A DNA stretch of 64,000 nucleotides from a virus (lineage: Duplodnaviria > Caudoviricetes). The notes under the pieces are model-generated. The model searched no databases. It had not been told where the DNA came from and saw only the letters and a list, made by a program, of their open reading frames with translations. The position numbers and the translations under genes were made by a program. This document shows, in pieces, positions 1 through 64,000 of this stretch. Numbering within the stretch: position 1 is the stretch's first letter; every line of letters begins with the position of its first letter. The stretch lies in the IMG/VR virus record IMGVR_UViG_3300037541_000451, positions 1 through 64,000 of that record. One strand, given 5' to 3'.

Positions 1-97
1 TGTCTTTTTCATAGATAAAGCTATCGCCAATCTTTAAAGAATTAAATGTAACTTTATTCTCGGTTGTCGCTTGTTCTTCATTACCTGAGGTTTTCAT
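1..97 (-). CDS. hypothetical protein, runs off the window edge
   Basis: ATG at 97, open frame MKTSGNEEQATTENKVTF... to position 1. Confidence 0.5.
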   Translation of the reverse strand, partial: MKTSGNEEQATTENKVTFNSLKIGDSFIYEKD

Positions 98-110
98 TTG
101 AGTTTTTTTC

Positions 111-149
111 AAAAAAAAAAAAAAAATAGGGTTACTCATAATAACCCTA
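111..149 (-). terminator. intrinsic terminator with 16-nt T tail
   Basis: 8-bp stem TAGGGTTA/TAACCCTA (127-149), then T16 on the minus strand (A run 111-126), just after the stop at 154. Confidence 0.75.
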
Positions 150-153
150 ATTT

Positions 154-378
154 TCAAGCCTTGATAAACTTCGTTTCTGCCACTTCAAACTTGATTGGTT
201 TGTTTTTGGCGATTTCGGGCAGAGCATTCATTTGAATGAGCTCTTTTCCGTTATCATCTAAAAATTCAATTTTCATACCTGAAAATTTCGAATGAGTTCC
301 GTCAGGATTGCTCAATTCGAATTCTTGAGGCGTAACGATAATTTTCGAGACGTATCCAAGAGAAATATTTGCAGCCAT
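154..378 (-). CDS. hypothetical protein
   Basis: ORF track 154-387; likely start is ATG 378, which overlaps the upstream TGA (TGATG). Confidence 0.65.
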   Translation of the reverse strand: MAANISLGYVSKIIVTPQEFELSNPDGTHSKFSGMKIEFLDDNGKELIQMNALPEIAKNKPIKFEVAETKFIKA

Positions 379-479
379 CAAATCCACCCTTTAAACATTG
401 CGAAGCAAGACACAAGAAACATAATGAGTGCGACATAGTCATACCCATTTTCCTTAATTTCTTTTTCGATGAAGTCCAT
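378..479 (-). CDS. small membrane protein (33 aa)
   Basis: MDFIEKEIKENGYDYVALIMFLVSCFAMFKGWI; fills the gap between neighbours, stop overlaps the next ATG. Confidence 0.5.
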   Translation of the reverse strand: MDFIEKEIKENGYDYVALIMFLVSCFAMFKGWI

Positions 480-490
480 TTAAAGTCCTT

Positions 491-685
491 TCAGATTGTT
501 GAAAGATTCACAAAAGCTTTCAGAGTCATCAGATCTTCTAATTCAAGCTTGGTTTGCTCCCAGGCCGAGTCAAATTTATCTAACCACTCCTTTAGGCTTA
601 CTCTTCGTTTTTGACGCTCTAACTGTGCTAAGTTTCGTTTTACACGGATGATAGCACGCTCTACAGACACAAGTTCATTGCTCAC
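491..685 (-). CDS. hypothetical coiled-coil protein
   Basis: ORF track; AAAGG upstream; same strand as neighbours. Confidence 0.6.
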   Translation of the reverse strand: MSNELVSVERAIIRVKRNLAQLERQKRRVSLKEWLDKFDSAWEQTKLELEDLMTLKAFVNLSTI

Positions 686-747
686 TTTAAAATACCTTTA
701 AACAGTGTTGTTGAAAAGCAGTTTAACGACATGCCTAGGTCTTGTCA

Positions 748-1044
748 TCAAAATTTCTTTTCTAGCATCTTTATTACTTCATCTTGTTTTTCAACAAGAT
801 GAAGCAATTCATTTCTCGTGCAATCTGTCACTGCTCTTTTCATGAAAGATCTAATAACTTGTTGTTGTTCTTCTACCAAGCGTAGAATTATATCTCCAGG
901 AAAATCTTCGGGATACGCATCAACCAAAGCAAAGAATTGCTTATAGTTGAAAATCCCAAGACCTGTCACTTCAACCATATTATCATGGTTGATAAAGATA
1001 TAATTCCACCTGCAGGAAACTTCATCTGATCTCACGAGCGCCAT
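748..1044 (-). CDS. hypothetical protein
   Basis: ORF track; strong SD AAAGGAG upstream. Confidence 0.7.
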   Translation of the reverse strand: MALVRSDEVSCRWNYIFINHDNMVEVTGLGIFNYKQFFALVDAYPEDFPGDIILRLVEEQQQVIRSFMKRAVTDCTRNELLHLVEKQDEVIKMLEKKF

Positions 1045-1071
1045 GTCAACTCCTTTGGTTGAGATTCAGTT

Positions 1072-1132
1072 GTGAAAGACCATCGGCCCCGAAGGGCCTA
1101 GGTTTCGGCTAGTTAAGCCTCGTCAGTTTCAC
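1072..1132 (-). ncRNA. hammerhead ribozyme (type I)
   Basis: Stem I GUGAAA/UUUCAC; core CUGACGA; stem II GGCU/AGCC; GAAA; stem III ACC/GGU capped by GGCCC-UUCG-GGGCC; GUC cleavage triplet (cut between 1078 and 1077). Confidence 0.85.
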
Positions 1133-1251
1133 TTGCAGTACCAAGCATTTCCTGTACACCACACACTCAAGTCAAACTTGGAAACAATCTCATCAAAGCA
1201 TGCTTCAGTAATTTCAACATGCTTGCCGTGTTGTATTCTGAAATACCTCAT
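1129..1251 (-). CDS. small hypothetical protein (40 aa)
   Basis: SD AAAGGAG then MRYFRIQHGKHVEITEACFDEIVSKFDLSVWCTGNAWYCK; the stop lies in hammerhead stem I. Confidence 0.55.
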   Translation of the reverse strand: MRYFRIQHGKHVEITEACFDEIVSKFDLSVWCTGNAWYCK

Positions 1252-1296
1252 TTGAAATCTCCTTTGGTTGAGGTTTGACTATAAGCTTTTGCTTAT

Positions 1297-1315
1297 CATA
1301 TAAGATACCGATTTT
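1297..1315 (-). promoter_or_regulatory. candidate phage-RNAP promoter, copy 1
   Basis: AAAATCGGTATCTTATATG; related copies at 1777-1795 and 60686-60704; intergenic and upstream of an SD. Confidence 0.55.
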
Positions 1316-1322
1316 TCCGCAA

Positions 1323-1763
1323 TTATTCTTTATAAAAATGATGATTGTTCCAAGACCCTAAGTAAGTAAGTTTCTTTCTCCAGTAGGGCTTCACATAATC
1401 AGCATGGAAGTGCGTAGCATTTTCGAATTTTAAAGGTATTCCGAGCAATCCATTATATTGATTTAAAGTTAACATCGCTAGATAATCATAAGTTTCTTTT
1501 GCAATTTTCTTTTCTTTGTACAGTGTCCAAGAAAATTGATTCTTTTTAAAGATAGTTGAACAATAATCTTCATCTTTAGTTCTATTAAACACTACTTGAT
1601 TTACAATCAAAATGCCAACAACGCCTTCGCCGATAGCTTCATGATATATATTTTTGACAAGACAATCAAGCTGGTTTTTAGGAATACCTTTAAGATCTTT
1701 AAAACTCTTTTGATAGTCTAAATCTAAAGGACACATCAAAAGCAATATGATAATAAATCTCAT
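1323..1763 (-). CDS. cell wall hydrolase, SleB/Hydrolase_2 family
   Basis: NIYHEAIGE, FSW and ATHFHADYVKPYW...HHFY motifs; hydrophobic N-terminus. Confidence 0.85.
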   Translation of the reverse strand: MRFIIILLLMCPLDLDYQKSFKDLKGIPKNQLDCLVKNIYHEAIGEGVVGILIVNQVVFNRTKDEDYCSTIFKKNQFSWTLYKEKKIAKETYDYLAMLTLNQYNGLLGIPLKFENATHFHADYVKPYWRKKLTYLGSWNNHHFYKE

Positions 1764-1776
1764 ACAGAGCTCCTTT

Positions 1777-1795
1777 CATATAAGATACTATTATT
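1777..1795 (-). promoter_or_regulatory. candidate phage-RNAP promoter, copy 2
   Basis: AATAATAGTATCTTATATG followed directly by SD AAAGGAG. Confidence 0.5.
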
Positions 1796-1816
1796 TTCGA
1801 AAGGACACCCGTTGAG

Positions 1817-2068
1817 TTATTTGCCGTTGTCAGACGAATTAAGTTTAGGGTCACGTAATCTCAAATTAGCTTTGACAGACTTTCCGCCTTTTCTTATAGG
1901 CACCTTATGATCGATATGCTTTCCCTCTCTTTTTATTTCAAGAGAGTCATAAAGACGCCTTGCCTTTTGTCTTTCATGTTGATTGCTGTCAGGACCAGAT
2001 TTACCTGTCTTTAAATCTTGTTGATACTCTTTTTTATAATCACGTTTTCTATTAGGATTATACGGCAT
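1817..2068 (-). CDS. small HNH-like nuclease
   Basis: HIDHKVPIRKGG...NLR motif. Confidence 0.6.
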   Translation of the reverse strand: MPYNPNRKRDYKKEYQQDLKTGKSGPDSNQHERQKARRLYDSLEIKREGKHIDHKVPIRKGGKSVKANLRLRDPKLNSSDNGK

Positions 2069-2077
2069 ACTTACTCC

Positions 2078-2104
2078 AAAATAAAACCCCGCATTAGCGG
2101 GGTT
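2078..2104 (-). terminator. intrinsic terminator after the lysis genes
   Basis: AACCCCGC/GCGGGGTT stem then TTATTTT on the minus strand. Confidence 0.75.
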
Positions 2105-2109
2105 AATTA

Positions 2110-2214
2110 TTACTTACTTTTAAGACATTTTCCAGCTGCTTTACACTTCGTCGGTGTAGGACAGCCCTTGCAAGGTTTAAAAGTTTCTTGCTTTTTGATA
2201 TGAATCATTATCAT
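2110..2214 (-). CDS. small Cys-rich protein (34 aa)
   Basis: MIMIHIKKQETFKPCKGCPTPTKCKAAGKCLKSK; TAATG overlap with the endolysin stop. Confidence 0.6.
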   Translation of the reverse strand: MIMIHIKKQETFKPCKGCPTPTKCKAAGKCLKSK

Positions 2215-2540
2215 TAACATTTCCTTTCGTAATGCGGAGCATCTTTAAATTTCTTCCAGAACATTCCTGCTCTGTTTAATGGACTAAGACTTTCCCAGAA
2301 TCTTCCGATCTCTTCTGGGTAAACAATCTTACCGTCTTTCGTAAAGTAAATATCAATGGCGCATTTCTTCAAATGCATTGAATCCATTGTTTTAGATCTT
2401 CCGGTTTTGATATAAATCTCTTGTTGTTCAGGAGTCCTTTGAAGCTCACCTAATCGAGCCTCATAGCCTAACTTAAAGGCTTCTTGAAGCAGCCTTGCTA
2501 AATCTTTTGCAAATGCTTCTTGATGTTGTCCTAGTGTCAT
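2214..2540 (-). CDS. endolysin, peptidase M15 (L-Ala-D-Glu peptidase-like)
   Basis: R-T-x-E-x-Q, SMH...AIDI and DAPHYE zinc-peptidase motifs. Confidence 0.85.
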   Translation of the reverse strand: MTLGQHQEAFAKDLARLLQEAFKLGYEARLGELQRTPEQQEIYIKTGRSKTMDSMHLKKCAIDIYFTKDGKIVYPEEIGRFWESLSPLNRAGMFWKKFKDAPHYERKC

Positions 2541-3073
2541 TCTTTCACCTTGTTAACGATAGTTTTAAACGTTTCGTCTTTGTTTTGAGAAGATCTACTA
2601 GAACCATAAAAGAACTGTAAGATTTGACTAATTATTGTACCTAACAAAAAACCCAATATTGTATCAGCAAATCTTATATTGTCTTGCGGAATAGTGCCAA
2701 ATGTAATGAATCCAATATAAATAGCACCGCACATAGACCAGAAGATTGCTAAATAGTAAATAAACCTTTTCGAGAAAACATCATATTGTGCTAATGCGGC
2801 AGCTTGTAAATTACGAGCATTTTGAACATCAGCTAAGTAGGCCTTTTCAAGTTCCGCATTAATTTTATTATCTTCTTGCTTTAATCTTAAGAGCTCTTCT
2901 TCGTGCTCCATTTCAAACTGTTGTAATTTTAAAAGATCTTCTTGGCTTAAAGAAGCTTTATCTACATCTACTCCAGTTTTCTCTTTTACCCAGTCCTTAC
3001 CTTTTGCAAGGACTGCGTTTCCGATTAAATTTAAACCAGCACCAATTAAGGGCTGCAGGATCGCTGGTAGCAT
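2537..3073 (-). CDS. holin-like protein (3TM, GTA-holin type)
   Basis: C-terminal hydrophobic helices ending FFYGSSRSS; directly upstream of the endolysin. Confidence 0.65.
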   Translation of the reverse strand: MLPAILQPLIGAGLNLIGNAVLAKGKDWVKEKTGVDVDKASLSQEDLLKLQQFEMEHEEELLRLKQEDNKINAELEKAYLADVQNARNLQAAALAQYDVFSKRFIYYLAIFWSMCGAIYIGFITFGTIPQDNIRFADTILGFLLGTIISQILQFFYGSSRSSQNKDETFKTIVNKVKE

Positions 3074-3143
3074 ATTTATCCTTATTAATGATTGTATAAC
3101 TAACTACATTTACCTAATGATACATTAAGAGGGGGGCGTCCTT

Positions 3144-3162
3144 GGGTTAATCTAACGGGTTT
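3144..3162 (-). promoter_or_regulatory. 19-bp boundary motif, copy 1 of 4
   Basis: minus strand AAACCCGTTAGATTAACCC; also at 22031, 48849 and 60731. Confidence 0.55.
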
Positions 3163-3177
3163 GCTAAACAAATATTT

Positions 3178-3432
3178 TCACGAATAATACACAAAGGGTT
3201 TCTTACGAGTATCTCTAAAATCAAAGTCTTCTAAATCTTTTAATCCAACAGCAAGCTTCTCGAGAATATGACTTTGTGCACGCTGAGGTCTATTCATTAT
3301 AAGTCTAACCCACCACATTGGTGTAGTCATCCAATGATACTCAGTATCTTTATGCTTCTTCAGTTTAGGTTTATTTCTTTCTTCTGTATTATAAAGCAAT
3401 GAACTTGGTTTGTCTTTAATTGTTCTTGACAT
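3178..3432 (-). CDS. hypothetical protein
   Basis: ORF track; SD GGAGG upstream. Confidence 0.7.
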   Translation of the reverse strand: MSRTIKDKPSSLLYNTEERNKPKLKKHKDTEYHWMTTPMWWVRLIMNRPQRAQSHILEKLAVGLKDLEDFDFRDTRKKPFVYYS

Positions 3433-3470
3433 TTCATTACCTCCAAAACTCTGAAAATAAATGCGAAAAA

Positions 3471-3623
3471 GCGGGCCGAGGTGACGCCACTGGTCACCCC
3501 ATGGCCCTGGTACTACTTGCTGAGAAAAGTGTCAAGGTGGTCCAACCTGCTACCCTGCCGGGGGAACCTGCTACCCTGCCGGGGGAGCCTGCGCATGGCA
3601 ACGTGGCCGCGTCTCTCCCACCC
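3471..3623 (+). repeat. GC-rich dispersed element A, with an internal 21-bp tandem duplication
   Basis: Aligns by eye with elements at 27546-27667 and 60761-60885; AACCTGCTACCCTGCCGGGGG at 3544-3564 and 3565-3585. Confidence 0.6.
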
Positions 3624-4034
3624 ATTATTTTCAAGGATTCTTGTAAAGATAAATTCAGGATCCATATGAGATCCTTGAGATAACACAAAATCAAGCTTTT
3701 GTTTAATGCCTTCTTTAATGAGTTCTTCATGAAGTTGAACAGCACATTTATATGCCGTAAAACCTTTTTCAGAGCAAGCATAATAGATTTGCACTAAACC
3801 AACTTCATTATTATGCAAGGGCTTGTCAATAACTGCAACTATAAATGCGATTATATTATCATTCTTTTTTAGAATTTTCATAAAAGATTTTCTAAAGTAT
3901 AAATCAGTCATACTTTTAAGACATTTATTTTTATCGACATTTACAAAAGAATGATCATTTAAGTTGTAATATAAATTAACACAAAAAGAAATATCTGTTA
4001 ATTTTAATTTTTCTATTGTGGTGGTATTGGCCAT
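3513..4034 (-). CDS. GNAT-like acetyltransferase-fold protein (tail-associated)
   Basis: Beta-alpha pattern and terminal ILENNGWERRG, typical of phage GNAT-like genes beside fibre genes; the C-terminus reads through element A. Confidence 0.45.
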   Translation of the reverse strand: MANTTTIEKLKLTDISFCVNLYYNLNDHSFVNVDKNKCLKSMTDLYFRKSFMKILKKNDNIIAFIVAVIDKPLHNNEVGLVQIYYACSEKGFTAYKCAVQLHEELIKEGIKQKLDFVLSQGSHMDPEFIFTRILENNGWERRGHVAMRRLPRQGSRFPRQGSRLDHLDTFLSK

Positions 4035-4396
4035 ACAATATTAAACGGATCTGATTGATTAGTAATATCACGAAGCTGTTGACGATAAATAACCCATTCT
4101 TGTTTACGTTCTAAACTTAAAGGTACATCTGATAAAAGTAACCAGTCGGACTTTTGTAGTAGCGCGTTTCTTTTTTGACGAACTATCAGCCATGCAATAG
4201 GTCCTTGCTCAGCGATTATTTCTTCAGCAGTCATGTCAACTACACTGTTGTTAGCTACTTTTTTGTTTAGAATTGCACCTGTATATGGCAGCCAACCTTG
4301 GCCCTCAACAATATTCAAAACAACATCTGTTGATAAACATTGAATTTGTTTTTCTATTCGCCCATCAGCTAGATTGTAAATTATAGCGCTAATCAT
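4013..4396 (-). CDS. tail fibre assembly chaperone
   Basis: RQKRNALLQKSDW...W..YRQQLRDIT...WP motif. Confidence 0.85.
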   Translation of the reverse strand: MISAIIYNLADGRIEKQIQCLSTDVVLNIVEGQGWLPYTGAILNKKVANNSVVDMTAEEIIAEQGPIAWLIVRQKRNALLQKSDWLLLSDVPLSLERKQEWVIYRQQLRDITNQSDPFNIVWPIPPQ

Positions 4397-7300
4397 CTTT
4401 TAACCTCAAGAGTTGTAAGAGACCTATTTGTGACAGTCATAGAGCCAAAGCTAGTTTGAACACTCAGTTGGACTTTATAAGTTCGAGAGCCTGTTGTTGT
4501 GTTAATATCGAGTACTGAAGCAGATAGCGGCAAGTTTTCACCAAGACTTACAGCCGCAAAATAAATTTCAGTCGTACCTCTAATTATTCTAACATTCATT
4601 AAACTGTTAGAGCCAGTTCCAGTGCCATTATAGGTAAATGAATAAGTAACAAGAGTTGGGGCTCCGCTAGATGTATATGTTAAAGTTTGAACATCATGCC
4701 ATACAGTACCTTGTGTAAATGTTGATGCTGATGTAGTATAAGAAGACGAAGGGATTGTAACTGCTTGATTTGCTATATTAATCGTATTAACTGCATTAAT
4801 TGCATCTGCAGTTAAAGATCCTGAAAAAGTACCTGTAGCCGCACTTAGAGAACCGCCAAAAGTACCTGAAGCTGCATCTAGAGTACCTGCAAAGTATGCA
4901 GCACCTGTAGTTGCATTTAAACTAAAAGTTACATTACCGTTCGCATTGTAAGCTGCAATACCGTTTTGAGTAAATCCAATACCAGAGCCTGAAGTACGAA
5001 TACCACTTGAATTCCAGTCTAAACTGCCTGCTGCAAAGCCGCCGCCGCCAGATAAAACAGTCCTTGCACTTGCTGAAATTGCATCAGTAGGAGGTTTAGT
5101 TCCACCAACTTGAGAATAAGATATAGGTGTTGCAGAACCTGCATTGAATAGTAAAGTTTGCCCATCTGCAGAATATATACTTAAACCATTTGAGTTAATT
5201 TTAGCAGCCGTGATTGAGTTTGCAGTAATTCTATCTACACTAATAAAACCAGATGTAATTTTGTCTGCTGATAAATTGCCAATTTTAGCATTTGCAATTG
5301 AACCATCTTGAATACGTGCTGTATCAATATATACAATGCCATCTGCAACAATAAATGGTTTTACTCTAGTATTTGTTGCAGTTGGATTTGCAATAAAAAA
5401 TTTATCAGCATTTACACCAAAAATAGACTGACTTGCACCCGTTTGAGTGTTAACTTCACTTTCGAGACCAAAGCCACTAAGGATACCATTATTATCAATA
5501 ACTAAAGAGTATGCTCCTATGAGATTTCCGTTTTCAGCTCTTGTTGTCATTTTCTGTTGTACAGAAACATTCATATCATTCAGGCTGCTTTGAATTGTTA
5601 CCACCTCAAGTGCTAAAGAGTTATCTGCTTCAGTTCTTGTAATTACTTCTTGATTGTATAAAGCTTGATAGATATTTACAGACTTAGTTCCAAAAGCAAT
5701 CCAATCAATATACCATGTGTTGCCAGCAGATTGGTATAAATATAGTGAAATTCCATAAATGTCACTATTAATCCAATCGGTACCTCCATTATTTAGCTGA
5801 GACATATCCCACTCAGCTATAAACCAATCAGTGACGCCAGAACTGTTCGTAACTACACCTGTAGGTAATGGTATAATTTTTCTATAAGCTGTAGAAGCTG
5901 AATGACTGTTTGTAGTGTATCTTAATTCGCCTAGCCAGCCAATATTTGAAGTTCCTGAAGCTTTCTTAATACGCATTCTCATTACAGGTGCGTATTGTCC
6001 ATCAAATCTCTCAGAAATTGTAAATGTTTTACTTAATATTATAGCAAGTCCAGATGTGTTAGAAATTTCTAATGAATTTACAGAGCCTCTCCAACTTAAC
6101 GTAGCATTGCTGATTGAAAAAGATTCAGTTGTAGAATCAAAGTTAAAAGTTCGATATGCTGAAAATCCTTCGCCGTACTGACCAACTGAATTTGTTCTAG
6201 CTGACAGTGTAGTTACAGAACTAGAAAGACTGGTTGTTGTATTTTCTAATGTCGATACTTTTGTAACTAAACCTGTTGTAGGGGCATCAATTAAATTAAC
6301 TCTAGAATTCAGAGTTGTGCTTAATTGAGTCGAATCTATTTTAGACGATAATGTTTCTAATAATTTTGTGCTATTAGGACTTGTTAACGCACCTAATCTA
6401 TTTGAGAAAGGTGTAGATTCTACACCTTCTTTATTCACTTCTTTTAATGCAAATAAATAATTAGTATTAGGGTCACCACTGAATATATAACTATTTGTAT
6501 TACCCTCGACTGAAGAGATCTTAATTAAAGAACTTAATAAAGTTGTCAATGCTGGTTGTGTATTATAATTAAAATAAGCGCTATATTTTCCAGTTATATC
6601 AGTTTGCAGTTGAGGTCTTAAAACTTGGTTTATATAAGTCTGTTGCGCTTCAGTAGCAGTTCCCGCTAGAAAATTCGTAATAATTGTTACGTCTGTACTT
6701 GTTACAGAATTCGAATTATCAATATCCCCGAGCATCCTACCATTAAAGACTTCTTTAAATATTGTACTACCAGGTGTCTGATTGTTTACCGCTTGTGTAA
6801 GACCTGTTTGAATCGCTGTCCAATTTTCAAAAGAATTGGTCATTGGAGCGTAGTAAACATCTGTATAACCATGTCCACCACCTTCAGTGTAAGTTGGTAT
6901 TGTCCAGGTCATCCTGATAGAATTATACAAAGCCGTAATATTAAAGTTAGTAGGCGGAGATGGTGGTAATGAAGGGTTGGTATTTATAGTAGCTCTAATA
7001 GATTCTTTTCTAGATTGAATTAATACAGTGTACTCTAATACTTCAGTAGCTGTTTCCACACCCGGCTTAAACTCTGAAACACGAGCTTTATAATATCTTG
7101 GAGCACCTAAATAAGGTTCAATTTGAAGCGTTTTAAGAGCGCTGCCAGATATTAATTGATCGTTTAAATACCATTGATAAGTAGGATTCGAAAAACCTCT
7201 AGCAACTGCTGTTAAAACAATTGAAGGAGTGGTAAAATTAGTTGTGTATGCTTCTTGAATAAACACTAAATGATTCGAAGAAATTGTTAAATCACGTTTA

Positions 7301-8661
7301 TAATTTTGAGTTACTTGTAAGATACCTGTACTCACAATATTTGATTTTTTACCTAATGTAGTATAAGATCTTACACCAAAAGCTACATTAATATAATTAA
7401 AAGGTGGTACTGAGAAGTAAGTATTATTTGTTCTACCAATCTCTTGATATTCGCCAATTTGGTTATTCACTACAGGTGCGATATATACAATATATCCAGT
7501 AACTTCACTAAATACACCACTCCAAGATAATTTACCAATTGTACCTTCTAATGTAGTGTCAGCGCTATTCAAAGTGACATTTGTAGGCGAATCAATTTCA
7601 AAATTATAAAGATTTTCAGGTAAAATTAGCTGGTCATCTTTAACATTCCAAGCTAACTGTGTCCAATCAAATCTCGTAGCATTTACAGTACAAATAGCGC
7701 TAGCTTCATATTTTATTTCATTAACCCTTAAGTATAAATCCTGAAGACTTAATCGTTCACTATTTATTTTTATATAGTCACCTGGTTCTAAGAAATTTTG
7801 CTTAACAATGTACTTAAAGTCTACTGTAAATGCTGTTCTACTGGTTCTAACAAGCTCTTCAGCCTTTGCTAAAGCATGGTAATAATCACATATACCTTCT
7901 GCATAAATATCTTCGGTAAGTTCTACACCACTGTCTTCAGCTAATAAAGCTTGATAAACAGCGTTTGAATTATTTATAATTAGAATATCAGTATAAGCTG
8001 GAGATCTGGTAGACCATACTTCTAAACTACTAGAATATAATCTAGCAGCTACGCCTTCAAGTGAGCCAGTATCATTTCCAGAAATACTTATTGTATATAC
8101 AGAATTAGAATCTAGATATATACTACTATTAACCTGACCTACATTAGGATATCCAACAGAACCTGAATATACAGTCCCAGCTGGCCCAGAAATAGAAATA
8201 GTTATACTATCATCACCAGTAAATGTTAAACTGTAATCACCCGATGCTTCTGGTGAAAATTTCCATGTAAAAGATCGAGTACCATCTGCGCCATCTCCGG
8301 CTTCACCTGACCAAATTGCAAGGGAATTTAATAATCTATTCGCTGAAGTATTGACAGCTTCATCCCAACCTGACTGTTGATTGTAATATGTTCCACCAAT
8401 GCCTTTTTTGATAACTCCATTAGCTTTTGGAGGCCATTCTGCAGAGTCTTCTACGAAATTTTCAGCTTCATTGCTAAATCTAATTACACAATGGTTTAGT
8501 CTTGAACTGCTATCAGGCCATGAAACATTAAATTGCTCTCCTGCAAATAAATCATCATCCGTAAAAGAAGCAGCTAAATTTAAGTTATTATTACTATAAG
8601 TAGTCGATCCTGTATTTAACCCAGTTAATAAAGCTAGGGCATTATTAATTAAATTAATCAT
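4393..8661 (-). CDS. central tail fibre / tip protein, lambda J-like (C-terminal part)
   Basis: FN3-like repeats, DUF1983-like segment (FGVNADKFFIANP...PFIVADGIVYIDTARIQDGSI), beta-rich C-terminus. Confidence 0.8.
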   Translation of the reverse strand: MINLINNALALLTGLNTGSTTYSNNNLNLAASFTDDDLFAGEQFNVSWPDSSSRLNHCVIRFSNEAENFVEDSAEWPPKANGVIKKGIGGTYYNQQSGWDEAVNTSANRLLNSLAIWSGEAGDGADGTRSFTWKFSPEASGDYSLTFTGDDSITISISGPAGTVYSGSVGYPNVGQVNSSIYLDSNSVYTISISGNDTGSLEGVAARLYSSSLEVWSTRSPAYTDILIINNSNAVYQALLAEDSGVELTEDIYAEGICDYYHALAKAEELVRTSRTAFTVDFKYIVKQNFLEPGDYIKINSERLSLQDLYLRVNEIKYEASAICTVNATRFDWTQLAWNVKDDQLILPENLYNFEIDSPTNVTLNSADTTLEGTIGKLSWSGVFSEVTGYIVYIAPVVNNQIGEYQEIGRTNNTYFSVPPFNYINVAFGVRSYTTLGKKSNIVSTGILQVTQNYKRDLTISSNHLVFIQEAYTTNFTTPSIVLTAVARGFSNPTYQWYLNDQLISGSALKTLQIEPYLGAPRYYKARVSEFKPGVETATEVLEYTVLIQSRKESIRATINTNPSLPPSPPTNFNITALYNSIRMTWTIPTYTEGGGHGYTDVYYAPMTNSFENWTAIQTGLTQAVNNQTPGSTIFKEVFNGRMLGDIDNSNSVTSTDVTIITNFLAGTATEAQQTYINQVLRPQLQTDITGKYSAYFNYNTQPALTTLLSSLIKISSVEGNTNSYIFSGDPNTNYLFALKEVNKEGVESTPFSNRLGALTSPNSTKLLETLSSKIDSTQLSTTLNSRVNLIDAPTTGLVTKVSTLENTTTSLSSSVTTLSARTNSVGQYGEGFSAYRTFNFDSTTESFSISNATLSWRGSVNSLEISNTSGLAIILSKTFTISERFDGQYAPVMRMRIKKASGTSNIGWLGELRYTTNSHSASTAYRKIIPLPTGVVTNSSGVTDWFIAEWDMSQLNNGGTDWINSDIYGISLYLYQSAGNTWYIDWIAFGTKSVNIYQALYNQEVITRTEADNSLALEVVTIQSSLNDMNVSVQQKMTTRAENGNLIGAYSLVIDNNGILSGFGLESEVNTQTGASQSIFGVNADKFFIANPTATNTRVKPFIVADGIVYIDTARIQDGSIANAKIGNLSADKITSGFISVDRITANSITAAKINSNGLSIYSADGQTLLFNAGSATPISYSQVGGTKPPTDAISASARTVLSGGGGFAAGSLDWNSSGIRTSGSGIGFTQNGIAAYNANGNVTFSLNATTGAAYFAGTLDAASGTFGGSLSAATGTFSGSLTADAINAVNTINIANQAVTIPSSSYTTSASTFTQGTVWHDVQTLTYTSSGAPTLVTYSFTYNGTGTGSNSLMNVRIIRGTTEIYFAAVSLGENLPLSASVLDINTTTGSRTYKVQLSVQTSFGSMTVTNRSLTTLEVKR

Positions 8662-9729
8662 TCAATTTGCTCCAGGGTATTGTAAGCTTAATTTATATTT
8701 ACCATTAGACCAAATAAGTCTAGCATCACCCATTGTAGAAAGTATTGATTCGATATTTTCTCTTATAGGTTTAGACGTATCTAAAATAATATTGCATTCA
8801 TATAATGGAATATTTCTTCGAGAAACATTTCTTATTTCGTTAGTTGGTCTCCAAATTTTACCTCCAACTAAAACATTTTGTTGTACAATTCTATCACACA
8901 CTAAAGATGCATTATAAAAAGATTCTAAATCGATCTCAGATATATCTAAAGCTTTTGTACTAGTGTTTAAAACAAAACTCGACGTATCTTCCAAAAGATA
9001 ATCTAATAGACATAGCGCCGGATTATTTGAGTAAGTCCTACTGGAATTTATAGCATAAGAATAATTATTAACAGATCCCGACCGTGTTATAGATCTAACT
9101 TTACGACCTTCTATAAAAAAACTAACGTTAGGTATTTCAGCTGGATTATCTCGATCTATCTTTGTAAAAATATTCGAATAAGCCACCCCTGTAAAGAGTG
9201 CCGAAGATCGCTCTGCAAAATTTTTAGTTACATTAGAATTAATTCCACCATTACCATGACATTCCGCATGAATATGTTTATAGTTGCTGTCATTGTAATG
9301 ATAATTACCGTCAATTACAAAATCATAAAATTTGTGTATTGGCCCTAAGCAAATTGCCTGCTGTATTAATAAATATTCATTTTTAGAACCTGTTTGAGTG
9401 CCATTTAAACCATTTCCTATAGTATCTACATCTTGAATCGTAGGTAGCATGTCATTTAAAGTACTGGCGGTTTGAGCCCATACACGGACACCTCCAACCT
9501 TTGCTCTACCATATATAATTGGCAATGATACCACCTCTGTTTCAGTAACTGTTTCAAAGCCTTTTCTAGCTTCTGCAGCTGCTCTTGCTTTAGCTCTTGC
9601 TTTTTTAGCTTGTGTAATTTGGTAAATAGTTGATGCTGCGGTTATTACTGCTGACAGCCCTGCCCAAAAGGCTGAGGCAGCGGCACCACCAGCTATAATT
9701 GCAGTTCCAATAGCCGTAAAAATCGCCAT
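8662..9729 (-). CDS. tail tip/hub protein (N-terminal part of a J-like protein)
   Basis: LPIIYGRAKVGG, FTGVAY, NNPALCLLDYL motifs; likely start is ATG 9729 (TAATG overlap) rather than 9744. Confidence 0.8.
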   Translation of the reverse strand: MAIFTAIGTAIIAGGAAASAFWAGLSAVITAASTIYQITQAKKARAKARAAAEARKGFETVTETEVVSLPIIYGRAKVGGVRVWAQTASTLNDMLPTIQDVDTIGNGLNGTQTGSKNEYLLIQQAICLGPIHKFYDFVIDGNYHYNDSNYKHIHAECHGNGGINSNVTKNFAERSSALFTGVAYSNIFTKIDRDNPAEIPNVSFFIEGRKVRSITRSGSVNNYSYAINSSRTYSNNPALCLLDYLLEDTSSFVLNTSTKALDISEIDLESFYNASLVCDRIVQQNVLVGGKIWRPTNEIRNVSRRNIPLYECNIILDTSKPIRENIESILSTMGDARLIWSNGKYKLSLQYPGAN

Positions 9730-10313
9730 TAGATTCTCCCCCATTTAAGTCTTATTTTTCCAGTACCTTGATAGACATGATCAAAAGCAGAATCCGATGG
9801 ATTTATATTATTTCTCATGAAACTTCTACTATTATAAAAAGCCTTAGTAGCTTCTAAGTTAGCAATAGGACTCGCACAATTTATTGTATACATTACTTCT
9901 CCTAATTCTTGAGTTTCAATTTGATATCTTGTAAAATCTATTTGGCCTCTGTACATTAATAGTACATCATTTATATTAGTGATAGGAAGATTCGTATCAG
10001 GGTTTATGAACACTAATAAAACTTCAATGGGACAGCCTACTAAACCTTGCTCAGATAAGAATCCAAATTCGAAATCTGGATCTGTTAATCCGATGCTATA
10101 CTGCTCGCGATCAACTTGTGTGGAAATCCTAGGTGGATCTAATATAGCTATTTTAGAATTCGCTGTAAATATTCTTCCATCACTTAAAGTAATATCTCTA
10201 AAGTAAGTTGAAAGTCTTTTAAATGTATTGCCCTTTTTAATTTGTAAACAATAGAAAGCTTCAATATTTGGTTTATTTAAAATATTTATTTGTGTTTGCG
10301 TTAATTTTATCAT
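9729..10313 (-). CDS. tail tip protein (minor tail / hub component)
   Basis: Lies between the distal tail and hub genes; ends in the KWG motif. Confidence 0.6.
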   Translation of the reverse strand: MIKLTQTQINILNKPNIEAFYCLQIKKGNTFKRLSTYFRDITLSDGRIFTANSKIAILDPPRISTQVDREQYSIGLTDPDFEFGFLSEQGLVGCPIEVLLVFINPDTNLPITNINDVLLMYRGQIDFTRYQIETQELGEVMYTINCASPIANLEATKAFYNSRSFMRNNINPSDSAFDHVYQGTGKIRLKWGRI

Positions 10314-10930
10314 AGACGTTCTAATAGTTTAATTCTGTCAATTGACATTAAAACACCATCAGTGTAATTCATACCAAGCGTACTTTCAGAATCAATTAAG
10401 CAAGGTATAATAACATCATTTCTAAAATTAAATGTTAAGCTAGACACACTTGTTCTAAGGCTTGGATAAATATTCATTGTATAAGTCGTATCTAAGTTCA
10501 TAGCATTGATTGTGTTTGTCACCATGTAAATTTTAGTAATATTACTACTGTTAAATTTAAAGAAACTTCCTTTTTGTATTAAACCTAAGAAATTTGTTAT
10601 ATTTATTTGAGTAGAACCAGCACTTCCTGATGCCAAAGGTAAACTTGTACTATTTAAAACATTTTTATTTTTCACAGAATAATTTTGAGGCATTAGTATA
10701 TTAACAGTTTCGGTAAGCCCTTTCAACATAAGCTCTACCATTAAATCTTCAGCGCCTTCAGATAACGGCTCTAAACCTGCTTCGATTTCCCATCGATGCG
10801 CTGTTGATTTGCTAGTAAATCTCTTTAGTGAAAGGGCATCCGAAACCGTCACAGGCTGATTTGAACGTACATTTAAAGGTACCGTAAATTTAGCTAGTAA
10901 ATTGCCTGATGAGTCTAGGATGCCATACAT
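10310..10930 (-). CDS. distal tail protein-like
   Basis: Immediately after the tape measure gene; size and RWEIEAGL pattern. Confidence 0.6.
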   Translation of the reverse strand: MYGILDSSGNLLAKFTVPLNVRSNQPVTVSDALSLKRFTSKSTAHRWEIEAGLEPLSEGAEDLMVELMLKGLTETVNILMPQNYSVKNKNVLNSTSLPLASGSAGSTQINITNFLGLIQKGSFFKFNSSNITKIYMVTNTINAMNLDTTYTMNIYPSLRTSVSSLTFNFRNDVIIPCLIDSESTLGMNYTDGVLMSIDRIKLLERL

Positions 10931-10932
10931 GA

Positions 10933-13900
10933 TTAAACTCTCAACCCTTTCTCTCTGTTGTAATAATTAACACCATCTGCAATAGATGGCAACATTTTAT
11001 AAATTTCTGCTTTAGTTTGCTTGCTTATATCACCAGTTATATTTATATTAATAATTTGATTTGAAGACTCTTTTAACATTGATGCAGGAGGTGTGGTTAA
11101 AGCAGGAGGTTGTGTGATAGTACTATTTACTAATCCACCTTCGGCTAGCTTTTTAATTTGACCTGAATTTATTGCATTTAATAATCCAAAATTTTGTCTG
11201 GTTGCATTTGCATTTACAACAAATTCTCCATTAGAAAGCATCGCTGGAATTGAATCAGATGTACCTGTTCCAGGACCTGATACAAAACCGCCAGATGCAA
11301 AATTAAGTCCAAACAAAGACGGTATAAATTTAATAGCTGATTTTGCTAAATCAAAAATCCCCTTGAATATGCTAGAAAATTCTTCTAATCTAAAATCTTT
11401 AAAGATAGATTTAATAATACCAAAAACACCAACGATGCCTTCTTTAAAAATATCTCCTATTGAAACGAATATTGAATTTAGAAATGTTTTTATATCTGTT
11501 CCTAAAAAATTAGAAATTACTTGAAGTGTCTCATCAAAAGTTCCAATTTCTTTTGACCAAATACTTGAAAATTCACTCCATTTAGCACCTATTTTAGAAA
11601 ACACACTTGCACCTAAATCAAATAATGATTCACCTAATTTTTCAATTCCGACTGAAGCCGTCAATTTACTAGTGAACCCTTTTATAAATGTATCAAGAAC
11701 ATTTTCTGTAGTCCTATCTAACATCCTTTTTAAGAATGTTTTCATTACTGACATATCATCTTCGGATTGACCTCTTAGCAATCCATTTAGAGCGTAAGAA
11801 AAATCTTGTGAGACTTTATTTCCAAAATCTTTACCCGCTTGTTTTAATTGATTTGGAATTTCCCTAGTAAGTATTTTAAGAAGTTCCTCCATTAGATTGC
11901 TTTTTCGAATTTGCTCTTCAATTCGTTTAGCTTCAGGCAAACTTTCGGGGTTAATACTAGAAATTTGATTTAATAATTCACGGGCTCTTTCTATTTCTGC
12001 ATCTTTTAATAAATTTAAAGAAGTTTTATCAAATGAAATTTGGGCTTTACTAAGTTCTGCGGCTAGCTTTGAAACTGCATTTGGATCAACACCTTGTCTA
12101 ATACTTTCAACAAATTCATTTAATCTTAAGTTAAATACTCTAAAAGCTTCTGCAATAATTTGTCTTTCTGGCCATTTGAGATTTGTATCTGACATTTTCT
12201 TCTGAAAATCTAGGGAAACTTCTGCAAAGGAAATTAATGTGCCCTGTATATTACTATCTAAAGTATCAAAGAAGTTTGCGCTTATATTTATATTAGCTTT
12301 TTCGAAAATATCTCTAAATTGTTCAAAAGGAACTTTATACTTATTTAAACGATCAATTAAAGATTTACCACCCCTTTCAGTAGCTAATTCCAAACTGTTT
12401 TTAATATTTGTCGAAAGTTTTTCGTAAGCTTCAGTAAGACCGGCTAGCACCCTCGGGTCAGACGCATTTTCAATGCTACCAGCTGTTTTATTGAGCAACT
12501 CTTTACGTTGTTTATTTATTTTTAAAGCAGAATCAAGTAAATCTTTTCTTAATTGGTCGTCTATCTTTTTAAATAAGTCTTCATTTATATCTAATTCAGG
12601 GAAAGCTTCTTTTATTATTGGTAAAATATCAGCAATTTTGAAAGGTGTCGATTCAGTTATGCTAGAAATTCCTGAGGGGCTTGTAAAAGTAACTCTAGAT
12701 TCTTTTAATGTTTTTGAAATTGCTGCAGCCGCATCTTGTTGTATGCTTTTTGCTAAAGCGGCTCCGAATGACTCTGGGCCTCTTTCCTTAGAAATTTTAG
12801 AAAGTTCCGCATCTGCCTCTTTAAACTTATCTATTAAATATGCAAGATTTTGTATACTTGTTGGCGTTAACTTCGATAATGCTTTAGCATCTATATTAGA
12901 AAATTTTGCTGATTCTAAGAAAGACACAATATCTTTAATTACATCCGCTTGATTTTTAGCCTTTGCTAATTCAGAAAAGGAGGTCGGGCTAGTACCTGTT
13001 TCAGTATTCGGAATTAGTTGTCCTTCTACATTTTTAACTGCGCCAGGTAGAATTTTTTGAATAGATTCAAAGAATTTTTTAAAATTCTTAATGATTTCAT
13101 TAAAGAAAGTCCCAACTTCCTCAGTATTTGCTACCGTAACTTCTTGTGCTTTTATAGTACCTTCGCTAAAGCTACCGATAGAATGTCCGCTATTAATTGC
13201 GGTTAAAATATTCCAGTTCTTTTGTGCATCTTTAGCATTTACAACAAATTCACCATTAGAAAGCATTGCAGGGATAGAGTCAGATGTACCTGTCCCAGGT
13301 CCTCTTATCCAACCACCAGTAGCTTTCCTTAAAGTAGCTGTTTTACTAAGATTATCAGCCCTTTTTGTAAGTTCATCTAAACTTTCTTTAACTTTATTAA
13401 GTACATTTTGCCAATGTGCGATAAGCCTAATAGAATCATCGAGCTCCTTTTGAGGAACTATGCGAGTTTTAGCTATAATTTCATATTGCAACTGCCAAAA
13501 TTTTATAATCTCTTCATTTCTTTCTTTAAGCACTTTCTGACTATGCTCAAAAAGTTTTTCTCGCTGTTCTTCTAAATTCTTTAATTCAGCAGCAGGTGCA
13601 GGTGTAACAACTGCTGAAGGTGTAGCAGATTGTGAACGAGGCGTAATATTTTCTTCAGGACTTAATATTTGAGTAGGCTCTACTTTTACTGAAGGACTCT
13701 TAAATAGTCTTTCAATCTTTTCCGTAAGTATTTTTAAACCAGTATAGATACCGCCAATAGCAGTAGGTTCGAAAGCCTCTTGTAAAGCTTTTAGTATATT
13801 AGTCTTAAAGTAAGTAAAAACAGCATCTTTAGTGCCTGTTCTTTTTTCAAATTCAGTCGATAAATTTTTTAAAGCAATATAAATACCTTCATTTAAAATA

Positions 13901-16869
13901 TCTGTCCAAGCTTTTTTGACTTGTTCGTCAAAAGTAATTGAAGTAACAACAGCTTGACCTTTTTTCGCAGCGTCGGCTGTAGTTTGACCGCCCATTTCGC
14001 TTGTCGTAGTAGGTCCACCGGGCCTGTTTGGACGATTGAATCCAAAAAAGTCCATTTGTCGTATTCTTTCCTTCCAGGATTCTGGTAAAAGTTTAAATAA
14101 CTCGAATCCAGAATACAACGCAGCAGCGAGTAATACACCACCAGCTGCTATTGGACCTAAAAAAGCTGCTACTATACCAGCGCCTCTTATTGCAAGTCCG
14201 AGAGCACTAGATAATAATTTACCTATACCAGATAATGCCGCAATAAATCCGAACCCAATTGCCGCGCCAATGCCTGAACCAACTGCTTGAGTAGCCATTG
14301 AACTAGCGATAACAACTCCGACACGTTGCCATGCAGGGGCATCTGTCATACCTCTTGCAATTTCAACGCCAACTTGGAAGCCAGCAAAACCACCTATTGT
14401 TCCACCGATACCTGCTGAGGTACTAACAACACCCTGTCTAAAAACGGTCCCTTGCTGTGCAAGTCTATTTCTAAGCTCTGTGATACGACCCGTAGATTCT
14501 GTTATATTCTGTTGTAAATTGGTTATTGCATTTCGTGTATTCTGCCTAGCTTGTACATCTAATTGACGTCCAGCATTTATTTGTTTTAACAAATTAGCTG
14601 TTTGCTGTGTGCCAAAAGCTTGAGTATCACGTGTTCTAACAGCTAAAACAGCTCTTTGATAACCCACTAAATTACCATTTAAATCGCGCATTTGCGCTAG
14701 TGTTTGTATTCTATTTATTCTCTCTTGGTTTCTCAAATTTTGATCAGCACGAGCTCTAACATTAGTTTCTGCAATAGATCTATTTAAATTATTAACGCTT
14801 CTTTCAAGAATTCTAGCTTGTATTCCACTCACAGTAGTCTCAGCTATTGTTGTAGGAGCTGTTAAGGCGCCAGTCGCGACTCGGCCTAAGTATTCTCTAC
14901 CCGCTTTAAACAATAGTGCAGTTTTTGCTAGTAAAGTGATAAGCCCAAAAGGATCATTTAAAACATTACCGGAAAATATTGCCGAAATACCTTTTTCAAG
15001 AACACTTAATACTTTGAATATACCGGACAAGAATGACTCTGTAATTAGTTTTGGATCAATCGATCTAGCCGCATAAATTGCTGCTGCACTAGTTGCCAAA
15101 CTAAAAACAATAGTTTTTACTGTAGGGTTATTAAATGCACTGGTAAGTGCAAATGTAAATAAGCCGGCGATAAGAGTAAATACAGGCACTCTTAAATTTT
15201 CTGGGAGAATATCAAGCACAGAATCCATAGTGCCATACTTAGGTACTTCTATTTTAGGTACTTGGGTTGCTTGAGTTTTCTGAACTCCAAATATAACTCG
15301 GATATTGTCTAATATTTTATTAAAATCTAAAAACTTTTTAGTATTTTCTGAAATCTTTTTCAGAATATCATTCGAATGTTTCGAAACAGTCTCACTAGCC
15401 TCAGATATTTTAGCATCTATATTTAATTTAGTAATGCCTTTTGAATCTGTAAAAGATAGAAGACCCAACACACCAGCTAACGTTCCAGCGATACCTAAAA
15501 CACTTAATAAAACGCCTTTATATTTTAACAAACCTGCTAATGCAATCGTAAACGGTAGTGTAGACTTTAAATTAGCAAATTGTAAATTAGCTTTAGTTAC
15601 AAATTCTTTTATGATATCTAACGGCTTTTTCGTAAGTTGACTTAACCACGCGGTAGTTTGCTTTACTAAGTCTGGTATCCAAGAGTTTCCAATAACTTTA
15701 TCATAAAGCCAATAAAACCATCTTTCAACTTTAATTACCCAAGACTTTACCGTGTTTAAAGCAGATTCTAGACTTGGAAAAATATTATTTACATCAATTT
15801 TAGGAAGTTTTATATATAATTTTTCAAAAATATTAATTAAATTATTCTTTACATTCGTAAAAATTGTATTGATAAAAACTATTGCAGCGCCTAATAAAGG
15901 CAACAAGTTTGAAAATAATTTTTCGAATGAATTTCCAACAATATCTTTCAGTTTCAAAAATTCATCTTGTAAATTATATAGCCCAATTAAAGTAGCCAAT
16001 GCAAAAGACTTAAATTCTAACTTTAATTTTAAAAACAGAAAATCAATATTAGAACTTAATTCAAATATATTTACTGCAATATTATTTATAAATTTAGAAA
16101 ATGAATTGCTTGAGCCTAATAAAGAAACTTTTATTTCATCAAACAGTATTGAAAAAGAAGTTTTGAGATTACCAATCGCAGAAGCAAATGTAATGTTAAC
16201 TTTTCCAAATTGCTTTTCAATGTCTGCTTGTCTTTTAATAACAGCTTGAAAAACCTTAGATGCGGAAAGCTGGCCTTGCTCCCCTAATTCTCTAAGTTTT
16301 CCAATACTAACATTTAACCCTTTTGCAATCTCATTTGCAAGCGGAGGTGCATTTTCTAATATAGATCTCAGTTCATCCCCAGCAAGTCTACCGGATGCAA
16401 GTGCTTGGCCTAGCTGCATTATTGCAGCGTTAGTTTCCTGAAGACTTCCACCAGAAGTCGCTACAGATTGTGAAACTAATCTCGTAAACTTAACTACATC
16501 TGCTTGACCTATACCTAACTCTTTGCTTGATCTTGCAACTTTAGAATATAAGCTTGCTATACTACTAAGATCAGATCTAGTTGATATTGCAATTGATTTT
16601 ACATCTTTTAGTGATTTATTAAATTCTTCTTGTGAATCAGTTACGAGTTGAATCTTAGTTCTAATATTGGTCAGTTCGTCAGAAAGCCTAATTAAACCGC
16701 CACCTGCACTTAATGCTGCAAACGTACCAGCAATTACTTTTGCAAAATTTGAAAATTTGCTTGTAGTATTTTCTATACTAGACTGTATACTTTCTACAGA
16801 ATCTTTCAATTTCTTCAGATCAGCTTGCGCTTGCTTACTATCTGATCTGGTTTCAACTAACAACGCCAT
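10933..16869 (-). CDS. tail tape measure protein
   Basis: 1978 aa, helical; tape-measure N-terminal domain (QLGQALASGRLAGDELRSILENAP); two GPGTGTSDSIPAMLSNGEFVVNA motifs. Confidence 0.92.
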   Translation of the reverse strand: MALLVETRSDSKQAQADLKKLKDSVESIQSSIENTTSKFSNFAKVIAGTFAALSAGGGLIRLSDELTNIRTKIQLVTDSQEEFNKSLKDVKSIAISTRSDLSSIASLYSKVARSSKELGIGQADVVKFTRLVSQSVATSGGSLQETNAAIMQLGQALASGRLAGDELRSILENAPPLANEIAKGLNVSIGKLRELGEQGQLSASKVFQAVIKRQADIEKQFGKVNITFASAIGNLKTSFSILFDEIKVSLLGSSNSFSKFINNIAVNIFELSSNIDFLFLKLKLEFKSFALATLIGLYNLQDEFLKLKDIVGNSFEKLFSNLLPLLGAAIVFINTIFTNVKNNLINIFEKLYIKLPKIDVNNIFPSLESALNTVKSWVIKVERWFYWLYDKVIGNSWIPDLVKQTTAWLSQLTKKPLDIIKEFVTKANLQFANLKSTLPFTIALAGLLKYKGVLLSVLGIAGTLAGVLGLLSFTDSKGITKLNIDAKISEASETVSKHSNDILKKISENTKKFLDFNKILDNIRVIFGVQKTQATQVPKIEVPKYGTMDSVLDILPENLRVPVFTLIAGLFTFALTSAFNNPTVKTIVFSLATSAAAIYAARSIDPKLITESFLSGIFKVLSVLEKGISAIFSGNVLNDPFGLITLLAKTALLFKAGREYLGRVATGALTAPTTIAETTVSGIQARILERSVNNLNRSIAETNVRARADQNLRNQERINRIQTLAQMRDLNGNLVGYQRAVLAVRTRDTQAFGTQQTANLLKQINAGRQLDVQARQNTRNAITNLQQNITESTGRITELRNRLAQQGTVFRQGVVSTSAGIGGTIGGFAGFQVGVEIARGMTDAPAWQRVGVVIASSMATQAVGSGIGAAIGFGFIAALSGIGKLLSSALGLAIRGAGIVAAFLGPIAAGGVLLAAALYSGFELFKLLPESWKERIRQMDFFGFNRPNRPGGPTTTSEMGGQTTADAAKKGQAVVTSITFDEQVKKAWTDILNEGIYIALKNLSTEFEKRTGTKDAVFTYFKTNILKALQEAFEPTAIGGIYTGLKILTEKIERLFKSPSVKVEPTQILSPEENITPRSQSATPSAVVTPAPAAELKNLEEQREKLFEHSQKVLKERNEEIIKFWQLQYEIIAKTRIVPQKELDDSIRLIAHWQNVLNKVKESLDELTKRADNLSKTATLRKATGGWIRGPGTGTSDSIPAMLSNGEFVVNAKDAQKNWNILTAINSGHSIGSFSEGTIKAQEVTVANTEEVGTFFNEIIKNFKKFFESIQKILPGAVKNVEGQLIPNTETGTSPTSFSELAKAKNQADVIKDIVSFLESAKFSNIDAKALSKLTPTSIQNLAYLIDKFKEADAELSKISKERGPESFGAALAKSIQQDAAAAISKTLKESRVTFTSPSGISSITESTPFKIADILPIIKEAFPELDINEDLFKKIDDQLRKDLLDSALKINKQRKELLNKTAGSIENASDPRVLAGLTEAYEKLSTNIKNSLELATERGGKSLIDRLNKYKVPFEQFRDIFEKANINISANFFDTLDSNIQGTLISFAEVSLDFQKKMSDTNLKWPERQIIAEAFRVFNLRLNEFVESIRQGVDPNAVSKLAAELSKAQISFDKTSLNLLKDAEIERARELLNQISSINPESLPEAKRIEEQIRKSNLMEELLKILTREIPNQLKQAGKDFGNKVSQDFSYALNGLLRGQSEDDMSVMKTFLKRMLDRTTENVLDTFIKGFTSKLTASVGIEKLGESLFDLGASVFSKIGAKWSEFSSIWSKEIGTFDETLQVISNFLGTDIKTFLNSIFVSIGDIFKEGIVGVFGIIKSIFKDFRLEEFSSIFKGIFDLAKSAIKFIPSLFGLNFASGGFVSGPGTGTSDSIPAMLSNGEFVVNANATRQNFGLLNAINSGQIKKLAEGGLVNSTITQPPALTTPPASMLKESSNQIININITGDISKQTKAEIYKMLPSIADGVNYYNREKGLRV

Positions 16870-16882
16870 TGTTTACCTCAAT

Positions 16883-16914
16883 AAAAAACCCAGAGTCCTT
16901 ATTAGGACTCTGGG
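16883..16914 (-). terminator. intrinsic terminator upstream of the tape measure gene
   Basis: 11-bp stem CCCAGAGTCCT/AGGACTCTGGG then T6. Confidence 0.75.
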
Positions 16915-16921
16915 TATAACC

Positions 16922-17245
16922 TTACGGTTTCTCCTGAACAATTGTTCCGAGTGGTTTTCCATATTTTAATGCTGTAGTTTCGATGAATCTTGCAGGAGCT
17001 TGCGTAGAAGTTCCTTCATTTAAATAATTTATATAAGGAGCATCATTAACTATTTCAGATTTATCTTTAAAATGCTGAATACTCCAACTAGATCTTGCAA
17101 ATCCAGTATCAATAGGGGTAACTTCAATTAAATCTGATTTTAATTTTTCGGATTCTTGTGCTCGGTTTTTTTCAATTAAATTTAAAGAATCTCTATTTAA
17201 TTTATCAAACACTGAATTTGTATTTTTAATAGAAATTTTTAACAT
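16922..17245 (-). CDS. HK97 gp10-like tail component
   Basis: TPIDTGFARSSW and YINYLNEGTS..APARF motifs. Confidence 0.8.
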   Translation of the reverse strand: MLKISIKNTNSVFDKLNRDSLNLIEKNRAQESEKLKSDLIEVTPIDTGFARSSWSIQHFKDKSEIVNDAPYINYLNEGTSTQAPARFIETTALKYGKPLGTIVQEKP

Positions 17246-17548
17246 TTAGAATTCCAAAAGTTTTCCACTTTTAGAAGACATTAATTTATTTAATAAAGCC
17301 GAACCTGCTAGATTTGCACCAACTGTTTCGTTTTTCTTACTAAATACAGCAGACAAGCTAGGAAAGATTTCAGTAGGCGATCTTTTATCACCAAAAGTTT
17401 TCATTACGTATGCCGTACGTAAATCAGAACGCCATTCATAAGGTCTGTTCTCAAAATAGTTAACCCACTTTAAAAACTCGTCATACGGCATTTCTTGAGT
17501 GAGCTGATAGACAGGGATCCTCAACGAAAAAGCAATCTCATAAAGCAA
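17246..17548 (-). CDS. tail assembly chaperone, -1 frame extension (lambda T-like)
   Basis: In the -1 frame of the upstream ORF and open from the GGGAAAG site. Confidence 0.8.
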   Translation of the reverse strand: MLYEIAFSLRIPVYQLTQEMPYDEFLKWVNYFENRPYEWRSDLRTAYVMKTFGDKRSPTEIFPSLSAVFSKKNETVGANLAGSALLNKLMSSKSGKLLEF

Positions 17549-17568
17549 TTGCTCTTCCGTTGACAGAA

Positions 17569-17874
17569 TTACTTTCCCTGTTCAGCCACCATTCCTGAAA
17601 ACTTCATTACTTCCTGCGAAAGCTTCGTCAATTCATCCATCGGAAATGTTGAGAAATCTTCATCAGAAAGCTCTGATGCACCTACAACAGACAGCCTGAT
17701 AACTTTCTTAAGAATTTCAAAGCCAGAATCATCATCCTCTTTTACATTCTTTGCGTCAGCTTGAATCTGCAAGACTTCCGAAACTGTTAGCTTACAGATC
17801 TTAATGTCTTGACCCATAAACTTTACAGAGCGATCTATACGACGCCCAACTAAGCTTTTAATGCCTTCAGCCAT
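17569..17874 (-). CDS. tail assembly chaperone (lambda G-like)
   Basis: Between the major tail and tape measure genes; ends in CAG GGA AAG TAA. Confidence 0.85.
   Translation of the reverse strand: MAEGIKSLVGRRIDRSVKFMGQDIKICKLTVSEVLQIQADAKNVKEDDDSGFEILKKVIRLSVVGASELSDEDFSTFPMDELTKLSQEVMKFSGMVAEQGK
17572..17578 (-). promoter_or_regulatory. programmed -1 frameshift site GGGAAAG
   Basis: Same heptamer as lambda G/T; the -1 frame reads GKVILSTEEQLLYEIAF into the next ORF. Confidence 0.85.
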
Positions 17875-18108
17875 TTAAATATCCTTAAACTCTTCTGAAT
17901 TTTTAGCTTGAAAATCATCAAGCTGTTTACGCATTGTGTGCAAAAATGCTAAGGTCTTGAAAACTTCCTGTGACTTTTCAGGATTACCTTCGAATTCTGC
18001 AACACGCTCAAATGTTTTTCTTATACTAATATCTATGCTTTTTCGCATGTGTTTGGCAGTTGTCCTTAGGACATAGCCCATACTAAAAGGTTTTTCGATT
18101 GTTACCAT
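17875..18108 (-). CDS. hypothetical protein in the tail operon
   Basis: ORF track; SD AAAGGA. Confidence 0.7.
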   Translation of the reverse strand: MVTIEKPFSMGYVLRTTAKHMRKSIDISIRKTFERVAEFEGNPEKSQEVFKTLAFLHTMRKQLDDFQAKNSEEFKDI

Positions 18109-18122
18109 ATGATCCTTTAATT

Positions 18123-18207
18123 AAGGGACATCTCCGCACGGCTATTTCAGTTACTACGTGCTGGTGGGAGATTATTTAAGTATTCTTCACCAAGGAATAC
18201 TCCCTTA
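18123..18207 (-). ncRNA. candidate structured RNA (multi-stem with pseudoknot)
   Basis: Four stems plus a 5-bp loop-bulge complementarity; see findings. Confidence 0.4.
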
Positions 18208-18215
18208 TAAAGTTA

Positions 18216-18797
18216 TTAAGCTGGATCGCTCGTAAATGCCCCGTAAAAGTCAGTCTGAGTAGAAAGAGTTAAAGTAGCAGTAATAGCATCAGTCAACTGA
18301 GGATTAACTACGAGAGCTTCGATACGTCCAATCCAGAACCACTGAGAATTGGCAACAGCACCAAGGCCGGCGGCATTTGAGTTATATGTCGCAGGCTTGT
18401 CGTTTAAGAGAGTAAATCGGAAAGCATACTGAGTATTCTTACCGACTAAGTTACCTAAGTAGTTAGCTGCATCTCGCCACTCTGAAGGGACGTAGTTTAA
18501 TGTAATTTCAATCGTAGGCGCATCGGCCTGACCTTGCACTTGTACTGAGATGTCTTGACCATAAACAGGCACATTGACGATATTAGCAGGTGTACCCAGA
18601 GAAGGAAACTCTCGAACGTTTTTAATACGTCTGTATTCACCTGTTGCCGATGTTACAGCAGAGCCTAAAGCAAGCTCAGTGGTAAACAGAGCAGACCATG
18701 CTGTAAAATCCGCAGGAATGCTGGCAGAACTAACGCTTTCAACCGAAAACGCTAAATCAGAATAAACGCCAGCACTAATTGCCGCTAAGTGTGTCAT
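18216..18797 (-). CDS. major tail (tube) protein
   Basis: VREFPSLGTPANIVNVP, QGQADAP..EITLNY pattern; siphovirus tail-tube position. Confidence 0.85.
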   Translation of the reverse strand: MTHLAAISAGVYSDLAFSVESVSSASIPADFTAWSALFTTELALGSAVTSATGEYRRIKNVREFPSLGTPANIVNVPVYGQDISVQVQGQADAPTIEITLNYVPSEWRDAANYLGNLVGKNTQYAFRFTLLNDKPATYNSNAAGLGAVANSQWFWIGRIEALVVNPQLTDAITATLTLSTQTDFYGAFTSDPA

Positions 18798-19204
18798 TAC
18801 ATGACTCCATAGTAATTGAACGGTATACTGTAGACAGATCTGTATAATGCAGGATTTACAGCATCATTACCACGTGGCTGTAATGTACTGCTTAAAAACT
18901 GTGTTAAAGTACCTTCAACAGTTTTTATACTTTTACCTACAAGATACTGATCCAATTTGTCTGCAATAAGTGCTGTTCGTGCTGAACCATCACCTGCAGA
19001 TGTAAAAATATCTATGATTAATAATCCTGAAACTGATTGCAGATTTACGCTAGAATTTCCTGCAACCACTGAAATTCTTATAAACTCGTTTCCTTGATTT
19101 GTACTAGTAAAGTTAGCTGGAAAGGTCTTTATATTTTCAGCTTTCCATGCATTACTGCCAAATATCGAGTACACATCATCTTGTAAATTTTTAAATTTAC
19201 CCAT
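18797..19204 (-). CDS. tail terminator protein
   Basis: Position and GLLIIDIFTSAG pattern; likely start ATG 19204. Confidence 0.65.
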   Translation of the reverse strand: MGKFKNLQDDVYSIFGSNAWKAENIKTFPANFTSTNQGNEFIRISVVAGNSSVNLQSVSGLLIIDIFTSAGDGSARTALIADKLDQYLVGKSIKTVEGTLTQFLSSTLQPRGNDAVNPALYRSVYSIPFNYYGVM

Positions 19205-19205
19205 T

Positions 19206-19559
19206 TTAGGCCTCTGAGTATATTTCAAGAATTAAAATAAAACCATCATTCTTTTGTATTTGAGATATATTCCAAGTCTTAGATTCTAAAAGTACAGTTG
19301 AATAGCTATTTAAATCTCCAACATCTTTAGACTTTACTAACATCTTTTTATTGATCGTATTACGATCTTTTGAATTCTTTTTAGTAGATACTACTACACA
19401 TTTAGCAGAAACGTTTGCCGTGCTGCCAAAGCTTGTAGCACTAGTAGTAAAATTAAAATCAGGGTTAGTCTTTTTAACAAAAGTTACATCAACAGCTAAA
19501 TCTTTTAGATTTGTAAAAGATTTAACTAATACATTATCGATTAATGTTTTATAAGACAT
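19206..19559 (-). CDS. head-closure (stopper) protein
   Basis: Position after the adaptor; likely start ATG 19559 (TAATG overlap). Confidence 0.6.
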   Translation of the reverse strand: MSYKTLIDNVLVKSFTNLKDLAVDVTFVKKTNPDFNFTTSATSFGSTANVSAKCVVVSTKKNSKDRNTINKKMLVKSKDVGDLNSYSTVLLESKTWNISQIQKNDGFILILEIYSEA

Positions 19560-20038
19560 TAATTTGCTCTCCACCAAAGATTAGCACCGCTATTTACTCT
19601 GAGAGGGGCAATTAAATCACGAATAAATGATGGTATTTTATTAGCTGATAAGACGTTTGTTAGATTTACTTCGCCAATGGATATATTTTTTACAAGACCA
19701 GTGTCGTCTAGCAAGCCATCGTTATTTAACAGATGATAAGCTAACTCATAAGTTGCTGTTGAAATACGGCTCGGAATTACTGCACTGTTAAGTTCAACAG
19801 TTCTCCCGAGCCGAGGGTCAAAGTAACTTCCCAGTCGCGGAAACGCGAGTGTTTGAGAATCACTTACAGCAACTCCAATCCAACTTAAATTATCTAGCAT
19901 TGACGTGGCTGTGACAAGTGCTTGAGACTTTTGAGTGTCATTCGCAGAAGTCCACGCAGCTACGTCAATTCTGTCTAAAAAGTATGAATTAGCTTCTTTA
20001 AGAGTAACGTAGGAGTTGACTCCTTTGGTAAGTGCCAT
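19559..20038 (-). CDS. head-tail adaptor
   Basis: NSYVTLKEANSYF...QTLAFPR pattern; directly after the major capsid gene. Confidence 0.75.
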   Translation of the reverse strand: MALTKGVNSYVTLKEANSYFLDRIDVAAWTSANDTQKSQALVTATSMLDNLSWIGVAVSDSQTLAFPRLGSYFDPRLGRTVELNSAVIPSRISTATYELAYHLLNNDGLLDDTGLVKNISIGEVNLTNVLSANKIPSFIRDLIAPLRVNSGANLWWRAN

Positions 20039-20055
20039 AAGTGATCTCCATTAGA

Positions 20056-21243
20056 TTAGGAATGGAATACCGGCAGGATACCTAAGGAAAGCGCCGATGT
20101 AGCCTTACGAGCCCAAGTGCCGGAAGTAGATGCCAAGGTAGCTGATGCTACAGCGGTAAGAGCCTTTAAATCAGAACCTTCTTGGACCTTCAGATAGTCA
20201 GCGTCAGCAGGGAATGCATCTTGCGAACCAGACCAGTTGTAACCGGCGGGATGCAGCACATAGCCCCAACGATACCACACTGAAGTCGTACCACCACCCT
20301 TATAAGCAGCAGCCTTGCGCTCAATTTCGACAGAATCAGGAACCATGAGAGGCTCCATTGCGAGCGAACCCGGAAGAACAATGAAAGAAGTCTTTGTACC
20401 AACAATATCAACACCAGCACCAGTATTCAGCTTTGTGAGCTCAGCTGTGCTAAAACCTTGTGAAGCTCTTGTTTGAATAAGTCTAAACTTACCCTGGAAG
20501 ATGGTATTGAAAGTCACATTACCATCAACAACAGTGGTGCTATCAACAAGATTGGCTGAACGAAGTGAAGCAACAGTTTCCGGCGAGCAGATCAGATAGG
20601 CAAACTCAGGCTCATAGTCCTTGTAGGCCATGCCAAAGGCACGAAGGAAGCCTTCAGCTCGAGCAGCGCCTTGAACTGCAGCAGTAGCGTCGATAACAGG
20701 CTTGCTTGAGCCAAGATCCACATAGAAACCGTGACGACGGCTTGTAGGATCATTCTCAAAGCTCTGACCGCCAAGACCAGTTTGACCTGAACCAGCAGCG
20801 CAACCATTTAAGGCTTCAGAGATAGCAACACCGCGAAGCACCGAAAGGATGGCATTGTGCTCGTCTTGCGCACGTGTTTCACCGAAATCACGGCCAATCT
20901 TAGCTAAACCATCGACCTGGGTAACAACTTGCTGCATGTTAACCTTTGTCGCACCATGCGTACGCACGGTCTTGACATAATTAACGTACTCAGACGAATA
21001 AGTCGTACCAGCACCATCACTTGCATCTGTGAGAGACGCAACGTTGATCGTGGGATTCAAAGGCTTGTACCAACGAACCTGACCAACGAAGGTTTCGGTA
21101 GAAGTGTCGATAAGAGGATTGCTACCAACGATACCAGTGCCCGAAAGCTTCTTGGCAGTTGTGTAAGCTTCGTCAGAATAGGCGCTAATTGCTTCTTGTA
21201 AAACAAAATTGTCGGCACCTGCGACATTAGTACGAACTGTCAT
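20056..21243 (-). CDS. major capsid protein
   Basis: 395 aa, follows the scaffold, higher GC and biased codons; HK97-type pattern (YRWGYVLHPAGYNW). Confidence 0.85.
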   Translation of the reverse strand: MTVRTNVAGADNFVLQEAISAYSDEAYTTAKKLSGTGIVGSNPLIDTSTETFVGQVRWYKPLNPTINVASLTDASDGAGTTYSSEYVNYVKTVRTHGATKVNMQQVVTQVDGLAKIGRDFGETRAQDEHNAILSVLRGVAISEALNGCAAGSGQTGLGGQSFENDPTSRRHGFYVDLGSSKPVIDATAAVQGAARAEGFLRAFGMAYKDYEPEFAYLICSPETVASLRSANLVDSTTVVDGNVTFNTIFQGKFRLIQTRASQGFSTAELTKLNTGAGVDIVGTKTSFIVLPGSLAMEPLMVPDSVEIERKAAAYKGGGTTSVWYRWGYVLHPAGYNWSGSQDAFPADADYLKVQEGSDLKALTAVASATLASTSGTWARKATSALSLGILPVFHS

Positions 21244-21253
21244 TTATTTATTC

Positions 21254-21949
21254 CTAACGTTTGGCGAGTCTTCCTTCTCTCGCCATTTTTAAAACTTCGT
21301 CCTGTGGTAAAGAAAAGATAGATTTACCTTCTAGACCACTTGACACACTTTGATTAGGCTTAGCTGGGGAGCCACCAGAACCGCTTGAAATCTTTGGCTT
21401 TAAAAGAAATGCATTTTCTTCAGCTTCTGCAAACTGACGTACAAAATCTCTTAAAGACACGCCAGACTTGTGTCTCCAGATACCTTTGTCGTCTTGTGCG
21501 AGCTGTTCTACAATTTCACGATATGCCATATTAAAAGCATTATCATTTTTGAAGGTGTAGCTAGATAACGCACCACGAAGTTCCATGTCACGAGTCAGCT
21601 CAATAACACGTTTTTCGTATGCAGCCTTCTGTGCTCTTTCCTCAGCAAGCTGCATTTCTAAAGCTTCTTTGTGTTTACCTTCTTCCTGAAGGCGCTTTAC
21701 CTCTTCTTGCTTCCGAAAAGATTCAATTTCAGCTAACTTTTTTAAAGCTTCGTCACGAGCACCGTAAGCTTTTTCAAGCTTTACCTTAATATCTTTTACA
21801 GCGTCTTTGACCTTTTCATCTACAAGCTTCTTAATCGGTTCTGCAGTTTCATCAGCATTTAAATTTAGATTAGTCTCATTTTCAACTTTGGTTTCGGCAC
21901 TGCCACCTTCGTTGTTGTTACCATCCAAATTTGAATTTTCGCCACTCAT
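21254..21949 (-). CDS. capsid scaffolding protein
   Basis: Charged coiled coil with a GSGG-rich C-terminal linker; SD AAGGA before ATG 21949. Confidence 0.75.
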   Translation of the reverse strand: MSGENSNLDGNNNEGGSAETKVENETNLNLNADETAEPIKKLVDEKVKDAVKDIKVKLEKAYGARDEALKKLAEIESFRKQEEVKRLQEEGKHKEALEMQLAEERAQKAAYEKRVIELTRDMELRGALSSYTFKNDNAFNMAYREIVEQLAQDDKGIWRHKSGVSLRDFVRQFAEAEENAFLLKPKISSGSGGSPAKPNQSVSSGLEGKSIFSLPQDEVLKMAREGRLAKR

Positions 21950-22030
21950 TTTTAAATCCTTTGAGTACAACTCATTTAGTAGAAATACAATTTCTACCTA
22001 AAAAGGTTACACCAAGACGGTGTAGCACCT

Positions 22031-22049
22031 GGGTTAATTTAACGGGTTT
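22031..22049 (-). promoter_or_regulatory. 19-bp boundary motif, copy 2 of 4
   Basis: AAACCCGTTAAATTAACCC 3 nt after the RNAP stop, followed by hairpin TACACC/GGTGTA and a T run. Confidence 0.55.
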
Positions 22050-22052
22050 GAG

Positions 22053-25000
22053 TTAGCCGACTCCATACCAGCTAAAATCATTTGAAAAACCATCTGGTAT
22101 TTTCTTTAGGATATCATCTCTATTTAAAATATCAGATTCCTTAAGTACCTTTCCACCTACACGTGACTTTCCTGGAATAGGTATTAACCCTAACTCAATT
22201 GCTTCATTTAAATATTTATCATACAGTTCTTTCGAGAGGCCTCTCGCGCGCATTTCTTCTAGAGTTAAAACAATTACATTATTTTTAAGCATTTCAGCAT
22301 ATAGCTGTCTCAAGCCTTTTCTGGCTTCAACCATGTCAGATGCATTCGCGAAGAAAGCATCGTGAATAGTAGAAGTTGGAATTTTATTTTCTTTACCCCA
22401 TAAATGAAATCTTTTTACAATCACAGCATCATTAGAATGGTTTCCGTTAACGGCATAAGCTGTTCTAGCTTTACCTATATCAGCAATATCATTAATCTTT
22501 CCAGACTTATTTATAACTTGTTGCCACCAAGTTGCTTCTGTTTTCTGAGGTATTTGTAAGATATTTGTAGTCCAGTTTCCATATTTGTCCTTGTAAATTA
22601 GTTTTTCTTCGAATGTTTGTGTGAAGTTCTGCTCAATTGTTTTGCCATCAAAGTTTACCCAAGGTACATTAGTCCAACTCTTAGGTAGCTTGTTAGCATA
22701 TAGCACTTCAAATTCTGTAATAGTCTTTAATTCTAAAAACTCTGTTTTTAAATACTTAGCACCTACTCGTCTTGTTTCGGGAGTTTCTACACCATAAATG
22801 ATTTCACTAAGAGTCCCATTAGGCTTCCAAAAACCAAACCTTTTTAATATCTTTTCACTAAGTGGCTCACCAGCTTTTAAGCCAAAAAGTTTGCTAACAC
22901 TATCAGGTAAAACATAACCTTTCTTTTTGGTGCCTAAAAGCTTAATTTTGCTTATTGTTTTCCAATCAAAATCACTATTTGATGGTTTTGCATTGGCTAA
23001 ATAATCTTGTGCTAATCTACCGAAGTATCTGGTAAAATCCTTTAAAATTGGAACTTGTTCACCAAGATACTCACTCATTATTTTTGCGATAGCTTTGAAG
23101 TCCTCTGGAGTAATTACTTTATCATAAGATTTAGTCATTTTTTCAACAAAGTCACGAGTCTTAGGATCTAAGAAATAAAGTTGTTCTAAGATGTCATCTC
23201 CGGGGTCTAAACCTTTATTAAAGATATCTTTTACATTTTGTCTTAATTGCCGTAATTCTTCTGCTGTTTCTTCGTCAAACTTTTCGTATCTTGCTATTCT
23301 AGCAGATATTTCATTTAAAACTTGATCTCTTTCTGATGCTTTTACTACAAGAACATTTTCTTGTTTGTCAAGTATTTTTGCAAGTTTACCTTCAACATTT
23401 AATGCGCCTGTTCTTTCACCAGCGCCATAGAACGTCCATTAAAGATAGGAGTAGCCTTGATCACCACGTTTAATACGTTTAGTGATAGTAGAATGATTAA
23501 TGCCAAGCATTCTACCGGCTTCACGCGTTGATTCAAATATGCCAAACGGAGTGGAAACTGCTTTTCGTAAATGATGTGCGTTTCTTCCATCTGCCTCTTT
23601 ACCTTGAATTACTTCATCTTTCCAGTAATAACCTTTATGTAATATACTCTTGCTACCAGCTTTTCTAGAAATGACTGCTTTAACAACTTTATGTGCTTTT
23701 GCCGCAGCCGCAACAGTCGGGAATTCACCTAAAGGAGTAATTACAGCTCTTGCTAGTAATGAGTTATCACCACTAACAGCTTCTTTAGCTAATTGATACA
23801 TTAATGGTGATAGTTTAACGCCATCTCTAGAGCACATTGTTGCATATGCTACTTTTAAACCTTTTACTTCTGGGAAAGCTTTCATTAATAACCAATGAGC
23901 AAGTAAGTGACATCTCGCGTTCAGATAAATTAAGTTTGATGAATCGTCACCGCCATCCATACATTTTGGAATAATATGATGACGCTCATAATAACTTTTT
24001 AATGGCTTTAGTTGGAAGCCGTGTTTTTCAATTAAAGCCAAATAATGCTTTTCGTAATCCATTTTAACTCCTAATGTATATTACTATACAGATCAGACTA
24101 TATCTTACGTCGTCACCTTTTCAGGATAGTACGTCACCGCGCTTCGGAATTAGCATAATTCCTACGAACTTCATCATCTGGTCTAGATGGTATGTTCTAG
24201 TCGTTGCACCTTCAAAGGTATCCCTACCTAAGCTTGGCTCAGGATTGCCCTTTAAGAAGGGTTTCCCTGAATTCACGGTGTTTATACATGGCAACATTCT
24301 ACCATGTTTTGAGCTTTAGCAGCTTTTCGTAAATCTTTTTCCGAAAGTCCTAATTTTTGATTCAAAAGTCTAAATCTAGGATCGTTGTAAGTTGCAGCTG
24401 CGATTTCGTCGTAAAGTCTTTTCTTTTGATTGGTTGGAATGACATTTGACAGTTCCGCCAATTGTTTATTTCTAGTTGTTAAAGCAATAATCTGAGCACC
24501 AGATGAAGAAGCATCTTGCTCGAGTGCTAATGAAATATCATAATCTTTAAGTCTAGCAAGAGAGTTTCTGCTATAAGAGCCTTCCAGGTAATTATCAATT
24601 TTGGCAGTTTCTAGAGCTAATCTTAAGAATTTATTAAGATCTTCTCCATCGATTTTTTGAAAAATCTCTGATTCTAAAATAGCTCTAATGTCATTAGGCT
24701 TACTTTTAAGCATATGATTTCCAAGTTTTATCATTTCTGGACGCCATTTTGCTGCAATTTTTTGTCTTCCAGTTAAAGTCAATGAGTTATAGTTACCTTC
24801 AAAGTAATCACTTAGTCCACCTAAAAAAGATCCAATTTGATCTTGCAAATTATAAAAACCTTCTTCACTAAATTTACGTGAAATTTCAGTATTTAAAAAT
24901 GGTCTAAAAGTTTCACCTGATTGAGGACCAATTAAACCACGATCATATATTCTAGCCCGATGGTCTATAAACGGATGGTTGCTAAAAGCTTTATTTTCGG

Positions 25001-27545
25001 CTGTAAGCCACTCCATAGCTTTAATCCGTTCATATGAGTCACCTCTAGAAGCCATATATTTACGATATTCATTTAAGTCATTATACTTCTTAGCCTGACC
25101 TTTATCGTCCTCAAAATATAAAATCTTTTTTACAAAATTAAGATAATCTTTATCAATCTTATATTTACTTTTAGCTGCCCAATTTAAAGCCTCCACAAAG
25201 TCTTTATCAATAAATTCTTCTGGAAAATCACTGAAACTAGAAGTCGATGTTATTGGTATTCTAGTGTCTTCGTAACCTAAAATACCACGATCGATAAAAT
25301 ACGTTTTATAACCTTCTCTAAACACTAATCTATTTTTGTCTTCAGTTACAGAAACACGTAATCCTAATTCAACTTTTCTTACTAATTTAGCGTATTCTTG
25401 TATTCTTGGATCTACAATTCGAATATTATAAGATAATGTATCATAATATGGCCCAAAATAAGCACCACTCATCATACTTTTCATTCTTCTTTTTTGAACA
25501 CCAAAAGTTTCAATTTCAAAGAACTTTTTAACGTTCTTAGCCTCTAAAAGACTCATCCCTAGCTCGTACCATTTACGTCTATTACCATTTATATTAGCAA
25601 GATTATATAAATCACGTCCTAAAGCAACAGCAAATTGATCGCGATCTGGGCTATCAGCAAGGCTTAGCCTGTGAGCAAACTTTAAATAAAATTGTTGTAG
25701 ATCTCTGTCAGAGACTCTGTTTCGAATTATTAAAGGAATTTTGTAATCGAAAACATTGCGTAATTCATTAGCAATTCCAGGGGCTATTTTGTCTTCCCAT
25801 CTGTTTTTCTTTAAAATATTTTCAATAAATTCGTCATGTAATTCTTGCAGTTGAGTGCTTCCCAAAACAGGATCTATGTAATTATCTTGTAAAAGCTTTT
25901 TAAGAAAATCAGAGTCTTTTCGCAGCTGTGTTTCTACGAAATCAGAAACGTTCATAACATCAAACTTGATTTGGCCTTGAACAACTGCTTTAAAGTTAGA
26001 CCAAATTTGATTATTAGATCTGTATCTGCCAAAAATGATTCTTAAGTTATCAGCAACTACGGCACGTTCGTTTATACTCATACGATCTGCTAAAGATTCA
26101 ACAATATCTTTAATAAAGGCTTTATCTCTATCTAATAGTTTTTCACTTTCATCAATGAGTCTAATATTATTTGCTAAAACAGCTGGATTTGGTTGATACA
26201 AACGCACATCTTCGTATCTACCAGTTATAGGGTTAAATTTGAGTTGGTCCTCACGAGGAGGACTAGCTAGAACTCTATTTTTTACACCTCTTTTTACATT
26301 TAATAGAGTACCTCTATAGTTGGTCAAAGACAATGTTCCATTAAGCTCACCAGATTGTAATAAATAATAATCTATTAAGCGTTTCTTTAATTCATCATTT
26401 CCAATAAAATCATCCGGTGTTGATGCACCTAGCTGTAATGCATCTAACTTTTCTTTAGCTAAAGCAAACTTTTTAGTGTCATTTGGTAAGGTGTATCCAC
26501 TATCACTTAAAGCTCTGAGCTCCTTGATTCCAACAGATGCACCGTCTGGTGCTGTAAACCTATCTACAGTAAGCTCTCCGCTACGAAGGAGTTCAACCTT
26601 TTGATAATCACCAAGATGTTTTAATTGGATCTCTTTGGATTGTCTGCTTAACCATGTATTATAAGACTCTCTTAAAGGTGTCTGACCGTCATAATATACA
26701 ATCTGTTCTTTAGTCAAGTTTTCAATATTGCGTTTGCGGACTTGAGCTGCACCTTCTAATTTAGAGATATCATTCCAGTTCTTAAAAACAGGTATTGTTG
26801 TAGATCTACAATGAAAGTGCGCAGGTGGTAAGTGTTTTCTATCATCTATCGGATAAATATTTCCATCACGATGTGCACATAAAGGAGTGGTTCTAGAATC
26901 TAAAACAGCTACATATTGCCAGCCTTGTAAAGCTTTTTCGTTAGCTTTATAGACTTCTTGATCTGTTTGTGCAGTAACGGATGTAACTGCTGTTACAACT
27001 AAAGCTCTAGACTGAGATCTGGTAATGCTGTGAATATTATTCTTACGAACATCTAAAGCAATTTCATCAATTGTTTTATTATCTGCAATACCTTTTCTAA
27101 TTACTGCTTCTAGTCTCTTTCTTTCACTTTCACCAACTCCACCCCAACCTTGTAACAAAGTTCTATCGTTAAAAAGCGGTCTTTCTAAAACAATTTCTTC
27201 AGCAACTCTTTTGGCAGGTCGTTCTGCTCTCCAAATCTTACCCATAGATGTTTCTATGGTTTGATAGGTATAAGAGAGCTGATCTGATACTAAGTCTAGT
27301 AAAGATCTTTTTGAAATGCTATAAGCTTCTCTATAAGTTTTTTGTAGTTCTTGATCAATAGCTTCACGAAGTTTTTCAAAGCCTTTTTGAGATAAACTTG
27401 CTTCTCTTATTAGCTTATCCACTCTTACTTCGTGGCCGTCAATTACAAGTGATACTTTGTTATTTAATCTTTTTTCGTACAAGCGGATCATTGCCGCTCG
27501 ATCAATGGTTCTATCATATATGTCTGTATTCGCATTGTTAGCCAT
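22053..27545 (-). CDS. MuF/gp7 head-morphogenesis domain fused to a T7-like RNA polymerase; exons 27545-24301 and 23436-22053, 1542 aa after splicing
   Basis: MuF: WQYVAVLDSRTTPLC...PPAHFHCRST. RNAP: DHRARIY, motif A QDASSSGAQII, motif B RKAAKAQNMV|TFYG across the intron, motif C HSND...IHDAF. Confidence 0.9.
23437..24300 (-). mobile_element. group I intron (864 nt) in RNAP motif B
   Basis: 5' exon ends in U and pairs with the IGS (ACAUGGU/GCCAUGU); P10 AGAAUGUU/GACGUUCU; core strings AATTCAGGGAAAC, GGCAATCCTGAGCCAAG, GTGCAACGACTA, AAGATATAGTCT; terminal G; removal restores the frame. Confidence 0.9.
23439..24062 (-). CDS. intron-encoded HNH homing endonuclease
   Basis: ERHHIIPKCMDGGDDSSNL...H...H; two C-terminal NUMOD1-like repeats (TPLGEFPTV, TPFGIFEST). 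Confidence 0.88.
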   Translation of the reverse strand: MDYEKHYLALIEKHGFQLKPLKSYYERHHIIPKCMDGGDDSSNLIYLNARCHLLAHWLLMKAFPEVKGLKVAYATMCSRDGVKLSPLMYQLAKEAVSGDNSLLARAVITPLGEFPTVAAAAKAHKVVKAVISRKAGSKSILHKGYYWKDEVIQGKEADGRNAHHLRKAVSTPFGIFESTREAGRMLGINHSTITKRIKRGDQGYSYL

Positions 27546-27667
27546 CCATTGCTCCGTACGTGCGCGGAAAGGTACCGGCTAGGTACTAGGTTGGACCAGA
27601 GTGTCACGATTTTCGTGAGGGTATACCCCAGGGTATATCTTGACCCTCGCGTGGCACCTGCGCCCGC
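27546..27667 (-). repeat. GC-rich dispersed element B
   Basis: Fills the whole spacer upstream of the RNAP gene; shares its 5' end and TGGTCCAACCT with element A. Confidence 0.6.
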
Positions 27668-27820
27668 TTAACTTTGTTTATTTTCAGACGTTTTCTTTTT
27701 AACTCTTTTTGCAACATCTAAAGCAATAGCAACTGCTTGCTTTTGAGGTTTTCCTTCTTTCACAAGAGTGGATATGTTTTTAGATATTGATTTTTGAGTT
27801 TTCCCTTTAGATAAAGGCAT
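27668..27820 (-). CDS. small basic phage protein (50 aa)
   Basis: [34 protein letters not shown], a pattern common in phage head regions. Confidence 0.75.
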
Positions 27821-27834
27821 TAGCGCGCTTTCAA

Positions 27835-28524
27835 TTAATCGCCCCACATGCGTTTACGAATTTTTTCAGCCGTTTGTTTAACATCTGAACCACTTTGATT
27901 AATTAGATTTTTACTATAAGATCTAATATCGCTGACTTTTTCATAGTCTCTAGCTTGCTTAACAATTGCATCTTCGTTAGCCTTAGCTTTTGTTGCAACA
28001 TTAATCTTATTAGCGATAGAATCTTGTTTAATTGTTTTTTCGTAAATTCTAGAATCGATTTCTCTTCGCAAAGCACTGTTGGTACGCTCAGCTTCATTAA
28101 TTTTTCTTTTACTGTTTTTGTTAAGAATTGCATCAGCAGCCAAAAAAGTCATTGCTGCACCAATTGCAGCAGGAGGCGATATTACTGACATGGGCGCTGT
28201 CATAATTACCCCATCTTTTACATAAGATTTTAATTCCTTATCTTTATAATTTGAAATTAAATCCTCATTTACAATATTTTTGATTTTTACTCTATTCAAT
28301 TGATTAAGCTCATCACGAGTTTTATTAAGCTCTTTAGAATCAGATTCAATGTTTCGGTTATAAAGCGTAGAAAACGCCTTTGAAAAAGCAGCTTTCTGAT
28401 TCAATTTTTGCTGTTTTTCTCTAGTTGCGAAATAACCACCAATACTATAACGGTATCCAGGCGAAGAACCATCTTTTGTGTATTGGTTTACACCTTCTGG
28501 ATTATTTGTTTTTCCGGTTGCCAT
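27835..28524 (-). CDS. hypothetical protein with [11 protein letters not shown] leader
   Basis: ORF track; SD AAGGAG. Confidence 0.75.
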
Positions 28525-28576
28525 TATTACTCCTTAATTTGGTTATAATCTAGTAAGCGTAAATTAAACAATTTAT

Positions 28577-29143
28577 TTAAGTTTGCTTAAACTGCCTTTG
28601 ATGGCCTGTCGCTTTTCTAACAGCTTCTTCCTCTCTGTCAATCTTGTAACCTAAATATCCACCAGTAACGGCACCGCCCACAGTATTTATGCCTATTTTG
28701 AGTGCAGGATTCATCTTAGCAACCATCTGAGCAGATTTGAATACAAGAGCTCCAATGCCGGCTCCCATCGCAGCTGTTGGAATACCTAAAGATGCAGCAC
28801 CTATTGCTTTTCCCTTAGGAGTAGAACCAATTGATGCGCCTGATGTACCGCCCGCAATTGCACCTGCAGCTCCATAGAGTTTTGCTGCATTCGAAGTATT
28901 TTTTACCTTATCTAGAAAAATTCGAGTAGTAGCATTGCCTATAACACCGCTTGCCGCGCCTATAGCTGCTCCGGCCGCAGCATATTTAACGGTTTTATCG
29001 ACTGCTTCCCAATTTTCTTTAGTTCTTTCTTTTGCACTTGCAAATGCGCCTCCAACTCTTGTTTTAGCAGCTTCGAATGTAGATTTAGGCTTGCCAGTGT
29101 ATTGATTTATACCTTCTGGGTTGTTAGTTTTACCAGTTGCCAT
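28577..29143 (-). CDS. Gly/Ala-rich membrane-like protein with [11 protein letters not shown] leader
   Basis: ORF track; glycine-zipper-like GAAIGAASG repeats. Confidence 0.75.
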   Translation of the reverse strand: MATGKTNNPEGINQYTGKPKSTFEAAKTRVGGAFASAKERTKENWEAVDKTVKYAAAGAAIGAASGVIGNATTRIFLDKVKNTSNAAKLYGAAGAIAGGTSGASIGSTPKGKAIGAASLGIPTAAMGAGIGALVFKSAQMVAKMNPALKIGINTVGGAVTGGYLGYKIDREEEAVRKATGHQRQFKQT

Positions 29144-29152
29144 TATTACTCC

Positions 29153-30733
29153 TTAAGCTACTCCATCACCATTTGCAATACCTTCAAGAACCCGATTTGG
29201 TGCTTGAGCCTTCATTACAGCTTCCATATCAGCTGTTATCTCCTGTTTACCAGCTTCATCGTCATAATCGGGCGGCATTAAGTCATTTTGTTTGAGTAAC
29301 ATAATCCAAATAGATCTAGGAATTAAGCCTTGTTGATACCATTCTGTGGCAAGTCTCAACCAATCAGCACCAAGAGGTACTGGATTAAAATCATCAGATA
29401 AACTAAACTTCACATCTGATGCTTTAATACCAATCGAATAACGCCAGCTTATCATAAACGCAATCACTTGAGACATTATAGAGCTAATCTTGCTATTTAA
29501 TGTACCAAGTCTGGCTGTTTGAGCAGCGTTTCTAATTTCTAATGCAATGCCTGATTGAGATGTTTCAGGGCTCAGCATTCTAATGCCAAGCTTTGCCATT
29601 TCTTCAATGCCGCTGGCAATAGCTTTTTCCATGTCAGATAGAGCATCTGTAGGAGTCTCTAGTACTTTTGCATCATCGCCTTGTCTAAGGCGTAACCAAG
29701 TGCCTAAACCGCTATTGACTAACTTATCAAAGTCATCATCAGACATGTCTGAAATGATGACCGGAGTATATGTTGAAGCACCATAAAGTAAATGATTTCT
29801 TCGGCTTATTTTATTATACAAGCTTAATTCTTTATCAATAATTTGAGAAAGCATTGGTTCTACTGGATCAATAGAACCATTAAGAGGCCATGCTGGAATA
29901 AATCTTAGACGTTCGCCTTCTAAAAGAATATTAGTCTTTGTCTCAACAAGATCAAAAATATCTTTATGTTCAGAAGGCCTTAAAACTTGTTGCCCTGCAA
30001 CGACAGGCAGTTGAGTCGTATCAGCCTTCTTTTGAAAAATACGTATTTGATAGTAGCCATCTTTATCTAATTCATGAACCCATACTGTATCACGGTAAGT
30101 AGGATGAAATTCATATTGAGAATAGTCTTCTTTAAAACCACGAATAATTACCCTGTTAAGTATTGATTTACCGTATTCATTTTCACTAATTCTCCAATTT
30201 ATAATTGATTCTGCTTTTTGTAGTATAGGGTAAGGTTTGTAATTTAGTTTATCATCTGCACTTAGATTATTTTCATCAGGAATATTAGGATAATCAACAA
30301 AGATCCATGCTCTGCTTGTTTGAACTTCTTCCCACAATGCTAAGTCAAGAAAAGCTGTCAAAGATGAGTCATCTTTTCCAAACTCATTCATGATCCAATT
30401 ATAAGCGTCTGCAGGAACTGATGCGGGTAATTCGAGTAAGGGCTTCTTTCTAAGAAGCCCACCTACAATCATTTTAGCAAATTCAGAGGTTATCCCAGGA
30501 AGTTCTGCTTCTGCCTTATAGAACTCATACTGTTCCTGGGACATTTTGGGAGAGAATGGTATTAAGAAATTAGTAAAAGAAAGTCTATCAAGATAGTTAT
30601 CATATGCTTTTACATACCGTTCACCGCTACAAACCGCTCTGCTCCTGTTCCAGAGCGGTTTTAAGGACTCAAAAGAGGCATTTGGATCCGCTACGGTTTT
30701 TACAGGAGCTTGTGCTGCATTTATAATGGCCAC
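29153..30733 (-). CDS. portal protein
   Basis: 526 aa, DUF4055-like C-terminal half (PAWPLNG...LYNKISRRNHLLY); upstream of the MuF gene. Confidence 0.85.
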   Translation of the reverse strand: MAIINAAQAPVKTVADPNASFESLKPLWNRSRAVCSGERYVKAYDNYLDRLSFTNFLIPFSPKMSQEQYEFYKAEAELPGITSEFAKMIVGGLLRKKPLLELPASVPADAYNWIMNEFGKDDSSLTAFLDLALWEEVQTSRAWIFVDYPNIPDENNLSADDKLNYKPYPILQKAESIINWRISENEYGKSILNRVIIRGFKEDYSQYEFHPTYRDTVWVHELDKDGYYQIRIFQKKADTTQLPVVAGQQVLRPSEHKDIFDLVETKTNILLEGERLRFIPAWPLNGSIDPVEPMLSQIIDKELSLYNKISRRNHLLYGASTYTPVIISDMSDDDFDKLVNSGLGTWLRLRQGDDAKVLETPTDALSDMEKAIASGIEEMAKLGIRMLSPETSQSGIALEIRNAAQTARLGTLNSKISSIMSQVIAFMISWRYSIGIKASDVKFSLSDDFNPVPLGADWLRLATEWYQQGLIPRSIWIMLLKQNDLMPPDYDDEAGKQEITADMEAVMKAQAPNRVLEGIANGDGVA

Positions 30734-30735
30734 AA

Positions 30736-30942
30736 TTAGCCTCGCAGTCTGAGATTGAACTCCTCAATTGTACCTGAAAAATGCTCACGAGAAGCATTGT
30801 TGTAAGCTGTGATACCATCGTCCGTAGGATGAATTTGCCAATTTGAAGGTATCCTATTTTCAAAAGGAATTACCACCACTTTAGGCTGTTCTTGATCATC
30901 TACAGGCGGATCAACAATATTGTTAATTTTAATATCTACCAT
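30736..30942 (-). CDS. hypothetical protein (stand-alone PSNW domain)
   Basis: ORF track; similar to the N-terminus of 43515-44408. Confidence 0.65.
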   Translation of the reverse strand: MVDIKINNIVDPPVDDQEQPKVVVIPFENRIPSNWQIHPTDDGITAYNNASREHFSGTIEEFNLRLRG

Positions 30943-30943
30943 T

Positions 30944-31255
30944 TTAAACTAATCCTGATCTTTTTAAAACAAACATTACAATTAAGCCAAGTGCAGCCCA
31001 AGTAACTCTATCATACCATAGGGCAAGCTTCTTGGTTGTAGGAGCTTGTAATTCTAGCTTAGACAACCTCTCCTCAATTTTGGATATGCTATTAAATGCT
31101 TTTTCTATAGACAAAGTAATTTGAAGTTGTCTCTCTTCAATTAATGTTAATTTTGTAATAGCAACGGTAAGCTCCTTAATACTTTGTTTCATATCGCTAA
31201 CAGCTTCATTTAAGCTATCAACTTTATGGTTTAACAATGGGATATCCTCCAACAT
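30944..31255 (-). CDS. coiled-coil protein with C-terminal membrane anchor
   Basis: Heptad pattern then VTWAALGLIVMFVL. Confidence 0.7.
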   Translation of the reverse strand: MLEDIPLLNHKVDSLNEAVSDMKQSIKELTVAITKLTLIEERQLQITLSIEKAFNSISKIEERLSKLELQAPTTKKLALWYDRVTWAALGLIVMFVLKRSGLV

Positions 31256-31524
31256 TTAAAACTCCAAACTTGATCGACGAGCGTCTATTTCGTAAGGGTT
31301 GTTTTTGTAGCCATATCTTAAAGTATAGTATAAATATTTTAAGTAAAACTTTATAACGCCTTCCTCTTTTATTTGCCTAGCGTGTGCAAGTTCATGTTTT
31401 ACTAAAACTTTATTATTCAAATGTTCTTCAAGAATATAAATACCCCATGGCAAAGTTATTCCAACGAAACGTCTAGAAGTTTAAAAAAGAATTTTATTAA
31501 GCCTGTAGCTTTATTTATCTTCAA
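31256..31524 (-). pseudogene. HExxH metallopeptidase-like protein, apparent 1-nt deletion near 31480
   Basis: KHELAHARQ...NPYEIDAR; the upstream KINKATGLIKFFFK joins only with one extra base. Confidence 0.45.
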
Positions 31525-31743
31525 TTCTATCAAGCTTTTTAAATATAGCTTCACTTAGCTTGTCAAAATCTTCTTTTTTGACATAAGTACCTGCAACTAA
31601 TATTTCTATGCTTGATACTTCTCAGCAAGCTTAGTATCTGATTTTTGTAAATCTCGTAAAGCTATCCACATGATACGTAATATCCATCCAAACAAGATTA
31701 ACACTAAGCTAATTAATGTGTCAATTAGCCTTACTTCATTCAT
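31511..31743 (-). pseudogene. membrane/coiled-coil protein, apparent 1-nt deletion near 31620
   Basis: ...LRDLQKSDTKLAE then, in the -1 frame, VSSIEILVAGTYVKKEDFDKL... Confidence 0.5.
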
Positions 31744-31753
31744 TTTTTCATCT

Positions 31754-34700
31754 TTAATTGTAAAACATTAAAAAATTTCCAAAAGATGTGATAACTGATA
31801 CAGGTGGAGTTTTAAATGTCCACCCTAAAGTGCCATTATTAGTTGAATTAGTGCCTGCATACCACTTATCTGTTGGAGGATATGCACGGATCCCAGTAAT
31901 TGTTAAGAAATCTGAAGACACCGGACCTAAACCAGTAAGGATTAGTGTTGCTGGTGATGTTGCTGAGGTACCTGTGATTGTTAAAGCCCGGCTAGAATCA
32001 ATACCCGTGGCAGTAAACGTACCGACTTTTTGTGTTGTATTCCCCAGTGAAAGGGCTTTGAGTCCACTTAAATTGCTACTGATCCTAGTGAATGTATTGT
32101 TACCAGTTAGATATATTACACCTCCACCACCGCCATTATTAAGACCACCACCCTCAATAATTAATTCATTGAATATATTATTACCGGTTACTACAATGGG
32201 TCCTGTGTTACCAAATTTGAGATTAATATTAGAATAATCTAGATTATTTCCAGCGAAAGTATTTGTTGTAAATGCAAAACTTGCTGTGCTAAGTTGAATG
32301 GTTCCACCATTTCCAATTACTGATACATTTGAACCTGTTATATTCCAACGTGTCCCACCAATTTGCGTAAATATTGAAAAGGTTCCTGATCCGATATTAA
32401 TAGTTCTTGCAACGTCTCCTGTGGAAGTGAAATTTCCACTGGTGAATGAAACGTTGTAACCATTACAATTCAAAGTCCCTGCAGTTAGTGTAATACCGGA
32501 AGATCCGACAGTACCTATAGAAAGGGCATCCTGCAATACAACTGATCCGCCAGGAGAATTAATAATAACACCAAACGTGCTAAAGGGAACGCCTGAAGTT
32601 CGAATGCTTTGCGTTGTTCTGCCAGCAAAAGTTACGTTTATACTTGAACTTGTATAAGATATTCTAGAACTTGTAATCCAATCGCCATGTATTGTGAATT
32701 GTGGAGCAATAGTCAAACTGCTATTTGTTCGTGCAGAAGCGTCAAAAGTTCCAATGTTATACGAAGTTCCTGAAGCTATTACCGCTTCACCTCCTGAATT
32801 ATTATCAATAATTGCTGTATCTTGGGCAAGAGGAAAATTAACAAGATTTGCTGTTCCACCGCTCATAGTGGCCCAATAATTTCCATTCCAAGACACAAAA
32901 TCGCTCGGTCCAACCCAATATACTGTCTTTGGTGCGGTAAATGTAATTCCAGAGTTGCCTTTGCAGTTCCCAATGCGCGTACCAGATGCAGGCGCAGCAG
33001 CACCAGCAATGGTGATGTCGCAGAAGTCAACGTCGGTCATTGATACAGCAGCGGCTGTAATGGTACGGGTGGTGCCGATGGTGTCGCTGCGGCAAAAATG
33101 CCGCATAGTAGCGTCAGTTCCTGCGGAGAAAGTGAGCGTACCTGTGACAGTTTGGTTGGCGGCAAGGACTATGTTCTTAAAGACAGCAGAGGTGATGCCG
33201 GTGAAGGACAGATTGTTAAAGCTGTTGGTTCCGTTAAGAGTTACAGTGCCTGTAGAGGTGCTTGTGAAGGCAACGTTGTAAAAGGTTTGATTGTTGCCGA
33301 AGAAAGTGGGGCTTGCGTTAGAGCAATTGATTTGAGCCGTGCCTGAAGCAAAAGTCAAATTTGCTCTAGAAATTTCACTTGTCCCAAAACTAAAAGCTGT
33401 TGCAAGTGACAACGTAATAGTCCCGGATCCGAAATTAACGTTCCTTGGATTTTCATTATCAGAACTAAAAGATCCAGCAGTGAGATTATATGTGTTGCAA
33501 TTAAATGTCCCATTTGCGACGCTAACTGCGGCTGCGCTGTTATTCAATGCACTACCAAGTGTCCACTCACATCCTACTCCGTTGATTCCAAGTGATGATG
33601 ATAAGGCAACACCATTCGTCGTTAGCGTCAACCCAGACGTAGATCCCGACAAAGTAATAGCGCCTGTGTACGTCCTTGTCAGCCCCGTCGCAGGCAGCGT
33701 CACGTTGCCGTAAATGCCGTCAATAGCAGTGCTGCCTGCCAATGTCACGTTGCCGCTCGCTGGTCCTGCAATGGTCAACGACTTCATCCTAATGCCACCA
33801 GTGACAGCATTCACCGTGGCTGTGTAGGCTGTGGTGTTGGACAAACTGTCAAAGACAACATCATCATGGCTGCGAGGTACAGAAGCGCCAGAAGCGCCAC
33901 CAGACACAGTAGACCAACGAGCGGTGTCGCTCCAGTTGCCTGTGCCGCCAACCCAGTAGCGTGTGCTGTCGGCTGGCTTGGCTGTGCGGTAGACAGGCGC
34001 TGCCGCCGTGCCTGTGCTGTTGGCACCGGCATAGAACTCACCTAGGCTAGTGGCAGCGAATCCAATCGAGCCCATAGCAAGGTAGTCAATGCCGCTGGTA
34101 CATGCTCCTGCGAGAACATGGCTGGTGCCTGTGCCAGTAAGAGTGACCACATTACCCACCGTCCCTGTGACAGTCCACTTGCCAAAAGTCTGGTTTGTAG
34201 TGCCTAACGCAATGGTATGCGCTACGGTCTTGGTGCTGGCGAGTTCGGTAAATTGATTGTTAGTGATGATTGTTGTTGTACTGGTGCCTGTAGTACCGCC
34301 GATGGTAAGTTTGTTGTAAGACTTAAATCCACCAATAAAAGTTCTTGAATCCGTAGTATTAGCTGATAAGAGTATATTTGCTGTACCTTTAATAAGTGTA
34401 AGACTCGTATTAACGTTCCATACGTTATTACCTTGCGCTGCTGTAAGTGTCCATAACCCCGTCCCCATTTTTAAGGTTCTTGTCGCAGAAAAAGAACTAA
34501 TGAAGACTCTTGTCGTGACATTGAATGTTACAGCATCAAAAGTCCCCGATTCTAGTGCCAATTCTGTGTTACCACCATTCAGTGTTATTGCATCAGCAAG
34601 TAACACTGTACCATTGATGCTATCAATGTATACATTGCAACTAAAAGCATTACCATTGCTAGTGATTGTCTGGCTGCCGCGCTTGGAAAACGTTATTTTG

Positions 34701-36985
34701 CTTGTCGTACTTGAGCTAATGTTTCCATGTTTCCAATCACCATGTATACGAGGTAAAACACCTCCAGTTACATTCAACGTCATCGCGCTGGTTCGCGCAG
34801 AAGCATCAAATGCGCCTATATTCCACGCCCGTTCTATTGTTACCGTCCCTGCACCACCCGTGTTGTCAAACACCGCCGTGTCCTGAGCCAGCGGGAAGTT
34901 GTTGATGTTAGGCGTGCCGCCAGAAGAAGGCGCCCATGCCGTAGCAGACCAGTTCTGCGTGCCGGCAAGATTCCAATAAACAGTCTTTGCCGCAGGAAAC
35001 GTGATGCCGCTGTTACCGCCACAGTTGCCTGCACGGGCAAGAGAAGACCCGGCAGCAGCCCCTGTGATGGCAATGTCTCTGAAGTCGCAGTCTGTGGCAC
35101 TGAGCGTGCCTACGCTGAGCGTGCGGGTGGTGCCAAGGGTGTTAGAGCAAACGAAGATGCGACGGACGGGAGAGGCTCCGGCAACGGTGAGGGTGCCGGT
35201 AATGGTTTGGTTTGCGCTAAGGGGCAACACAGTCAGACCCGCAGAAGAAGGCGCAGTTACTGACAGATTGTTGAATATATTTGACCCTGTTATAGTTATA
35301 GAGTTGACGAAAGCACTGGTAAATGAAAGATTGTAAAAAGTTTGATTAGCAAGATTGAGTTGTGGGGCATCAGCAGACGAAACAATTGTTGATGTGCCTG
35401 CATCAAATGTTAAATTTGTGCTGTCTAATGAAATTGTAGGATTTGGAAAATTACCAAGTGTCAATGTCACCGTACTCGAACCAAGCTTAATAGTTCTAAC
35501 GTTAGAATTATTAGACACCAGCCCCGCAGCCGTAACGTTGAAGTTCTTGGTATCGAAGGTGCCGTTGTTAATAAAAAGGCGAAAATTAGGAGGGGTAAAT
35601 ATCGAGAGCGCATCCGCAAGTTGAACAGTCCCTCCAAGGGTATCAATCACGATATTCCAAAACGTCTTTCCTGCGCTGGTGATGGTCTGAGTATTCCGTC
35701 CAGAGAACGTCAGCTCGGACGATCCGGACAGTGCCGTACCGGAGCCGTTCTTCCAATCTCCGTAGATTGTGAATCCGTTAATAGTCAGGTTCATGGCAGT
35801 AGTCCGACTGGACATATCCACTGTACCTGTATAAGGCACAGCAGAGTTCATCACTACTTGGCTAACCTCTCCTGCGTTAGTGAACGTGGCTGTGTCTTGT
35901 GCCAGCGGGAAAAAGTCGGTGCTGGGCGTGCCTGTGCTAGTATCAGACCAGCCATTGGCACTCCAGTTATTAGACCCGGCAAGATTCCAATACACCGTCT
36001 TGGGCGTGCTGAAGGTGATGCCTCTGCAGCCTCTCAAGTCGCCAACACGCGTGCCGCTGATGGGCGCGGCTGTGCCAATAACGTAGATGTCTCGGAAGTC
36101 TGCGTCGGTCAGGCTTGGGGCGCTGTTGATGGTGAGGGTTTGGGCTAGTCCGTAAGTTACACCACGGAACCAGACTCGGCGGTTACCTGCTGTGCCGGTG
36201 GTGGAGAGGGTGCCGTTGATGGTCTGGCGGGAGTCGAAGGTTATTTGACGGACTCCGGCAGAAGAAGGAGCGGTAATAGACAAATTATTGTAAGTAGCTA
36301 ATCCACCTATTGAGTGAGTATTTGCGCCGGTTGATGTATACGAAACATTATAGAATGTTTGATTGCCACAAGAATTAAAGGCACTCGCGGCAGTAAATAT
36401 AATTTGCGATGTTCCTGCATTAAATGTTAAATTAGTAGCGTTTGCAAAATCAATATTTAATGACAGTGTTACTGTGCTGCTGCCCAGATTTATTGTTCTA
36501 AGATTAACATTACTAGATTGAAAAGAAGCGGCCGTAACATTAAAATTTGCCGTAGTAAATGTTCCTTGAGTGACGGTTATCGCGCCTGAAGATGTCAAAG
36601 CATCACCAAGCGTCACAGTGATACCAGCCCCGTTGATCGTCAACGGTCCGATAGTTTTCCCTGCCGTGGTCAGCGTAGCCGTTGCATTCAACGTCAGCGT
36701 GCCGCTGTACGTCACCGTCATCCCCGCCACAAGCGTGATACTACCAGACACGGTAATGGCTGAGCTACCCGCCAACGTTCCCGTAAATCCTGTGCAGTTG
36801 ATGGACTTGGCACCAGTGTTGCCGGTAGAGATGGTGCAGGTGCCGGTGGACAGGTTCGTAAAGAACACATCATCAGCACTAGTAGGGACGCTTGCTCCTC
36901 CAGCGCCACCAGACGCAGTAGCCCACTTCGTCCCAGCAGTACCGTCCCAGTTTGCTGTGCCACCGACCCAATATCTATCTGCCAT
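31754..36985 (-). CDS. large repetitive beta-solenoid fibre/adhesin protein
   Basis: 1743 aa, G/T/S/A/N-rich; repeats RYWVGGTxNW (x2), FPLAQDTA (x3), DFxDI...KTVYW (x3). Confidence 0.75.
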   Translation of the reverse strand: MADRYWVGGTANWDGTAGTKWATASGGAGGASVPTSADDVFFTNLSTGTCTISTGNTGAKSINCTGFTGTLAGSSAITVSGSITLVAGMTVTYSGTLTLNATATLTTAGKTIGPLTINGAGITVTLGDALTSSGAITVTQGTFTTANFNVTAASFQSSNVNLRTINLGSSTVTLSLNIDFANATNLTFNAGTSQIIFTAASAFNSCGNQTFYNVSYTSTGANTHSIGGLATYNNLSITAPSSAGVRQITFDSRQTINGTLSTTGTAGNRRVWFRGVTYGLAQTLTINSAPSLTDADFRDIYVIGTAAPISGTRVGDLRGCRGITFSTPKTVYWNLAGSNNWSANGWSDTSTGTPSTDFFPLAQDTATFTNAGEVSQVVMNSAVPYTGTVDMSSRTTAMNLTINGFTIYGDWKNGSGTALSGSSELTFSGRNTQTITSAGKTFWNIVIDTLGGTVQLADALSIFTPPNFRLFINNGTFDTKNFNVTAAGLVSNNSNVRTIKLGSSTVTLTLGNFPNPTISLDSTNLTFDAGTSTIVSSADAPQLNLANQTFYNLSFTSAFVNSITITGSNIFNNLSVTAPSSAGLTVLPLSANQTITGTLTVAGASPVRRIFVCSNTLGTTRTLSVGTLSATDCDFRDIAITGAAAGSSLARAGNCGGNSGITFPAAKTVYWNLAGTQNWSATAWAPSSGGTPNINNFPLAQDTAVFDNTGGAGTVTIERAWNIGAFDASARTSAMTLNVTGGVLPRIHGDWKHGNISSSTTSKITFSKRGSQTITSNGNAFSCNVYIDSINGTVLLADAITLNGGNTELALESGTFDAVTFNVTTRVFISSFSATRTLKMGTGLWTLTAAQGNNVWNVNTSLTLIKGTANILLSANTTDSRTFIGGFKSYNKLTIGGTTGTSTTTIITNNQFTELASTKTVAHTIALGTTNQTFGKWTVTGTVGNVVTLTGTGTSHVLAGACTSGIDYLAMGSIGFAATSLGEFYAGANSTGTAAAPVYRTAKPADSTRYWVGGTGNWSDTARWSTVSGGASGASVPRSHDDVVFDSLSNTTAYTATVNAVTGGIRMKSLTIAGPASGNVTLAGSTAIDGIYGNVTLPATGLTRTYTGAITLSGSTSGLTLTTNGVALSSSLGINGVGCEWTLGSALNNSAAAVSVANGTFNCNTYNLTAGSFSSDNENPRNVNFGSGTITLSLATAFSFGTSEISRANLTFASGTAQINCSNASPTFFGNNQTFYNVAFTSTSTGTVTLNGTNSFNNLSFTGITSAVFKNIVLAANQTVTGTLTFSAGTDATMRHFCRSDTIGTTRTITAAAVSMTDVDFCDITIAGAAAPASGTRIGNCKGNSGITFTAPKTVYWVGPSDFVSWNGNYWATMSGGTANLVNFPLAQDTAIIDNNSGGEAVIASGTSYNIGTFDASARTNSSLTIAPQFTIHGDWITSSRISYTSSSINVTFAGRTTQSIRTSGVPFSTFGVIINSPGGSVVLQDALSIGTVGSSGITLTAGTLNCNGYNVSFTSGNFTSTGDVARTINIGSGTFSIFTQIGGTRWNITGSNVSVIGNGGTIQLSTASFAFTTNTFAGNNLDYSNINLKFGNTGPIVVTGNNIFNELIIEGGGLNNGGGGGVIYLTGNNTFTRISSNLSGLKALSLGNTTQKVGTFTATGIDSSRALTITGTSATSPATLILTGLGPVSSDFLTITGIRAYPPTDKWYAGTNSTNNGTLGWTFKTPPVSVITSFGNFLMFYN

Positions 36986-37278
36986 TATTGCACCTTAAAG
37001 TACCATGTACCGTTAACTTCTATTAATTTAGCTCCGGTTGGCGGAACACCTGTTAGTCTTTTATAAGCCTCGCCAGAAATTTCAATATCATCAGTAATTA
37101 AAGGAACTTCCGAGATTTGATTAATTGTTGGATTTTCTAAGACTGAAATCCAATTATCAAGTCTTTGCTGCTTCATTTGTTGGATTTCATCATTTGAAAA
37201 AGAATGATCATATGGTAAATATAATGCATCTTTAAATACACCATATTTAGTTTGAAATTCGAACTCAATTTTATACAT
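36985..37278 (-). CDS. hypothetical protein
   Basis: ORF track; coupled to its neighbours. Confidence 0.65.
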   Translation of the reverse strand: MYKIEFEFQTKYGVFKDALYLPYDHSFSNDEIQQMKQQRLDNWISVLENPTINQISEVPLITDDIEISGEAYKRLTGVPPTGAKLIEVNGTWYFKVQ

Positions 37279-37285
37279 TATATCC

Positions 37286-37771
37286 TCATACTTCTGTTGT
37301 TACAGCAATAACATCCCATCTGACATCATTTAAATTATAAATAACTCCGACATATAGAGTTTTATTTGGAGTTGTAGATGTTGGCAAAGTAACACCAATA
37401 GCTCTGAAAGATTTGCTAGAACCTGTTGTCCAAGTTAATGTCCTCGCAGTTCCATTATCTTTAAACCTAAATATAACCTTTTCGCCATTTGGAGGAGAAC
37501 CACTATCAGCAGATATTGTAATATTTTCAGCTAAAGCTGTTAAAATATAAGTATCATAATTATCGCTATTCCACGAGAATGGTGAACTACTAGATGTAGC
37601 AGAGCTTACTAGACTTCTTTGAGTATTTAATGTTTTTATAGTATTTACATTATCTTTATAATACAACAAACCATCAGTGTAGTTAAGGCCTAATTCACCA
37701 TAAGCTAATTCACCAGCGGTAGGAGAGTCTCCAGCAGTAGCCGATCTTTTCAAAAGTATTGTATTTGGCAT
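37286..37771 (-). CDS. fibre protein with Mtd-N-like anchor
   Basis: ILLKRSATAG...LAYGELGLNYTDGLLYYKD. Confidence 0.7.
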   Translation of the reverse strand: MPNTILLKRSATAGDSPTAGELAYGELGLNYTDGLLYYKDNVNTIKTLNTQRSLVSSATSSSSPFSWNSDNYDTYILTALAENITISADSGSPPNGEKVIFRFKDNGTARTLTWTTGSSKSFRAIGVTLPTSTTPNKTLYVGVIYNLNDVRWDVIAVTTEV

Positions 37772-37800
37772 GATCCACCTTTATACAGGTGATCTTGAAA

Positions 37801-39309
37801 TTAGAATGTACCGCCATCGATAGTAATACTATCGATAGTACCACCAGTAATTGAAACATTACTTGAAGCTTGAGTAGCCATTGTACCTAAGCCAAGAGTA
37901 GTTCTTGCAGCAGACGCATCAGCATCATCAATTAAAGACCGACCAAATGCAGAAAAATCTGTAGTAGATACAGCTGAAGAGCTTGAAAAATAAGGTAACT
38001 TATCTGCAGCTAACGTCACACCGCTAAATGCTGCAATAGAAGCATTTAAAGCTAAAGTAGGATCCCCAGAAACACCATTACCATTAGTAACTGTAATTCC
38101 ATTTCCAGTAACTGCAACTGATCTAGCTGAAACAGTTCCAGAACCTGTTCTTACAAAAATACCATTATCAGCTAAATTATGCAAAGCTAAAGCTTGACCT
38201 GTAAGACCGATACTATCTACACCAACGATAATACCTGTACCTGCGCCGACATCAAACGTATTTCCAGTTTTTGTTAAGCCAGCACCGGCTTCAATCTGCC
38301 CTGCTCCACTGAATTGAACAAATGTAAGACTTGTAGAACCTATAGATATAGTAGCATTGGTCGTGAGTACCCATCCACTATCAGCATTGACAGTCCCTTC
38401 TTCAACAAATGTAAATGCTCCAGGAGTCACTTCAGCATCGCTATCGAAGTCATTGGCTCTAACCCATGAGCCTGCTTGTACTAAATAAATACCATTTTGA
38501 GAAGCTGTGCTTTGATTTTTAACAAGTACGCGATCATCAGCTACAACAGCTATGTCGTCAATTGTTTGAGTGCCACTTAAAGTGATATTAGCTGTTGTTG
38601 CAGCTTTTACGCTTTGCTTAACATCAAGACCTGATCTAGCAGAATCAACATAATTTTTAGTAGCTGCATCAGTAGCCGCTGTAGGTTCTGCAAGTCCTGT
38701 AATTTTTTGGTTATTAAGGCTAACGGAAGCTGTAGGTACCGCCATTTGATCAAGACGGTTAGTCCTGACTTGTGTATCAAAGTTAGTAATTTTTGCAGCA
38801 GTTAAAGAAGGAATATCAGTATCTGCTAAAGTCGTACCAGCCGTTGCAAGACCTTTTGAATTAACTGTAAATTTTGTATAAGTGCCCGCAGAAATTCCAG
38901 TATTAGCTAGGGTTAAGACGATCGCAGTAGAACCACTACCTGTAGCGTCACCAGAAATTGTAATGTTTTGATTTGCTGTTAAATAACCTTGATTTTTTAC
39001 GAAAGCTGTAGTTGCAAGATTAGTACTATTATCAGAGTTACTAACAGTTGTAGCAGTAGCAGTACCTAAAGTTGTACTACCTAAAAATATTTTATTACCA
39101 GAAACTGTTTGACTACCAGTCAATGCAAGAAAAGCACCATTACCAGCAATTGCTTCTACTGTTGTTGCAGTGCCACCAGCCCCGCCTGTGCCTTTACCAT
39201 AATAAAGTACATTATCGACTTCATTAAAAGCTAATTCAGCATTTGCAAGTAAAGCCGGAGAGCCTGCTGCACCACTAGCTCTTCTTTTAATACGCAGAGT
39301 ATTTGCCAT
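37801..39309 (-). CDS. tail/head fibre protein with Mtd-N-like anchor
   Basis: LRIKRR...LANAELAFNEVDN; KQSVKAATTANITLSG...DRVLVKNQ...QNGIY fibre repeat. Confidence 0.8.
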   Translation of the reverse strand: MANTLRIKRRASGAAGSPALLANAELAFNEVDNVLYYGKGTGGAGGTATTVEAIAGNGAFLALTGSQTVSGNKIFLGSTTLGTATATTVSNSDNSTNLATTAFVKNQGYLTANQNITISGDATGSGSTAIVLTLANTGISAGTYTKFTVNSKGLATAGTTLADTDIPSLTAAKITNFDTQVRTNRLDQMAVPTASVSLNNQKITGLAEPTAATDAATKNYVDSARSGLDVKQSVKAATTANITLSGTQTIDDIAVVADDRVLVKNQSTASQNGIYLVQAGSWVRANDFDSDAEVTPGAFTFVEEGTVNADSGWVLTTNATISIGSTSLTFVQFSGAGQIEAGAGLTKTGNTFDVGAGTGIIVGVDSIGLTGQALALHNLADNGIFVRTGSGTVSARSVAVTGNGITVTNGNGVSGDPTLALNASIAAFSGVTLAADKLPYFSSSSAVSTTDFSAFGRSLIDDADASAARTTLGLGTMATQASSNVSITGGTIDSITIDGGTF

Positions 39310-39318
39310 TTTAACGCC

Positions 39319-39564
39319 TTAAAAATTTCCACCATCAGTTAAAAGCTCTTGAGCTCTATTTATCCATTTGTCTGTAGCAAAAACAAGTGTATCATTGTTT
39401 TGCAAAGTACTCAATTCAAAGGGATAACCACCAATATTGCTTTCGCCAGGCTCCCCTTGTGGACCTTGTATTCCAGGAATTCCACTATGTACAATGCTAG
39501 TTATCTTGGAATTAGTTTGTATAATATTGTTTACTTTATCGCTAATAACGACTAATTGTGTCAT
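39319..39564 (-). CDS. small collagen-motif virion protein
   Basis: GIPGIQGPQGEPG; ends in DGGNF like the neighbouring fibre. Confidence 0.65.
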   Translation of the reverse strand: MTQLVVISDKVNNIIQTNSKITSIVHSGIPGIQGPQGEPGESNIGGYPFELSTLQNNDTLVFATDKWINRAQELLTDGGNF

Positions 39565-40145
39565 CTTGTAACTTCTCTTTCTAATATAATATTACCATTT
39601 AATAAAGGGATGATATTATTATTAAGGACAACTTCTAAACTGTAAACAGCATTTGTAAAAGTAAAATTTTGAGTAACAGAGCTAGAAATTAAAAGATCAA
39701 TTGTTTTATTGATATTATCAACTGCAATGCCACCATTTTCAGTGGTCATGCTATGCAACACATTTGAATTATTAATAGTAGCTCTAATTTGCATTCTAGC
39801 AGTCATGCCTGACATATTAACAGGTTCATAATACTGAAGTATACCGCCAGATATATATGTAGCAAATTCAGTAGCATTAACTGCATTTATATTAATTAAG
39901 TCAGCATTTGAGTTAATAGCCGTTTGCCAGCCTAGCTTATTAACTTCTTCCATTCCTTTTACACCAGAGATATTAATTCTCCAGCCTTCAGGAACACCAT
40001 GACCAATTGCGGTAATACCAATCGGGGCTGTTTTGGCTATATTTGTAATAGTTTTGTAAATTAATTTATCGGATTCCCAACGAAGTGGATACTTAAAAGT
40101 AGATCCTTGATAAATTTTAAAATCAATTCTTGCAGGCTCTGACAT
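39561..40145 (-). CDS. fibre-attachment (BppU-like) protein
   Basis: IYQGSTF...GMTARMQIR pattern. Confidence 0.55.
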   Translation of the reverse strand: MSEPARIDFKIYQGSTFKYPLRWESDKLIYKTITNIAKTAPIGITAIGHGVPEGWRINISGVKGMEEVNKLGWQTAINSNADLININAVNATEFATYISGGILQYYEPVNMSGMTARMQIRATINNSNVLHSMTTENGGIAVDNINKTIDLLISSSVTQNFTFTNAVYSLEVVLNNNIIPLLNGNIILEREVTR

Positions 40146-40219
40146 ATTATCTCCTAAATTTATAATAAATTTCCCAGAATTTATCTTTTAAATATTGAAT
40201 TACTTTTTTCATTATTACC

Positions 40220-40813
40220 TCAAACATCAATTACCAAGTCAGTTGGGCTGAAAAGAAGTTCAACCATGCCTCTTATAGGTTTCCATGTGCTTCTGAAGCT
40301 ACTAGATACAGGCTCTGTGACTCGTAATTCAAAAAAGCCGTAGACAGCTTGTTCAACTGTTGGTTCTATTTCCCAAGTAGAACCTAAATTTGATAGGAAT
40401 TGAATGTAAATAATATTTAATGCTGTTTCTACCCAAGTACTATCTAATGACGGCACAGTAGAATTAACTCTACTTGTACCATTTAATAAGAAATAGTAAG
40501 TATCAGCATACTTTACGATTTGATTCTTACTATAAGCAGTTGCAGTATTCCAATTACCTACGAAATTAGGAGTCCTAACAGATAGTGTAGTTTGTGCACC
40601 ACTAGGCTTAATACTTACAGGTCTATCAAGAACACCAGGCTTATTTAAAGCTTCAAGTATAACAGCTTCAAATATGTAGCCGCTAGTAGCATCCTTAAGG
40701 AAATCAAGTGTAATAGGAAACTCTAGCTGTTCTCCTTTTACAAAAGACCAGAGAACTGCACCTGAGTCTGTAATCAAGTCATCTGTTGTATCAACTAACC
40801 TTGACCTTGCCAT
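40220..40813 (-). CDS. virion protein with a CBM5/12-like insert
   Basis: GNWNTATAYSKNQIVKY segment. Confidence 0.5.
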   Translation of the reverse strand: MARSRLVDTTDDLITDSGAVLWSFVKGEQLEFPITLDFLKDATSGYIFEAVILEALNKPGVLDRPVSIKPSGAQTTLSVRTPNFVGNWNTATAYSKNQIVKYADTYYFLLNGTSRVNSTVPSLDSTWVETALNIIYIQFLSNLGSTWEIEPTVEQAVYGFFELRVTEPVSSSFRSTWKPIRGMVELLFSPTDLVIDV

Positions 40814-40880
40814 ATTTTCTCCTAAAGTTGGCGGCCGACATTTCTATCGGCCGCCCTTTTGTTAAATCTGCGCTACCAAT

Positions 40881-41129
40881 TTAAGGAAACATTTCAGTTG
40901 CTGGCCACCAGCCCAGGTCCGCCTCGACGCCAACATCATCGGGGGATACAAACACCCATCGACCATCTGCGATCTCTTGCGGGATTGCCCAGCGCTCGGT
41001 GACTTGTGCGCTGGGGTCTGGCAAACCAGTGGCGGCGTTGGTGCCGATCTTTGAGTAGCCCATGTTGTTGGCGATCTGTGCTTCGGCCGTAAGGGCTTCT
41101 GCTTCGGTGTTGAATACTCTGTATTTCAT
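40881..41129 (-). CDS. hypothetical protein (GC-rich cassette)
   Basis: ORF track; SD AGGAG. Confidence 0.65.
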   Translation of the reverse strand: MKYRVFNTEAEALTAEAQIANNMGYSKIGTNAATGLPDPSAQVTERWAIPQEIADGRWVFVSPDDVGVEADLGWWPATEMFP

Positions 41130-41138
41130 GGTTGCTCC

Positions 41139-41942
41139 TCAAACCGTGGGCGGGGTTGACTTAAAGGGGTGATCGGCGGGCAGGTTGGCCTCAAGGCCCC
41201 ACTTCCACGCTAGGTAGCCTTCGAGTTTCTGGCGGTCAGCGGTCTGAGTACTGGTAGTGGTGACAACCAATTCGCTGAGATCAAACGCGCCACTGTTACT
41301 AGGTTCGCCTACTCGATATGGGCCAATCTCTGTTGTAGATGCCGTGTTTGTTGGTGCTACCGCCCCAGTATTAGAATTTACAACGGCGCCATTCATGGAA
41401 ATCGTGTGAATGTTATTGTCGGACTGCCCCGCCACTATTGACCAATTTGCTCCACTACCAGACGATAAAGCCGCGGGAGCTGACCCATAAGTATATTCGT
41501 AAGCGCGACTATCGTTTATATTAATAGCAACAGCCTGATCAGTGCCAGCAAGTTTGCTAGTAATGATGCCTCCGTACCCACCGCTATTTTCTTTCGCTAC
41601 CGCAATTATTATGCGGTTCGTGGAATCCAAGAACCTACTAGCGATTGACATAAGATCATTCACGCCATCAAATGTCAGTGCCGGCTTTCCTCCAAGGAGT
41701 GTGGCGTTATAAGCCGGCTGGTTGGCCGCGGTCGCTTGCGTAGCATTCCGAGAATTCCCAGACTTATCGTTCCACTGACTAACCGTGCTGCCGTTAAGAA
41801 TGATGCTCGCGGTATCTTCAGCATCCAACCACAGCGCCAGCGTCGAACCGAGTTGATCCGGACGCCACAAGCGCGGACCACCAAAGGGGCGACCGTCCCA
41901 CCGATAGGGATGCGTGTAAGGAAGGTTGCGTAAAAGACTCAT
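41139..41942 (-). CDS. LamG/concanavalin-like lectin-fold protein, 1 module
   Basis: LWLDAEDT...VSQWNDKSGN...QPAY; RQKLEGYLAWKWG. Confidence 0.7.
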   Translation of the reverse strand: MSLLRNLPYTHPYRWDGRPFGGPRLWRPDQLGSTLALWLDAEDTASIILNGSTVSQWNDKSGNSRNATQATAANQPAYNATLLGGKPALTFDGVNDLMSIASRFLDSTNRIIIAVAKENSGGYGGIITSKLAGTDQAVAININDSRAYEYTYGSAPAALSSGSGANWSIVAGQSDNNIHTISMNGAVVNSNTGAVAPTNTASTTEIGPYRVGEPSNSGAFDLSELVVTTTSTQTADRQKLEGYLAWKWGLEANLPADHPFKSTPPTV

Positions 41943-43510
41943 AACAAATTACTCCATTTCCAGGCGAGATAGCCTTCGAGTTTCTGGCGGTCGTTATCCG
42001 TTATTGCTGAATACAGCACAACAACTTCCTTGACAGCAATGTGCGAACAAAATTGACCTACTAATGACCCCCTAAGCGACCCCACGCTGAAACCATCAGC
42101 GGTGCTCCCCAGGCTGCCAGTTGTGCTATATGCTATTGGAGTTGCGCCATCGCGTGACAACCTAACATTGTTAGGTCCAGCCAACTGCGTGTTCCAGCCT
42201 GCGAAAATATGATAGCCACCACCTATGTCATAACTGATATCTGACGTACTGACATCGGTCGCCCACCCCGCAAAACCAACAGTGGTTCCACTAGCTTGTC
42301 GATAAAAACTACGAATAGTACCAGTGGTACCAGTTTCACCTACGCCCATTGGAAGGTCTTGGCTTACACTACCAGTAACCATCCTCATCACGGTGAGCAT
42401 AGAAACTGAGGTAGATCCCCCTGCCCCTGTAGTATTGTTGAACAAATAATCATCAGAACCATCAAAGGTAATAGTTCTATTGACTGCATCATAAGCAGGT
42501 TGTTGGGCTGCTACTGCTTGACTGATATTTCGTCCTTGCCCGCTTTTATCCGACCACTGCGAGACGTTTGAGCCGTTCAGCGCGATCGTGCTAGCGTCGT
42601 TTGCGTCTAGCCACAGGGCCAGCGAAGAACCCAAGCTAGATGGCGACCAGAACGCTGTGCCAAAACCAAAAGCACGACCGTCCCAGCGGTATGGGTGATC
42701 GGAGGGCAGATTGGCTTCAAGGCCCCACTTCCACGCTAGGTAGCCTTCGAGTTTCTGGCGATCAGTGGTTGATAGTGCGGTATTGGTATAGACGACTTCA
42801 CCAACAAAGCCGAGCATCTGGTTGGCGTTTAGCGTTACACCGTCATCGGTGGAAGTGCCTCCAATAACAAGCGTGCCGCTGTCGGTATCCGAATTGTTAC
42901 CAGAAGAGGGGAAAGAACCTGTTGCACCAGCAGCGCCGTTAATGAACTGGTCAAGTGCCCCTGCAGAGTATCTTGCAACGCCCACCTGAATTACGTTTGT
43001 GCCGTTTGTATATATAGGCGGGGTAGATACTAACATTGCCCCCTCTGCATCTAACCTTCTTGCTGCAATGCTTAACGTTCCTGCGGCTAGTAATATTGTT
43101 GCAAGCCTAACGCCTGTACCAGTGTTATTCATAGCTGCAATGGGAATGCGCTGGCTTGTGAAGTTTGTGTAGTTCAGCACTGCCGCCACAGTTGCACCCG
43201 GAACATTCCGCAACAGCGCACCGGGGTTGGCGTTGAACAGCCAGTCCGCGCCGTCAAACGTCACCACAGGCTTTCCGTTCAAACCAAACGCAGTCAACGT
43301 CGGTTGGTTCGCGGCTGTCGCCTGTGAGACGTGCCGAGCATTGCCACTCTTGTCTCTCCACTGGCTGACGGTCGATCCGTTGAGCGTGATCGTGCTTGCG
43401 TCGGCGGCATCCAGCCACAGGGCCAGCGGAGAACCTAATTGTGCGGGAGTCCAAAAACTTTTTTTATAAACACCAGAAATTGCATTTAATCTTGTGGCTC
43501 TAAGTCTCAT
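41939..43510 (-). CDS. LamG/concanavalin-like lectin-fold protein, 2 modules
   Basis: Two copies of the LWLDA...QKLEGYLAWKW module. Confidence 0.7.
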   Translation of the reverse strand: MRLRATRLNAISGVYKKSFWTPAQLGSPLALWLDAADASTITLNGSTVSQWRDKSGNARHVSQATAANQPTLTAFGLNGKPVVTFDGADWLFNANPGALLRNVPGATVAAVLNYTNFTSQRIPIAAMNNTGTGVRLATILLAAGTLSIAARRLDAEGAMLVSTPPIYTNGTNVIQVGVARYSAGALDQFINGAAGATGSFPSSGNNSDTDSGTLVIGGTSTDDGVTLNANQMLGFVGEVVYTNTALSTTDRQKLEGYLAWKWGLEANLPSDHPYRWDGRAFGFGTAFWSPSSLGSSLALWLDANDASTIALNGSNVSQWSDKSGQGRNISQAVAAQQPAYDAVNRTITFDGSDDYLFNNTTGAGGSTSVSMLTVMRMVTGSVSQDLPMGVGETGTTGTIRSFYRQASGTTVGFAGWATDVSTSDISYDIGGGYHIFAGWNTQLAGPNNVRLSRDGATPIAYSTTGSLGSTADGFSVGSLRGSLVGQFCSHIAVKEVVVLYSAITDNDRQKLEGYLAWKWSNLL

Positions 43511-43514
43511 AATA

Positions 43515-44408
43515 TTACGCGATTAAGAGTTCGGATAATTCCAGTACTCCGTCTGTAGTACCGGCGCGAATTACAGCAATTTGGGTGTTTGCGGCAACAT
43601 CAATGTCAAGTCTCTCACTCTGCCCAATAAAGTGCGAAGTTGCGCTTGCGGTTTGTGCCACGGTGCCAATAGCATACCGAATGTCAGCATTGCGAGCGTG
43701 AATGCTGATACGGCGGCAAGTAGTGGTAAGTGCGGTGTTGGCAGTAGCCGCTCCCGCTGCAAGTTGTCTAGCAACACCAACAGCAGCCAAAGTATCTACT
43801 GGCAAAAGCCCAGTAATTGTTGCTGTAGGTATCTTGTTATCAATGCTTGACAAACTGGTGTTACTGGTTGTTTGATTAGCGCTAGTAGCTGCTCCACTAG
43901 GAAGTGGTAAAGAAGCCGCACTAACAGGAACTGCTGTAGCTCTTAATTGAGCATCTGTTAATGCAGTACTACCAACTAATTCTAGATTAGTTGCGCTAGG
44001 TACAGAAGCTAGATCAGTAGCGGTAGTTTGATTACGCCAAATCGTAGTAACAGTCGACGGCGTTACACCTGAAACATCAATAACTTGTGTAGCAGTTATT
44101 GTATTTCCTACACTTGCTCCTGTAAAAGCTGTTTTTACAGTATATGTAGTAACAACAAATTCATGATCAGCATCGCCACCACTAGCAGCATAAGGCGCGC
44201 CTGTAGCGGGATCAACAAGAACTACAGGACTTGCATCGGCAACATCAAATGTAGGCCTTGCTTGTTTTAGCAAATTGTTAAAACCAGAAAGAGTACCATT
44301 ATAGGTCTCTTTCGTAACTGTATTAATTGCAACGACCGTTGTCCCATCATTCGTTTGAATGATCCAGTTACTGGGAGTAGTACGGTCTGCGCTATCTGTA
44401 AAAGCCAT
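43515..44408 (-). CDS. virion-associated protein with an N-terminal PSNW domain
   Basis: ORF track; T/A/S-rich. Confidence 0.65.
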   Translation of the reverse strand: MAFTDSADRTTPSNWIIQTNDGTTVVAINTVTKETYNGTLSGFNNLLKQARPTFDVADASPVVLVDPATGAPYAASGGDADHEFVVTTYTVKTAFTGASVGNTITATQVIDVSGVTPSTVTTIWRNQTTATDLASVPSATNLELVGSTALTDAQLRATAVPVSAASLPLPSGAATSANQTTSNTSLSSIDNKIPTATITGLLPVDTLAAVGVARQLAAGAATANTALTTTCRRISIHARNADIRYAIGTVAQTASATSHFIGQSERLDIDVAANTQIAVIRAGTTDGVLELSELLIA

Positions 44409-44464
44409 TTTGTTTCCTTAATACTAAGAGAAGGCATTTCCCACAATGTGTGGGGATTTTAACT

Positions 44465-45034
44465 CTAAACTACATGCCAATTTCCGCCTCTATAAATTAT
44501 TGTGAGGCTTTCATACGGCTGTTGAAGTACTTTGGTTGTGACACCATCAATCTTTTGAGAATTAGTAGCTTTAATAGTAACCTTTCGATTACCTATGGGC
44601 GCACCAATCTCGAGCTTTACTATTAGCTCAAACCCATCTATAACTGTATCTATCAATGAAACGATAACAGGCTTTTCGGAGTTAACTCCAATATACCAGT
44701 CATTTGTTTCAATAGTATAGTTTTTATCAATTAACAAAGTCTTTTTATCACACTTGCAACATTTTACAGATAATATACCATCTTCAGTGATTGATAAGCA
44801 TTCACCAACTTTGATAGCACCTAATGTAGTTTCTGTTGCAGGTTTAATTGTAGGCGCAAATCCTGGAGATCCTTGCGGGCCTTGTGGACCTGGAGGTCCA
44901 GGAGGACCAACACTTCCAGCAGGATTTATTGTAGTGTTTTTGATAAACACATCATTATCTTCTGCTGTAGTAAACATTACTGGCGGCGGAGGACACATCA
45001 TAAATGAGCTCCACCCAAATGGGTTATTTATCAT
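44465..45034 (-). CDS. collagen-like, Cys-containing protein
   Basis: GPPGPPGPQGPQG; KCCKC. Confidence 0.7.
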   Translation of the reverse strand: MINNPFGWSSFMMCPPPPVMFTTAEDNDVFIKNTTINPAGSVGPPGPPGPQGPQGSPGFAPTIKPATETTLGAIKVGECLSITEDGILSVKCCKCDKKTLLIDKNYTIETNDWYIGVNSEKPVIVSLIDTVIDGFELIVKLEIGAPIGNRKVTIKATNSQKIDGVTTKVLQQPYESLTIIYRGGNWHVV

Positions 45035-45046
45035 CAGATTTCCTTT

Positions 45047-45076
45047 AAAAGCCCCACAACTGTTTAGGTTGTGGGG
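45047..45076 (-). terminator. intrinsic terminator
   Basis: CCCCACAAC/GTTGTGGGG stem then CTTTT. Confidence 0.6.
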
Positions 45077-45086
45077 TACTTTAGAA

Positions 45087-46061
45087 TTACCTGATATTGG
45101 TATTCGTATTCGCAGGATTAGCGGTCAATGTACCGCTACCAACGTTGATTGCTTCGTTTGTAGAACGAATGCTTTGGGACAGACCCCAAAGAACATTATA
45201 GAGTTGCCCCCATTGCTGCTGTTGCTGTTGTTGTTGCTGCATTTGATTGATGTTATTGGTTGTAGTAACCTCAACACCACGGGTAACTGCTCCAGTATCT
45301 AACTTAGCTTGTAAGGCGATTACAGCTGCGTTAGCGTCAGAGAGCTGACGATTAAGAGTGGCTTCGTATTGGGACACAATGAGCGCACGAGTCTTTTCAC
45401 CATCATTCGAGACATCCTTAGACAGCTCATAACGGTTTTGAAGAACTTGTGTAGACAGACCATTCAGCTGCTGAGCAAGCACCATTGTGCCAGCATTTAC
45501 AGCTTCTTTAGTGCCATCGATGCGAGCAGCCAAAGAGGAAGTAACGTTATTCAGTTGGTTAGTGATACCGATAGTTTGGTTGGCTTGAGAAGCCTCCATG
45601 GCAGCTGTAGAGACTGCAACAGATTTATCAACAGCACCAACAGCTTGCATCAAGTCCATATTGGCTTGATTTTGCTCAGGAGGGTTGCGGAGGACAGCTC
45701 CACCAACAACACCAGCACCATCATTACCACCAAGCAAATTGCCGTTATTACGCAGCAGACTGCCAAGGATCAGGCCACCAATAAGGCCACCACCACCAGC
45801 ACCGCCACCAAACAGACCATCACCGCCGCCTCTTCCAGCAAGAGCAGCCATCATCATTGCCGCATTGTCCGTACCGCCTACATTGATCGTTTCGTTAGCC
45901 ATTTTATCCTCTTTTTCTTCGTGTTTTCGGATTTTTTCAACAGCTTTCCATAGAGCATCTGTAGATGCTTCTACTTCACCAAACTTAGATGCATTTTCCA
46001 TTGCATGCTTAAGTAAGGCATCCTTAAGACCCGGTAATGTTTCCGGGATATTCATATCCAT
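45087..46061 (-). CDS. Gly-rich / coiled-coil protein with poly-Q tract
   Basis: Likely start ATG 46061 (SD AAGGA); second in-frame SD+ATG at 45902; Q9 at 45213-45239. Confidence 0.7.
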   Translation of the reverse strand: MDMNIPETLPGLKDALLKHAMENASKFGEVEASTDALWKAVEKIRKHEEKEDKMANETINVGGTDNAAMMMAALAGRGGGDGLFGGGAGGGGLIGGLILGSLLRNNGNLLGGNDGAGVVGGAVLRNPPEQNQANMDLMQAVGAVDKSVAVSTAAMEASQANQTIGITNQLNNVTSSLAARIDGTKEAVNAGTMVLAQQLNGLSTQVLQNRYELSKDVSNDGEKTRALIVSQYEATLNRQLSDANAAVIALQAKLDTGAVTRGVEVTTTNNINQMQQQQQQQQQWGQLYNVLWGLSQSIRSTNEAINVGSGTLTANPANTNTNIR

Positions 46062-46110
46062 ACCAATTCCTTTATTATTGATTACGGATCTACGTCCGCT
46101 TAATCTATGA

Positions 46111-47457
46111 TTAGAACATAAAGCCTCTAGAGACACGCTTTGAACCTTGATTCACAGGGAACAAGTACTCAATACCATATCTAAGACCATCCGAGAAGTG
46201 TTCTATGCTTTCTGACTTGTCAATCGCAGCAACATCAGGGTTTTTGTCAGCCCAAATAGTCCTTTCTAAAGATGTGATAACACCTTTACAACGAGGGTGG
46301 ATGTACATGTCAACCACGCCTGCTGCATTAAGAAGTTTTCTATTAACAGCGTTTACAGAATCAATTATAGGAGGTGCTTTCGGATGTGAGAGACACGTTA
46401 TGCCGTGAGATTCTAATATGCTAAAATCTGTTCTACCCACTGGTGCAGATGTTTTCCTAGCCTTTCCTGAAGGATCAGGATAAGCATAGATCTTATGACC
46501 TTTATACTTTTGAGATATGACTTTTGCTAAAGTCTCAGTATCAGGATGTCCTTTAAACTCATCTAATACATGGATTTGTTTACCACGGATTGCCATTGCT
46601 GAGGAACACTGAAGACCTACGTTAAAGTCTATATTAACATGAACGTCTTCACCTTTTTCATCATCCCTAGGCGGTTCGAAGTAAGGTAAGTCGTTCTTAA
46701 CATGGAGATCTCTACTAAAGCAATAAAAGACTGTGTTACCAGACTCCTTAAAGCTTGCCAGATACTCCGAAGCAAATGTTATAGGATCTAATCTTTGCTT
46801 AAGCTTTTCAATTTCTTCAGGGTCTAAGAATGGAGAACTCTTATAATCAAAGTGATAAGACTTCCAATCATTATCTGAAGATTGATTTGTATACAACTCA
46901 TGAAAGTAGTTGTAGCCTTTGGGTGTGCTAATTATTAAAGCACGACCTGGTGATCTTGCTTTAAAGAACGCTGCACGTTGTTTAGACCATCTAGTGATGA
47001 TGGCTGGCTGAATAACACCTTCCCAAGCTTCCTTTGGTGCAATTCCTTTATGGCACGATGAAACTTCGTCCCACACTACAAGATAGGCGCCTTTACCACG
47101 AATTCTTTCAACTGATTCGTAAGATAAAAGCCTTAGCTCTACCTTGTTAGGAAAAACAAATCTGCCAAGATCACGTGAAGACTTAATGGCAAAATGCTCC
47201 AAGCCAATATCGTAATTGAGAAGAGGGTAATAAATATCAGTGACTTGATCATGTGTAGGTGCAATTATATAAACAACCTTATTGGGAACTGATTCGGGTA
47301 GTTCCATCAATTCAAACACAGCACTAGCTCCAGCAGTAGCGGCAGTAAAAGACTTACCCCAGCCACGAGAGCAGCACACTACACTGAATCTGCAAGCTTT
47401 GTCTACAAAAAGATCTCTGAATACCTTAGATTGACCTTCATGAAGATTTATTGGCAT
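46111..47457 (-). CDS. terL: terminase large subunit
   Basis: Walker A SRGWGKS, Walker B LVVWDE, nuclease IDFN, YPDPSG, HFSDGLRY. Confidence 0.93.
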   Translation of the reverse strand: MPINLHEGQSKVFRDLFVDKACRFSVVCCSRGWGKSFTAATAGASAVFELMELPESVPNKVVYIIAPTHDQVTDIYYPLLNYDIGLEHFAIKSSRDLGRFVFPNKVELRLLSYESVERIRGKGAYLVVWDEVSSCHKGIAPKEAWEGVIQPAIITRWSKQRAAFFKARSPGRALIISTPKGYNYFHELYTNQSSDNDWKSYHFDYKSSPFLDPEEIEKLKQRLDPITFASEYLASFKESGNTVFYCFSRDLHVKNDLPYFEPPRDDEKGEDVHVNIDFNVGLQCSSAMAIRGKQIHVLDEFKGHPDTETLAKVISQKYKGHKIYAYPDPSGKARKTSAPVGRTDFSILESHGITCLSHPKAPPIIDSVNAVNRKLLNAAGVVDMYIHPRCKGVITSLERTIWADKNPDVAAIDKSESIEHFSDGLRYGIEYLFPVNQGSKRVSRGFMF

Positions 47458-47610
47458 TCAAGGGAACCTCTTTAGACGGTATCTCTTCAACATTAAAGGA
47501 CACAATCCTGAATCCAGTATTGTTTTGAGGATTATTTCCAAACATTTTGAAGAGATATTGAAAAAGTTGCAAGTTATTCTGTGGTGTGCACACAGCAAAA
47601 GTCTTTTCCA

Positions 47611-47832
47611 CTATCCTTCCTTTCTAGAAGGGTAGTATACACATTCAACTTTGATTAAATCTTCAACTTTATAATGCAACTTAAACTCAATTACATTATC
47701 AGGAAGATTTAACTTATCTTTGATATACTCGAATAATTCAATAGCATCTTTGCTATTAGAATGTATCGGTGTCATCGTCTTGATCGACATTTGGGATACG
47801 CTCCGGTTCATTAACCACGTATGTTTCACCAT
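47611..47832 (-). CDS. hypothetical protein (start uncertain)
   Basis: ORF track. Confidence 0.5.
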   Translation of the reverse strand: MVKHTWLMNRSVSQMSIKTMTPIHSNSKDAIELFEYIKDKLNLPDNVIEFKLHYKVEDLIKVECVYYPSRKEG

Positions 47833-48202
47833 CTTTTGTGAGATTCACAATTAATGCTGGAAGCTTTTCTTTAACACCATCATCTAATTCAGGTACGCGA
47901 CCGTACTTATACCTTAACAGCTTCTCTGCAATTTGAATTTGCTTATCATAAACTGTCATCATGATCTCAGGATTGAATGAACGAGGTTTTCCAGAGGCAC
48001 CTAGTTCCACAATCTCTCTAGATCTGATCTTACGCTGTCTTACGAGTTCATTTTCAAGCTCATTATATTTCTTAACAAGCTCTCCAATAGGGTCGTAATT
48101 TAGATTTCTTAATCTAGCTACACTCCTATTGCTACCGGCATTGTACTTAGGTATCCCTGCAGTACTTCTAGGAGTATTGTAAGCATTTACAATTGATGTC
48201 AT
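47756..48202 (-). CDS. terS: terminase small subunit (putative)
   Basis: Upstream of terL; LNYDPIGELV...LLRYKYG pattern with an acidic tail. Confidence 0.6.
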   Translation of the reverse strand: MTSIVNAYNTPRSTAGIPKYNAGSNRSVARLRNLNYDPIGELVKKYNELENELVRQRKIRSREIVELGASGKPRSFNPEIMMTVYDKQIQIAEKLLRYKYGRVPELDDGVKEKLPALIVNLTKDGETYVVNEPERIPNVDQDDDTDTF

Positions 48203-48513
48203 TCTTGATCCTTTGATCTTAGCTCATTGATTTTACCGATACCTAAGAAACAAGATACCTTACCATTTGTTGCAATTATGAGCCAATCTTCATTTTTCTT
48301 TCTATATAATACAAAAGCTAGCTTATTAGATTCTATTAGGCCAATCCATTGTGCGTTTAATTTGTTTTTAACAGCAAAGTCTTCTACATCGACTGCACTT
48401 TCACAGAGGATAGGTAAGGATTGCTGACTGGGTTGTGCTATTACACCACGAGAGAGGGTGAGTATAGCGGACACTACGAGAAACTTTACACAAAAGCGAG
48501 TAAATGACTTCAT
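48199..48513 (-). CDS. exported hypothetical protein
   Basis: N-terminal signal-like segment. Confidence 0.6.
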   Translation of the reverse strand: MKSFTRFCVKFLVVSAILTLSRGVIAQPSQQSLPILCESAVDVEDFAVKNKLNAQWIGLIESNKLAFVLYRKKNEDWLIIATNGKVSCFLGIGKINELRSKDQE

Positions 48514-48614
48514 GATTCACCGTCCCTTTCCTGGTTTTTCGGATCCGTTAGACTAACCACAGAAAAATCATCATCTTACTGAAATTCCCGCCTAAGACGT
48601 CTTTATGATGTCAT

Positions 48615-48806
48615 TAAGAATATATAAGACAGAATATCATATTTAAAATTTATAAGAACGTTTAAGACAGAATCATCAGATAAAACATCTTGTTAGTTAG
48701 TTTATTTTTAATAAATTATAAATCAACTACAAACTAAATAAGTTATTTAAATTAATGAAAACTAACAACAAAACATATAATGTCTTTAAGAACGTTTAAG
48801 ACAGAA
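48615..48806. repeat. three direct repeats TAAGAA-N4-TAAGACAGAA in an AT-rich spacer
   Basis: Copies at 48615-48634, 48653-48672 and 48787-48806. Confidence 0.7.
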
Positions 48807-48848
48807 CTTTCAGATTATTTTCCTGTTACCCTAACAGGGTACATCTTT

Positions 48849-48867
48849 GGGTTAATTTAACGGGTTT
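48849..48867 (-). promoter_or_regulatory. 19-bp boundary motif, copy 3 of 4
   Basis: AAACCCGTTAAATTAACCC. Confidence 0.55.
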
Positions 48868-48890
48868 CTCTAAACGTTTATATATAATAT

Positions 48891-49195
<305 letters not shown>

Positions 49196-49202
49196 TTTAA
49201 TT

Positions 49203-49520
49203 TTATTTTTTCGATAAGAAAGAGAAGAGATTAGCCAAGCTTAATTTAACTTTAGGCTGATCTGGTGCATCAGAAACAGAACATTCCTGATAATAGTAAG
49301 CAATGTTTCCAAAATCTGGACAGTTCAAAAACTGCTCATTTATCTTATCAATATATTTCTTAGCTTCTTTTTCGCTTAAGAAACAAACTCCAAGAGGATG
49401 TCCTTGATAATAAGGATCTGCACAAGGTTTACAAGCTACATACACTTTCATCAGAATCTCCTTCGTCTTCTGGATGACGTGTTGAAGGACCGTTGTAAAA
49501 TGGATTCTTAATCCATACAT
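49203..49520 (-). CDS. hypothetical protein (true start probably near 49451)
   Basis: ORF track; MKVYVACKPC... Confidence 0.5.
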   Translation of the reverse strand: MYGLRIHFTTVLQHVIQKTKEILMKVYVACKPCADPYYQGHPLGVCFLSEKEAKKYIDKINEQFLNCPDFGNIAYYYQECSVSDAPDQPKVKLSLANLFSFLSKK

Positions 49521-49617
49521 CCCGTGGATCTAGAATCCAAGCACGATCTGGATTTTCTCTACCGACATTCCTTGCATACTCATACATCGCATCACTGTCT
49601 GTGGCTAGCATAATCAC
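49429..49617 (-). CDS. small conserved phage protein
   Basis: DRAWILDPRDVWIKNPFYNGP...HPED. Confidence 0.7.
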   Translation of the reverse strand: MIMLATDSDAMYEYARNVGRENPDRAWILDPRDVWIKNPFYNGPSTRHPEDEGDSDESVCSL

Positions 49618-50246
49618 CTTTTTGACACTTGAATATGATCCTTAAGAGAATCCCATTCTTTGTGTTTATATGACTTGTCAAACTTTACAGCTGTCTCGTG
49701 TGTAAGACTAGCTCTTGCTTTAGTCATATAGAACTGCAAGATAGGGTATGGATTAAATTTAATCCTTTTGAAATCACCGTTTATATTGAGTTTGAAAATC
49801 AACCTACAACTAGCGTCTACCGGTAATGCAAATTTTTCTTCATTTGGTGAGAATGAAGCTGTTTGAAGAAACACTGAATTCGTAGAGCTATAATGCATAT
49901 TAGCATATAGTAGCGAGCCCTGGAATGCAGCTTGAATTGCTGAATTATGCTCAAACCACTCTGGCAATTCACCTTCAAACCATTTATGTTCGATAAAAGT
50001 AAATCGAGTACCTACTTTTCTTACTTCATCGAAGCTATAATAAAATTTGCCGTATGGACGGCAAAATACGTCCTGCATTTCTACATACCTAGATTTAGTA
50101 TGTAGTGCTGCGAACTCATTACCTTTAATCTGATTTTCTGTTCCAGAACCTTTATTAAAGGTTTTACGTTTAACTGCTTGAGCTCTCAAATATTTAATTT
50201 GAGTAGCACTACGCTTAACTAATTCGGATGCGCTAAAAGTAATCAT
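49614..50246 (-). CDS. PD-(D/E)xK nuclease-like protein
   Basis: SFDEV...FIEHK motif. Confidence 0.4.
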   Translation of the reverse strand: MITFSASELVKRSATQIKYLRAQAVKRKTFNKGSGTENQIKGNEFAALHTKSRYVEMQDVFCRPYGKFYYSFDEVRKVGTRFTFIEHKWFEGELPEWFEHNSAIQAAFQGSLLYANMHYSSTNSVFLQTASFSPNEEKFALPVDASCRLIFKLNINGDFKRIKFNPYPILQFYMTKARASLTHETAVKFDKSYKHKEWDSLKDHIQVSKR

Positions 50247-50473
50247 TTACTTCTAAGAATGTGAATTAAAGTATAATTAATTTCGCAAAGAGCATCTGAA
50301 ACATTTTTATTAGATTTTGATGCTTCTCTTAAACAGTCTTCAACTACTGAAAAATGACTAATGGCTGCATCTGTTTGTTGTTGATAAGCAGGTTTCTTAT
50401 TACGTGCTCTATACTTCATTGTATAAAGTTTCTGAAGGGCTACTTCTTTAGAAAGATGGGTTTTCATATTCAT
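50243..50473 (-). CDS. hypothetical protein
   Basis: ORF track; overlap-coupled. Confidence 0.55.
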   Translation of the reverse strand: MNMKTHLSKEVALQKLYTMKYRARNKKPAYQQQTDAAISHFSVVEDCLREASKSNKNVSDALCEINYTLIHILRSK

Positions 50474-50957
50474 AAAATGAAAGCTTATCGACGCCTAAAC
50501 CACAAGTTGTCTCAATCTCATTTGCAATCAAAACTGCCTTTTCAGCATCAGCGCCCATTGCCATAGCACCATATGCAATATCTCGACCACTTCCAATTGC
50601 AAACTTAACTGCTTCAGTCAGTTTAGATGGAACAGGGCCACCTTCAAAGAGATAAATCTCTTCGCTTTTATGTGGAAATTCTCCTTCAACAATGACTAAA
50701 AGAAGAGGGTCTGCTTTGTTTTCACGTGCTTTTTCAGGGAAGGTGCTTGGAGTAGAATCTTCATTTAACCATTTTACTAATTCTAAAGCAAGTGGAAGAG
50801 TGCCTGCATATCCATAAAAATATTTCCTACTTCGAAAAATATGATTAGATTTATCAGAATATCCTATTCCAATTTTAGTTACTGGGGCCTTAATGCCGTT
50901 ATTTACACAAAGTTTATCTGCTGCTAGTGTTTTACCATCCCAGACAATAACAGTCAT
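50448..50957 (-). CDS. Ntn-hydrolase, proteasome-beta/HslV-like
   Basis: N-terminal MTVI..DG..LAAD and AIGSG motif. Confidence 0.6.
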   Translation of the reverse strand: MTVIVWDGKTLAADKLCVNNGIKAPVTKIGIGYSDKSNHIFRSRKYFYGYAGTLPLALELVKWLNEDSTPSTFPEKARENKADPLLLVIVEGEFPHKSEEIYLFEGGPVPSKLTEAVKFAIGSGRDIAYGAMAMGADAEKAVLIANEIETTCGLGVDKLSFYEYENPSF

Positions 50958-51157
50958 TGGCCTGATCCCTTTTCCACTTTATTGAGTTCAAATATTTCCG
51001 TGCTAATTTCCGGCAACTCGTACCACTTCTTAGAACCATAGAACTCATTAATATGCATATTCCTTGCTAACTGTCTTGCTATTGCAACATTATTAGCCTC
51101 GACAGTGTATTCACCACATTTTTTGTGAGCATCAAAAGTTTCGACGAGATACCTCAT
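50954..51157 (-). CDS. hypothetical protein
   Basis: ORF track; ATGA overlaps. Confidence 0.6.
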   Translation of the reverse strand: MRYLVETFDAHKKCGEYTVEANNVAIARQLARNMHINEFYGSKKWYELPEISTEIFELNKVEKGSGQ

Positions 51158-51429
51158 TTTATCTCCTCAATAAATTCTACATCACCAGACGCAATCCAAT
51201 GAATGTCTAAAATTACAGATTTTATAGAATTAGTAGAAATTAAAGCCCATTCACCTGGATATGGATCTTCTTCACTCATAAGCCATGATGGTACTACTTC
51301 TAGCACTGTTCCATCAAGTTCTTTTACGCCGGGTTTTAGAATTTTATACTCAAGCTTAAGTCTTGGTTTAAACCTTACTCTAACTTTTTTGAGATGATAT
51401 TGATACCAATCCATTGTTAGCCTTTCCAA
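51154..51429 (-). CDS. hypothetical protein
   Basis: ORF track; ATGA overlap. Confidence 0.6.
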   Translation of the reverse strand: MERLTMDWYQYHLKKVRVRFKPRLKLEYKILKPGVKELDGTVLEVVPSWLMSEEDPYPGEWALISTNSIKSVILDIHWIASGDVEFIEEIK

Positions 51430-51514
51430 AATATATTAGGATTAAAAATAACAGCAATAAATGCGATTACTAGGATTGTAAAAAGACCTGCTAGATACGA
51501 CAAAACAATGCAAG

Positions 51515-52339
51515 TCATCGAATTACCTCAATATTGGAGTAACTTCTAGGCTTAATGCCATGATATTTATAGCTACCCGACTCTGCTCCATAACGTTGAA
51601 AAGTTTCTACAGGATTCTCTTGATACTTAAGCGGAATACTATGTCCTAATATACCACCTTTCCAAGAACCTTTTTCGTATCCTGTTTCCTTGTCGTAGTC
51701 AACATATAAACGACAAATTCTAATAGGTTTGGTAAAGTACTTTAACCACCTGCACCAACTGACACCACGATGATACTTAGTCATCGTGATATAGCAAGTT
51801 GCAATTATTTTTTCACTATCGAAATCATCAAATTTAATATGAAACTTTGGTACATATTTTCGTATTAGCTCCATAGAGTCAAAATCTAAAGCTCCTTTTT
51901 GATTTAGAGGCTCTACAGTCCAATATTCGAACCATTCTGGTGTGAAATATGTTTCACCCATGAAAGTGTTATTAGACCATGGTATATAAAATACTTTAGT
52001 ATGATCGGAATTCTTTTTATCCTTAGAACTCCATGAACCCGGTTGGATACCGTAATGAAGATGTAAGTGACCTTCACTGACAGTAAATCCATACTCACGA
52101 GCGATATAATCCCAATATCCACCTTTGGGATTTGTAGACCATACTTCTTTACTCGTATCAACCCATTTCTTTACTGGTTTAATAATCGGTGGAATTTGCC
52201 ACCACCAAGAACGTTTTCCAAATTGGATATTCAATAAACAATAGTTGGTTCTTGAGTCTTCATCTTCCCATGGAGTCCTTACGTTAAAAGCGTAAGTCTT
52301 ATATGATTTTTCTTTATGATATTCTCTAAGCTTGAACAT
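51515..52339 (-). CDS. hypothetical protein (Trp/Tyr-rich)
   Basis: 274-aa ORF. Confidence 0.75.
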   Translation of the reverse strand: MFKLREYHKEKSYKTYAFNVRTPWEDEDSRTNYCLLNIQFGKRSWWWQIPPIIKPVKKWVDTSKEVWSTNPKGGYWDYIAREYGFTVSEGHLHLHYGIQPGSWSSKDKKNSDHTKVFYIPWSNNTFMGETYFTPEWFEYWTVEPLNQKGALDFDSMELIRKYVPKFHIKFDDFDSEKIIATCYITMTKYHRGVSWCRWLKYFTKPIRICRLYVDYDKETGYEKGSWKGGILGHSIPLKYQENPVETFQRYGAESGSYKYHGIKPRSYSNIEVIR

Positions 52340-52688
52340 CTAGTAGCTCCGCAATTTGAATATTCCAAATACATATGTTTAAATAGTCTCTATAGTCTCT
52401 GAAGATATCTTTGTTTTCCATATAATATTTGTCTCGAAGAATTTCTAGCTCTGACCTAGCTGTAGCTGCATCAGTTGTAACTACTTTCTTAATTACGTCA
52501 TTTAAGCAAATAACATATGCTTGTGGTTTTGGTCTTTGTAATTCTTTTAGAATTCGCCTGCATTCAATAACGGCTTTGATTTGAGCGTCATAGACAGCTT
52601 CAGGCGAACCGTGTCTGGTTGCAGTCGCTGTTAATACATCTTCCATTTGCTTAGCAAATTTTTCAACGAATTCAGCGTCAATATTCAT
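52326..52688 (-). CDS. hypothetical protein, paralog of 54889-55233
   Basis: Shared (V/L)ICxND...A...L...Y..Y...W.I C-terminal domain. Confidence 0.65.
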   Translation of the reverse strand: MNIDAEFVEKFAKQMEDVLTATATRHGSPEAVYDAQIKAVIECRRILKELQRPKPQAYVICLNDVIKKVVTTDAATARSELEILRDKYYMENKDIFRDYRDYLNICIWNIQIAELLDVQA

Positions 52689-52690
52689 GA

Positions 52691-53002
52691 TTAACCTTTA
52701 ACTTTTGAGTTTAGCAATAAACCTTTATAATGATCTCTTTCTTCAGATAAAGATACCACTTCTTGTTTAAGTTGTTCAAGTTCGTCTTCTTTTGATTCTA
52801 CATTCTCAAATTTGAGAATATGATCTGCAATATCTGCTGCACTTGTATACATTCCTTTGCGTTCAGATACAACAGCGAGAGCTGCCGCACTGATTAAAAG
52901 CTCTCGAATTGACACGGAGTGCGTCAATGCTTGTTTGAGATTTTTGATAAGATTAGGATGTACTACGAATGTTTTCATATTATGTGAACATTTGTTTTTC
53001 AA
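52691..53002 (-). CDS. hypothetical protein
   Basis: ORF track. Confidence 0.6.
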   Translation of the reverse strand: MKNKCSHNMKTFVVHPNLIKNLKQALTHSVSIRELLISAAALAVVSERKGMYTSAADIADHILKFENVESKEDELEQLKQEVVSLSEERDHYKGLLLNSKVKG

Positions 53003-53327
53003 GTTCTTCTAGCAAATCGCTAGCCTTTTTAAAATCTCGTTGATAAATCGCTTCCCAGAGTTTATGTATAATAGGTCTGAATTCACCAAATACTTCGTAA
53101 ATTATACTTTGCCTTAACTTTTCAGTAGCATGTTCTAATTGTTCTGGATTTTCTTCTGTCGCAATAAATGAATTTTGAATTTTAAGACCTAAAAGATACC
53201 TGATAGCACTTGGTTGAAAACTTTTAGTAACCTCAGTTGCTTCTAAGCTTGTAACAATACAAGAGTCATTTTCACAAAAACGTTCATTGATTTCAACTCT
53301 CCGCAAATTTCGACTTATTTTAGACAT
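52980..53327 (-). CDS. hypothetical protein
   Basis: ORF track. Confidence 0.65.
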   Translation of the reverse strand: MSKISRNLRRVEINERFCENDSCIVTSLEATEVTKSFQPSAIRYLLGLKIQNSFIATEENPEQLEHATEKLRQSIIYEVFGEFRPIIHKLWEAIYQRDFKKASDLLEELEKQMFT

Positions 53328-53571
53328 TTGTATTTTCCTTTAAACTATTTTCCTTTGGACTATTTTCTTCTAGACTATTTTCCTTTAAGCTATTTTCAAA
53401 CCATTCACGTAAATTAGAATTCAATGTAGCAATGTTATCTTCAGAGAATTCTTGTTTACAATTGTCATAAATCATTTTATACAAATTAGTAATTCGTTTA
53501 GGATGGTCAAACCCTTGACGAACCTCGCGTTGTATAATCTTGTTTAGAAACCACTTTTCAAACTTATTCAT
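53320..53571 (-). CDS. hypothetical protein with ENSLK repeat tail
   Basis: ORF track. Confidence 0.65.
   Translation of the reverse strand: MNKFEKWFLNKIIQREVRQGFDHPKRITNLYKMIYDNCKQEFSEDNIATLNSNLREWFENSLKENSLEENSPKENSLKENTNV
53331..53397. repeat. 15-bp tandem repeat, about 4.5 copies
   Basis: TATTTTCCTTTAAAC and variants. Confidence 0.85.
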
Positions 53572-54037
53572 TGGTTATTCCGAAATGCTTTTTAATTAAT
53601 TCTCTTGCTTGATTAAGTCCGCCAAGATTAGAGGTAACTCCTTCACTAAATTGTAGTTCACAATCAGCATCGATAACTTTAATAGCATCTTCTATGATTA
53701 ATTTAGCAAACGTGTTTGCAAATCTTTTGCTGACAAAATTAAGACCACTTCTATAAACACCACTATGCATCATTGAATTTTTAAGAGCTTCTTCAGCAAG
53801 CTCTTTAATTCGATCCGATTGTTCATCAAGGACCTCCACTCGATCTAACATATAATGTCGTTGCCTGCTGATATTACCATTATTCCACTCAATGTGAACA
53901 AAATAACCATCAATATCATCTTCTATATAGCGGGTGTCTCTATATGCTTCAGTCACTATGCCTTTGGCACCTGTACTACAGCTAATTACCTGCAAGCCTA
54001 TTACCTTATCGTGCGGAACATCTGAAAGTTTGGTCAT
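53564..54037 (-). CDS. two-domain hypothetical protein with a C-terminal RIKELAE...HFG domain
   Basis: ORF track. Confidence 0.7.
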   Translation of the reverse strand: MTKLSDVPHDKVIGLQVISCSTGAKGIVTEAYRDTRYIEDDIDGYFVHIEWNNGNISRQRHYMLDRVEVLDEQSDRIKELAEEALKNSMMHSGVYRSGLNFVSKRFANTFAKLIIEDAIKVIDADCELQFSEGVTSNLGGLNQARELIKKHFGITNE

Positions 54038-54286
54038 TCTTCAACTCCAAAATGTGTCTTAATCTGTTTAGCACATGCATCAATCGCACTATTGTGTGCG
54101 CTGGCATGAGTGCCCACCATACCTATAATGTTTAGGTAACACATTAGCACATTCCCTCACAACCAGTTCCACAAGCTTTGCCTGAAAAATTTCATCGTGA
54201 ACCCATGTATGCCAATCTTTTTCGGAAACTTCTTTATCAGCCTCTTCCCAAGCCTTGCCAACAAGTTCTGCCATTCGTTCGTTCAT
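54034..54286 (-). pseudogene. RIKELAE...HFGV family protein with a 1-nt insertion
   Basis: MNERMAELVG...VRECANV, then in the +1 frame ...IKTHFGVEE ending in an ATGA overlap; 253 nt = 84 codons + 1. Confidence 0.55.
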
Positions 54287-54287
54287 T

Positions 54288-54515
54288 TCAGACTCCGAAA
54301 TGTTTTTCAATATGCTCTGCCACTCTGTCAAGATAATATCCCTTACCTTTCAAGTCACCAACATCGGCATCATGAATTTCATTGATACATTCCTTGACAA
54401 TCAACTCTGCGAACTTTGCTGATTGTCTAGTGGGCATATCACATCCACAACCGCACATTTCTAATCCAGCCTCTACGGCAAGTTGTTTAATTCGTTTTGC
54501 TAGTTTGTTATTCAT
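54288..54515 (-). CDS. RIKELAE...HFGV family protein
   Basis: KRIKQLAVEAG...KFAELIVKEC...IEKHFGV. Confidence 0.7.
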   Translation of the reverse strand: MNNKLAKRIKQLAVEAGLEMCGCGCDMPTRQSAKFAELIVKECINEIHDADVGDLKGKGYYLDRVAEHIEKHFGV

Positions 54516-54534
54516 CTTAAAAACCTTTTAAAGA

Positions 54535-54611
54535 TGGTCTGCCCAAAGGGACTCGAACCCCTAACCTACTCCTTAGAAGGGAGTTGCTCTATCCAATTGA
54601 GCTATGGGCAG
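54535..54611 (-). tRNA. tRNA-Arg(TCT)
   Basis: Full cloverleaf; anticodon stem ACTCC/GGAGT, loop CTTCTAA; encoded CCA. Confidence 0.92.
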
Positions 54612-54626
54612 ATATATTAATTTTTA

Positions 54627-54896
54627 TTAAATTTCACGAGTATCTTTAGTTCTTGCTTTAATAAATTTTAAAATATCACCTCGATGTACTTTTCCTAAAT
54701 ACTGAAACTTTTTTCTACTAGGCCAGTAATCAAGACGTCTTTCATTAAGCATTCGCGACCAATGATACTCGGTATGTTTTGTCCATTTACCATCATCGTC
54801 TTGAATAGCTTGTTCTAAGAATTTCTTTCTATCGGCATCGAACTTTTCCTTGGAGTGTTCTTTCAAGATATCCCAAATAGGATCTTTATCATTCAT
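54627..54896 (-). CDS. hypothetical protein
   Basis: RLDYWPSRKKF pattern. Confidence 0.7.
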   Translation of the reverse strand: MNDKDPIWDILKEHSKEKFDADRKKFLEQAIQDDDGKWTKHTEYHWSRMLNERRLDYWPSRKKFQYLGKVHRGDILKFIKARTKDTREI

Positions 54897-55233
54897 GTAC
54901 AGAAACCTCTCGAATATGCCAATTAATTATACTCCAGTAGGATTCTAAAGATTGATACATTCCACTATATTGCTTACAATGTTCTTGGCTTAATGTTATC
55001 AAAATTTCCTGAGCATCTTCTTTACTTGTAAGAACAGCTGTCTTGACAAGATCATTAGTACAAATTAAGTATACTGTTTTAGTTTTATTCTGAGATGAAA
55101 AATTTTCAACCTTTCTTTCTAGATTGCGAACGCGATGTTCAAGCTTGTTAAAAACAGATAAAGGAACTTTTTGTTCCATAGACTGCACATGCTCAATATA
55201 TTCTTTAGTAGGAACTAAGCGAGTCATTACCAT
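54889..55233 (-). CDS. hypothetical protein, paralog of 52326-52688
   Basis: See the paralog entry. Confidence 0.65.
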   Translation of the reverse strand: MVMTRLVPTKEYIEHVQSMEQKVPLSVFNKLEHRVRNLERKVENFSSQNKTKTVYLICTNDLVKTAVLTSKEDAQEILITLSQEHCKQYSGMYQSLESYWSIINWHIREVSVHE

Positions 55234-55502
55234 TTCACCTTATCAGCCCAATATGCTGCACTCATTTTGCCCTTAGCAATGTTCTCAGCGTGGCGAGCTT
55301 TAAAAGATTCTCTACGAGCTTTGTAAGCTTCTGATTCACCTTCTTTAGGCGGTGAGCCTTTCACACCTTGAGCACCAAATCTGATAAGCTTTACTGCTTC
55401 ACCTTCCTTGGCTAATACAGCATGGCTTTTTGTTGGATGATCTGGAGTTCTTTTAGGATCGTTATAACCCTCAAAAGTTTCTCCTCGATATGTGATACTC
55501 AT
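55227..55502 (-). CDS. conserved phage protein (DUF6321-like)
   Basis: KLIRFGAQG...RRESFKARH...SAAYWADKVKW. Confidence 0.75.
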   Translation of the reverse strand: MSITYRGETFEGYNDPKRTPDHPTKSHAVLAKEGEAVKLIRFGAQGVKGSPPKEGESEAYKARRESFKARHAENIAKGKMSAAYWADKVKW

Positions 55503-55804
55503 AAAAACTCCTCACACTCAATTACTTTAATACCTGCTTCTTTGATTGCTAACAAACAAATACTGCAAGGTTTCATCAACTTTAATTCAGTACGATTTTG
55601 TTTTTCAATTCTAATCTTATGAATAGGTTTACCTTTTGCACGAATTATCGCCAATATCTCTGCATGAAGATATATACGATAGTCTTGGTCTGTTTTAGAC
55701 GCATGCCTTGCTTGAATAGGATGCGTTTTAGTGTATGAATTCTTAGCAATAGAAATCACTCTACCACGCTTATCGTAAGTAGTAGCTCTTATATCAGACT
55801 TCAT
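55499..55804 (-). CDS. zinc-dependent cytidine/dCMP deaminase-fold protein
   Basis: HAE...PCxxC. Confidence 0.8.
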   Translation of the reverse strand: MKSDIRATTYDKRGRVISIAKNSYTKTHPIQARHASKTDQDYRIYLHAEILAIIRAKGKPIHKIRIEKQNRTELKLMKPCSICLLAIKEAGIKVIECEEFL

Positions 55805-56312
55805 TGGCTTGGTCTTTAGCGAGCTTATAAAGTTTGTTAAATCGATTTGACAGGACTCTGATATTAGTCAAAGCAACCTTTGAATTTTCTGTATCATAAA
55901 AAGCCCAACGACCTGTTTCTAATTCGAATTCAACAGGAATTGCATTTGGTGATTTGTAATAAAAGAATTTAATTCGAAAGGTTTTGGCAAGTGTGTGATC
56001 TACAGAAATAGGGATAGAATTTACAATATCTTGAAATTCCAAAACTGTTATCAGCTTAGAATTCCATACCACTTCATTCTTTGAATCTAGAATTTCGAAA
56101 CAAACACGCAGTCTATCTTTAAAAAGTTCTTGAACTGTAGATTCTTCCGGCTTCCGTAAATTTACAATAGTCAGTTCACCCGTATTCATATCTACAGCGA
56201 ACGATCGGCCAGATGTAATTACATCGTGAACCATATCACTTTGAAATAGTTTCTTTACGGGCTTTACAATCATGAAAACACGATTGTTAATAGTCACAAA
56301 CTTTCGTTCCAT
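55794..56312 (-). CDS. hypothetical protein
   Basis: ORF track. Confidence 0.65.
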   Translation of the reverse strand: MERKFVTINNRVFMIVKPVKKLFQSDMVHDVITSGRSFAVDMNTGELTIVNLRKPEESTVQELFKDRLRVCFEILDSKNEVVWNSKLITVLEFQDIVNSIPISVDHTLAKTFRIKFFYYKSPNAIPVEFELETGRWAFYDTENSKVALTNIRVLSNRFNKLYKLAKDQANEV

Positions 56313-56347
56313 TTTAAGCTTTCTAAGATAAAATTATTTGCGTTTAA

Positions 56348-56473
56348 AACCGTACATATAAGTCAGCTGCCTTGTACTGTTTTGATAAGTCTTGTTGGCC
56401 AGACGACTTATCCTCAATCACGACTTGGTCCTTCGTCGCGAGCTTACAAAGCAGCTGAATTATATGTACGGTT
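56348..56473 (-). ncRNA. candidate three-way-junction RNA
   Basis: 29-nt inverted repeat enclosing two hairpins, 7 nt downstream of tRNA-Leu. Confidence 0.5.
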
Positions 56474-56480
56474 AAATAAA

Positions 56481-56569
56481 TGGTGCCCGGAGCGGGGATC
56501 GAACCCGCACGACGTTTTATTGCCGACGGATTTTAAGTCCGTTGTGTCTACCGATTTCACCATCCGGGC
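56481..56569 (-). tRNA. tRNA-Leu(TAA)
   Basis: Class II cloverleaf with long variable arm; anticodon loop CTTAAAA; CCA. Confidence 0.93.
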
Positions 56570-56577
56570 TAAGTTAA

Positions 56578-56949
56578 TTAATCGTTAATGATATATTCTT
56601 GAAATTCTTCTGGAATTATTACATTTGAAGGTGATCCTGCAAACATCGGACCAATTTGATCCGGAGTAAAACCAGCTAAACCACAGCCAATGGGAGTTAG
56701 TTTAAATTTGAGATGACTTCTTGACTTAGCAAATTCTTTGAATTTTTCAACATGTTGCGCAATTTCGTCTAACGTTAAACTTTTATACGGCGTTGATTTC
56801 GTAGGAATAGCATAAGAAGCACCTTGAAGTCCTTCTCCAACGCCTAACTTAGCTCCATATCTTTCCAAAGCTGTTTTAGCTGATCCAGCTCCGTGAATAC
56901 CTTGACGATTACTTCCAAATACAAAAATCGTATCGGTAAGTTTTTTCAT
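56578..56949 (-). CDS. FVFGSN-family protein (possibly macro-domain-like)
   Basis: FVFGSNRQGIHGAG...SYAIPTK...TPIGCGLAG; fold assignment from memory, uncertain. Confidence 0.55.
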   Translation of the reverse strand: MKKLTDTIFVFGSNRQGIHGAGSAKTALERYGAKLGVGEGLQGASYAIPTKSTPYKSLTLDEIAQHVEKFKEFAKSRSHLKFKLTPIGCGLAGFTPDQIGPMFAGSPSNVIIPEEFQEYIIND

Positions 56950-57120
56950 TTAGGTTGTAGCTAGCTCCAACTCGAGTTTGTCAAGTGTTTCCTTAAGCTC
57001 TTCTCGCGATTTTAAGAAAAGGTCGTAATTATGCCCCTTGAAATCAGTTGCAGCGACAGCCATTGCATCAGCTAATTCTAGGATATGTTGTTTTTCTTGT
57101 TTTAGTTGACCTGAATCCAT
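56950..57120 (-). CDS. small hypothetical protein (56 aa)
   Basis: SD AAAGGA; MDSGQLKQEKQHILELADAMAV... Confidence 0.6.
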   Translation of the reverse strand: MDSGQLKQEKQHILELADAMAVAATDFKGHNYDLFLKSREELKETLDKLELELATT

Positions 57121-57187
57121 ATTATCTTCCTTTATAGCTGAGATATATCAGCCACGCGTGCTACCCATTCAGCTTATAAAGGTAAAT

Positions 57188-57379
57188 TCAGTAGTCTACT
57201 TGAAAATCATCCATATCATCTTTTAGACAACTGTTACAAATACTATACTTATTTGTAATAGGGAGTTTAGCACCACAGACACAAATCATATTTAATTGTC
57301 TGCCGGTCTCTGAATCGTAGTCTGGGCAACAGCCCAACTCGTGTCCGCAACAAGGAAAATCTTCACATCTAGCGGCCAT
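57188..57379 (-). CDS. small Cys-rich (Zn-binding) protein
   Basis: CEDFPCCGH, CC, CxC, CxxC. Confidence 0.65.
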   Translation of the reverse strand: MAARCEDFPCCGHELGCCPDYDSETGRQLNMICVCGAKLPITNKYSICNSCLKDDMDDFQVDY

Positions 57380-57416
57380 AAGTGTCCTTAAATAAATTGT
57401 TTAAAAATCTATCATA

Positions 57417-57492
57417 TGGCTCCACGACCTGGATTCGAACCAGGGACCAACAAATTAACAGTCTGCTGCTCTACCGACTGAGCTATCGTGGA
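57417..57492 (-). tRNA. tRNA-Asn(GTT)
   Basis: Cloverleaf; anticodon loop CTGTTAA; CCA. Confidence 0.92.
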
Positions 57493-57668
57493 ACAGTTTC
57501 TAATAGTGCGCCTACAATTGTTCTTTCAATCTCAGCAAAAATTTTATGTTTGTTTACATTATCCTTAAGATTGTTTTCAAGTCTGAGACAAATGCATTCT
57601 GAATACATTATAGCTTTTCGATATAATATATAGTCTAATGTCTTAAGTTGTGAATGTAGATCTTGCAT
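57483..57668 (-). CDS. hypothetical protein
   Basis: ORF track; the 3' end overlaps tRNA-Asn. Confidence 0.4.
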   Translation of the reverse strand: MQDLHSQLKTLDYILYRKAIMYSECICLRLENNLKDNVNKHKIFAEIERTIVGALLETVPR

Positions 57669-57674
57669 AGTTAA

Positions 57675-57750
57675 TGGTGCCGCTTATCTGACTCGAACAG
57701 ATGACCTACCGATTACAAATCGGTTGCTCTACCAACTGAGCTAAAGCGGC
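57675..57750 (-). tRNA. tRNA-Thr(TGT)
   Basis: Cloverleaf; anticodon loop TTTGTAA; CCA. Confidence 0.93.
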
Positions 57751-57957
57751 TTAATTTGTTCTCTCAATCTTCCAAAAAGTTGTATTTATAGATTCGTTAA
57801 CTTCTAATGCAAGAACATAATTTTTCCAAAACCACCGATTATCCATCGTAGAACCTCTAACGGTATCTTTACAAGTCAACCAGTCCGGTGCATTAATTTC
57901 ATTAAATTCCAAGATTTTGTTAGAGAAGTATAGATGGGTTGCTTTAAATTCTTTCAT
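57751..57957 (-). CDS. hypothetical protein
   Basis: ORF track. Confidence 0.65.
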   Translation of the reverse strand: MKEFKATHLYFSNKILEFNEINAPDWLTCKDTVRGSTMDNRWFWKNYVLALEVNESINTTFWKIERTN

Positions 57958-57961
57958 ACTT

Positions 57962-58315
57962 TTAAGTCAACGAAATCCGAAGCTTCCGTTGAATTGCAGA
58001 AAGCCTTTTATAAGCATTTTGTAGCTTGTCACGCTTTGAAAAGAATCGATTTTTCTTAGTATTCGAATAGAACTTAATTGCTTCAGATCTTTCTGAATTA
58101 TATTCTTCAAGATCAAGTGTCATTAAATTTAATTGTCCACGAAGCACAGTACGTAGATATTGTGCTTCTTGCTGAGTTAAACTTATTAGAACTTCTGATG
58201 ATAGTTTTGACTCATTCGTTTCAGGTGAATTACGAAAGTTGTTAGCATCAGTAAAAGTCATTTTTTCAATCCATTTATTAAACCAATCGTTTAAAGTATT
58301 CATATTAACTCCCAT
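57962..58315 (-). CDS. hypothetical protein
   Basis: ORF track. Confidence 0.6.
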   Translation of the reverse strand: MGVNMNTLNDWFNKWIEKMTFTDANNFRNSPETNESKLSSEVLISLTQQEAQYLRTVLRGQLNLMTLDLEEYNSERSEAIKFYSNTKKNRFFSKRDKLQNAYKRLSAIQRKLRISLT

Positions 58316-58505
58316 TATAAACTCTATCAGAAATATCTACACCATGAAAATCGGTATAAAACTCTTCATATCTACCTTCGCTACTGCATGAACGCCTATG
58401 TGGACAATCTACATGAGAGCATTCCCATTGAGCAGTAGTTTCAATGTTACTTTTATGGTGAGTCTTTTTCTGACATATAACACAAATAGATTTTTCAGGC
58501 TTCAT
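58305..58505 (-). CDS. small Cys/His-rich protein
   Basis: CxxC...H, CxxxxC. Confidence 0.55.
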   Translation of the reverse strand: MKPEKSICVICQKKTHHKSNIETTAQWECSHVDCPHRRSCSSEGRYEEFYTDFHGVDISDRVYNGS

Positions 58506-58525
58506 TAAAGACTCCTGTAAAAGAA

Positions 58526-58798
58526 TTATTTGTTAAAGCCATTTCTAAGAATTTTTCGAATGCTTTTTTGAATTTTTTCTTTTCTTTTTATTTCTTCTGT
58601 TAAATCACGCTCATATTGTCTATAGTAATTTAGTAACTTAAAAGAATTTTGAACAGAGCTGTCATCTTTGTTTATATAGTCACATTTATGATAATAGTAT
58701 TTTGCCTTATCTCTGGCGCGCTCCTTTTCAATATGGAGCTCATTTAATTGATCTTTTAAGATAGACTCGAAAAATTGCAAAGAGGAATTGTCTAGCAT
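58526..58798 (-). CDS. hypothetical coiled-coil protein
   Basis: SD AGGAG. Confidence 0.65.
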   Translation of the reverse strand: MLDNSSLQFFESILKDQLNELHIEKERARDKAKYYYHKCDYINKDDSSVQNSFKLLNYYRQYERDLTEEIKRKEKIQKSIRKILRNGFNK

Positions 58799-58810
58799 TT
58801 TCGCTCCTAA

Positions 58811-58848
58811 TGGTAGGCCGGGTCGGATTCGAACCGACGGCTAAACGA
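58811..58848 (-). pseudogene. 3' half of a broken tRNA (positions about 39-76)
   Basis: TCGTT-TAGCC-GTCGG TTCGAAT CCGAC-CCGGCCT-A-CCA; its acceptor strand pairs with the 5' half at 59432-59458. Confidence 0.85.
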
Positions 58849-58925
58849 TGGTGAGACCGATGGGACTCGAACCCATAACCCGCATCTTATGAGGATGACG
58901 CTCTAACCGATTGAGCTACAGTCTC
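58849..58925 (-). tRNA. tRNA with CAT anticodon (probably elongator Met)
   Basis: Cloverleaf, loop CTCATAA, CCA; lacks the C4-G69 and C29-G41 pairs linked to TilS recognition in E. coli. Confidence 0.85.
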
Positions 58926-58931
58926 TGTCAC

Positions 58932-59408
58932 TTAACTTGAAAAATCTCTATGGATATTTCTTACAAATTCATTTCTAACCGCGACAGCTTCGTTTACAGT
59001 TTTAAATTTAGGAGTTCTATATTGCTTACCATTCAATCCGCATTCAACATAATACAAACCGGACTTCGTTTTATAAATATTTTTGATACCAGATGATGAA
59101 TTTGAAGATACCTTTCTATTTAAGTTGTTCTCAATATTTGAACACTTTCTTAAATTAGAGATCTTGTTGTTGACTCGATTTCTGTCGATATGATCAATAA
59201 GATCAAAATCGTTCAAAAATCCATATACATAAATCCAGATTAATCGATGAGCTTGATAAAATTTATTATCAATTCTGATATGGCGGTATCCTCTTGAATT
59301 CACAGTACCTGCAATAGTACCGATTTTAGCAATACCTCTGTTTTCTTTCCATATCAAATTTTCACCATCGTAATCAAATAATTGTTTTAAATACTTTTGT
59401 GTTATCAT
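58932..59408 (-). CDS. free-standing HNH homing endonuclease
   Basis: AHRLIW...IDHIDRNRVNNKISNLR; AP2-like C-terminus. Confidence 0.88.
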   Translation of the reverse strand: MITQKYLKQLFDYDGENLIWKENRGIAKIGTIAGTVNSRGYRHIRIDNKFYQAHRLIWIYVYGFLNDFDLIDHIDRNRVNNKISNLRKCSNIENNLNRKVSSNSSSGIKNIYKTKSGLYYVECGLNGKQYRTPKFKTVNEAVAVRNEFVRNIHRDFSS

Positions 59409-59431
59409 TTTTACTTTAAAGTAAATAGATA

Positions 59432-59458
59432 TTACTCTAACCGCTGAGTTACCGGCCC
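59432..59458 (-). pseudogene. 5' half of the broken tRNA (positions 1-27)
   Basis: GGGCCGG-TA-ACTC AGCGGTTA GAGT-AA. Confidence 0.85.
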
Positions 59459-59464
59459 TGTGTT

Positions 59465-59629
59465 TTAGAAACCTATATTCTCAATATAGGCAAGTTCTAT
59501 TCTGATTTTTGAATTTGCTGGAATATAATGTTGAACAATTAATACGCTAACCAGTTGTTCTGCCTGAGACTCGCTCTTTAATATGGCAAACAACCGATTG
59601 TTTATAAATAATCTAAAACAGTTTCCCAT
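59465..59629 (-). CDS. small hypothetical protein (54 aa)
   Basis: MGNCFRLFINNRLFAIL... Confidence 0.45.
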   Translation of the reverse strand: MGNCFRLFINNRLFAILKSESQAEQLVSVLIVQHYIPANSKIRIELAYIENIGF

Positions 59630-59643
59630 ATAATTACTGACCT

Positions 59644-59808
59644 CTATAAACTGACACTTATTTTAAGAACAGTAGCAATTGCTATAATCAAAACCATAAG
59701 AGAAAGTGTTCCTACGAGATATAAAAAAGAATCTTCAAGTGAGCCTGTAATATGATAAAAACAAAAGAAGGTGGCAACTAAAATCAATGTTACTACAATA
59801 AATTCCAT
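59644..59808 (-). CDS. small two-TM membrane protein (54 aa)
   Basis: SD AAAGGGA; MEFIVVTLILVATFFCF... Confidence 0.6.
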   Translation of the reverse strand: MEFIVVTLILVATFFCFYHITGSLEDSFLYLVGTLSLMVLIIAIATVLKISVSL

Positions 59809-59821
59809 TTCAATCCCTTTA

Positions 59822-59918
<97 letters not shown>

Positions 59919-60059
59919 ATAAAACTCTTAAAAAGCAGGGAGACAGGCTGCTGATTAAAAGTTTTTAAAGACAGTTTCCAGACGTGTCTAGGTCATGAGA
60001 CTGACTGCAGACTGAAACAGAGGGGCATCTGCAACTTACTGCAGCAATGTCTCTATTTC

Positions 60060-60638
60060 TCACGCAGGCGTAATTTCCGTTGAAGCGGTCTTGGCAGCCT
60101 TTTCAGCAGCCATCTTCGCACGGTAAGCAGCAAGACCTTCAGCGGCCTTAGGATTAAGTTCACGCTTGACTTCTCCAGCGCTATAAGCTGACATGACTTC
60201 ATCCTTGTTCGCGATGATCCAGTCAGAAAGATCAGTGTTATTCTCGCTAGCAGCCATCAGAGTGTTACGAGCAGCCGTCTTCTTCTCATCATCATTCATA
60301 CGCTTGACGCTAGGCCAGCGGAATGAATCAAGGATTGCAGCGGCGTTCTCTTGCAGGAACACCAGATCCTTGTCGTTGATGGTCTTAAGATGATCAAGAG
60401 CCTTATTAAGCTTCTTGTACTCAACCTTCGTAACACGGCGGATTTGACCGACCTCGAAAGCCATTTCAACTGTCTCTTGGTTTTCGATCAGCCAATTTAC
60501 AAGATCTTTATTGTTCTTAGTAAGACGCAGCAGCGCCTCTTCAATCTTAGGACGGCGAAGATAATCCAGAGCCTCCTTCTTGGTTTCGAACATCTTACCA
60601 TCGGGAGTCGTGAATACTTGCTTCAATTCCATTATCAT
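60060..60638 (-). CDS. conserved early protein, probably abundant
   Basis: Higher GC and biased codons like the capsid gene; directly behind promoter copy 3. Confidence 0.8.
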   Translation of the reverse strand: MIMELKQVFTTPDGKMFETKKEALDYLRRPKIEEALLRLTKNNKDLVNWLIENQETVEMAFEVGQIRRVTKVEYKKLNKALDHLKTINDKDLVFLQENAAAILDSFRWPSVKRMNDDEKKTAARNTLMAASENNTDLSDWIIANKDEVMSAYSAGEVKRELNPKAAEGLAAYRAKMAAEKAAKTASTEITPA

Positions 60639-60685
60639 TCCTTTAGCGCACAGCGCTATTGTTTAAGAAATCGTAGCACATGCTA

Positions 60686-60704
60686 CATATAAGATACCGC
60701 ATTT
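60686..60704 (-). promoter_or_regulatory. candidate phage-RNAP promoter, copy 3
   Basis: AAATGCGGTATCTTATATG. Confidence 0.55.
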
Positions 60705-60730
60705 TTCGTACGGCTACTTATTCAGAATAA

Positions 60731-60749
60731 GGGTTAAGTTAACGGGCTT
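60731..60749 (-). promoter_or_regulatory. 19-bp boundary motif, copy 4 of 4
   Basis: AAGCCCGTTAACTTAACCC. Confidence 0.5.
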
Positions 60750-60760
60750 ATCGTCAGTTT

Positions 60761-60885
60761 CGTCGCATGGTGTCTCCGTGCAGTTGAGAGCGCCCCACCT
60801 TGGGGCAGAATGGTACCGCCTTGCACCAGTCGCTGCGCGGCAGTACCTCGGTGATGTCGGAGCCGGTCGTTGCACCTGCGGCCCC
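60761..60885 (-). repeat. GC-rich dispersed element C
   Basis: Starts GGGGCCGCAGGTGCAACG; GTGCAAGGCGGTACCATTCTGC resembles GTGTCAAGGTGGTCCAACCTGC of element A. Confidence 0.5.
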
Positions 60886-60927
60886 TTTAAAGTATTTATT
60901 TTCAGTAGTTTCTAAACTATTAGTTTT

Positions 60928-61419
60928 CTAGGTTTCGATTAGTTCTTTAGTGATAGAATCTCGGTACTCGATCTTAGGCGTATACGGAAATGTTACAGGA
61001 ACCCTACTTTCATAACTTGTAAAAGCTGATCTAGTTTTCTTCTTGGTCTCTGGGTCTATAAACCATTCCATCCATACAATACCTTGAATGTCGTAGGCAC
61101 CAGTGTTATCTTTAAACACATGACCGCAACGTTTATTTTGATAAAGAGGACCACTATCTCGTCCACCGAATTCACTTACATTGCTCCACTCCCAATCTTC
61201 ACCTGTTAAAGGCACAATCGGTTCATATTTTGCAAGTGTTGAGAATAAGTTTATTGTATACAGTGCTGTAGTTCCTGAATGTCCTTCATCAGAAAATACT
61301 TTCAAAAGCTTTAAAATATGCTTACAAATAGCTTCCTGCATTTCGTCTTTGAACTTGTTGTTCTCATCACACCAACCTGCAGCACGAAACTCTGTCCAAG
61401 CATGAAATTCTAAACTCAT
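60928..61419 (-). CDS. conserved phage protein
   Basis: FSDEGHSG...PLTGEDWEW...QNKRC. Confidence 0.75.
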   Translation of the reverse strand: MSLEFHAWTEFRAAGWCDENNKFKDEMQEAICKHILKLLKVFSDEGHSGTTALYTINLFSTLAKYEPIVPLTGEDWEWSNVSEFGGRDSGPLYQNKRCGHVFKDNTGAYDIQGIVWMEWFIDPETKKKTRSAFTSYESRVPVTFPYTPKIEYRDSITKELIET

Positions 61420-61427
61420 TTTAACTC

Positions 61428-62357
61428 CTATGACTTTGCTAACAGGTGATCACGCGGAACTTTAAAACCTGAAGCATTAGTGTGTCCACCACCGCCATAA
61501 TATTCAGCAATCTTAGAAACGTCTAAACCGATACCAACGGTTGATCTGAGACTGAACGCACGATGTTCCTTTGTATCGTAATAAGTAGCAGCAAATGGAT
61601 GATCTTTGGCCATAATCTCTCCAGCATCGCTGGCCATTGTATATGGCAAAGATGCTGTTGGAACTTCCACTCCAGCAATAACCATTGGTCGTACACAAGA
61701 ACTAAGAAGTTCTTTAATATCTTTTTGATGTTTACGATGAATTGCTTGGCCTTCAACAATAAGATTTACGTAAGCTTGGGCATCCTTAGAAACATCGATA
61801 GACATCAACTTGTCCCAGTTTTCAAATGTGTATTCAAATGAAAACACAGAAGATTGAATCTCTCGAGTGTTGGGAAGTTTAAACTGCCACAAATCTCTGT
61901 CTTGAATATGCCCCAACAAAAGCGGGCGTGTATCTTTAGAATGAAACCAATCCCAAGCAATTACAGCACCACTACGCTCTAAATCTAAATCCATTGATAG
62001 ATTTTTATGGTATAAGCCCTCTAAATCATTTTTTGCTGAGATATGGTGATCTAAAATAATCACATAAAAAGCTTTTTCTAAGATCTTTTCGATAATACCG
62101 CGTTTGTAACTAAAATCAATTAAATATACAAAACCACTATCTGAAATATCAGGCGGAGGTTTTCCATACACTCCTGGATGGAAAGTCAATTTACCATTAT
62201 AGCTATTTTCAGTTAAACTATATTGAATACTTCCAGTCGTCTCATTTACTATTACTTCCTTTCGAAAGTCAATGAAAGGTTTAAAGTGTGTATAAGCACA
62301 CCATGCTCCTGTAAACCCATCAGCGCAATTGCCATGATAAATTATATCGATGTTCAT
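61428..62357 (-). CDS. DHH/DHHA1 phosphoesterase (NrnB-like)
   Basis: YHGNCADG, IDFS, LDHH, GGGGHTNASGF. Confidence 0.88.
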   Translation of the reverse strand: MNIDIIYHGNCADGFTGAWCAYTHFKPFIDFRKEVIVNETTGSIQYSLTENSYNGKLTFHPGVYGKPPPDISDSGFVYLIDFSYKRGIIEKILEKAFYVIILDHHISAKNDLEGLYHKNLSMDLDLERSGAVIAWDWFHSKDTRPLLLGHIQDRDLWQFKLPNTREIQSSVFSFEYTFENWDKLMSIDVSKDAQAYVNLIVEGQAIHRKHQKDIKELLSSCVRPMVIAGVEVPTASLPYTMASDAGEIMAKDHPFAATYYDTKEHRAFSLRSTVGIGLDVSKIAEYYGGGGHTNASGFKVPRDHLLAKS

Positions 62358-62581
62358 TTGTATTTCTTTTGAAGTTTTTCATGAACCTCTGTGGCTACTG
62401 CACGCCATAGTTTTGGACTAATAAGCTGATTATCTTCAACTGATGTAGGATTAGATTTGGCGACTTGCTCAGAATAATACCGAATTGCTTCGATAATAAA
62501 CACTTGAGCAAGGCCGCCGTACTTGGAATACTCCATCAACTCAGTGATGAATTCCGTATTAGTTTGCGGCCTTTCTGTCAT
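62354..62581 (-). CDS. hypothetical protein
   Basis: ORF track; ATGA overlap. Confidence 0.65.
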   Translation of the reverse strand: MTERPQTNTEFITELMEYSKYGGLAQVFIIEAIRYYSEQVAKSNPTSVEDNQLISPKLWRAVATEVHEKLQKKYK

Positions 62582-62769
62582 ACGTATTCCGTTAAATCAT
62601 TTTCATGGAAAAATTCTTTGTTAACGAAAAAGCCTTCCTTTGTGAATTTGAGCATTCTTGATTTTTCATCAAGAGCTACAATTGGGTACTCTGAGCCTTG
62701 ATTTACGAAAAGAACAGTGAAAAACTTGCCTGATCGACTCTTCCAAAGCTGCCCTACTTTGAATTGCAT
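62578..62769 (-). CDS. hypothetical protein
   Basis: FKVGQLWKSRSG pattern. Confidence 0.65.
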   Translation of the reverse strand: MQFKVGQLWKSRSGKFFTVLFVNQGSEYPIVALDEKSRMLKFTKEGFFVNKEFFHENDLTEYV

Positions 62770-62794
62770 TTTTATTCCTTATCTGGAAATTCCA

Positions 62795-63796
62795 TTATTC
62801 AAAAATCTCATCAACCAGCTTAGCAATATAAGCTGAATCGATTTTACCATCTTTTGATTTAAGTGCTTCGAGCAGCTGATACATATAAGCTTGATCGACA
62901 CCAATCAGTTGCTCTCTCAAAACACCTGGCTTATTAAAATCAATCTCTGTAATTTGCCAAATAATCTTCAGCAGCTGACCTGCTGTAATTCGCCAGCCTC
63001 TTTCGATAAATTTACGAATGCGAAAGATTGATGCAATAGGGTACAAACTACCCTTATAAACTAGTGCTTTACTCAATAATGATTCTAGTGCGACCGGCTC
63101 TAAATGCAATTCATTCTTTGCGTAATCATAATAATTCATTGTATGAGCAAAGTCGTAGTTATTCAGAATCTTATCAGGCTCTCCGTAGAACCTAATAATA
63201 AGCTGAATCTTATCCGACATTGTAATTGCATTATCAGAAAGAAATACAGGCCTGTACTTAGGCTTTGTTTTGTCCTTCAGATCTGTTACAAGAACTTCAA
63301 CAGTTCCGATAGGATCGTTATCCGGAATTTCGACTGATGAGATCAATTCAGTATTTGATAGACTATCAAAGAAATCTTCAGTATCTTGTTCTGGATGCCC
63401 TTCGAAATATTTATATTCACCTTGAGTTTCGGAAGCAACACCTGCACTCTTAATTCTAATAACAACTCGACGTTCAGTCTCGCCTTTGATATTTTGAATG
63501 TCTTCTTCCATTACAGTTGGAAGACTTCCATTCATTGTGATTTTTTTGTCTTTATTTAGAGTATTAAATACGCTCACGTAATACTCAGCTACGGCTTTGG
63601 TAGTACTGAGTGTTCTGAAGTAGATATCGTAATCGTTAATTGTTTCACCGAGCAACATAGAAGCAATTGCACCACCTGATACAATAGCATCTTTTTTGAT
63701 ATCGGCTACGAGTGTCTCATCGGTAATTGTTTTGAGCCAATCATCAATTCGGTTACGCAAAACTGTTTTGATTGTAGATGCTTTCATACCAGACAT
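62795..63796 (-). CDS. nucleotidyltransferase, CCA-adding/poly(A)-polymerase head-like
   Basis: SGGAIAS...INDYDIYF; later YDFAH and RIRKFIERGW. Confidence 0.65.
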   Translation of the reverse strand: MSGMKASTIKTVLRNRIDDWLKTITDETLVADIKKDAIVSGGAIASMLLGETINDYDIYFRTLSTTKAVAEYYVSVFNTLNKDKKITMNGSLPTVMEEDIQNIKGETERRVVIRIKSAGVASETQGEYKYFEGHPEQDTEDFFDSLSNTELISSVEIPDNDPIGTVEVLVTDLKDKTKPKYRPVFLSDNAITMSDKIQLIIRFYGEPDKILNNYDFAHTMNYYDYAKNELHLEPVALESLLSKALVYKGSLYPIASIFRIRKFIERGWRITAGQLLKIIWQITEIDFNKPGVLREQLIGVDQAYMYQLLEALKSKDGKIDSAYIAKLVDEIFE

Positions 63797-63798
63797 TT

Positions 63799-63960
63799 TT
63801 AATCTTCCTTTACTTTAAGATAGAGTTGAAAAGTTTTATTGTTTATCTTTACTTGACAATGACCTGTTTCAAATAATTCTGTAATTTCAGAAGAATAATC
63901 TGAAACAAAATCTTCTATTGCCGCGTAAGATAAATTTAGTTCATCAAGTAATATTTCCAT
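63799..63960 (-). CDS. small acidic hypothetical protein (53 aa)
   Basis: MEILLDELNLSYAAIEDF... Confidence 0.5.
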   Translation of the reverse strand: MEILLDELNLSYAAIEDFVSDYSSEITELFETGHCQVKINNKTFQLYLKVKED

Positions 63961-64000
63961 TTAAATATCAATCACTGAACGAAAACCTACTGCTCTTCCA

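Follow-up and report, generated by a model that had tools for sequence, protein, structure and literature searches.

A candidate type I hammerhead ribozyme between two small genes of a lake-water phage and its relatives in viral contigs

Gene context of the locus

The window analyzed here, by which we mean the whole 64-kb (64,000-nucleotide) stretch of phage DNA, comes from lake water metagenomes, and all of its genes lie on the minus strand. In the direction of transcription, the order begins with terminase, portal, a MuF-like head protein with similarity to RNA polymerase, capsid, tape measure, and tail tip. The tail tip gene is followed by two endolysin-like genes, an HNH gene, a promoter-like block, a 40-amino-acid (aa) open reading frame (ORF), and the ribozyme that is the subject of this report; beyond the ribozyme come ORFs of 98, 64, and 77 aa and then a terminator (149-127). 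Two strong intrinsic-terminator-like hairpins, at 2085-2104 and 127-149 (minus strand), enclose the unit comprising the HNH and hydrolase genes together with the ribozyme operon. Elsewhere in the window, a group I intron at 24074-24350 (minus strand; Rfam, 75.8 bits) splits the gene for the 1087-aa MuF-like head-morphogenesis protein, the C-terminal part of which resembles RNA polymerase (phrog_414), as do the next ORFs, and a cluster of five tRNA genes lies at 54538-58925 (minus strand). The features of the ribozyme operon are as follows.

1282-1318, minus strand: promoter-like block, with the core GGTATCTTATATG at 1309-1297, followed by a 5' hairpin AUAAGC-AAAA-GCUUAU (in a 301-nt fold)
1129-1251, minus strand: upstream 40-aa ORF, with the Shine-Dalgarno sequence AAGGAG 7 nt before the ATG and its UGA stop (1131-1129) within stem I of the ribozyme
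1072-1132, minus strand: type I hammerhead ribozyme, with stem I open and stems II and III closed by loops (from sequence, fold, and our own covariance model, R1)
1050-1063, minus strand: leader CTCAACCAAAGGAG before the 98-aa ORF, with a second copy at 1272-1259 before the 40-aa ORF
748-1044, minus strand: downstream 98-aa ORF, with its ATG at 1044 and the Shine-Dalgarno sequence AAGGAG at 1055-1050
127-149, minus strand: intrinsic-terminator-like hairpin with a T10 run, the likely end of the transcription unit

The ribozyme lies on the coding strand between the two co-directional ORFs, with phage genes around them. This bears out the preliminary description of the locus, which had placed it between the 40-aa ORF and ORF 748-1044 and had put the stop codon of the former in stem I. 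Searches of Pfam, PHROGs, and the ESM Atlas yielded no usable family for either flanking ORF, and the 98-aa ORF has no relative among viral contigs. The ESM Atlas entry for this ORF starts at residue 23 (978-1044 region), a different gene caller having taken an internal ATG; the upstream ATG at 1044 has a far better Shine-Dalgarno sequence than the internal one. The two ORFs had also been said to share a leader, and they do: each has as its initiation region an exact 14-nt repeat, CTCAACCAAAGGAG, whose two copies, at 1272-1259 and 1063-1050, are the only ones in the window. It is not conserved in the relatives. The repeat may be a local duplication, or it may be a device for equal translation of both genes.

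A candidate phage promoter had been noted about 165 nt upstream of the ribozyme, and the distance between the core at 1309-1297 and the 5' end of the ribozyme at 1132 agrees with that figure. The core GGTATCTTATATG is present in three copies in the window, all on the minus strand (1297-1309, 1777-1789, and 60686-60698). It also recurs in the two close relatives described below, with three copies in G028 (L126 positions 8855, 12911, and 13528) and one in L120 (5031-5043). The copies are always found on the coding strand ahead of a Shine-Dalgarno sequence; a hairpin comes immediately after two of them, and in the window one copy sits just ahead of the Hydrolase_2 lysin gene. The block at 1281-1323 was additionally found with other flanks in lake metagenome contigs.

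Anatomy and fold of the ribozyme

Hammerhead ribozymes are built from three helices round a core with the consensus C3 U4 G5 A6 N7 G8 A9 and G12 A13 A14, with closing pairs G10.1-C11.1 and A15.1-U16.1 and with H17 (not G) at the cleavage site. Their cleavage yields a 5'-OH end and a 2',3'-cyclic phosphate end. In the window, the minus strand from 1132 to 1072 reads GUGAAA / CUGACGA / GGCU-UAACU-AGCC / GAAA / CC-UA-GGCCC-UUCG-GGGCC-GAU-GG / UC / UUUCAC, which we assigned to the following elements.

1133, minus strand: unpaired A directly 5' of stem I (A in 124 of 128 family copies)
1127-1132, minus strand: 5' strand of stem I, GUGAAA (covariation at all six pairs of this stem across the family)
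1120-1126, minus strand: core C3 U4 G5 A6 C7 G8 A9 (CUGACGA; invariant except N7 in 128 distinct family copies)
1107-1119, minus strand: stem II, GGCU/AGCC, with loop UAACU, closed by G10.1-C11.1 (family loop pattern U-N-A-N-U/G)
1104-1106, minus strand: core G12 A13 A14 (invariant across the family)
1079-1103, minus strand: stem III, with A15.1-U16.1, C-G, and C-G, internal loop UA/GAU, and GGCCC-UUCG-GGGCC
1077-1078, minus strand: predicted scissile bond after C17 (1078) and before U1.1 (1077), from the hammerhead consensus (C17 in 120 of 128 family copies)
1072-1077, minus strand: stem I 3' strand, UUUCAC, the predicted 5'-OH end of the downstream RNA (from sequence and model R1)
1070-1071, minus strand: unpaired AA directly 3' of stem I (A in 122 of 128 and 104 of 128 family copies)

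The core elements CUGACGA (1126-1120), GAA (1106-1104), and C17 (1078) are all in place, and the three helices carry both expected closing pairs. Stems I, II, and III comprise 6, 4, and 3+5 bp, respectively; the distal helix of stem III is the 5-bp one and bears the UUCG cap, with a 2x3 internal loop below it. Since the 6-bp stem I, for which we found no extension past 6 bp, is open at both ends, the topology is type I. The preliminary description had claimed a complete hammerhead with all core bases, three stems, and a C(UUCG)G cap, and our assignment matches it base for base at 1132-1072. The cut that it placed between 1078 and 1077, 33 nt ahead of the ATG at 1044, is likewise the position predicted from the sequence and the consensus.

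The three-way junction is the minimum-free-energy fold of a 73-nt segment (z = -2.35) and is also the minimum-free-energy fold within 301 nt of context. When the window was scanned with a regular expression combined with stem requirements, the 1132-1072 ribozyme was the single site. The same scan of 1,500 random windows that keep the dinucleotide frequencies of the window gave 23 hits with stems of at least 4/3/3 and none with 6/4/3 or better. Chance does not explain the motif.

Public models and records gave little for this locus. A cmscan of the whole window against Rfam 15 found the group I intron and the five tRNAs and no hammerhead at the gathering score, and none of RF00163, RF00008, RF02275-7, and RF03152 reached its gathering cutoff on the window ribozyme. 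A permissive Rfam search (E ≤ 10) of positions 950 to 1250 returned no hammerhead match either. The Infernal scan with hammerhead models that had been proposed as a check on the preliminary description was therefore blank at both thresholds, a result that we attribute to a gap in the models and do not take as evidence against the ribozyme, because 20 viral loci carrying canonical relatives likewise gave no Rfam hammerhead at the gathering score. For one relative (L019), the permissive search returned only the RAGATH-1 hammerhead (RF03152) at 19 bits (cutoff, 56.3) and Hammerhead_3 (RF00008) at 14.8 bits. A blastn search of positions 600 to 2000 against 50,697 phage records found no match. Contigs from four lake runs held no variant within the ribozyme, and hence no covariation could be read within the population.

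A type I family in viral contigs and two close relatives

We derived a search pattern from the window, CTGANGAGGCT-N(3-8)-AGCCGAAA-N(10-34)-GTC, and applied it to IMG/VR viral contigs, where it matched more than 119 loci, a lower bound. Among the matches listed, 125 of 131 can be closed as type I hammerheads, and in nearly all of these stem I is exactly 6 bp long; this is the statistic that is free of model fitting. We then built a covariance model (R1) from 43 gapless 58-nt viral-contig copies, leaving out the window and its close relative L066. R1 nonetheless gave one hit in the 64 kb of the window, at 1135-1069, with 55.8 bits, an E value of 3.8e-12, and all of model positions 1-58 of 58 covered. 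The model identified 135 sites in 99 sources and another 40 in the remaining loci (more than 170 copies in the loci examined). About 20 good hits came from bacterial genomes and metagenome-assembled genomes (MAGs) of several phyla; family members (L148, L140, L145, L161, and others) were seen in MAGs or genomes of Nanopelagicaceae, Phycisphaerales, Mucilaginibacter, Burkholderiales, Bdellovibrionota, and others. These copies are presumably prophages, or phage contigs binned with a host genome.

In 128 distinct aligned copies, 14 of 16 pairs changed on both sides and 99.6% of cells pair, figures that lean toward the model structure because the alignment was fitted to the model. The counts were taken from a gapless alignment (A2) and the model-fitted alignment (A8); a MAFFT alignment (A1) misplaced stem III. 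The pairs G10.1-C11.1 and A15.1-U16.1 were invariant among the 128 copies, as is general in hammerheads.

This conservation bears on the alternative that the element is only a stable hairpin, serving as a terminator or 3'-end protector, and that its hammerhead core is coincidental or dead. A consensus scan does mark GGCCC-UUCG-GGGCC plus GAUGGUCUUU as terminator-like, and the permissive Rfam search of positions 950 to 1250 returned a weak resemblance to PhotoRC-I. However, the U tract is poor (three U's beginning 7 nt past the stem), all 13 core positions are canonical and conserved across the 128 relatives, the stems co-vary, and the chance expectation is below 1 in 1,500 windows. We regard this alternative as barely credible. 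Identities as a terminator and as PhotoRC-I were each examined and rejected. As an intrinsic terminator, the hairpin is followed by GAUGGUCUUU with no direct U run, and true terminators are found at 2104-2085 and 149-127. As a PhotoRC-I RNA (RF01716), it scores 17.9 bits against a gathering cutoff of 45, and the match spans stems II and III only.

The family has a uniform design: type I topology, a 6-bp stem I between a 5' A and a 3' AA, a 4-bp stem II, and a variable stem III. The window agrees with it at every conserved position, including A(-1), AA(+1,+2), and loop II. New at the level of the family is the conserved unpaired A before stem I together with the AA after it. Hammerheads need a tertiary contact between stem I and stem II for fast cleavage at cellular Mg2+, and the window offers candidate elements for one, namely A(-1), A(+1), and A(+2) and the U-N-A-N-U/G loop II, at the usual 6-bp and 4-bp distances. 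From this arrangement we infer that the flanking unpaired A's are a candidate docking site for loop II.

The position of the ribozyme relative to genes is also regular. By crude ORF calls, the stop codon of the upstream ORF falls within -10 to +4 of the start of stem I in 75 of 125 cases, and the stops peak in three places: on the UGA of CUGA, over the final three bases of stem I, and just ahead of that stem. The next ORF, by the same crude calls, starts a median of 26 nt after the cut (18 to 34 nt in 61 of 125), and the leader that follows the cut is A rich, with purines at the expected Shine-Dalgarno location. The ORFs on either side are short, with median lengths of 75 and 86 aa, and rarely match PHROGs of known function; the few that can be named are anti-restriction and primase/helicase genes, and none is structural.

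The overlap with stop codons could point to a conditional device, in which stem I and the core would be melted by ribosomes reaching the end of the upstream ORF, so that the RNA would be cut only when that ORF is untranslated and processing would be coupled to translation. In most family members, the stop codon of the upstream ORF shares bases with stem I or the CUGA core, and the UGA at 1131-1129 in the window is an instance. Yet the overlap may reflect mere genome compaction, as the consensus offers a stop in all three frames, and a terminating ribosome is gone within seconds, leaving the ribozyme free to fold afterward. We rate conditional cleavage as highly unlikely.

Many family members stand in arrays, with six ribozymes in L008, five in L051, and four in L038. 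The dense arrays at L008 7492-10037, L051 1255-2958, and L038 5404-7713 have roughly one type I hammerhead per small ORF. The window is not clustered in this manner, having one copy versus three in its relative G028, and because it has this single ribozyme, "one per gene" processing does not apply to it. The formation of RNA circles from two flanking ribozymes, another role that we considered, is inapplicable to a single copy for the same reason; Perreault et al. looked for circular products and found none (PMC3088659). In G028, the three same-operon hammerheads (L124 1501-1570, 2062-2128, and 2416-2482) have identical stem I strands, and in principle the 5' end of an excised fragment could pair with the ribozyme at its own 3' end, with ligation then closing the circle. 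Neighboring ribozymes of most other arrays differ in stem I sequence.

Two relatives stand closest to the window. The first, G028, is a 62.9-kb contig that contains the locus L066. When aligned to the window, it shows two conserved islands only, the promoter-like block (TGCGGAAAA-R-TCGGTATCTTATATGATAAGCAAAAGC) and the ribozyme with its flanks; the remaining DNA is unrelated, and the ORFs around the ribozyme are not homologous to those of the window. G028 has its three ribozyme copies in one operon, within 1 kb. In copy b, stem II is GACC/GGUC instead of GGCU/AGCC, a change of two compensatory pairs, and stem III contains a G-U. The second relative, L120, was retrieved through its hydrolase protein (45% identity), independently of the ribozyme pattern, and carries the same ribozyme (50.2 bits with R1). 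Its stem II, GUCU/AGAC, is a compensatory variant; the distal helix of its stem III (GGGAGC/GCUCCC) differs, and the UA/RAU internal loop and UUCG cap are kept. In L120 as well, stem I contains a UGA stop; an ATG lies 30 nt past the cut, and the same promoter core lies 550 nt upstream of the ribozyme. Besides the window, the long-stem-III sub-lineage with the 2x3 internal loop was found only in these two phages; the loop is unusual and speaks against our reading of a functional hammerhead.

An active ribozyme need not benefit its phage, and a selfish or neutral repeat that spreads among phage intergenic gaps would account for some of these observations. G028 has three copies with identical stems I and III inside 1 kb, the same ribozyme sits among unrelated ORFs in three phages, and self-cleaving ribozymes are frequent in selfish elements (PMC3088659). 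Against this, neither transposition genes nor target duplications were seen, and the copies are precisely placed relative to the stop codon before them and the ribosome-binding site after them. The compensatory changes in G028 copy b and L120 indicate long-term selection on the fold, and the position after the promoter is kept in L120, where the hydrolase is only 45% identical. We consider a selfish or neutral repeat unlikely.

Predicted transcript processing and known systems

Together, these data make it probable that the element is a functional type I hammerhead that splits the shared transcript of two co-directional small genes into two messages. Self-cleavage of the window ribozyme is itself very likely, given its canonical core, a fold under selection, and related prophage hammerheads that cleave in vitro and in Escherichia coli. 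Transcription of the unit would begin at the phage-type promoter at about 1300, and the RNA would fold into the three-way junction and undergo self-cleavage after C1078. A consequence of the type I topology is that the upstream RNA would retain the stop codon and the entire ribozyme, so that its translation would terminate normally. The upstream RNA would end in two stable GC-rich hairpins and a 2',3'-cyclic phosphate. The downstream RNA would begin with a 5'-OH and a short, A-rich, unstructured leader of 33 nt, consisting of UUUCAC, AA, and then the CUCAACCAAAGGAG initiation region as in the first gene. In this way, one bicistronic early-type transcript would probably become two independent messages whose ends are defined.

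The cut may also stabilize the downstream mRNA or uncouple it from the upstream ORF, two consequences raised in the preliminary description. The effect of a 5'-OH on stability turns on the RNases of the host, as the glmS case cited in PMC6765202 illustrates: there, a 5'-OH end can destabilize RNA in hosts that have RNase J1.

The unit had further been called a putative early operon. In G028 and L120 alike, the promoter-to-ribozyme unit stands at the head of a series of small ORFs of unknown function, and these lead on to a stand-alone gene for a T7-type RNA polymerase, about 5.5 kb downstream in G028 (359 bits to phrog_414) and some 1 kb downstream in L120 (PF00940, 141 bits). The layout of promoter, ribozyme, small ORFs, and polymerase in these two phages resembles the early region of T7. 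In the window, by contrast, the promoter-ribozyme unit directly follows the tail and lysis genes. What supports early status for the window unit is thus its synteny with the polymerase-linked units of two relatives. The family at large was not found to be tied to T7-type polymerases, which might have suggested fast transcription with folding ahead of ribosomes; of 37 contigs with a family ribozyme, a single one has PF00940, as does 1 of the 8 that are at least 90% complete.

A more ambitious reading, which we hold to be unlikely, is that in this phage lineage the first operon to be transcribed by a T7-type polymerase delivered with the capsid always includes the ribozyme, which would be a host-independent replacement for the RNase III sites of T7. 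If this were true, the second gene's 5'-OH leader would carry the initiation region of the first, and early messages would be expressed evenly and would evade host 5'-end-dependent decay before any phage protein exists. The three related phages provide a natural comparison, having the same promoter and ribozyme with different genes and, in two of them, the polymerase gene downstream.

Whichever of these roles applies, the proposed splitting of the transcript would not depend on the host, and it has two counterparts outside natural hammerheads. The RNase III processing sites in phage T7 early mRNA, reportedly the work of Dunn and Studier, are said to be cut among small early genes upstream of the polymerase gene and to leave the upstream message ending in a hairpin, as would happen here. 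The T7 sites reportedly depend on a protein enzyme of the host and have 5'-phosphate and 3'-OH ends, whereas the RNA here would cut itself and have 5'-OH and 2',3'-cyclic phosphate ends; the likeness is an analogy of function and not membership. RiboJ, a synthetic insulator reportedly from Lou et al. in 2012, is said likewise to place a hammerhead just upstream of a ribosome-binding site and to give the translated RNA a defined short 5' leader regardless of the sequence upstream. It is said to be an engineered type III sTRSV ribozyme with an added hairpin on the downstream RNA, whereas the natural type I ribozyme of the window would leave 6 nt and AA.

Type I hammerheads upstream of an ORF are also found in the 5' untranslated regions of RNA mycoviruses, where self-cleavage was shown to be necessary for translation (Lopez-Galiano et al. 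2026, PMC13725137). That system concerns cap-independent translation of RNA genomes in eukaryotes, whereas the window belongs to a bacterial DNA phage with Shine-Dalgarno initiation. Among Rfam families, Hammerhead_1 (RF00163) and RAGATH-1 (RF03152) have the type I topology and catalytic core seen in the window; RAGATH-1 differs in its extra 5' hairpin and minimal stem II.

The closest counterparts are the hammerheads of phages and prophages. Hammerheads situated beside genes in prophages have been shown to cleave polycistronic RNA both in vitro and in E. coli (Perreault et al. 2011, PMC3088659), and reviews describe neighboring hammerheads that flank small, non-conserved, phage-linked ORFs, in a role that they call open or largely elusive (PMC6155905, PMC6765202). 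The window shares with the published examples (PMC3088659; de la Pena 2017, PMC6155905) a canonical core and a site between co-directional, small, non-conserved ORFs; its relatives share their arrays (three copies in G028, six in L008), and the same processing of polycistronic RNA has been proposed. The published accounts stress type II ribozymes with a pseudoknot between loop I and the 3' tail, whereas the ribozyme of the window is of type I, its stem I has a fixed length of 6 bp between unpaired A and AA, and it is a single copy that is negative in Rfam 15. In principle, our findings add little that is new, as hammerheads between small phage genes were described in 2011. Because Rfam models miss the whole type I phage family, however, routine annotation would wrongly return "no ribozyme," and the regular architecture of the family, with a stop in the ribozyme, a start about 26 nt past the cut, and flanking A's, provides testable hypotheses on what phage hammerheads are for. 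The arrangement has been known in phages since 2011 and the ribozyme described here is a clean but ordinary example of it, distinguished by a type I form that Rfam misses, by conserved flanking A's, and by the promoter-ribozyme-polymerase layout of related phages.

Follow-up and report, generated by a model that had tools for sequence, protein, structure and literature searches.

The locus studied here raises the question of whether three short, nearly identical elements in a phage genome are promoters, and which RNA polymerase would read them. The whole stretch of DNA that was analysed, which we call the window, comprises 64,000 nucleotides of a Caudoviricetes virus (IMG/VR record IMGVR_UViG_3300037541_000451, positions 1 to 64,000), and a first-pass annotation had proposed that the elements are T7-like promoters for the phage's own RNA polymerase, an enzyme fused to a MuF head domain (MuF-RNAP). 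Below, motif A is the element that contains the 12-mer GTATCTTATATG, motif B is a second element, AACCCGTTARNTTAACCC, and RNAP2 is a second, canonical T7-like RNA polymerase.

The exact 12-mer has three matches in the window, compared to 0.00 expected from 100 dinucleotide-preserving shuffles, at 1297-1308, 1777-1788 and 60686-60697. Each match is on the minus strand, which carries the coding sequence of every gene in the window. There are no one-mismatch copies in the window. The three sequences quoted in the first-pass annotation do exist, as the reverse complement of the plus strand, and all three copies are indeed intergenic, on the coding strand and upstream of a Shine-Dalgarno sequence and an ATG (at 1251, 1763 and 60638); the span originally assigned to them, 1297-1795, covers sites 1 and 2, but the third, at 60686, is far outside it. 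The first copy in the direction of transcription is site 2 (1776..1800, minus strand, covering -23 to +2, putative +1 at the G at 1777), whose upstream element is a weaker variant (TCGAAAAT...) and which is followed directly by the Shine-Dalgarno sequence AAAGGAG and then the ATG at 1763. Site 1 (1296..1320, minus strand, putative +1 at the G at 1297) is the canonical copy, GCGGAAAAATCG-GTATCTTATATG-A, while site 3 (60685..60709, minus strand, putative +1 at the G at 60686) reads ACGAAAAATGCG-GTATCTTATATG-T and is found 25 nt downstream of a copy of motif B (CCCGTTAACTTAACCC, 60731..60746, minus strand). A possible degenerate fourth site of uncertain status, CGCAAATAATT-TTATCTTAGAAA, is located at 56320..56343 on the minus strand; it lies between genes, 8 nt ahead of the ATG at 56312, and has four core mismatches.

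A motif search in relatives, which the first-pass annotation had proposed as a check, found two to four exact copies of the 12-mer in 13 of 14 related IMG/VR genomes, always on the coding strand, with the full element reading (T/C)GCG(G/C)AAA(A)-N3-R-GTATCTTATATG-A. At least 14 genomes conserve motif A, and a scan of the collection found at least 69 further loci that carry the full element. The 36 unique sites from 14 genomes share GCG(G/C)AAA(A)N3R-GTATCTTATATG-A, and the flanks beyond it are unconserved. Flanking positions that were not used in the search are still conserved, with G at -23 in 30, C at -22 in 35 and G at -21 in all of the 36 sites, A at -19 to -17 in 29-35 sites (27-35 for the whole A-tract from -19 to -16), a purine at -12 in every site and A at +2 in 35. 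In this comparison GTATCTT occupies -11 to -5 and ATAT occupies -4 to -1; in summary, the element consists of GCG(G/C) at -23 to -20, the A-tract at -19 to -16, a variable spacer, the invariant GTATCTTATAT at -11 to -1, and then G. Core mismatch counts are either 0 or at least 4, intermediate cores being absent, and a reversed control pattern gave two matches at one mismatch or less in the same search of relatives. Phages of 35-48% GC have the same core. No motif A was found in 1.08 Mb around 80 MuF-RNAP genes, the lake version is absent from the GenBank phages searched, and EBPR siphovirus 1, whose RNAP is 59.6% identical, has neither motif A nor RNAP2 in a partial 54-kb record that does not include the early region. 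DNA of the window was matched in 11 lake-water DNA sequencing runs, and no RNA run was among the matches.

The comparison of relatives alters the element as it was first drawn. The quoted element is present, but the conserved one is longer, reaching the GCG at -23 to -21 and the A-tract at -19 to -16, and the proposed 8-bp specificity block is not invariant throughout: its first two bases (CG/TA) are variable, and the invariant block is the one at -11 to -1. The T7-like architecture itself is supported, in that we see an asymmetric, near-invariant element of about 24 bp with an A-tract, a fixed core and ATAT before a G, strand-specific and placed after terminators. Sigma-70 promoters have a TTGACA-like -35 and a TATAAT-like -10 (with A2 and T6) 16-18 bp apart, with an unconserved spacer. 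As the main reading of the three sites this type was rejected: the scanner calls none of them, sigma-70-like matches are no commoner than in shuffles, and TTGCGG-16-TATGAT occurs in a subset only.

Hairpins had been described directly after two of the sites, and we confirmed both. In the predicted site 1 transcript, AUAAGC-AAAA-GCUUAU (1281..1296, minus strand; ATAAGC-AAAA-GCTTAT in the DNA, 1296-1281) is 5'-proximal and starts at +2, and in that of site 3, GUAGC-AUGU-GCUAC (60673..60686, minus strand; GTAGC-ATGT-GCTAC in the DNA, 60686-60673) is 5'-terminal and starts at +1. Relatives have hairpins of other sequence at the position equivalent to the site 1 hairpin. The MFE hairpin begins at the motif's last G or at the next base in 27 of the 36 sites, and in a wider set such a hairpin is found at 40 of 82 family sites versus 6 of 32 chance matches (Fisher p = 0.005). 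Stem sequences differ from site to site, and sites that lack a hairpin have a Shine-Dalgarno sequence at once, in several cases after 3 nt. From the position of the hairpins, transcription would start at the G of TATATG, a +1 that the first-pass annotation had left uncertain. An N4-like hairpin promoter, which would have inverted repeats that pair in a stem of 5-7 bp with a loop of 3 nt centred at -11 of the template strand, was also considered and rejected, with no inverted repeat conserved in -23 to -1, fortuitous upstream pairing at site 3 only, and the conserved hairpin lying downstream of +1. Rfam returned no family match at or beside the motif A sites.

Upstream of the motif A cluster, an intrinsic terminator with an 8-bp GC-rich stem and a T-rich tail (2085..2104, minus strand) ends the late/lysis operon, and its counterpart in relatives lies immediately next to the first motif A site. 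A second terminator (111..149, minus strand), made of a hairpin at 149-127 and a T16 run at 126-111, closes the short motif A operon, and an equivalent hairpin and long T-run are found before RNAP2 in two relatives, G001 and G012, and in 18 of 32 loci. The succession of terminator, motif A and hairpin is directly observed in these genomes.

Inserted between the late terminator and site 2 is an 83-aa ORF with a weak HNH match (1817..2068, minus strand), which is absent from the equivalent place in G001 and L254. The first gene after site 2 encodes a 146-aa SleB-type cell-wall hydrolase (1323..1763, minus strand; Pfam Hydrolase_2, PHROG endolysin) with a hydrophobic N-terminus, and G001 has a homologue in the same place. 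An endolysin-like hydrolase in first position under site 2 is odd for an early gene and counts against an early-promoter reading. The first gene after site 1 is a 40-aa ORF (1129..1251, minus strand), and the site 1 unit also has a 98-aa ORF without a family match (748..1044, minus strand), which is typical of early ORFans; the next ORF, with an ATG near 97, leaves the window toward the expected RNAP2 gene. Site 3 is followed by a 192-aa ORF (60060..60638, minus strand), also with no family match, that is conserved beside the third site of G001.

The earlier recognition of the MuF fusion as a polymerase is borne out by Pfam profiles, catalytic motifs and alignment of a model to T7 RNAP, which together describe a full-length T7-type enzyme of 1,540 residues. 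Exon 1 (24301..27545, minus strand) encodes the MuF head domain and the N-terminal two-thirds of the T7-type polymerase, and exon 2 (22053..23435, minus strand) encodes the specificity-loop region and motif C (IHDAF), with the intron boundaries set by the intronless G001 allele. The protein matches Pfam MuF and PF00940 (48.5 bits), catalytic motifs A, B and C are present, and the model (pLDDT 75.7) aligns to residues 37-883 of T7 RNAP with Z 29.1 and an rmsd of 3.6 Å over 524 aa. The MuF domain is what suggests that the enzyme may be packaged in the virion, and we regard it as a candidate reader of motif A.

The first-pass annotation had assumed one phage polymerase. The MuF polymerase exists, but relatives encode a second, more T7-like enzyme just downstream of the sites. 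In 12 of 12 genomes RNAP2 follows the last clustered motif A site by 1.2-3.8 kb on the same strand, and it is found in 32 of 69 extended-motif loci versus 0 of 45 chance loci (p = 3e-9). Given that RNAP2 is far closer to T7 RNAP (E 1.6e-43, versus a profile E of 0.003 for MuF-RNAP), a T7-like promoter shape does not by itself indicate the MuF enzyme. The RNAP2 of the present genome is expected outside the window, past 64000; two metagenomes were scanned for sequence beyond that position, with nothing in one and a 1.4-kb fragment of a relative in the other. The other copies of motif B, at 3144-3159, 22031-22046 and 48849-48864, are ahead of lysis, capsid and replication genes, and motif B is a candidate RNAP2 promoter class. 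In G001 no motif B separates the late terminator from RNAP2, and G012 has no space for a further promoter before RNAP2, so the reader of motif A must pre-exist RNAP2. In all genomes checked, the two motifs and the two polymerases are conserved as a set.

A homologous arrangement is found in the cultured roseophage DSS3_VP1. This phage and DSS3_PM1 belong to the Naomviridae, and DSS3_VP1 DNA has dU instead of dT (PMC8323127). They share with the lake phages the gene pair MuF-RNAP (gp108) and RNAP (gp080), although the polymerases are only ~30-34% identical, and DSS3_PM1 is 98% identical to DSS3_VP1 at the polymerase pair and is therefore not an independent replicate. DSS3_VP1 has three copies of GAGAAAACTAAG-GCATCTATAATGA, a pair and a distant third, upstream of the RNAP gene; the core has 9/13 identity with motif A (differing at 4/13 positions), GCATCTATAATGA with its upstream GAGAAAAC is in the same position as motif A, and with the candidate start G the element reads GCATCTATAATG, then A. 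A second, many-copy promoter class is present as well, consisting of 16 copies of the SP6-like promoter TAGG(G/T)(T/G)(G/A)CGTTAAAG, which would suit a T7-like RNAP2 and which appear only from after the RNAP gene onward. This class shares CGTTAAA with motif B, and its TAGGTGAC presumably matches the SP6 promoter. We found no discussion of the polymerase roles or of these motifs in the literature on DSS3_VP1 and DSS3_PM1.

Pelagibacter phage Kolga, which represents one distant clade, encodes a homologue of RNAP2, its MuF protein carries no polymerase, and no motif A-like site was found in this phage; in its early region, sigma-70-like matches are no commoner than in shuffles. A comparison of MuF-RNAP specificity loops gave no clean co-variation with motif A. 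The putative specificity-loop segment is almost invariant among genomes that share motif A, and the loop changes of G012, a genome with variant cores, are seen in canonical-core genomes as well. In the one genome where both polymerases could be compared over full length, identity to G001 is similar for MuF-RNAP (60%) and RNAP2 (52%), which does not discriminate between them.

We believe, with slightly better than even confidence, that the motif A sites are early promoters read by a capsid-delivered MuF-RNAP, which would switch on RNAP2, which in turn would read the second motif. The assignment to the MuF enzyme follows from the need for a reader before RNAP2, from the small number of sites, and from the presence in DSS3_VP1 of a three-copy class beside 16 SP6-like promoters. 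The proposal that these are sites for the MuF-RNAP therefore stands in part: the sites behave as promoters of a phage single-subunit RNA polymerase, but their assignment to this particular enzyme is a matter of logic. In the proposed relay, MuF-RNAP would be built into the head via its MuF domain, exit the capsid with the DNA, and start at the two to four motif A sites behind the late-operon terminator. The first products would be short early mRNAs, protected by 5' hairpins, for the secreted cell-wall hydrolase and small ORFan proteins. Since the motif A operon is separated from RNAP2 by a terminator, it must be assumed that the RNAP2 gene is reached by read-through of the hairpin and poly-T attenuator, after which RNAP2 would read AACCCGTTARNTTAACCC in front of the modules for replication, capsid and lysis.

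The rival that survives best is that the host RNA polymerase reads motif A, in which case we would be looking at early promoters of host type, conserved to an unusual degree and perhaps overlapped by an operator, and MuF-RNAP would have another role or other sites. We consider this unlikely. In its favour, the reader must pre-exist RNAP2 and the host enzyme does, as in T7, where the phage polymerase is made by the host RNAP. Furthermore, TA-rich hexamers are present, some sites having TATGAT at 16 nt from TTGCGG and the DSS3_VP1 version having a perfect TATAAT, and a highly conserved recognition partner would account for an identical core across the GC range of these phages. However, the invariant GTATCTT would then lie in the spacer, which is unconserved in sigma-70 promoters, TTG is present in part of the sites only, the would-be -10 is without the critical final T in about 40% of them (TATGAA), and the "-10" boxes of the lake phages and DSS3_VP1 are out of register. 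Phages PBS2 and AR9, which also represent the dU-DNA setting, bring their own polymerase. The dU-DNA of DSS3_VP1 (PMC8323127) places it in that setting, which likewise argues against a host reader.

It is more doubtful still that RNAP2 reads motif A, in positive feedback on its own gene, with MuF-RNAP reading motif B or an unrecognised signal, or with the host RNAP giving the first RNAP2 transcripts. RNAP2 is the closer of the two to T7 RNAP, motif A has the T7 layout, and every genome has RNAP2 immediately downstream of the sites, but this arrangement has a bootstrapping problem, as there is no other conserved signal upstream of RNAP2. In DSS3_VP1, it is the 16-copy class and not the three-copy homologue of motif A that resembles SP6/T7 promoters, and motif B, which has the CGTTAAA of that class, precedes capsid, lysis and replication genes, so that a MuF-RNAP acting on motif B would make capsid and lysis genes the first to be transcribed. 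That motif A is not a promoter, and is instead the binding site of a phage regulator or an RNA-level processing or stability signal at early cistron starts, would fit the few copies and a conserved hairpin that could be an RNA element, but it is very improbable for sites that are asymmetric, strictly oriented and immediately after terminators with a DNA-type layout (A-tract, fixed spacing), where the hairpin varies in sequence but the DNA block upstream of it does not, where several sites go straight to a Shine-Dalgarno sequence with no hairpin, where Rfam has no match, and where the early region would otherwise have no recognisable start.

Typically, the promoters of T7, T3 and SP6 are 23-bp elements from -17 to +6, with many copies before middle and late genes. 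Like these, motif A is a contiguous, asymmetric, near-invariant element ending at the putative start, with an A/T-rich upstream block, a recognition block at about -11 to -5, a TA-rich box at -4 to -1 and a putative +1 G, the predicted transcripts begin with a stem-loop, and a T7-fold polymerase is encoded in the same genome. In contrast to these, its sequence is unrelated and conserved to -23 (GCG), with the A-tract at -19 to -16 and a register about 2 bp upstream of that of T7, each genome has only two to four copies, all at the head of the early region, and the polymerase presumed to read it is a head-protein fusion.

Coliphage N4 has three early promoters for the virion RNA polymerase gp50 and a relay from vRNAP to RNAPII, and these promoters take the form of DNA hairpins in which inverted repeats flank a GC-rich loop with its centre at -11, used on supercoiled DNA with host SSB (PMC4496689). 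The likeness lies in the small number (~3) of promoters where the early genes begin, the next polymerase among those genes, and a first enzyme presumed to arrive with the DNA. Motif A differs in that it lacks an inverted repeat upstream of +1; in structure the MuF enzyme is closer to T7 RNAP (Z 29) than to the N4 mini-vRNAP (Z 19), and the carrier is MuF rather than the N4 N- and C-terminal domains, in a siphovirus. Thermus phage P23-45 has a virion RNAP fused to the tape measure that uses AT-rich pre-early promoters and a non-virion RNAP, gp64, that uses GC-rich promoters (PMC10770324). It too is a siphovirus with two promoter motifs; a polymerase fused to a structural protein is believed to transcribe a small initial group of genes, the second polymerase gene among them, and relatives of P23-45 without the fusion are also without the first motif (compare Kolga). 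Unlike here, P23-45 uses two-barrel RNAPs that have no relation to the T7 fold, the tape measure takes the place of the portal-associated MuF as fusion partner, and the pairing of enzyme and motif is experimental, whereas ours is inferred. In both N4 and P23-45, a small set of promoters for the virion enzyme is documented (PMC4496689, PMC10770324).

A relay of polymerases thus has precedents in N4 and P23-45; what this analysis adds is a defined class of promoters, the grammar in which they occur and a homologous element in a phage that can be cultivated. In the literature on MuF-RNAP, on Naomviridae transcription and on two-polymerase siphoviruses, we found no description of such a relay. For the large, mostly uncultured siphovirus group that includes the lake phages, EBPR siphovirus 1 and the marine Naomviridae, we see an even chance that they use an N4-like relay of two T7-fold polymerases, with MuF-RNAP acting on a duplex 24-bp promoter without a DNA hairpin or host factor, followed by a compact RNAP2 with its own promoter class. 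If this is true, there would be a concrete promoter, with a defined candidate +1, for a new kind of virion RNA polymerase fused to a portal-associated MuF protein, and the turning-on of the second polymerase would be explained. The pair would be orthogonal, its sequence unrelated to T7, T3 and SP6, and could possibly serve as an expression system. Motif A followed by RNAP2 is a simple genomic marker for such phages, and the 24-bp sites would be the entry to a host-independent transcription programme in widespread freshwater and marine long-tailed phages, including the cultured dU-DNA roseophages.

The window holds a siphovirus genome (1,978-aa tape measure, tail-tip protein, DUF4055 portal-type protein) with all genes on the minus strand. 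The three T7-like promoter sequences quoted in the first-pass annotation are present as reverse complements of the plus strand, and they share the 12-mer GTATCTTATATG, which matches exactly on the minus strand at 1297-1308 (site 1), 1777-1788 (site 2) and 60686-60697 (site 3), against no copy in 100 dinucleotide-preserving shuffles. No one-mismatch copy of GTATCTTATATG was found in the window. All three copies are intergenic and precede an SD sequence and start codon, as had been claimed, and the hairpin said to follow two of them directly on the 3' side is seen at two of the three. A degenerate sequence resembling motif A, as we call the 24-base element around the 12-mer, lies at 56320-56343 on the minus strand (CGCAAATAATT-TTATCTTAGAAA), 8 nt before the ATG of an ORF at 55794-56312, downstream of the tRNA region.

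We gathered relatives with a 1,087-aa MuF ORF, giving 80 IMG/VR loci at 62-81% identity. In 13 of 14 near-complete genomes of relatives, the motif search that the annotation had proposed found two to four copies of the identical 12-mer, every one on the gene strand. A reversed control pattern gave two matches at one mismatch or fewer, and the 1.08 Mb surrounding the 80 MuF-RNAP genes contained no 12-mer. Outside the search pattern, 36 unique sites share G, C and G at -23 to -21 (30/36, 35/36 and 36/36), an A-tract at -19 to -16, a purine at -12 and an A at +2 (35/36), with no sequence conservation beyond these flanks. When the upstream element was searched with the core left free, cores had either no mismatch or at least four, with no intermediates; a 48% GC relative, G012, carries two core variants, ATATCTTATATG and CCATCCTATATG, with the upstream element unchanged. 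We are highly confident that the sites are real promoters of the early region.

At 27 of the 36 sites the minimum-energy hairpin begins at the last G of the 12-mer or at the base after it, and its stem sequence varies between sites. In a wider set, a hairpin occupies that position at 40 of 82 family sites versus 6 of 32 control sites (p = 0.005); at motif A sites without a hairpin, AAAGGAG comes at once. Because the stem begins at the very first base, where it looks like a 5'-terminal protective stem-loop, we infer that +1 is the final G of the 12-mer, at 1297, 1777 and 60686. The layout would then be GCG (-23 to -21), AAAA (-19 to -16), GTATCTT (-11 to -5), ATAT (-4 to -1) and G (+1). The proposed T7-like architecture thus stands as to layout, but the sequence is unrelated to that of T7 promoters and reaches about 6 bp further upstream. 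We rejected an N4-type hairpin promoter, since the sequence upstream of the putative +1 contains no inverted repeat.

In relatives, a GC-rich hairpin with a T-run adjoins the first motif A site on its upstream side. The corresponding late terminator of the window (2104-2085) lies upstream of site 2, and an ORF of 83 aa that weakly matches HNH is inserted between them (1817-2068, minus strand). This ORF is absent at the equivalent place in G001, a complete relative, and in L254, a 1.4-kb fragment of another, suggesting that a free-standing homing endonuclease was inserted here. The first gene after site 2 (1323-1763, minus strand; 34878-35330 in G001) encodes a cell-wall hydrolase of the SleB type (Hydrolase_2, PHROG endolysin) whose N-terminus is signal-like, and lies outside the lysis operon, behind its terminator. 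An Rfam cmscan of 1-3500 (E <= 0.1) found no hammerhead family at 1072-1132, and only two unrelated sub-threshold matches elsewhere.

The G001 genome, which has an intronless MuF-RNAP and the same gene and motif order as the window, reads as follows: the capsid-tail module and then the lysis genes, each preceded by a second conserved signal, motif B; a terminator; the first motif A site, the Hydrolase_2 gene, the second motif A site and small ORFans; a hairpin with a long T-run; a 44-aa ORF and RNAP2, a second RNA polymerase; motif B; about 14 kb of small ORFs; motif B and then the third motif A site; more small ORFs; and motif B followed by replication genes. RNAP2 is a canonical T7-like enzyme (T7 RNAP E = 1.6e-43, PF00940 E = 1e-63). 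In every one of G001-G012 its gene is on the gene strand and follows the final site of the motif A cluster at a distance of 1.2-3.8 kb. Its gene is absent from the 64-kb window. The record extends at least 13.7 kb past 64000, as another window of the same genome begins 13,729 bases further on, and from the layout of relatives the map probably closes on itself, with RNAP2 just beyond the window start, reached via the ORF running off at position 1. In G006, the RNAP2 match (39595-42348, plus strand) is split between query residues 1-536 and 536-761, both in frame within one 926-aa open frame, indicating that some 170 aa, perhaps an intein, are inserted in frame at residue 536; RNAP2 of G009 has one in-frame TGA.

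A GC-rich hairpin, a pyrimidine-rich stretch and an unusually long run of T9 to T31 separate the motif A operon from the small ORF and RNAP2 (window 111-149, minus strand, T16; G001 36794-36850; G012 about 38390-38437; 18 of 32 IMG/VR loci), and in G012 the next SD follows the T-run within 10 nt. This element might act as a slippage site, or it might attenuate transcription in a way that is tuned to the first polymerase.

Motif B, (G/A)AACCCGTTA-RN-TTAACCC, is present four to five times per genome, in syntenic positions ahead of the capsid, lysis and replication genes and immediately behind RNAP2: at 3144-3159, 22031-22046, 48849-48864 and 60731-60746 in the window (minus strand), at 11181, 33571, 40133, 54262 and 62717 in G001, and at 8621, 31285, 41887 and 70741 in G012. 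It is a candidate RNAP2 promoter.

The G001 map shows neither motif B nor any other conserved signal between the late terminator and RNAP2, so whatever reads motif A must exist before RNAP2 is first made, and is therefore the host RNAP or a virion-borne enzyme. Reading by the host RNAP seems unlikely to us; a sigma-70 scanner called none of the three sites, and sigma-70-like matches occur at shuffle frequency. Reading by RNAP2 itself we consider distinctly unlikely, given that order of synthesis. Motif A and RNAP2 are linked across the collection: a scan with AAA-N5-GTATCTTATATGA matched at least 114 stretches, and among the matches listed RNAP2 accompanies 32 of the 69 loci with the extended element versus none of 45 control loci, which are core-only matches within unrelated coding sequence (p = 3e-9). 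That these conserved elements are not promoters at all is very improbable. A phage single-subunit polymerase is the probable reader, and we lean modestly towards MuF-RNAP, presumably delivered from the capsid.

This protein, a T7-type polymerase fused to a MuF head domain, matches Pfam MuF (3.8e-13) and RNA_pol (7.5e-13) in G001 and carries polymerase motifs A (DASSSGAQ), B (K...YGAG) and C (IHDAF). An AlphaFold model of residues 440-1542 from 31 sequences (pLDDT 75.7, pTM 0.71) matches T7 RNAP residues 37-883 (Z 29.1, rmsd 3.6 A over 524 aa), mitochondrial RNAPs (Z about 25) and N4 mini-vRNAP (Z 19), so the predicted fold is that of a T7-type enzyme at full length, with its N-terminal promoter-binding domain, and would be consistent with a duplex promoter. 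MuF proteins, head proteins associated with the portal, bring fused cargo into the cell (PMC5512222), making it reasonable to suppose that MuF-RNAP is packaged in the virion; Iyer et al. 2017 describe N4-like virion RNAPs as confined to N4-like phages (PMC5512222). Alignment of the intronless G001 allele to the window breaks exactly at 24301/23435 (23436-24300 in the window against 9791-9793 in G001), confirming the intron boundaries.

Apart from EBPR siphovirus 1, the roseophage DSS3_VP1 (NC_055826) is the sole relative in culture. Its MuF-RNAP (gp108) is unsplit, and gp080, the homologue of RNAP2, gives it two RNA polymerases. The phage carries three copies of GCATCTATAATGA, with 9 of 13 positions as in motif A: a pair 447 bp apart heading the early region, upstream of gp080, and a distant third. 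Two have the upstream GAGAAAAC, one a terminator directly upstream and one a downstream hairpin. Sixteen gene-strand copies of TAGG(G/T)(T/G)(G/A)CGTTAAAG(A)GGGG stand ahead of portal, tail and nucleotide-metabolism genes (2243, 2334, 6581, 7409, 19203, 19238, 19327, 29397, 38534, 45927, 46394, 46552, 55099, 59197, 67002 and 73994), and each has a GC-rich 5' stem-loop behind it. They resemble classic promoters of the T7/SP6 type, with TAGGTGAC presumably matching the SP6 promoter, and share CGTTAAA with motif B of the lake phages; we found no mention of this class in the literature examined. RNAP2 would be its natural reader, which leaves the three-copy class for the other enzyme or the host. 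PBS2 and AR9 provide an analogy for phages with dU-DNA and a virion-delivered polymerase. DSS3_VP1 DNA has dU in place of dT (PMC8323127), which by that analogy speaks for a polymerase that arrives with the virion.

The cultured Pelagibacter siphovirus Kolga (MT375529) offers a natural contrast for pairing the motifs with the enzymes. It has an RNAP2 homologue (33563-35851, 27% identical), whose gene is preceded by a divergent intergenic region of 650 bp, and its MuF protein (633 aa, 45152-47053) lacks a polymerase module; no motif A-like site was found in this phage. This parallels P23-45 relatives that lack both the virion RNAP and its AT-rich motif (PMC10770324) and, as a single distant clade, lends weak support to motif A going with MuF-RNAP.

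We found no published description of the proposed relay from MuF-RNAP to RNAP2 with its two sets of promoter-like motifs. Our analysis contributes a defined 24-bp element with a putative +1 and a terminator/attenuator grammar, the collection-wide link between motif A and RNAP2, and a homologous site class in a cultivable phage. If MuF-RNAP were also active late, before packaging, the lysis enzyme behind site 2 would be tied to head-protein synthesis.

Follow-up and report, generated by a model that had tools for sequence, protein, structure and literature searches.

The window analysed here is a stretch of 64,000 nucleotides of DNA from a long-tailed lake-water phage whose genome was reconstructed to 86 kb. 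All genes of this genome are on one strand. A two-exon gene that encodes a MuF head domain fused to a T7-like RNA polymerase (RNAP) was identified in the head module, together with the genes of the portal, the scaffold, and the major head protein. The features of the locus are listed in Table 1. The position between portal and scaffold that had been given in the preliminary description is correct. The scaffold gene is directly downstream of the fusion gene, and three small ORFs (188, 229, and 59 aa) separate the fusion gene from the portal gene. The phage also encodes a tape measure of 1978 aa and a tail module of the siphovirus type.

Table 1. Features of the MuF-RNAP locus and copies of the two repeated motifs.
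Feature	Position	Strand	Details
Portal, 526 aa	29153..30733	-	Pfam DUF4055; PHROG 145 'portal' E 6.1e-57; upstream of fusion
MuF-RNAP fusion gene	27545..22053	-	Two exons
Exon 1 of fusion gene	27545..24301	-	3' end ...AAC ATG GT
MuF / SPP1 gp7-type minor head domain, aa 1-347	26505..27545	-	Pfam PF04233, PHROG 241, fold
Helical linker, aa 348-564	25854..26504	-	Modelled as helices with confidence; no match to a known fold
Polymerase, first part (aa 565-1081 + 2 nt)	24301..25853	-	N-terminal domain, T/DxxGR, motif A, half of motif B
Group I intron (predicted), 864 nt	23437..24300	-	Rfam RF00028; interrupts polymerase motif B
Intron-encoded HNH + NUMOD1 homing endonuclease, 207 aa	23439..24062	-	Pfam HNH E 1.7e-5; NUMOD1 E 1.3e-5
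Exon 2 of fusion gene	22053..23436	-	Third base of codon 1082 to aa 1542 + stop; remainder of polymerase
Motif P-A, 20 nt	22030..22049	-	AAACCCGTTAAATTAACCCA on coding strand; 3 nt past fusion stop, hairpin next
Further P-A copies	3143-3162, 48848-48867, 60730-60749		One more outside window, ahead of DNA polymerase module
Scaffold	21254..21970	-	PHROG 206 'scaffolding' E 4e-6
Major head protein	20056..21243	-	PHROG 247 'major head' E 8e-17
Motif P-B, 27 nt	1296..1322	-	TTGCGGAAAAAnCGGTATCTTATATGA on coding strand
Further P-B copies	1776-1802, 60685-60711		Two more outside window, small-ORF region

The spliced coding sequence of 4629 nt encodes 1542 aa and a stop codon, and the predicted product is one protein of 177 kDa. 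The spliced product was aligned end-to-end with the 1542-aa products of four intron-less homologues (P0010, P0014, P0021, and P0022) with zero gaps. This alignment supports the boundaries of the intron. The coordinates, strand, and spliced length that had been reported earlier are correct. The intron can be assigned to group I from its score against the RF00028 covariance model, which is above the gathering score (75.8 bits against 50, E 1.8e-17), the U.G pair at the 5' splice site in P1 (CAUGGU/...GCCAUG, where the slash denotes the splice site), and the terminal G at 23437. It is predicted to be self-splicing, and its removal restores an intact reading frame. The stop codon of the endonuclease is located 2 nt ahead of the 3' splice site. 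Among the best 120 homologues, 27 end at the same site (aa 1078-1091, motif B), which is a homing-intron position, and three have homing introns at the HSNDA motif.

The N-terminal part of the product belongs to the MuF / SPP1 gp7 family according to its profile, its hallmark motifs, and the position of the gene. Pfam PF04233 matched aa 145-251 (53 bits, cut-off 29.6, E 7e-14) and PHROG 241 'head morphogenesis' matched aa 1-347 (E 2.9e-64). The MuF domain that had been described for the first ~280 aa is thus present, with its extent corrected to aa 347. LDSRTT (aa 215-220) and PPAHFHCRST (aa 240-249) represent the hallmark motifs, and residues D216, T219, C223, P240, P241, H243, C246, and R247 are invariant in the fusion family. 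The AF2 model of aa 1-570 (pLDDT 86) retrieved dozens of minor capsid or head morphogenesis proteins from BFVD, and no PDB match to the N-terminal 570 aa was retrieved by Foldseek. No other MuF domain was detected in the reconstructed genome with a family-specific profile, which a very divergent copy could escape. The fusion is therefore the sole candidate for this role in the head.

The polymerase part (aa 565-1542) is a whole T7-type RNAP that runs to the C-terminus. It is identified as a T7-like single-subunit RNAP by its profile, its right-hand fold with a T7-type N-terminal domain, and its catalytic residues. Every T7-type catalytic motif that had been noticed earlier was located and is conserved across the family. 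These are a T/DxxGR-type motif (IDHRARIY, aa 860-867), motif A (EQDASSSGAQ, aa 1009-1018), and motif B (RKAAKAQNM/VTFYG, aa 1073-1086), which is split by the intron at the slash. Exon 2 encodes the YG of motif B, NGNHSNDA (aa 1412-1419), and motif C (TIHDAFF, aa 1438-1444). The family profile matched T7 RNAP with E 8.5e-24 and mitochondrial RNAPs with E 1e-17 to 4e-19. Both exons were also matched by PHROG 414 'RNA polymerase' (exon 2 E 1e-7). An AF2 model (pLDDT 81.5) matched T7 RNAP by Foldseek (E 3e-18). In the VIA comparison it superposed on T7 RNAP with Z 31.9 and an rmsd of 3.4 A over 522 residues, and T7 residues 33-883 were matched by residues 222-1200 of the model. The linker is outside of this aligned part. 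The VIA Z values are 24-28 against mitochondrial RNAPs and 16.5-19 against N4 mini-vRNAP, and the identity of the polymerase to T7 RNAP is only 13-18%.

A degenerate polymerase part without activity, retained as mere bulk or as a DNA-binding domain, is extremely improbable. A single-sequence search of the PDB retrieved no RNAP, the Pfam PF00940 score of exon 2 is marginal (24.4 bits, cut-off 22), and the model has a low-confidence insertion of ~100 aa (aa 1234-1333), all of which could be expected of a relic. However, the uninterrupted homologue scores 49.4 bits with PF00940, and the full T7 fold was recovered. Although the family members diverge to ~20% identity, they all share the motif A Asp (D1011), the motif B Lys (K1077), and R865, and Y1085-G1086 of motif B and D1441 of motif C are at least 90% conserved. 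The homing introns also target the catalytic motifs. Introns in motif B and HSNDA are typical of indispensable conserved sites and are therefore counted in favour of a working polymerase. The polymerase is complete and apparently active.

The order of terminase, portal, fusion, ~230-aa scaffold, ~400-aa capsid, and tail genes is the same in relatives at 78%, 32%, and 24% identity. MuF was detected in 30, and RNA_pol in 29, of 33 diverse family members. The design is common to hundreds of uncultured phages and to the cultured Naomviridae. The polymerase is joined to the sole portal-associated minor head protein, and the phage therefore probably carries a transcription enzyme in its capsid. The architecture and context fit a MuF-tagged, capsid-delivered RNAP, whose packaging, ejection, and activity we infer. 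The most likely reading, which we consider probable, is that the fusion is packaged in the capsid, is ejected, and would start transcription without the host enzyme.

Alternatively, the fusion may not be ejected and may act in the producing cell, either as a late RNAP tethered to the head or as a precursor whose cleavage would set free a late RNAP and leave MuF in the capsid. The gene belongs to the late structural operon, and the linker (aa 348-564), where the predicted model exhibits a pLDDT dip at aa 349-356, could hold a processing site. However, no prohead protease was identified with Pfam and PHROG in the portal, MuF, scaffold, and capsid block, and the fusion stays unsplit across the whole family. 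A second RNAP of the phage, described below, could do the early work if the host RNAP transcribes its gene, but the identity between the two polymerases is only ~21%, which suggests distinct roles. N4 gp50 and P23-45 gp96, which are virion RNAPs, likewise exemplify late-expressed polymerases fused to a head protein (PMC13434306, PMC10770324). We regard action in the producing cell as unlikely.

The second RNAP is free-standing and T7-like (529 + 202 aa), and matches T7 RNAP directly (E 6e-25). Its gene adjoins the replication genes outside the window, beyond the view of the preliminary description. Two repeated motifs, P-A and P-B, were also identified with five copies each, all on the coding strand, and the P-B copies are intergenic. 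The P-A copy that follows the fusion gene may serve as a phage-RNAP promoter from which the scaffold and capsid genes are transcribed. In relatives L001 and L002 the motif occupies the corresponding position with 100% conservation, although the hairpin after it differs in sequence. P-B is a candidate for a second promoter class. The second RNAP gene is set off from the small-ORF region by a strong hairpin with a T29-35 terminator.

The delivered RNAP might instead make mainly replication primers or origin transcripts rather than mRNAs, as T7 and mitochondrial RNAPs can. The closeness of the fold to mitochondrial RNAPs and the P-A copy just ahead of the DNA polymerase module are consistent with this use. 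However, the genome encodes its own primase-helicase, and the motif copies precede the capsid, terminase, and other operons rather than one origin. A main role in priming is very doubtful.

A packaged and ejected fusion might also have a mainly mechanical role, in which it holds the DNA end at the portal and pulls the genome in by transcribing, with expression being secondary. Transcription-driven entry had been suggested in the preliminary description. T7 RNAP drives genome entry by transcription, and SPP1 gp7 associates with the DNA end and the portal. Both are precedents for such a role, and the array of genes on a single strand would suit it. However, strong terminators break up this array, the assembly is circular without a defined first-entering end, and nothing sets a mechanical role apart from ordinary early transcription. 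This role appears quite unlikely.

The packaged and ejected RNAP that initiates transcription remains the preferred reading, and it can be set out in five steps with the MuF domain as the proposed capsid-incorporation module. The fusion would be produced late, together with the products of the head genes, from a transcript that has lost the group I intron by splicing. A few copies would then enter the procapsid via MuF at or near the portal, and would exit it together with the DNA when the next cell is infected. By analogy with N4, passage through the portal and tail would need unfolding of the 177-kDa protein, which counts against this scheme, as does the circular assembly with no first-entering end. 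The ejected fusion would transcribe the first phage genes without the host RNA polymerase, and the free T7-like RNAP near the replication genes would take over later transcription. A simple relay between the two enzymes is not supported in detail, since the terminator precedes the gene of the second enzyme and neither P-A nor P-B was found ahead of it. The earlier proposal that MuF is a packaging and ejection tag for the RNAP is partly supported. It fits the single MuF domain, the kept head position in relatives as distant as 24-32% identity, the conserved catalytic residues, and the second RNAP.

Virion RNAPs are known from other phages, among them N4 and P23-45. N4 ejects its virion RNAP (PMC13434306), and N4-like virion RNAPs have been stated to occur only in N4-like phages (PMC5512222). 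N4 gp50 (Schitoviridae) is a T7-superfamily enzyme that is made late, carried in the capsid, and ejected together with the DNA for the earliest transcription, after which a second T7-like RNAP of the phage acts (PMC13434306, PMC5512222), and the same is proposed here. The polymerase fold of N4 mini-vRNAP is also shared with the fusion (Z 19). However, N4 gp50 is a podovirus protein of ~3500 aa with a central polymerase between ejection and encapsidation regions, whereas the fusion has 1542 aa, a MuF anchor, and a C-terminal polymerase in a phage with a long tape measure. An N4-like virion RNAP was rejected as the identity of the fusion because size, domain order, and the siphovirus-type tail module differ. 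N4 mini-vRNAP was also rejected as the closest polymerase because its Z values are below those of T7 and mitochondrial RNAPs. The virion RNAP of P23-45 is fused to the tape measure and transcribes pre-early genes that include a second RNAP gene (PMC10770324). As in the scheme proposed for the fusion, this Thermus siphovirus combines a virion RNAP on a structural protein (gp96) with a second non-virion RNAP. It differs in that its enzymes have the two-barrel (DPBB) architecture and its virion RNAP is carried by the tail tape measure, whereas the enzyme here is a T7-type 'right hand' on a portal-near head protein.

MuF proteins are components of the head that carry effector domains, for which delivery into the host has been proposed (PMC5512222). 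The fusion resembles MuF-fused effectors (polymorphic toxins, ADP-ribosyltransferases, and RNases) in its N-terminal domain, its post-portal gene position, and the idea of a C-terminal cargo that MuF would take into the capsid and on to the next host (PMC5512222), and the BFVD matches of the N-terminal model include the MuF-ADP-ribosyltransferase of Xanthomonas phage Xp12. However, the fusion carries a polymerase of 980 aa in place of a small toxin or a modifying enzyme, and the fusion family is found in lytic-looking phages with their own replication genes, not in temperate phages. A MuF polymorphic toxin was rejected because the C-terminal part is an RNAP, no immunity gene is present, and the next gene encodes the scaffold. 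T7 RNAP (Autographiviridae) and mitochondrial RNAPs share the fold over T7 residues 33-883 and the catalytic motifs. T7 RNAP itself is a free early protein that is made by the host RNAP and is no virion component, and the fusion differs from it in the extra insertion and a 564-aa N-terminal extension.

True homologues that occupy the same head-module position were identified in named phages. They are the 'minor head protein-like protein' QGH74596.1 of DSS3_VP1 / DSS3_PM1 (Naomviridae) at 29-34% identity, and gp47 + gp49 of EBPR siphovirus 1 at 60-65% identity, where the same intron with an HNH gene is present. DSS3_VP1 carries the same pair of fused and free T7-like RNAPs. This phage has dU-DNA, and no homologues of its Dcd and Dtm were found in the genome of the fusion phage. 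Homologous genes are already deposited in GenBank, where the annotations of those from DSS3_VP1 and EBPR siphovirus 1 do not go beyond head or hypothetical protein. The polymerase part is recognised neither in these records nor in the Naomviridae papers, which do not mention the fusion protein, and no description of a MuF-RNAP fusion was found in the literature searched.

A broader proposition, which we judge to be evenly balanced, is that MuF may be a general capsid-delivery handle by which a large global clade of siphoviruses (lake, marine, wastewater, and soil, including the dU-DNA Naomviridae) injects a T7-type RNAP. Together with the second free RNAP, this would make transcription independent of the host RNAP from the first minute, and would be the third independently evolved virion-RNAP route after N4 gp50 and the P23-45 tape-measure fusion.

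The minus strand carries every gene of the window. The coding sequence of the fusion protein, in which a MuF minor head domain is joined to a T7-type RNA polymerase (RNAP), is distributed over open frames listed in the table with the other features. A complete group I intron was matched at 24350..24074 using Rfam (75.8 bits; gathering score 50). As read from the sequence, the 5' splice site is located directly after ...AACAUGGU, and intron P1 consists of CAUGGU paired with GCCAUG with a U.G pair at the 5' junction. The 3' splice site is located after the G at 23437, which is 2 bases beyond the stop of the endonuclease ORF in the intron. When 27545..24301 and 23436..22053 are joined, the result is 4629 nt that encode 1542 aa plus a stop, with the protein junction ...RKAAKAQNM-V-TFYGAG.... 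The spliced product aligns end to end with uninterrupted 1542-aa metagenomic homologues, with zero gaps and 75-78% identity, so the splice sites, the start codon, and the spliced length given in the preliminary description are correct. Fusion-locus DNA is present in lake-water metagenomes, where the matching sequencing runs are all DNA. Reads from four partial lake metagenome DNA runs yielded fragmentary contigs and one weak joint (24301/23238) whose short side has only 27 letters; 24301 is where exon 1 is predicted to end, and the joint was not counted as evidence.

Features of the fusion locus and of the rebuilt genome (nucleotide positions in the window unless stated otherwise)
Feature	Position	Strand	Remark
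1087-aa ORF	27545..24282	-	first open frame of the fusion region
207-aa ORF in intron	24062..23439	-	HNH + NUMOD1 endonuclease (Pfam)
Open frame	23438 to 22053	-	third open frame of the fusion region
T/DxxGR	aa 860-867		fusion protein
Motif A	aa 1009-1018		fusion protein
Motif B	aa 1073-1086		fusion protein
HS(N/Q)D segment	aa 1412-1419		fusion protein
Motif C	aa 1438-1444		fusion protein
Terminase	46111..47457	-	
Portal	29153..30733	-	
P-A copies	3143-3162, 22030-22049, 48848-48867, 60730-60749		candidate promoter motif
P-B copies	1296-1322, 1776-1802, 60685-60711		candidate promoter motif
Second RNAP locus	L008:220-3187		same genome, about 15 kb past position 64000 of the window

The N-terminal part was recognised as MuF by several approaches. 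Phage_Mu_F matches aa 145-251 (Pfam, 53 bits vs 29.6), PHROG 241 'head morphogenesis' spans aa 1-347 (E 2.9e-64), and the MuF hallmark residues are invariant across the alignment of the fusion family. The AlphaFold2 model of aa 1-570 (pLDDT 86) matched nothing in the PDB at E <= 0.001 using Foldseek. In BFVD, the first match of this model is the homologue from the cultured Naomviridae roseophage DSS3_VP1 (E 1e-33), followed by dozens of minor capsid and head morphogenesis proteins, among them the MuF-ADP-ribosyltransferase fusion of Xanthomonas phage Xp12. The MuF domain is present as a single copy in the rebuilt 86-kb genome (family MuF-domain profile, six frames). Residues 348-564 are confidently helical in the model without any match and are treated as a putative linker. 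The complex of portal (526 aa) and MuF domain (aa 1-350), predicted with alignments, scored 0.00, an outcome that gives no answer and speaks neither for nor against binding. A role of the fusion that is mainly mechanical, in DNA entry, is judged quite unlikely. Delivery with the leading DNA end and transcription-driven entry, both put forward in the preliminary description, gained no support from the analyses. Membership of the MuF polymorphic toxins was rejected because the C-terminal part is an RNA polymerase and the next gene is the scaffold.

The homology of the polymerase part is remote, since exon 1 or exon 2 alone gave no polymerase match against the PDB in single-sequence phmmer searches and Pfam RNA_pol was barely over threshold on exon 2. 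Among PDB entries, the relationship to polymerases came out only through the family profile and through fold comparison. The profile of 33 diverse family members matched T7 RNAP (E 8.5e-24), mitochondrial RNAPs (1e-17 to 4e-19), and the small N4 RNAPII subunits (1e-6 and 1e-4). The fold was modelled on P0010, an uninterrupted 1542-aa metagenomic homologue, for aa 343-1542 in the numbering of the window protein (pLDDT 81.5, pTM 0.76). This model matched T7 RNAP with E 3e-18 in Foldseek and with Z 31.9 and rmsd 3.4 A over 522 residues in VIA-align, where the yeast and human mitochondrial RNAPs scored Z 24-28 and N4 mini-vRNAP scored Z 16.5-19. Model residues 222-1200 span T7 residues 33-883, so aa ~565-1542 hold the whole T7 enzyme including its N-terminal domain. 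An insertion of ~100 residues (aa 1234-1333) has low confidence in the model. Membership of the N4 gp50 family was rejected on length (1542 aa vs ~3500 aa) and because the polymerase is closer to T7 than to N4 mini-vRNAP.

The T7-type catalytic motifs that had been claimed for the fusion were confirmed, with T/DxxGR, A, B, and C all located. Family alignments that extend to about 20% identity show no variation at the motif A Asp, motif B Lys, or R865, and conservation of 90% or more at the motif B Tyr-Gly and the motif C Asp. That this polymerase is an inactive relic appears extremely improbable.

A word-indexed search identified 433 relatives of the fusion protein, and the exhaustive search of 1.84 billion representatives identified 166 clusters at 50% identity. 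The exhaustive search did not reach ordinary T7 RNAPs, which indicates that the fusion family is self-contained. MuF was found in 30 and RNA_pol in 29 of the 33 diverse members; the three members without MuF are one cut row and two fragments. The only source name for the relatives is 'SPP1 gp7 family putative phage head morphogenesis protein'. No match to the fusion locus was found by megablast among 50,697 phage records, and the polymerase part was found in only four of these records. One is EBPR siphovirus 1 (60-65% identity; gp47 'head protein', gp48, and gp49), which shares the intron together with its HNH gene. The other three are records of DSS3_VP1 and DSS3_PM1, where the uninterrupted homologue (29-34% identity) is labelled 'minor head protein-like protein' (QGH74596.1). 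Among the 120 best homologues, 27 end at aa 1078-1091, which is the motif B intron site of the fusion gene, and three end at aa 1413, which is the HSNDA motif. The best-conserved catalytic segments have thus been recurrent targets of homing introns.

The order of genes in the window is terminase, several structural genes, portal, three small ORFs, fusion gene, scaffold, major head protein, and tail genes, followed by a 1978-aa tape measure, a tail tip protein, and a cell-wall hydrolase. The order of terminase, portal, fusion, ~230-aa gene, ~400-aa gene, and tail genes is kept in relatives at 78% identity (metagenomic loci L001 and L002), 32% identity (DSS3_VP1 and locus L011), and 24% identity (locus L010). 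A fusion that acts as a cell-internal late polymerase or as a precursor is considered unlikely. The 86-kb genome was rebuilt from flanking loci, and a near-identical contig joins the two contig ends, so the assembly is circular. Both polymerases are among the roughly 22 genes that this phage has in common with DSS3_VP1. The dCTP deaminase and dTMP phosphatase of DSS3_VP1 had no match in this genome (tblastn, all DSS3_VP1 ORFs); thus, there is no evidence of dU-DNA in this phage.

Several other regions of the window were recorded. Two minus-strand ORFs in the portal-to-fusion interval (27835-28524 and 28577-29143), without Pfam or PHROG match, have starts that are near-identical over 60 nt (28478-28537 vs 29097-29156, 88% identity, ribosome-binding site included); in L001 the corresponding place holds just two very small ORFs (42 and 50 aa). 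Two minus-strand regions have about 50% GC in this 35% GC genome. The region 31754-36985 holds a 1743-aa ORF without Pfam or PHROG match, and the region 41139-44408 holds three ORFs (267, 523, and 297 aa) with 77-nt internal direct repeats, where the 523-aa ORF matches a PHROG 'virion structural protein' family. The genes at 62795-63796 and 60928-61419 (minus strand) are labelled Gad2-like and Tad3-like in the precomputed Pfam labels of a matching contig, which suggests anti-defence genes; they adjoin a DNA ligase and the tRNA cluster.

The second T7-like RNAP is encoded beyond the window, where its gene immediately precedes those for DNA polymerase, exonuclease, primase-helicase, ribonucleotide reductase, and ligase. 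This RNAP, split into 529 + 202 aa by an HNH_3 gene, matches T7 RNAP directly (E 6e-25) and has 35% identity with its DSS3_VP1 homologue, a 732-aa protein annotated as 'RNA polymerase' (QGH74624.1). Its identity with the fused polymerase is only about 21%. Priming of replication by the fused polymerase is regarded as very improbable. The EBPR siphovirus 1 record gave no second RNAP over its first 50 kb, a negative that carries no weight since the record is partial. The second gene is also broken exactly in motif B (...KRNVMTI / ... / GGTAYG), with the HNH_3 gene in the insert. Rfam found nothing on this insert. The 5' portion of the insert and the catalytic core of the fusion-gene intron can nevertheless be aligned (shared P3-P9 blocks); thus, related introns may have homed into motif B of both polymerases. 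A sigma-70 promoter scan that covered the second RNAP region and the sequence ahead of it gave 14 sites vs 17.5 expected, which is no enrichment, and no clear promoter was found for this gene.

Two candidate promoter motif families, P-A (20 nt, AAACCCGTTAnATTAACCC) and P-B (27 nt, TTGCGGAAAAAnCGGTATCTTATATGA), have five copies each genome-wide, always intergenic and on the coding strand. The P-A copies are located upstream of the DNA polymerase module, the block at 60.7 kb, the region preceding the terminase, and the scaffold and capsid genes (3 nt past the fusion stop), and near 3.1 kb. The copy 3' of the fusion gene is at the same spot and 100% conserved in L001 and L002, and the hairpin that follows it differs in sequence. 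The P-B copies are grouped among small ORFs from the lysis gene to the second RNAP, with one extra copy at 60.7 kb, where single P-A and P-B copies are 50 nt apart. A hairpin follows most P-A and P-B copies, and its sequence varies among copies and relatives. The two polymerases and two candidate motif classes are consistent with a relay.

On the coding strand, perfect GC-rich hairpins with a tail of 14 to 35 T were identified at 113-126, 49119-49149, and 59824-59856 (minus strand) and at the contig junction L008:38-72, with T runs of 14, 31, 33, and 29-35. These sites are likely intrinsic terminators whose U tracts exceed the usual length several-fold. The assembly break was due to one of them, and one putative terminator separates the small-ORF region from the second RNAP gene. 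A family of GC-rich elements of ~120-150 nt was also observed on the minus strand at 27546-27667, directly upstream of the fusion start codon, and at 60761-60885, and on the plus strand at 3471-3623, with 64% mean column identity among the three copies. The copy upstream of the fusion gene folds no better than shuffled sequence (z -0.94).

MuF-family proteins have been reported as minor head components of portal-terminase phages whose C-terminal fusions are taken as host-delivered cargo (PMC5512222). A T7-superfamily RNAP is packaged and ejected by N4 (PMC13434306). In P23-45, the virion RNAP is fused to the tape measure and transcribes pre-early genes, including a second RNAP gene (PMC10770324). 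These precedents support the reading of the fusion as a packaged and expelled polymerase, which we consider the probable one. The protein would be made late, enter the procapsid via its MuF domain, be expelled together with the DNA, and begin transcription without the host RNAP, and the free T7-like RNAP would be active later.

The survey of virion-delivered multidomain proteins does not include a MuF-RNAP fusion and confines N4-like virion RNAPs to N4-like phages (PMC5512222). Neither an RNA polymerase nor MuF is mentioned in the Naomviridae description (PMC8323127) or in the dU-DNA enzymology paper (PMC12697855). No description of such a fusion was found in full-text literature searches, whose coverage excludes most subscription journals. 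Virion RNAPs and MuF-cargo fusions are each known, and what appears new is that the two are combined, with a T7-type enzyme and in a siphovirus. To our knowledge, virion-carried RNAPs are known only from a few groups, namely N4-like podoviruses, crAss-like phages, jumbo phages, and P23-45-like Thermus phages.

As an orthogonal transcription tool, a T7-family polymerase that is short, self-contained, far diverged, and served by its own promoter would have practical interest. If the proposed reading is true, MuF cargo can be a 110-kDa enzyme, beyond small toxins, which bears on how proteins are loaded into and expelled from capsids. It could also account for the start of transcription on uracil-containing DNA in DSS3_VP1 and DSS3_PM1, dU-DNA roseophages that are in culture, as is their host, Ruegeria pomeroyi DSS-3. 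The MuF-anchored T7-type enzyme would then be a compact and widespread virion RNAP solution in ordinary-looking siphoviruses.

Follow-up and report, generated by a model that had tools for sequence, protein, structure and literature searches.

The window, a 64,000-nt stretch of viral DNA, carries on its minus strand a gene for a MuF-fused RNA polymerase in two exons, and between them an 864-nt element that holds a frame for an HNH protein (Table 1). Here, we propose that this element (24300..23437) is a mobile, self-splicing group I intron of IA type, carrying an HNH/NUMOD1 gene and inserted in motif B of the polymerase, a reading to which we give a probability of about 0.9. The element has a group I fold, an exact junction and an intact, conserved endonuclease frame, and its presence among relatives is sporadic.

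Table 1. The interrupted polymerase gene and its intron (window positions; all sequences are read on the strand given)
Feature	Position	Strand	Description
Exon 1, MuF-RNAP gene	24301..27545	minus	ends ...AAC AUG GU at 24301
P1 exon strand ACAUGGU	24301..24307	minus	final U belongs to the 5' splice-site U.G pair; partner GCCAUGU at 24292..24286
Group I intron	23437..24300	minus	864 nt, terminal G; RF00028 match, gap-free junction, same-site copies in 14 other contigs
Internal guide sequence	24286..24300	minus	intron nt 1-8 AGAAUGUU (P10 strand) and nt 9-15 GCCAUGU (P1 strand)
In-frame UAA ending unspliced translation	24282..24284	minus	6 codons into the intron; UAUAAA string in all copies
Ribozyme core	24075..24280	minus	P3, P4-P5, P6, P7 pseudoknot, P7.1, P7.2, P8, P9 with GUAA loop
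UAGGAGU	24067..24073	minus	serves both as endonuclease Shine-Dalgarno and as closing-stem 5' strand; complementary to 23452..23446
Homing endonuclease ORF (putative)	23439..24062	minus	207 aa and stop; N-terminal HNH, C-terminal NUMOD1-type helix-turn-helix repeats
ACUCCUA	23446..23452	minus	3' strand of the closing stem; Tyr-Ser codons of the ORF C-terminal GYSY
Terminal (omega) G	23437	minus	G before exon 2 in 15/15 same-site copies
Exon 2, MuF-RNAP gene	22053..23436	minus	begins G ACG UUC UAU GGC at 23436
P10 exon strand GACGUUCU	23429..23436	minus	Val codon base 3, Thr, Phe, Tyr base 1

The interrupted polymerase gene and its splice junction

Exon 1 encodes, in order, a MuF domain, a linker, the N-terminal part of the polymerase, motif A (DASSSGAQ) and the first half of motif B (RKAAKAQNM plus the GU of a Val codon). 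Exon 2 continues with the second half of motif B (TFYGAG), NGNHSND, motif C (IHDAFF) and the C-terminus. Pfam recognises the MuF domain (PF04233, 53 bits, residues 145-251), and exon 1 matches the head morphogenesis profile phrog_241 (E = 2.9e-64). The RNA polymerase profile phrog_414 is split colinearly between the exons (profile positions 341-553 in exon 1 and 654-789 in exon 2), and PF00940 scores 24.2 bits in exon 2 (Pfam cut-off 22). Motifs A, B and C follow in that order and include the catalytic Asp residues as well as the Lys and Tyr of motif B; in the motif alignment, QDASSSGAQ resembles FDGSCSGIQ of T7 and TIHDAFF resembles its LIHDSFG. The R-x3-K-x3-M-x3-YG spacing is identical to that of T7 RNA polymerase, in which we take the counterpart to be R627...Y639-G640. 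A profile search of PDB sequences returned T7 RNA polymerase at a marginal E of about 0.01, with the motifs colinear. The polymerase domain of the closest relative (L003) was modelled with AlphaFold from a 10-sequence alignment, at low confidence (mean pLDDT 52); among the Foldseek matches listed (to rank 47), all are T7 or mitochondrial RNA polymerases, the best with E = 1.5e-8, and TM values are only 0.29-0.38 for a query of pLDDT 52.

As judged from these motifs and profiles, the host gene is a MuF-fused, T7-family single-subunit RNA polymerase. Because of the MuF head-incorporation domain at its N-terminus, the sequence points to a polymerase that is packaged in the virion; the homologue in roseophage DSS3_VP1 sits between the portal and coat genes. 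Neither a MuF-RNAP fusion nor an intron in one is described in the Naomviridae paper (PMC8323127) or in the polyvalent-protein survey (PMC5512222). The original prediction had placed the insertion in motif B of such an enzyme, and the T7 motif alignment, Pfam and the PHROG profiles all agree: the interruption falls between the residues that correspond to K631 and Y639 of T7, inside a Val codon of the O-helix (motif B).

The intron was recognised by Rfam model RF00028, which matches 24350..24074 on the minus strand over its full length at 75.8 bits (gathering score 50 bits; E = 1.8e-17 for the whole window) and is the sole intron match of the Rfam scan within the 64 kb. Together with the Pfam HNH domain described below, this upholds the prediction of a group I intron that carries an HNH frame. 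Given the Rfam E-value and the covariation in 15 copies, chance is excluded as the source of this sequence signal. No promoter or terminator signal above chance was found within the intron.

The splice sites, 24301|24300 and 23437|23436, are precisely those first predicted and are the only pairing of a U| with a G| that preserves the reading frame. Ligation there would give ...AACAUGGU|GACGUUC and a joined coding sequence of 4629 nt (1542 aa) with zero internal stops. Its junction, NMV|TFYGAG, aligns without gaps to the uninterrupted 1463-aa protein of DSS3_VP1 (NMVTFYGAG in both) and to about 20 uninterrupted alleles from IMG/VR contigs. Without splicing, as had also been foreseen, the frame 27545..24282 stops 6 codons into the intron, and the resulting 1087-aa product would keep the MuF domain and motif A and lack the motif B Tyr-Gly and motif C.

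It is highly improbable that the gene is instead truly split, giving two polypeptides and a free-standing HNH gene with no splicing at all. This is how the one comparable GenBank entry presents the locus: in EBPR siphovirus 1 (JF412302), the same gene (59.6% amino acid identity), interrupted at the same site, is given as three separate CDSs with zero introns, namely gp47 (head protein), gp48 (HNH endonuclease) and gp49 (hypothetical). Its intron (68% nucleotide identity to that of the window; endonuclease 72% at the amino acid level) is unannotated and scores 40.5 bits in Rfam, under the cut-off. The public runs that contain the window sequence, all 17 of them lake-water DNA metagenomes, would also accommodate a split gene. 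However, the interruption splits a codon of the O-helix, the junction offers exon 2 neither a start codon nor a ribosome-binding site, and the group I covariation, which in P1 and P10 takes in the exon ends, would otherwise have no reason to persist.

Fold of the intron and its pairing with the exons

In the pre-mRNA, the guide sequence formed by intron nt 1-15 would pair with both exon ends, as P1 and P10. Both helices correspond to those originally described. P1, with its U.G pair at the 5' splice site, is 7 bp long (ACAUGGU/GCCAUGU), with 7/7 pairs in 12 of the 15 same-site copies and one U-U mismatch in the other 3, while the 8-bp P10 pairs GACGUUCU with AGAAUGUU at 8/8 positions. Across the copies, P10 is paired in register in 95% of cells, as against 39-54% in slid controls. 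At exon position +4 and intron nt 5, the pair is U-A in 7 copies, A-U in 6 and G.U in 1, and the Thr wobble base in the P10 exon strand covaries with intron nt 5. Every same-site intron (15/15) is preceded by a U and has a G just before exon 2.

The P, Q, R and S core strings noted at the outset are all present, as GAAUUCAGGGAAAC, AAUCCUGAGC, GUGCAACGACUA and AAGAUAUAGUCU. Over the 14 helices of the core (alignment A1), 94.7% of cells are paired, compared with 32-45% in slid controls, and two-sided compensatory changes occur at 31 of the 67 core pairs, compared with 3-9 in the same type of control. P7 is invariant among the copies, so it provides no covariation information. Two hairpins between P7 and the P3' strand, P7.1 and P7.2, lie within 54 nt that have no counterpart in the Rfam model, and both show compensatory changes (helices 9-11); because of these hairpins, the intron is, by its sequence, a member of subgroup IA. 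No P2 was evident in the fold. Taken over the alignment, covariation supports the intron fold in its entirety. Splicing initiated by guanosine would then link 24301 to 23436 and yield the mRNA for the 1542-aa polymerase, and we infer that the intron itself catalyses this reaction.

Close parallels are the Bastille (I-BasI) and SPO1 (I-HmuI) introns, which, like that of the window, are phage group I introns with an HNH frame in a catalytic motif of a polymerase gene (family-A-type). Intron nt 17-131 share 72.7% identity with the I-BasI-encoding intron of the Bastille DNA polymerase gene (AY256517 710-828). The host gene of the Bastille and SPO1 introns encodes a DNA polymerase, whereas that of the window encodes an RNA polymerase, and about 90 nt separate the I-BasI frame from the intron end, whereas the window frame comes within 2 nt of the terminal G.

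The endonuclease frame and the closing stem

The endonuclease ORF starts on the 3' side of S, past the P9 hairpin, and the last base of its UAA is 23439, two positions ahead of the terminal G at 23437, an arrangement that the original prediction had right. Pfam identifies an HNH domain (PF01844, 25.3 bits, cut-off 21.4) and NUMOD1 (PF07453, 25.7 bits, cut-off 22.8), and the homing endonuclease profile phrog_655 matches at E = 6.5e-29. Residues E26, R27, H28, H29, N43, H52 and H56 are invariant in the 12 ORF-bearing copies. By these sequence features, the ORF is an intact and conserved putative HNH/NUMOD1 homing endonuclease. A search for solved relatives found none that is close, the best match being the HNH of a group II maturase (E = 0.011), and a close kinship with I-BasI was rejected, as BLASTP gave E = 0.08 in the C-terminal helix-turn-helix region only. 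We infer both the activity of the endonuclease and its target: it would nick or cut intron-less alleles of the MuF-RNAP gene in co-infecting relatives, and repair of the cut allele would copy the intron in (homing).

A 7-bp closing stem (nt 228-234/849-855) would loop out the endonuclease ORF, about 620 nt, and carry the 3' splice site to the core; the 3' strand of the stem ends 9 nt ahead of that site. Across 11 ORF-bearing copies, the stem shows compensatory changes from GGAGU/ACUCC to GGAAU/AUUCC, and in a thermodynamic fold of the whole intron it has a probability of about 15% and is not in the minimum-energy structure. Since its 5' strand is also the Shine-Dalgarno sequence of the endonuclease, the splicing-competent fold and translation of the endonuclease would be mutually exclusive on any one RNA.

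The T4 td intron with I-TevI offers a model for such an arrangement, being an IA-type intron whose own structure sequesters the ribosome-binding site of the endonuclease frame, so that translation and splicing are kept apart. By analogy, a trade-off between translation and splicing may operate at the closing stem. The td endonuclease is of the GIY-YIG type, whereas that of the window is HNH, and, unlike in td, the sequestering stem of the window uses the last codons of the ORF itself and would also position the 3' splice site. In the T4 nrdD/sunY intron, the ORF lies in the 3' part.

Distribution among relatives and possible roles

Introns at the same site were found in 15 distinct copies in related viral contigs (223-884 nt), 12 of them with an HNH/NUMOD1 ORF of about 205 aa and 3 ORF-less (223, 261 and 342 nt), while about 20 related alleles are intron-less. 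The closest relative of the window, the sister allele L003 (85% amino acid identity), is one of the latter, with the insertion site around AACATGGTTACATTT. On the exon-2 tree, 12-13 gains or losses of the intron are needed, at least 5 of them forced by well-supported branches, and intron status is unclustered when compared with shuffles. These relatives were recovered solely by the protein and “distant” search modes; a megablast search of GenBank phages with the complete gene gave zero matches. No co-conversion gradient is visible in the exon flanks of intron-plus and intron-less neighbours, because the pairs are 10-50% divergent in DNA. Contigs from four runs give fragmentary, low-depth cover with one weak joint.

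Might the intron regulate its host gene? It had been suggested that splicing efficiency sets the ratio of the inactive 1087-aa MuF protein to the active 1542-aa enzyme, and the early stop in the unspliced frame fits this idea. Early in-frame stops are, however, common in phage group I introns, the ORF-less and ORF-bearing forms share one site, and the presence of the intron is sporadic. We therefore regard this reading as improbable, and a conserved regulatory role appears unlikely because the intron occurs patchily in close relatives and is missing from the nearest one.

Within the phage clade, the MuF-RNAP gene has at least 4 intron insertion sites and is thus an intron hot spot. In the introns at a neighbouring site (L010, L011 and L030), the base ahead of exon 2 is A instead of G. 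A further insertion of about 690 nt, 3' of motif B in L033 and L039, was rejected as an intron and is an in-frame protein insert of 230 aa. The original view that a single-subunit RNA polymerase is an uncommon host gene holds for the literature searched, which yielded no phage single-subunit RNA polymerase with a group I intron, but not for this clade.

In addition to homing, the endonuclease may serve as an interference weapon that aids its own phage by cutting the essential virion RNA polymerase gene of intron-less co-infecting relatives. Interference of this kind has been shown for gp210 of jumbo phage PhiPA3, encoded in an intron that interrupts a multisubunit RNA polymerase beta-subunit gene (PMC11620839). 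Like the window intron, that of gp210 is an HNH-bearing group I intron that sits beside catalytic residues in the gene for a phage RNA polymerase, and a homologue of the interrupted polymerase is packaged in virions (Birkholz et al. 2024, PMC11620839); the PhiPA3 host enzyme is of the multisubunit beta/beta' type, from a nucleus-forming jumbo phage, whereas that of the window is a single-subunit T7-type polymerase fused to MuF. An endonuclease role beyond homing would also fit the intact, conserved frame in 12/12 ORF-bearing copies and the interleaving of intron-plus and intron-less alleles on the tree. One lake contig, from a metagenome that also contains the window phage, resembles an intron-less relative exactly 864 nt shorter, a weak match with 27 nt on the shorter side. 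Against this, the three ORF-less derivatives indicate an endonuclease that is dispensable and decaying, as for a purely selfish element. We consider interference possible but tentative, and the broader combination, in which the HNH protein acts against intron-less lake phages, the stem enforces exclusivity and the MuF-RNAP gene is the battleground, is rather doubtful.

The intron type is canonical and its mechanism textbook, and the value of the finding lies mainly in annotation and comparison. The gene model is corrected from two frames and an “HNH gene” to one gene for a 1542-aa polymerase with a mobile intron, and in EBPR siphovirus 1, the one GenBank relative that shares the arrangement, the annotation shows three unrelated genes. 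The 15 natural variants form a covariation data set in which P10 tracks a synonymous position and a stem would link endonuclease translation to placement of the 3' splice site. Single-subunit RNA polymerases thereby join the phage genes colonised by group I introns, and a little-described family of MuF-fused, presumably virion-delivered polymerases emerges as an intron hot spot. If the broader combination is true, the target would be the motif B codons of a virion RNA polymerase gene, needed in the first minutes of the next infection, endonuclease synthesis and maturation of the polymerase mRNA would exclude each other on each transcript, and the at least 4 independent intron sites in catalytic motifs would make this gene the single-subunit counterpart of the PhiKZ/PhiPA3 RNA polymerase battleground.

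Splice junction and reading frames

The Rfam match (gathering score 50) is the sole intron match in the 64-kb window. Exon 1 closes at 24301 with ...CAA AAC AUG GU, exon 2 opens at 23436 with G ACG UUC UAU GGC, and the 864-nt intron between them (24300..23437, minus strand) is the single in-frame placement whose 5' site follows a U and whose last base is a G. Once joined by script, the exons form a CDS of 4629 nt that encodes 1542 aa and has no internal stop; the protein reads ...RKAAKAQNMVTFYGAGERTG... at the junction. The uninterrupted 1463-aa homologue in DSS3_VP1 (a roseophage of the Naomviridae) reads KGAKAANMVTFYGAGAAT there and aligns over the junction without a gap, and the splice coordinates of the original prediction are therefore exact.

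Features of the window and introns in related viral contigs
Feature	Location	Strand	Source or position
ORF, 1087 aa	27545..24282	-	ORF listing
ORF, 207 aa	24062..23439	-	ORF listing
Stop-to-stop frame, 461 aa, without a start codon near its beginning	23438..22053	-	ORF listing
Group I intron, full-length RF00028 match	24350..24074	-	Rfam, 75.8 bits, E = 1.8e-17
Second group I intron family	L010:1690-1956, L011:2068-2334, L030:1283-1573		11 nt upstream of the window's site
Third intron site, same gene	L029:1777-2136 (also L027, L045)		after ...KRRLY, between motifs A and B; Rfam, 68 bits
Fourth intron site	L054:3491-3714		directly after AVNGNHS, just before motif C; Rfam, 62 bits
Five tRNA genes	54538-58925	-	Rfam RF00005, 60-74 bits

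Exon 1 contains a Phage_Mu_F domain (Pfam PF04233, 53 bits) and also matches phrog_241 (head morphogenesis). The RNA polymerase profile phrog_414 is split colinearly between the exons (profile positions 341-553 for the first, 654-789 for the second), and exon 2 matches RNA_pol (Pfam PF00940) at 24.2 bits against a cut-off of 22. A profile from ten intron-less relatives is colinear with T7 RNAP, at marginal E-values of about 0.01, and sets DHRARIYDRG...PQSGE against DWRGRVY...PQGND of T7, LEQDASSSGAQ against LAFDGSCSGIQ (motif A), and NGNHSNDA...TIHDAFF against NFVHSQDG...LIHDSFG (motif C). The residues R-K-A-A-K-A-Q-N-M-V-T-F-Y-G have the R-x3-K-x3-M-x3-Y-G spacing of R627...K631...M635...Y639-G640 in T7 RNAP. 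The site of the intron thus falls within motif B, the O-helix, between its Lys and its Tyr. The nearest relative without the intron gave a poor AlphaFold model (pLDDT 52); the Foldseek PDB matches listed for it, to rank 47, are all T7 or mitochondrial single-subunit RNAPs, with E-values to 1.5e-8 and TM scores of only 0.29-0.38.

Some alleles (L033:2233-3333 and L039:2287-3387) carry an in-frame insert of ~230 aa, 24 residues past TFYGAG, that opens ...PAKP.EVKVTEGLL.ERQDSAGLL. It was considered as an intron and rejected: it adds protein sequence to the fingers region.

RNA fold and endonuclease

The window copy folds into P1, P3, P4, P5, P6, P7, P7.1, P7.2, P8 and P9, with P7.1 and P7.2 forming two hairpins between P7 and P3', the signature of subgroup IA. 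Counted on a six-sequence alignment, 94.7% of cells are paired, falling to 32-45% when partners are shifted by 1-3 columns. Because the fold was drawn on a member of the alignment, this measure flatters it; that bears less on the compensatory counts, in which 31 of 67 pairs changed on both sides, as against 3-9 in slid controls and 11.8 ± 2.3 in shuffles (31 reached in 0 of 500). P7 does not vary, nor does most of P1, and these parts are hence uninformative. In P1 (ACAUGGU/GCCAUGU), which has its U.G pair at the splice site, 12 of 15 copies pair throughout and the other three have a single U-U mismatch. The 8-bp P10 of the original prediction, in which intron nt 8-1 pair with exon-2 nt 1-8, proved real: 95% of cells are paired in register versus 39-54% out of it, and intron nt 5 covaries with the wobble base of the Thr codon (U-A in 7 copies, A-U in 6, G.U in 1 and a mismatch in 1). 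A synonymous site of the host gene is tracked by the guide sequence of the intron.

The endonuclease is conserved and intact. Its ORF starts past the P9 hairpin, 5 nt 3' of GGAG, and its stop codon ends two positions ahead of the intron's terminal G. Pfam identifies an HNH motif (PF01844) and a NUMOD1 helix-turn-helix (PF07453), phrog_655 ("homing endonuclease") is a strong match, and the HNH motif residues are invariant in 12 copies with overall identities of 36-79%. I-BasI was rejected as a close relative on protein comparison. In RNA sequence, the Bastille and SPO1 DNA-polymerase introns are closest, that of Bastille being 73% identical to intron nt 17-131. The element is a canonical group I intron: mobile, of the IA type and equipped with an HNH endonuclease. 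Intron nt 16-131 also match Vibrio phage qdvp001 (KT932418 63559-63673) at 77%, in an unannotated gap between split large terminase gene fragments of several Vibrio phages; this appears to be a related group I intron that has not been annotated.

A further complementarity, absent from the original prediction, is that of the Shine-Dalgarno UAGGAGU (24073..24067, minus strand), which is perfectly complementary to ACUCCUA (23452..23446, minus strand). The latter lies 9 nt 5' of the 3' splice site and supplies the Tyr-Ser codons in the GYSY at the C-terminus of the ORF. The pairing is kept in 11 of 11 copies of the window-type endonuclease clade, as GGAGU/ACUCC in seven and GGAAU/AUUCC in four, a both-side change across 620 nt; a plain energy model gives it a probability of only ~15%. 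This putative closing stem, for which the support is comparative, would loop the ORF out, place the 3' splice site by the core and block the ribosome-binding site.

Distribution and mobility

An IMG/VR protein-pattern scan with exon 2 as query found 48 loci, and a pattern scan at the DNA level for the intron's 5' end found 19 stretches. AAC ATG GTN ACN TTY TAY GG is uninterrupted in 21 of 36 distinct alleles; 14 have an intron at exactly the window's position and one has an intron elsewhere in the gene. Fifteen distinct same-site introns comprise 12 with an ORF (850-884 nt, ORF ~205 aa) and three without (223, 261 and 342 nt). EBPR siphovirus 1 (JF412302) has an ORF-bearing copy, annotated as gp47 "head protein", gp48 "HNH endonuclease" and gp49 "hypothetical protein", with the intron unannotated. 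A maximum-likelihood tree built on exon-2 residues 1-420 requires 12-13 changes of intron status (at least 5 forced by branches with support of at least 95%), and the status clusters no more than shuffled labels do. L003, sister to the window's allele, shares 85% identity with it and lacks the intron. This sporadic distribution is the pattern of a mobile element, gained and lost.

Introns of the second family have their 5' site after AAGGCU (P1 AAGGCU/GGCCUU), with an HNH ORF in L010 and L011 and none in L030 (about 271 nt). Both versions have A, not G, before exon 2 (CAAAAC or CAAAAU), and no in-frame terminal G yields a colinear protein in L010, L011 or L030. A different 230-aa ORF (L029:2137-2826) follows the third-site intron. 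The fourth site is equivalent to the T7 H784 region; an HNH-type ORF follows its intron in L054, a contig that also has the 261-nt ORF-less intron at the window's site.

Predicted splicing and homing, and the host gene

What might the intron do? On what is known of phage group I introns, self-splicing started by GTP would restore the polymerase mRNA, the predicted endonuclease would nick or cut intron-less alleles and so lead to homing, and ORF-less derivatives would represent the decay stage of the cycle. Splicing and endonuclease translation may compete on one RNA, as in T4 td/I-TevI. The public runs containing the stretch are all lake-water DNA metagenomes, with no RNA run listed among them. 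Contigs that match the stretch are fragmentary. One, in run X7, joins 23212-23238 to 24301-24341 through 198 nt of other sequence; the match is weak, its shorter side being 27 nt, and hints at a relative lacking exactly the 864 nt.

The original prediction also held that splicing efficiency could set the ratio of truncated to full-length protein. The 1087-aa read-through product it named does follow from the frame, but a conserved regulatory role, which we consider very improbable, is at odds with how patchily the element is distributed and with the lack of an intron in the nearest relative. Interference competition would be a more plausible extra role, by analogy with PhiPA3 gp210, whose intron splits a multisubunit RNAP beta-subunit gene (PMC11620839).

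The novelty lies in the host gene, a phage single-subunit RNAP: the searchable literature yielded no account of a group I intron in such a gene. The dU-DNA roseophages DSS3_VP1 and DSS3_PM1 (Naomviridae) have an uninterrupted homologue (L002, MN602266 21242-25633) of the MuF-RNAP (window 22053-27545), labelled just "minor head protein-like". The Naomviridae family description does not mention an RNA polymerase (PMC8323127), and the MuF-RNAP fusion is mentioned neither there nor in the survey of polyvalent virion proteins (PMC5512222). If the RNAP were virion-delivered in a uracil-DNA phage, it would parallel PBS2/AR9.
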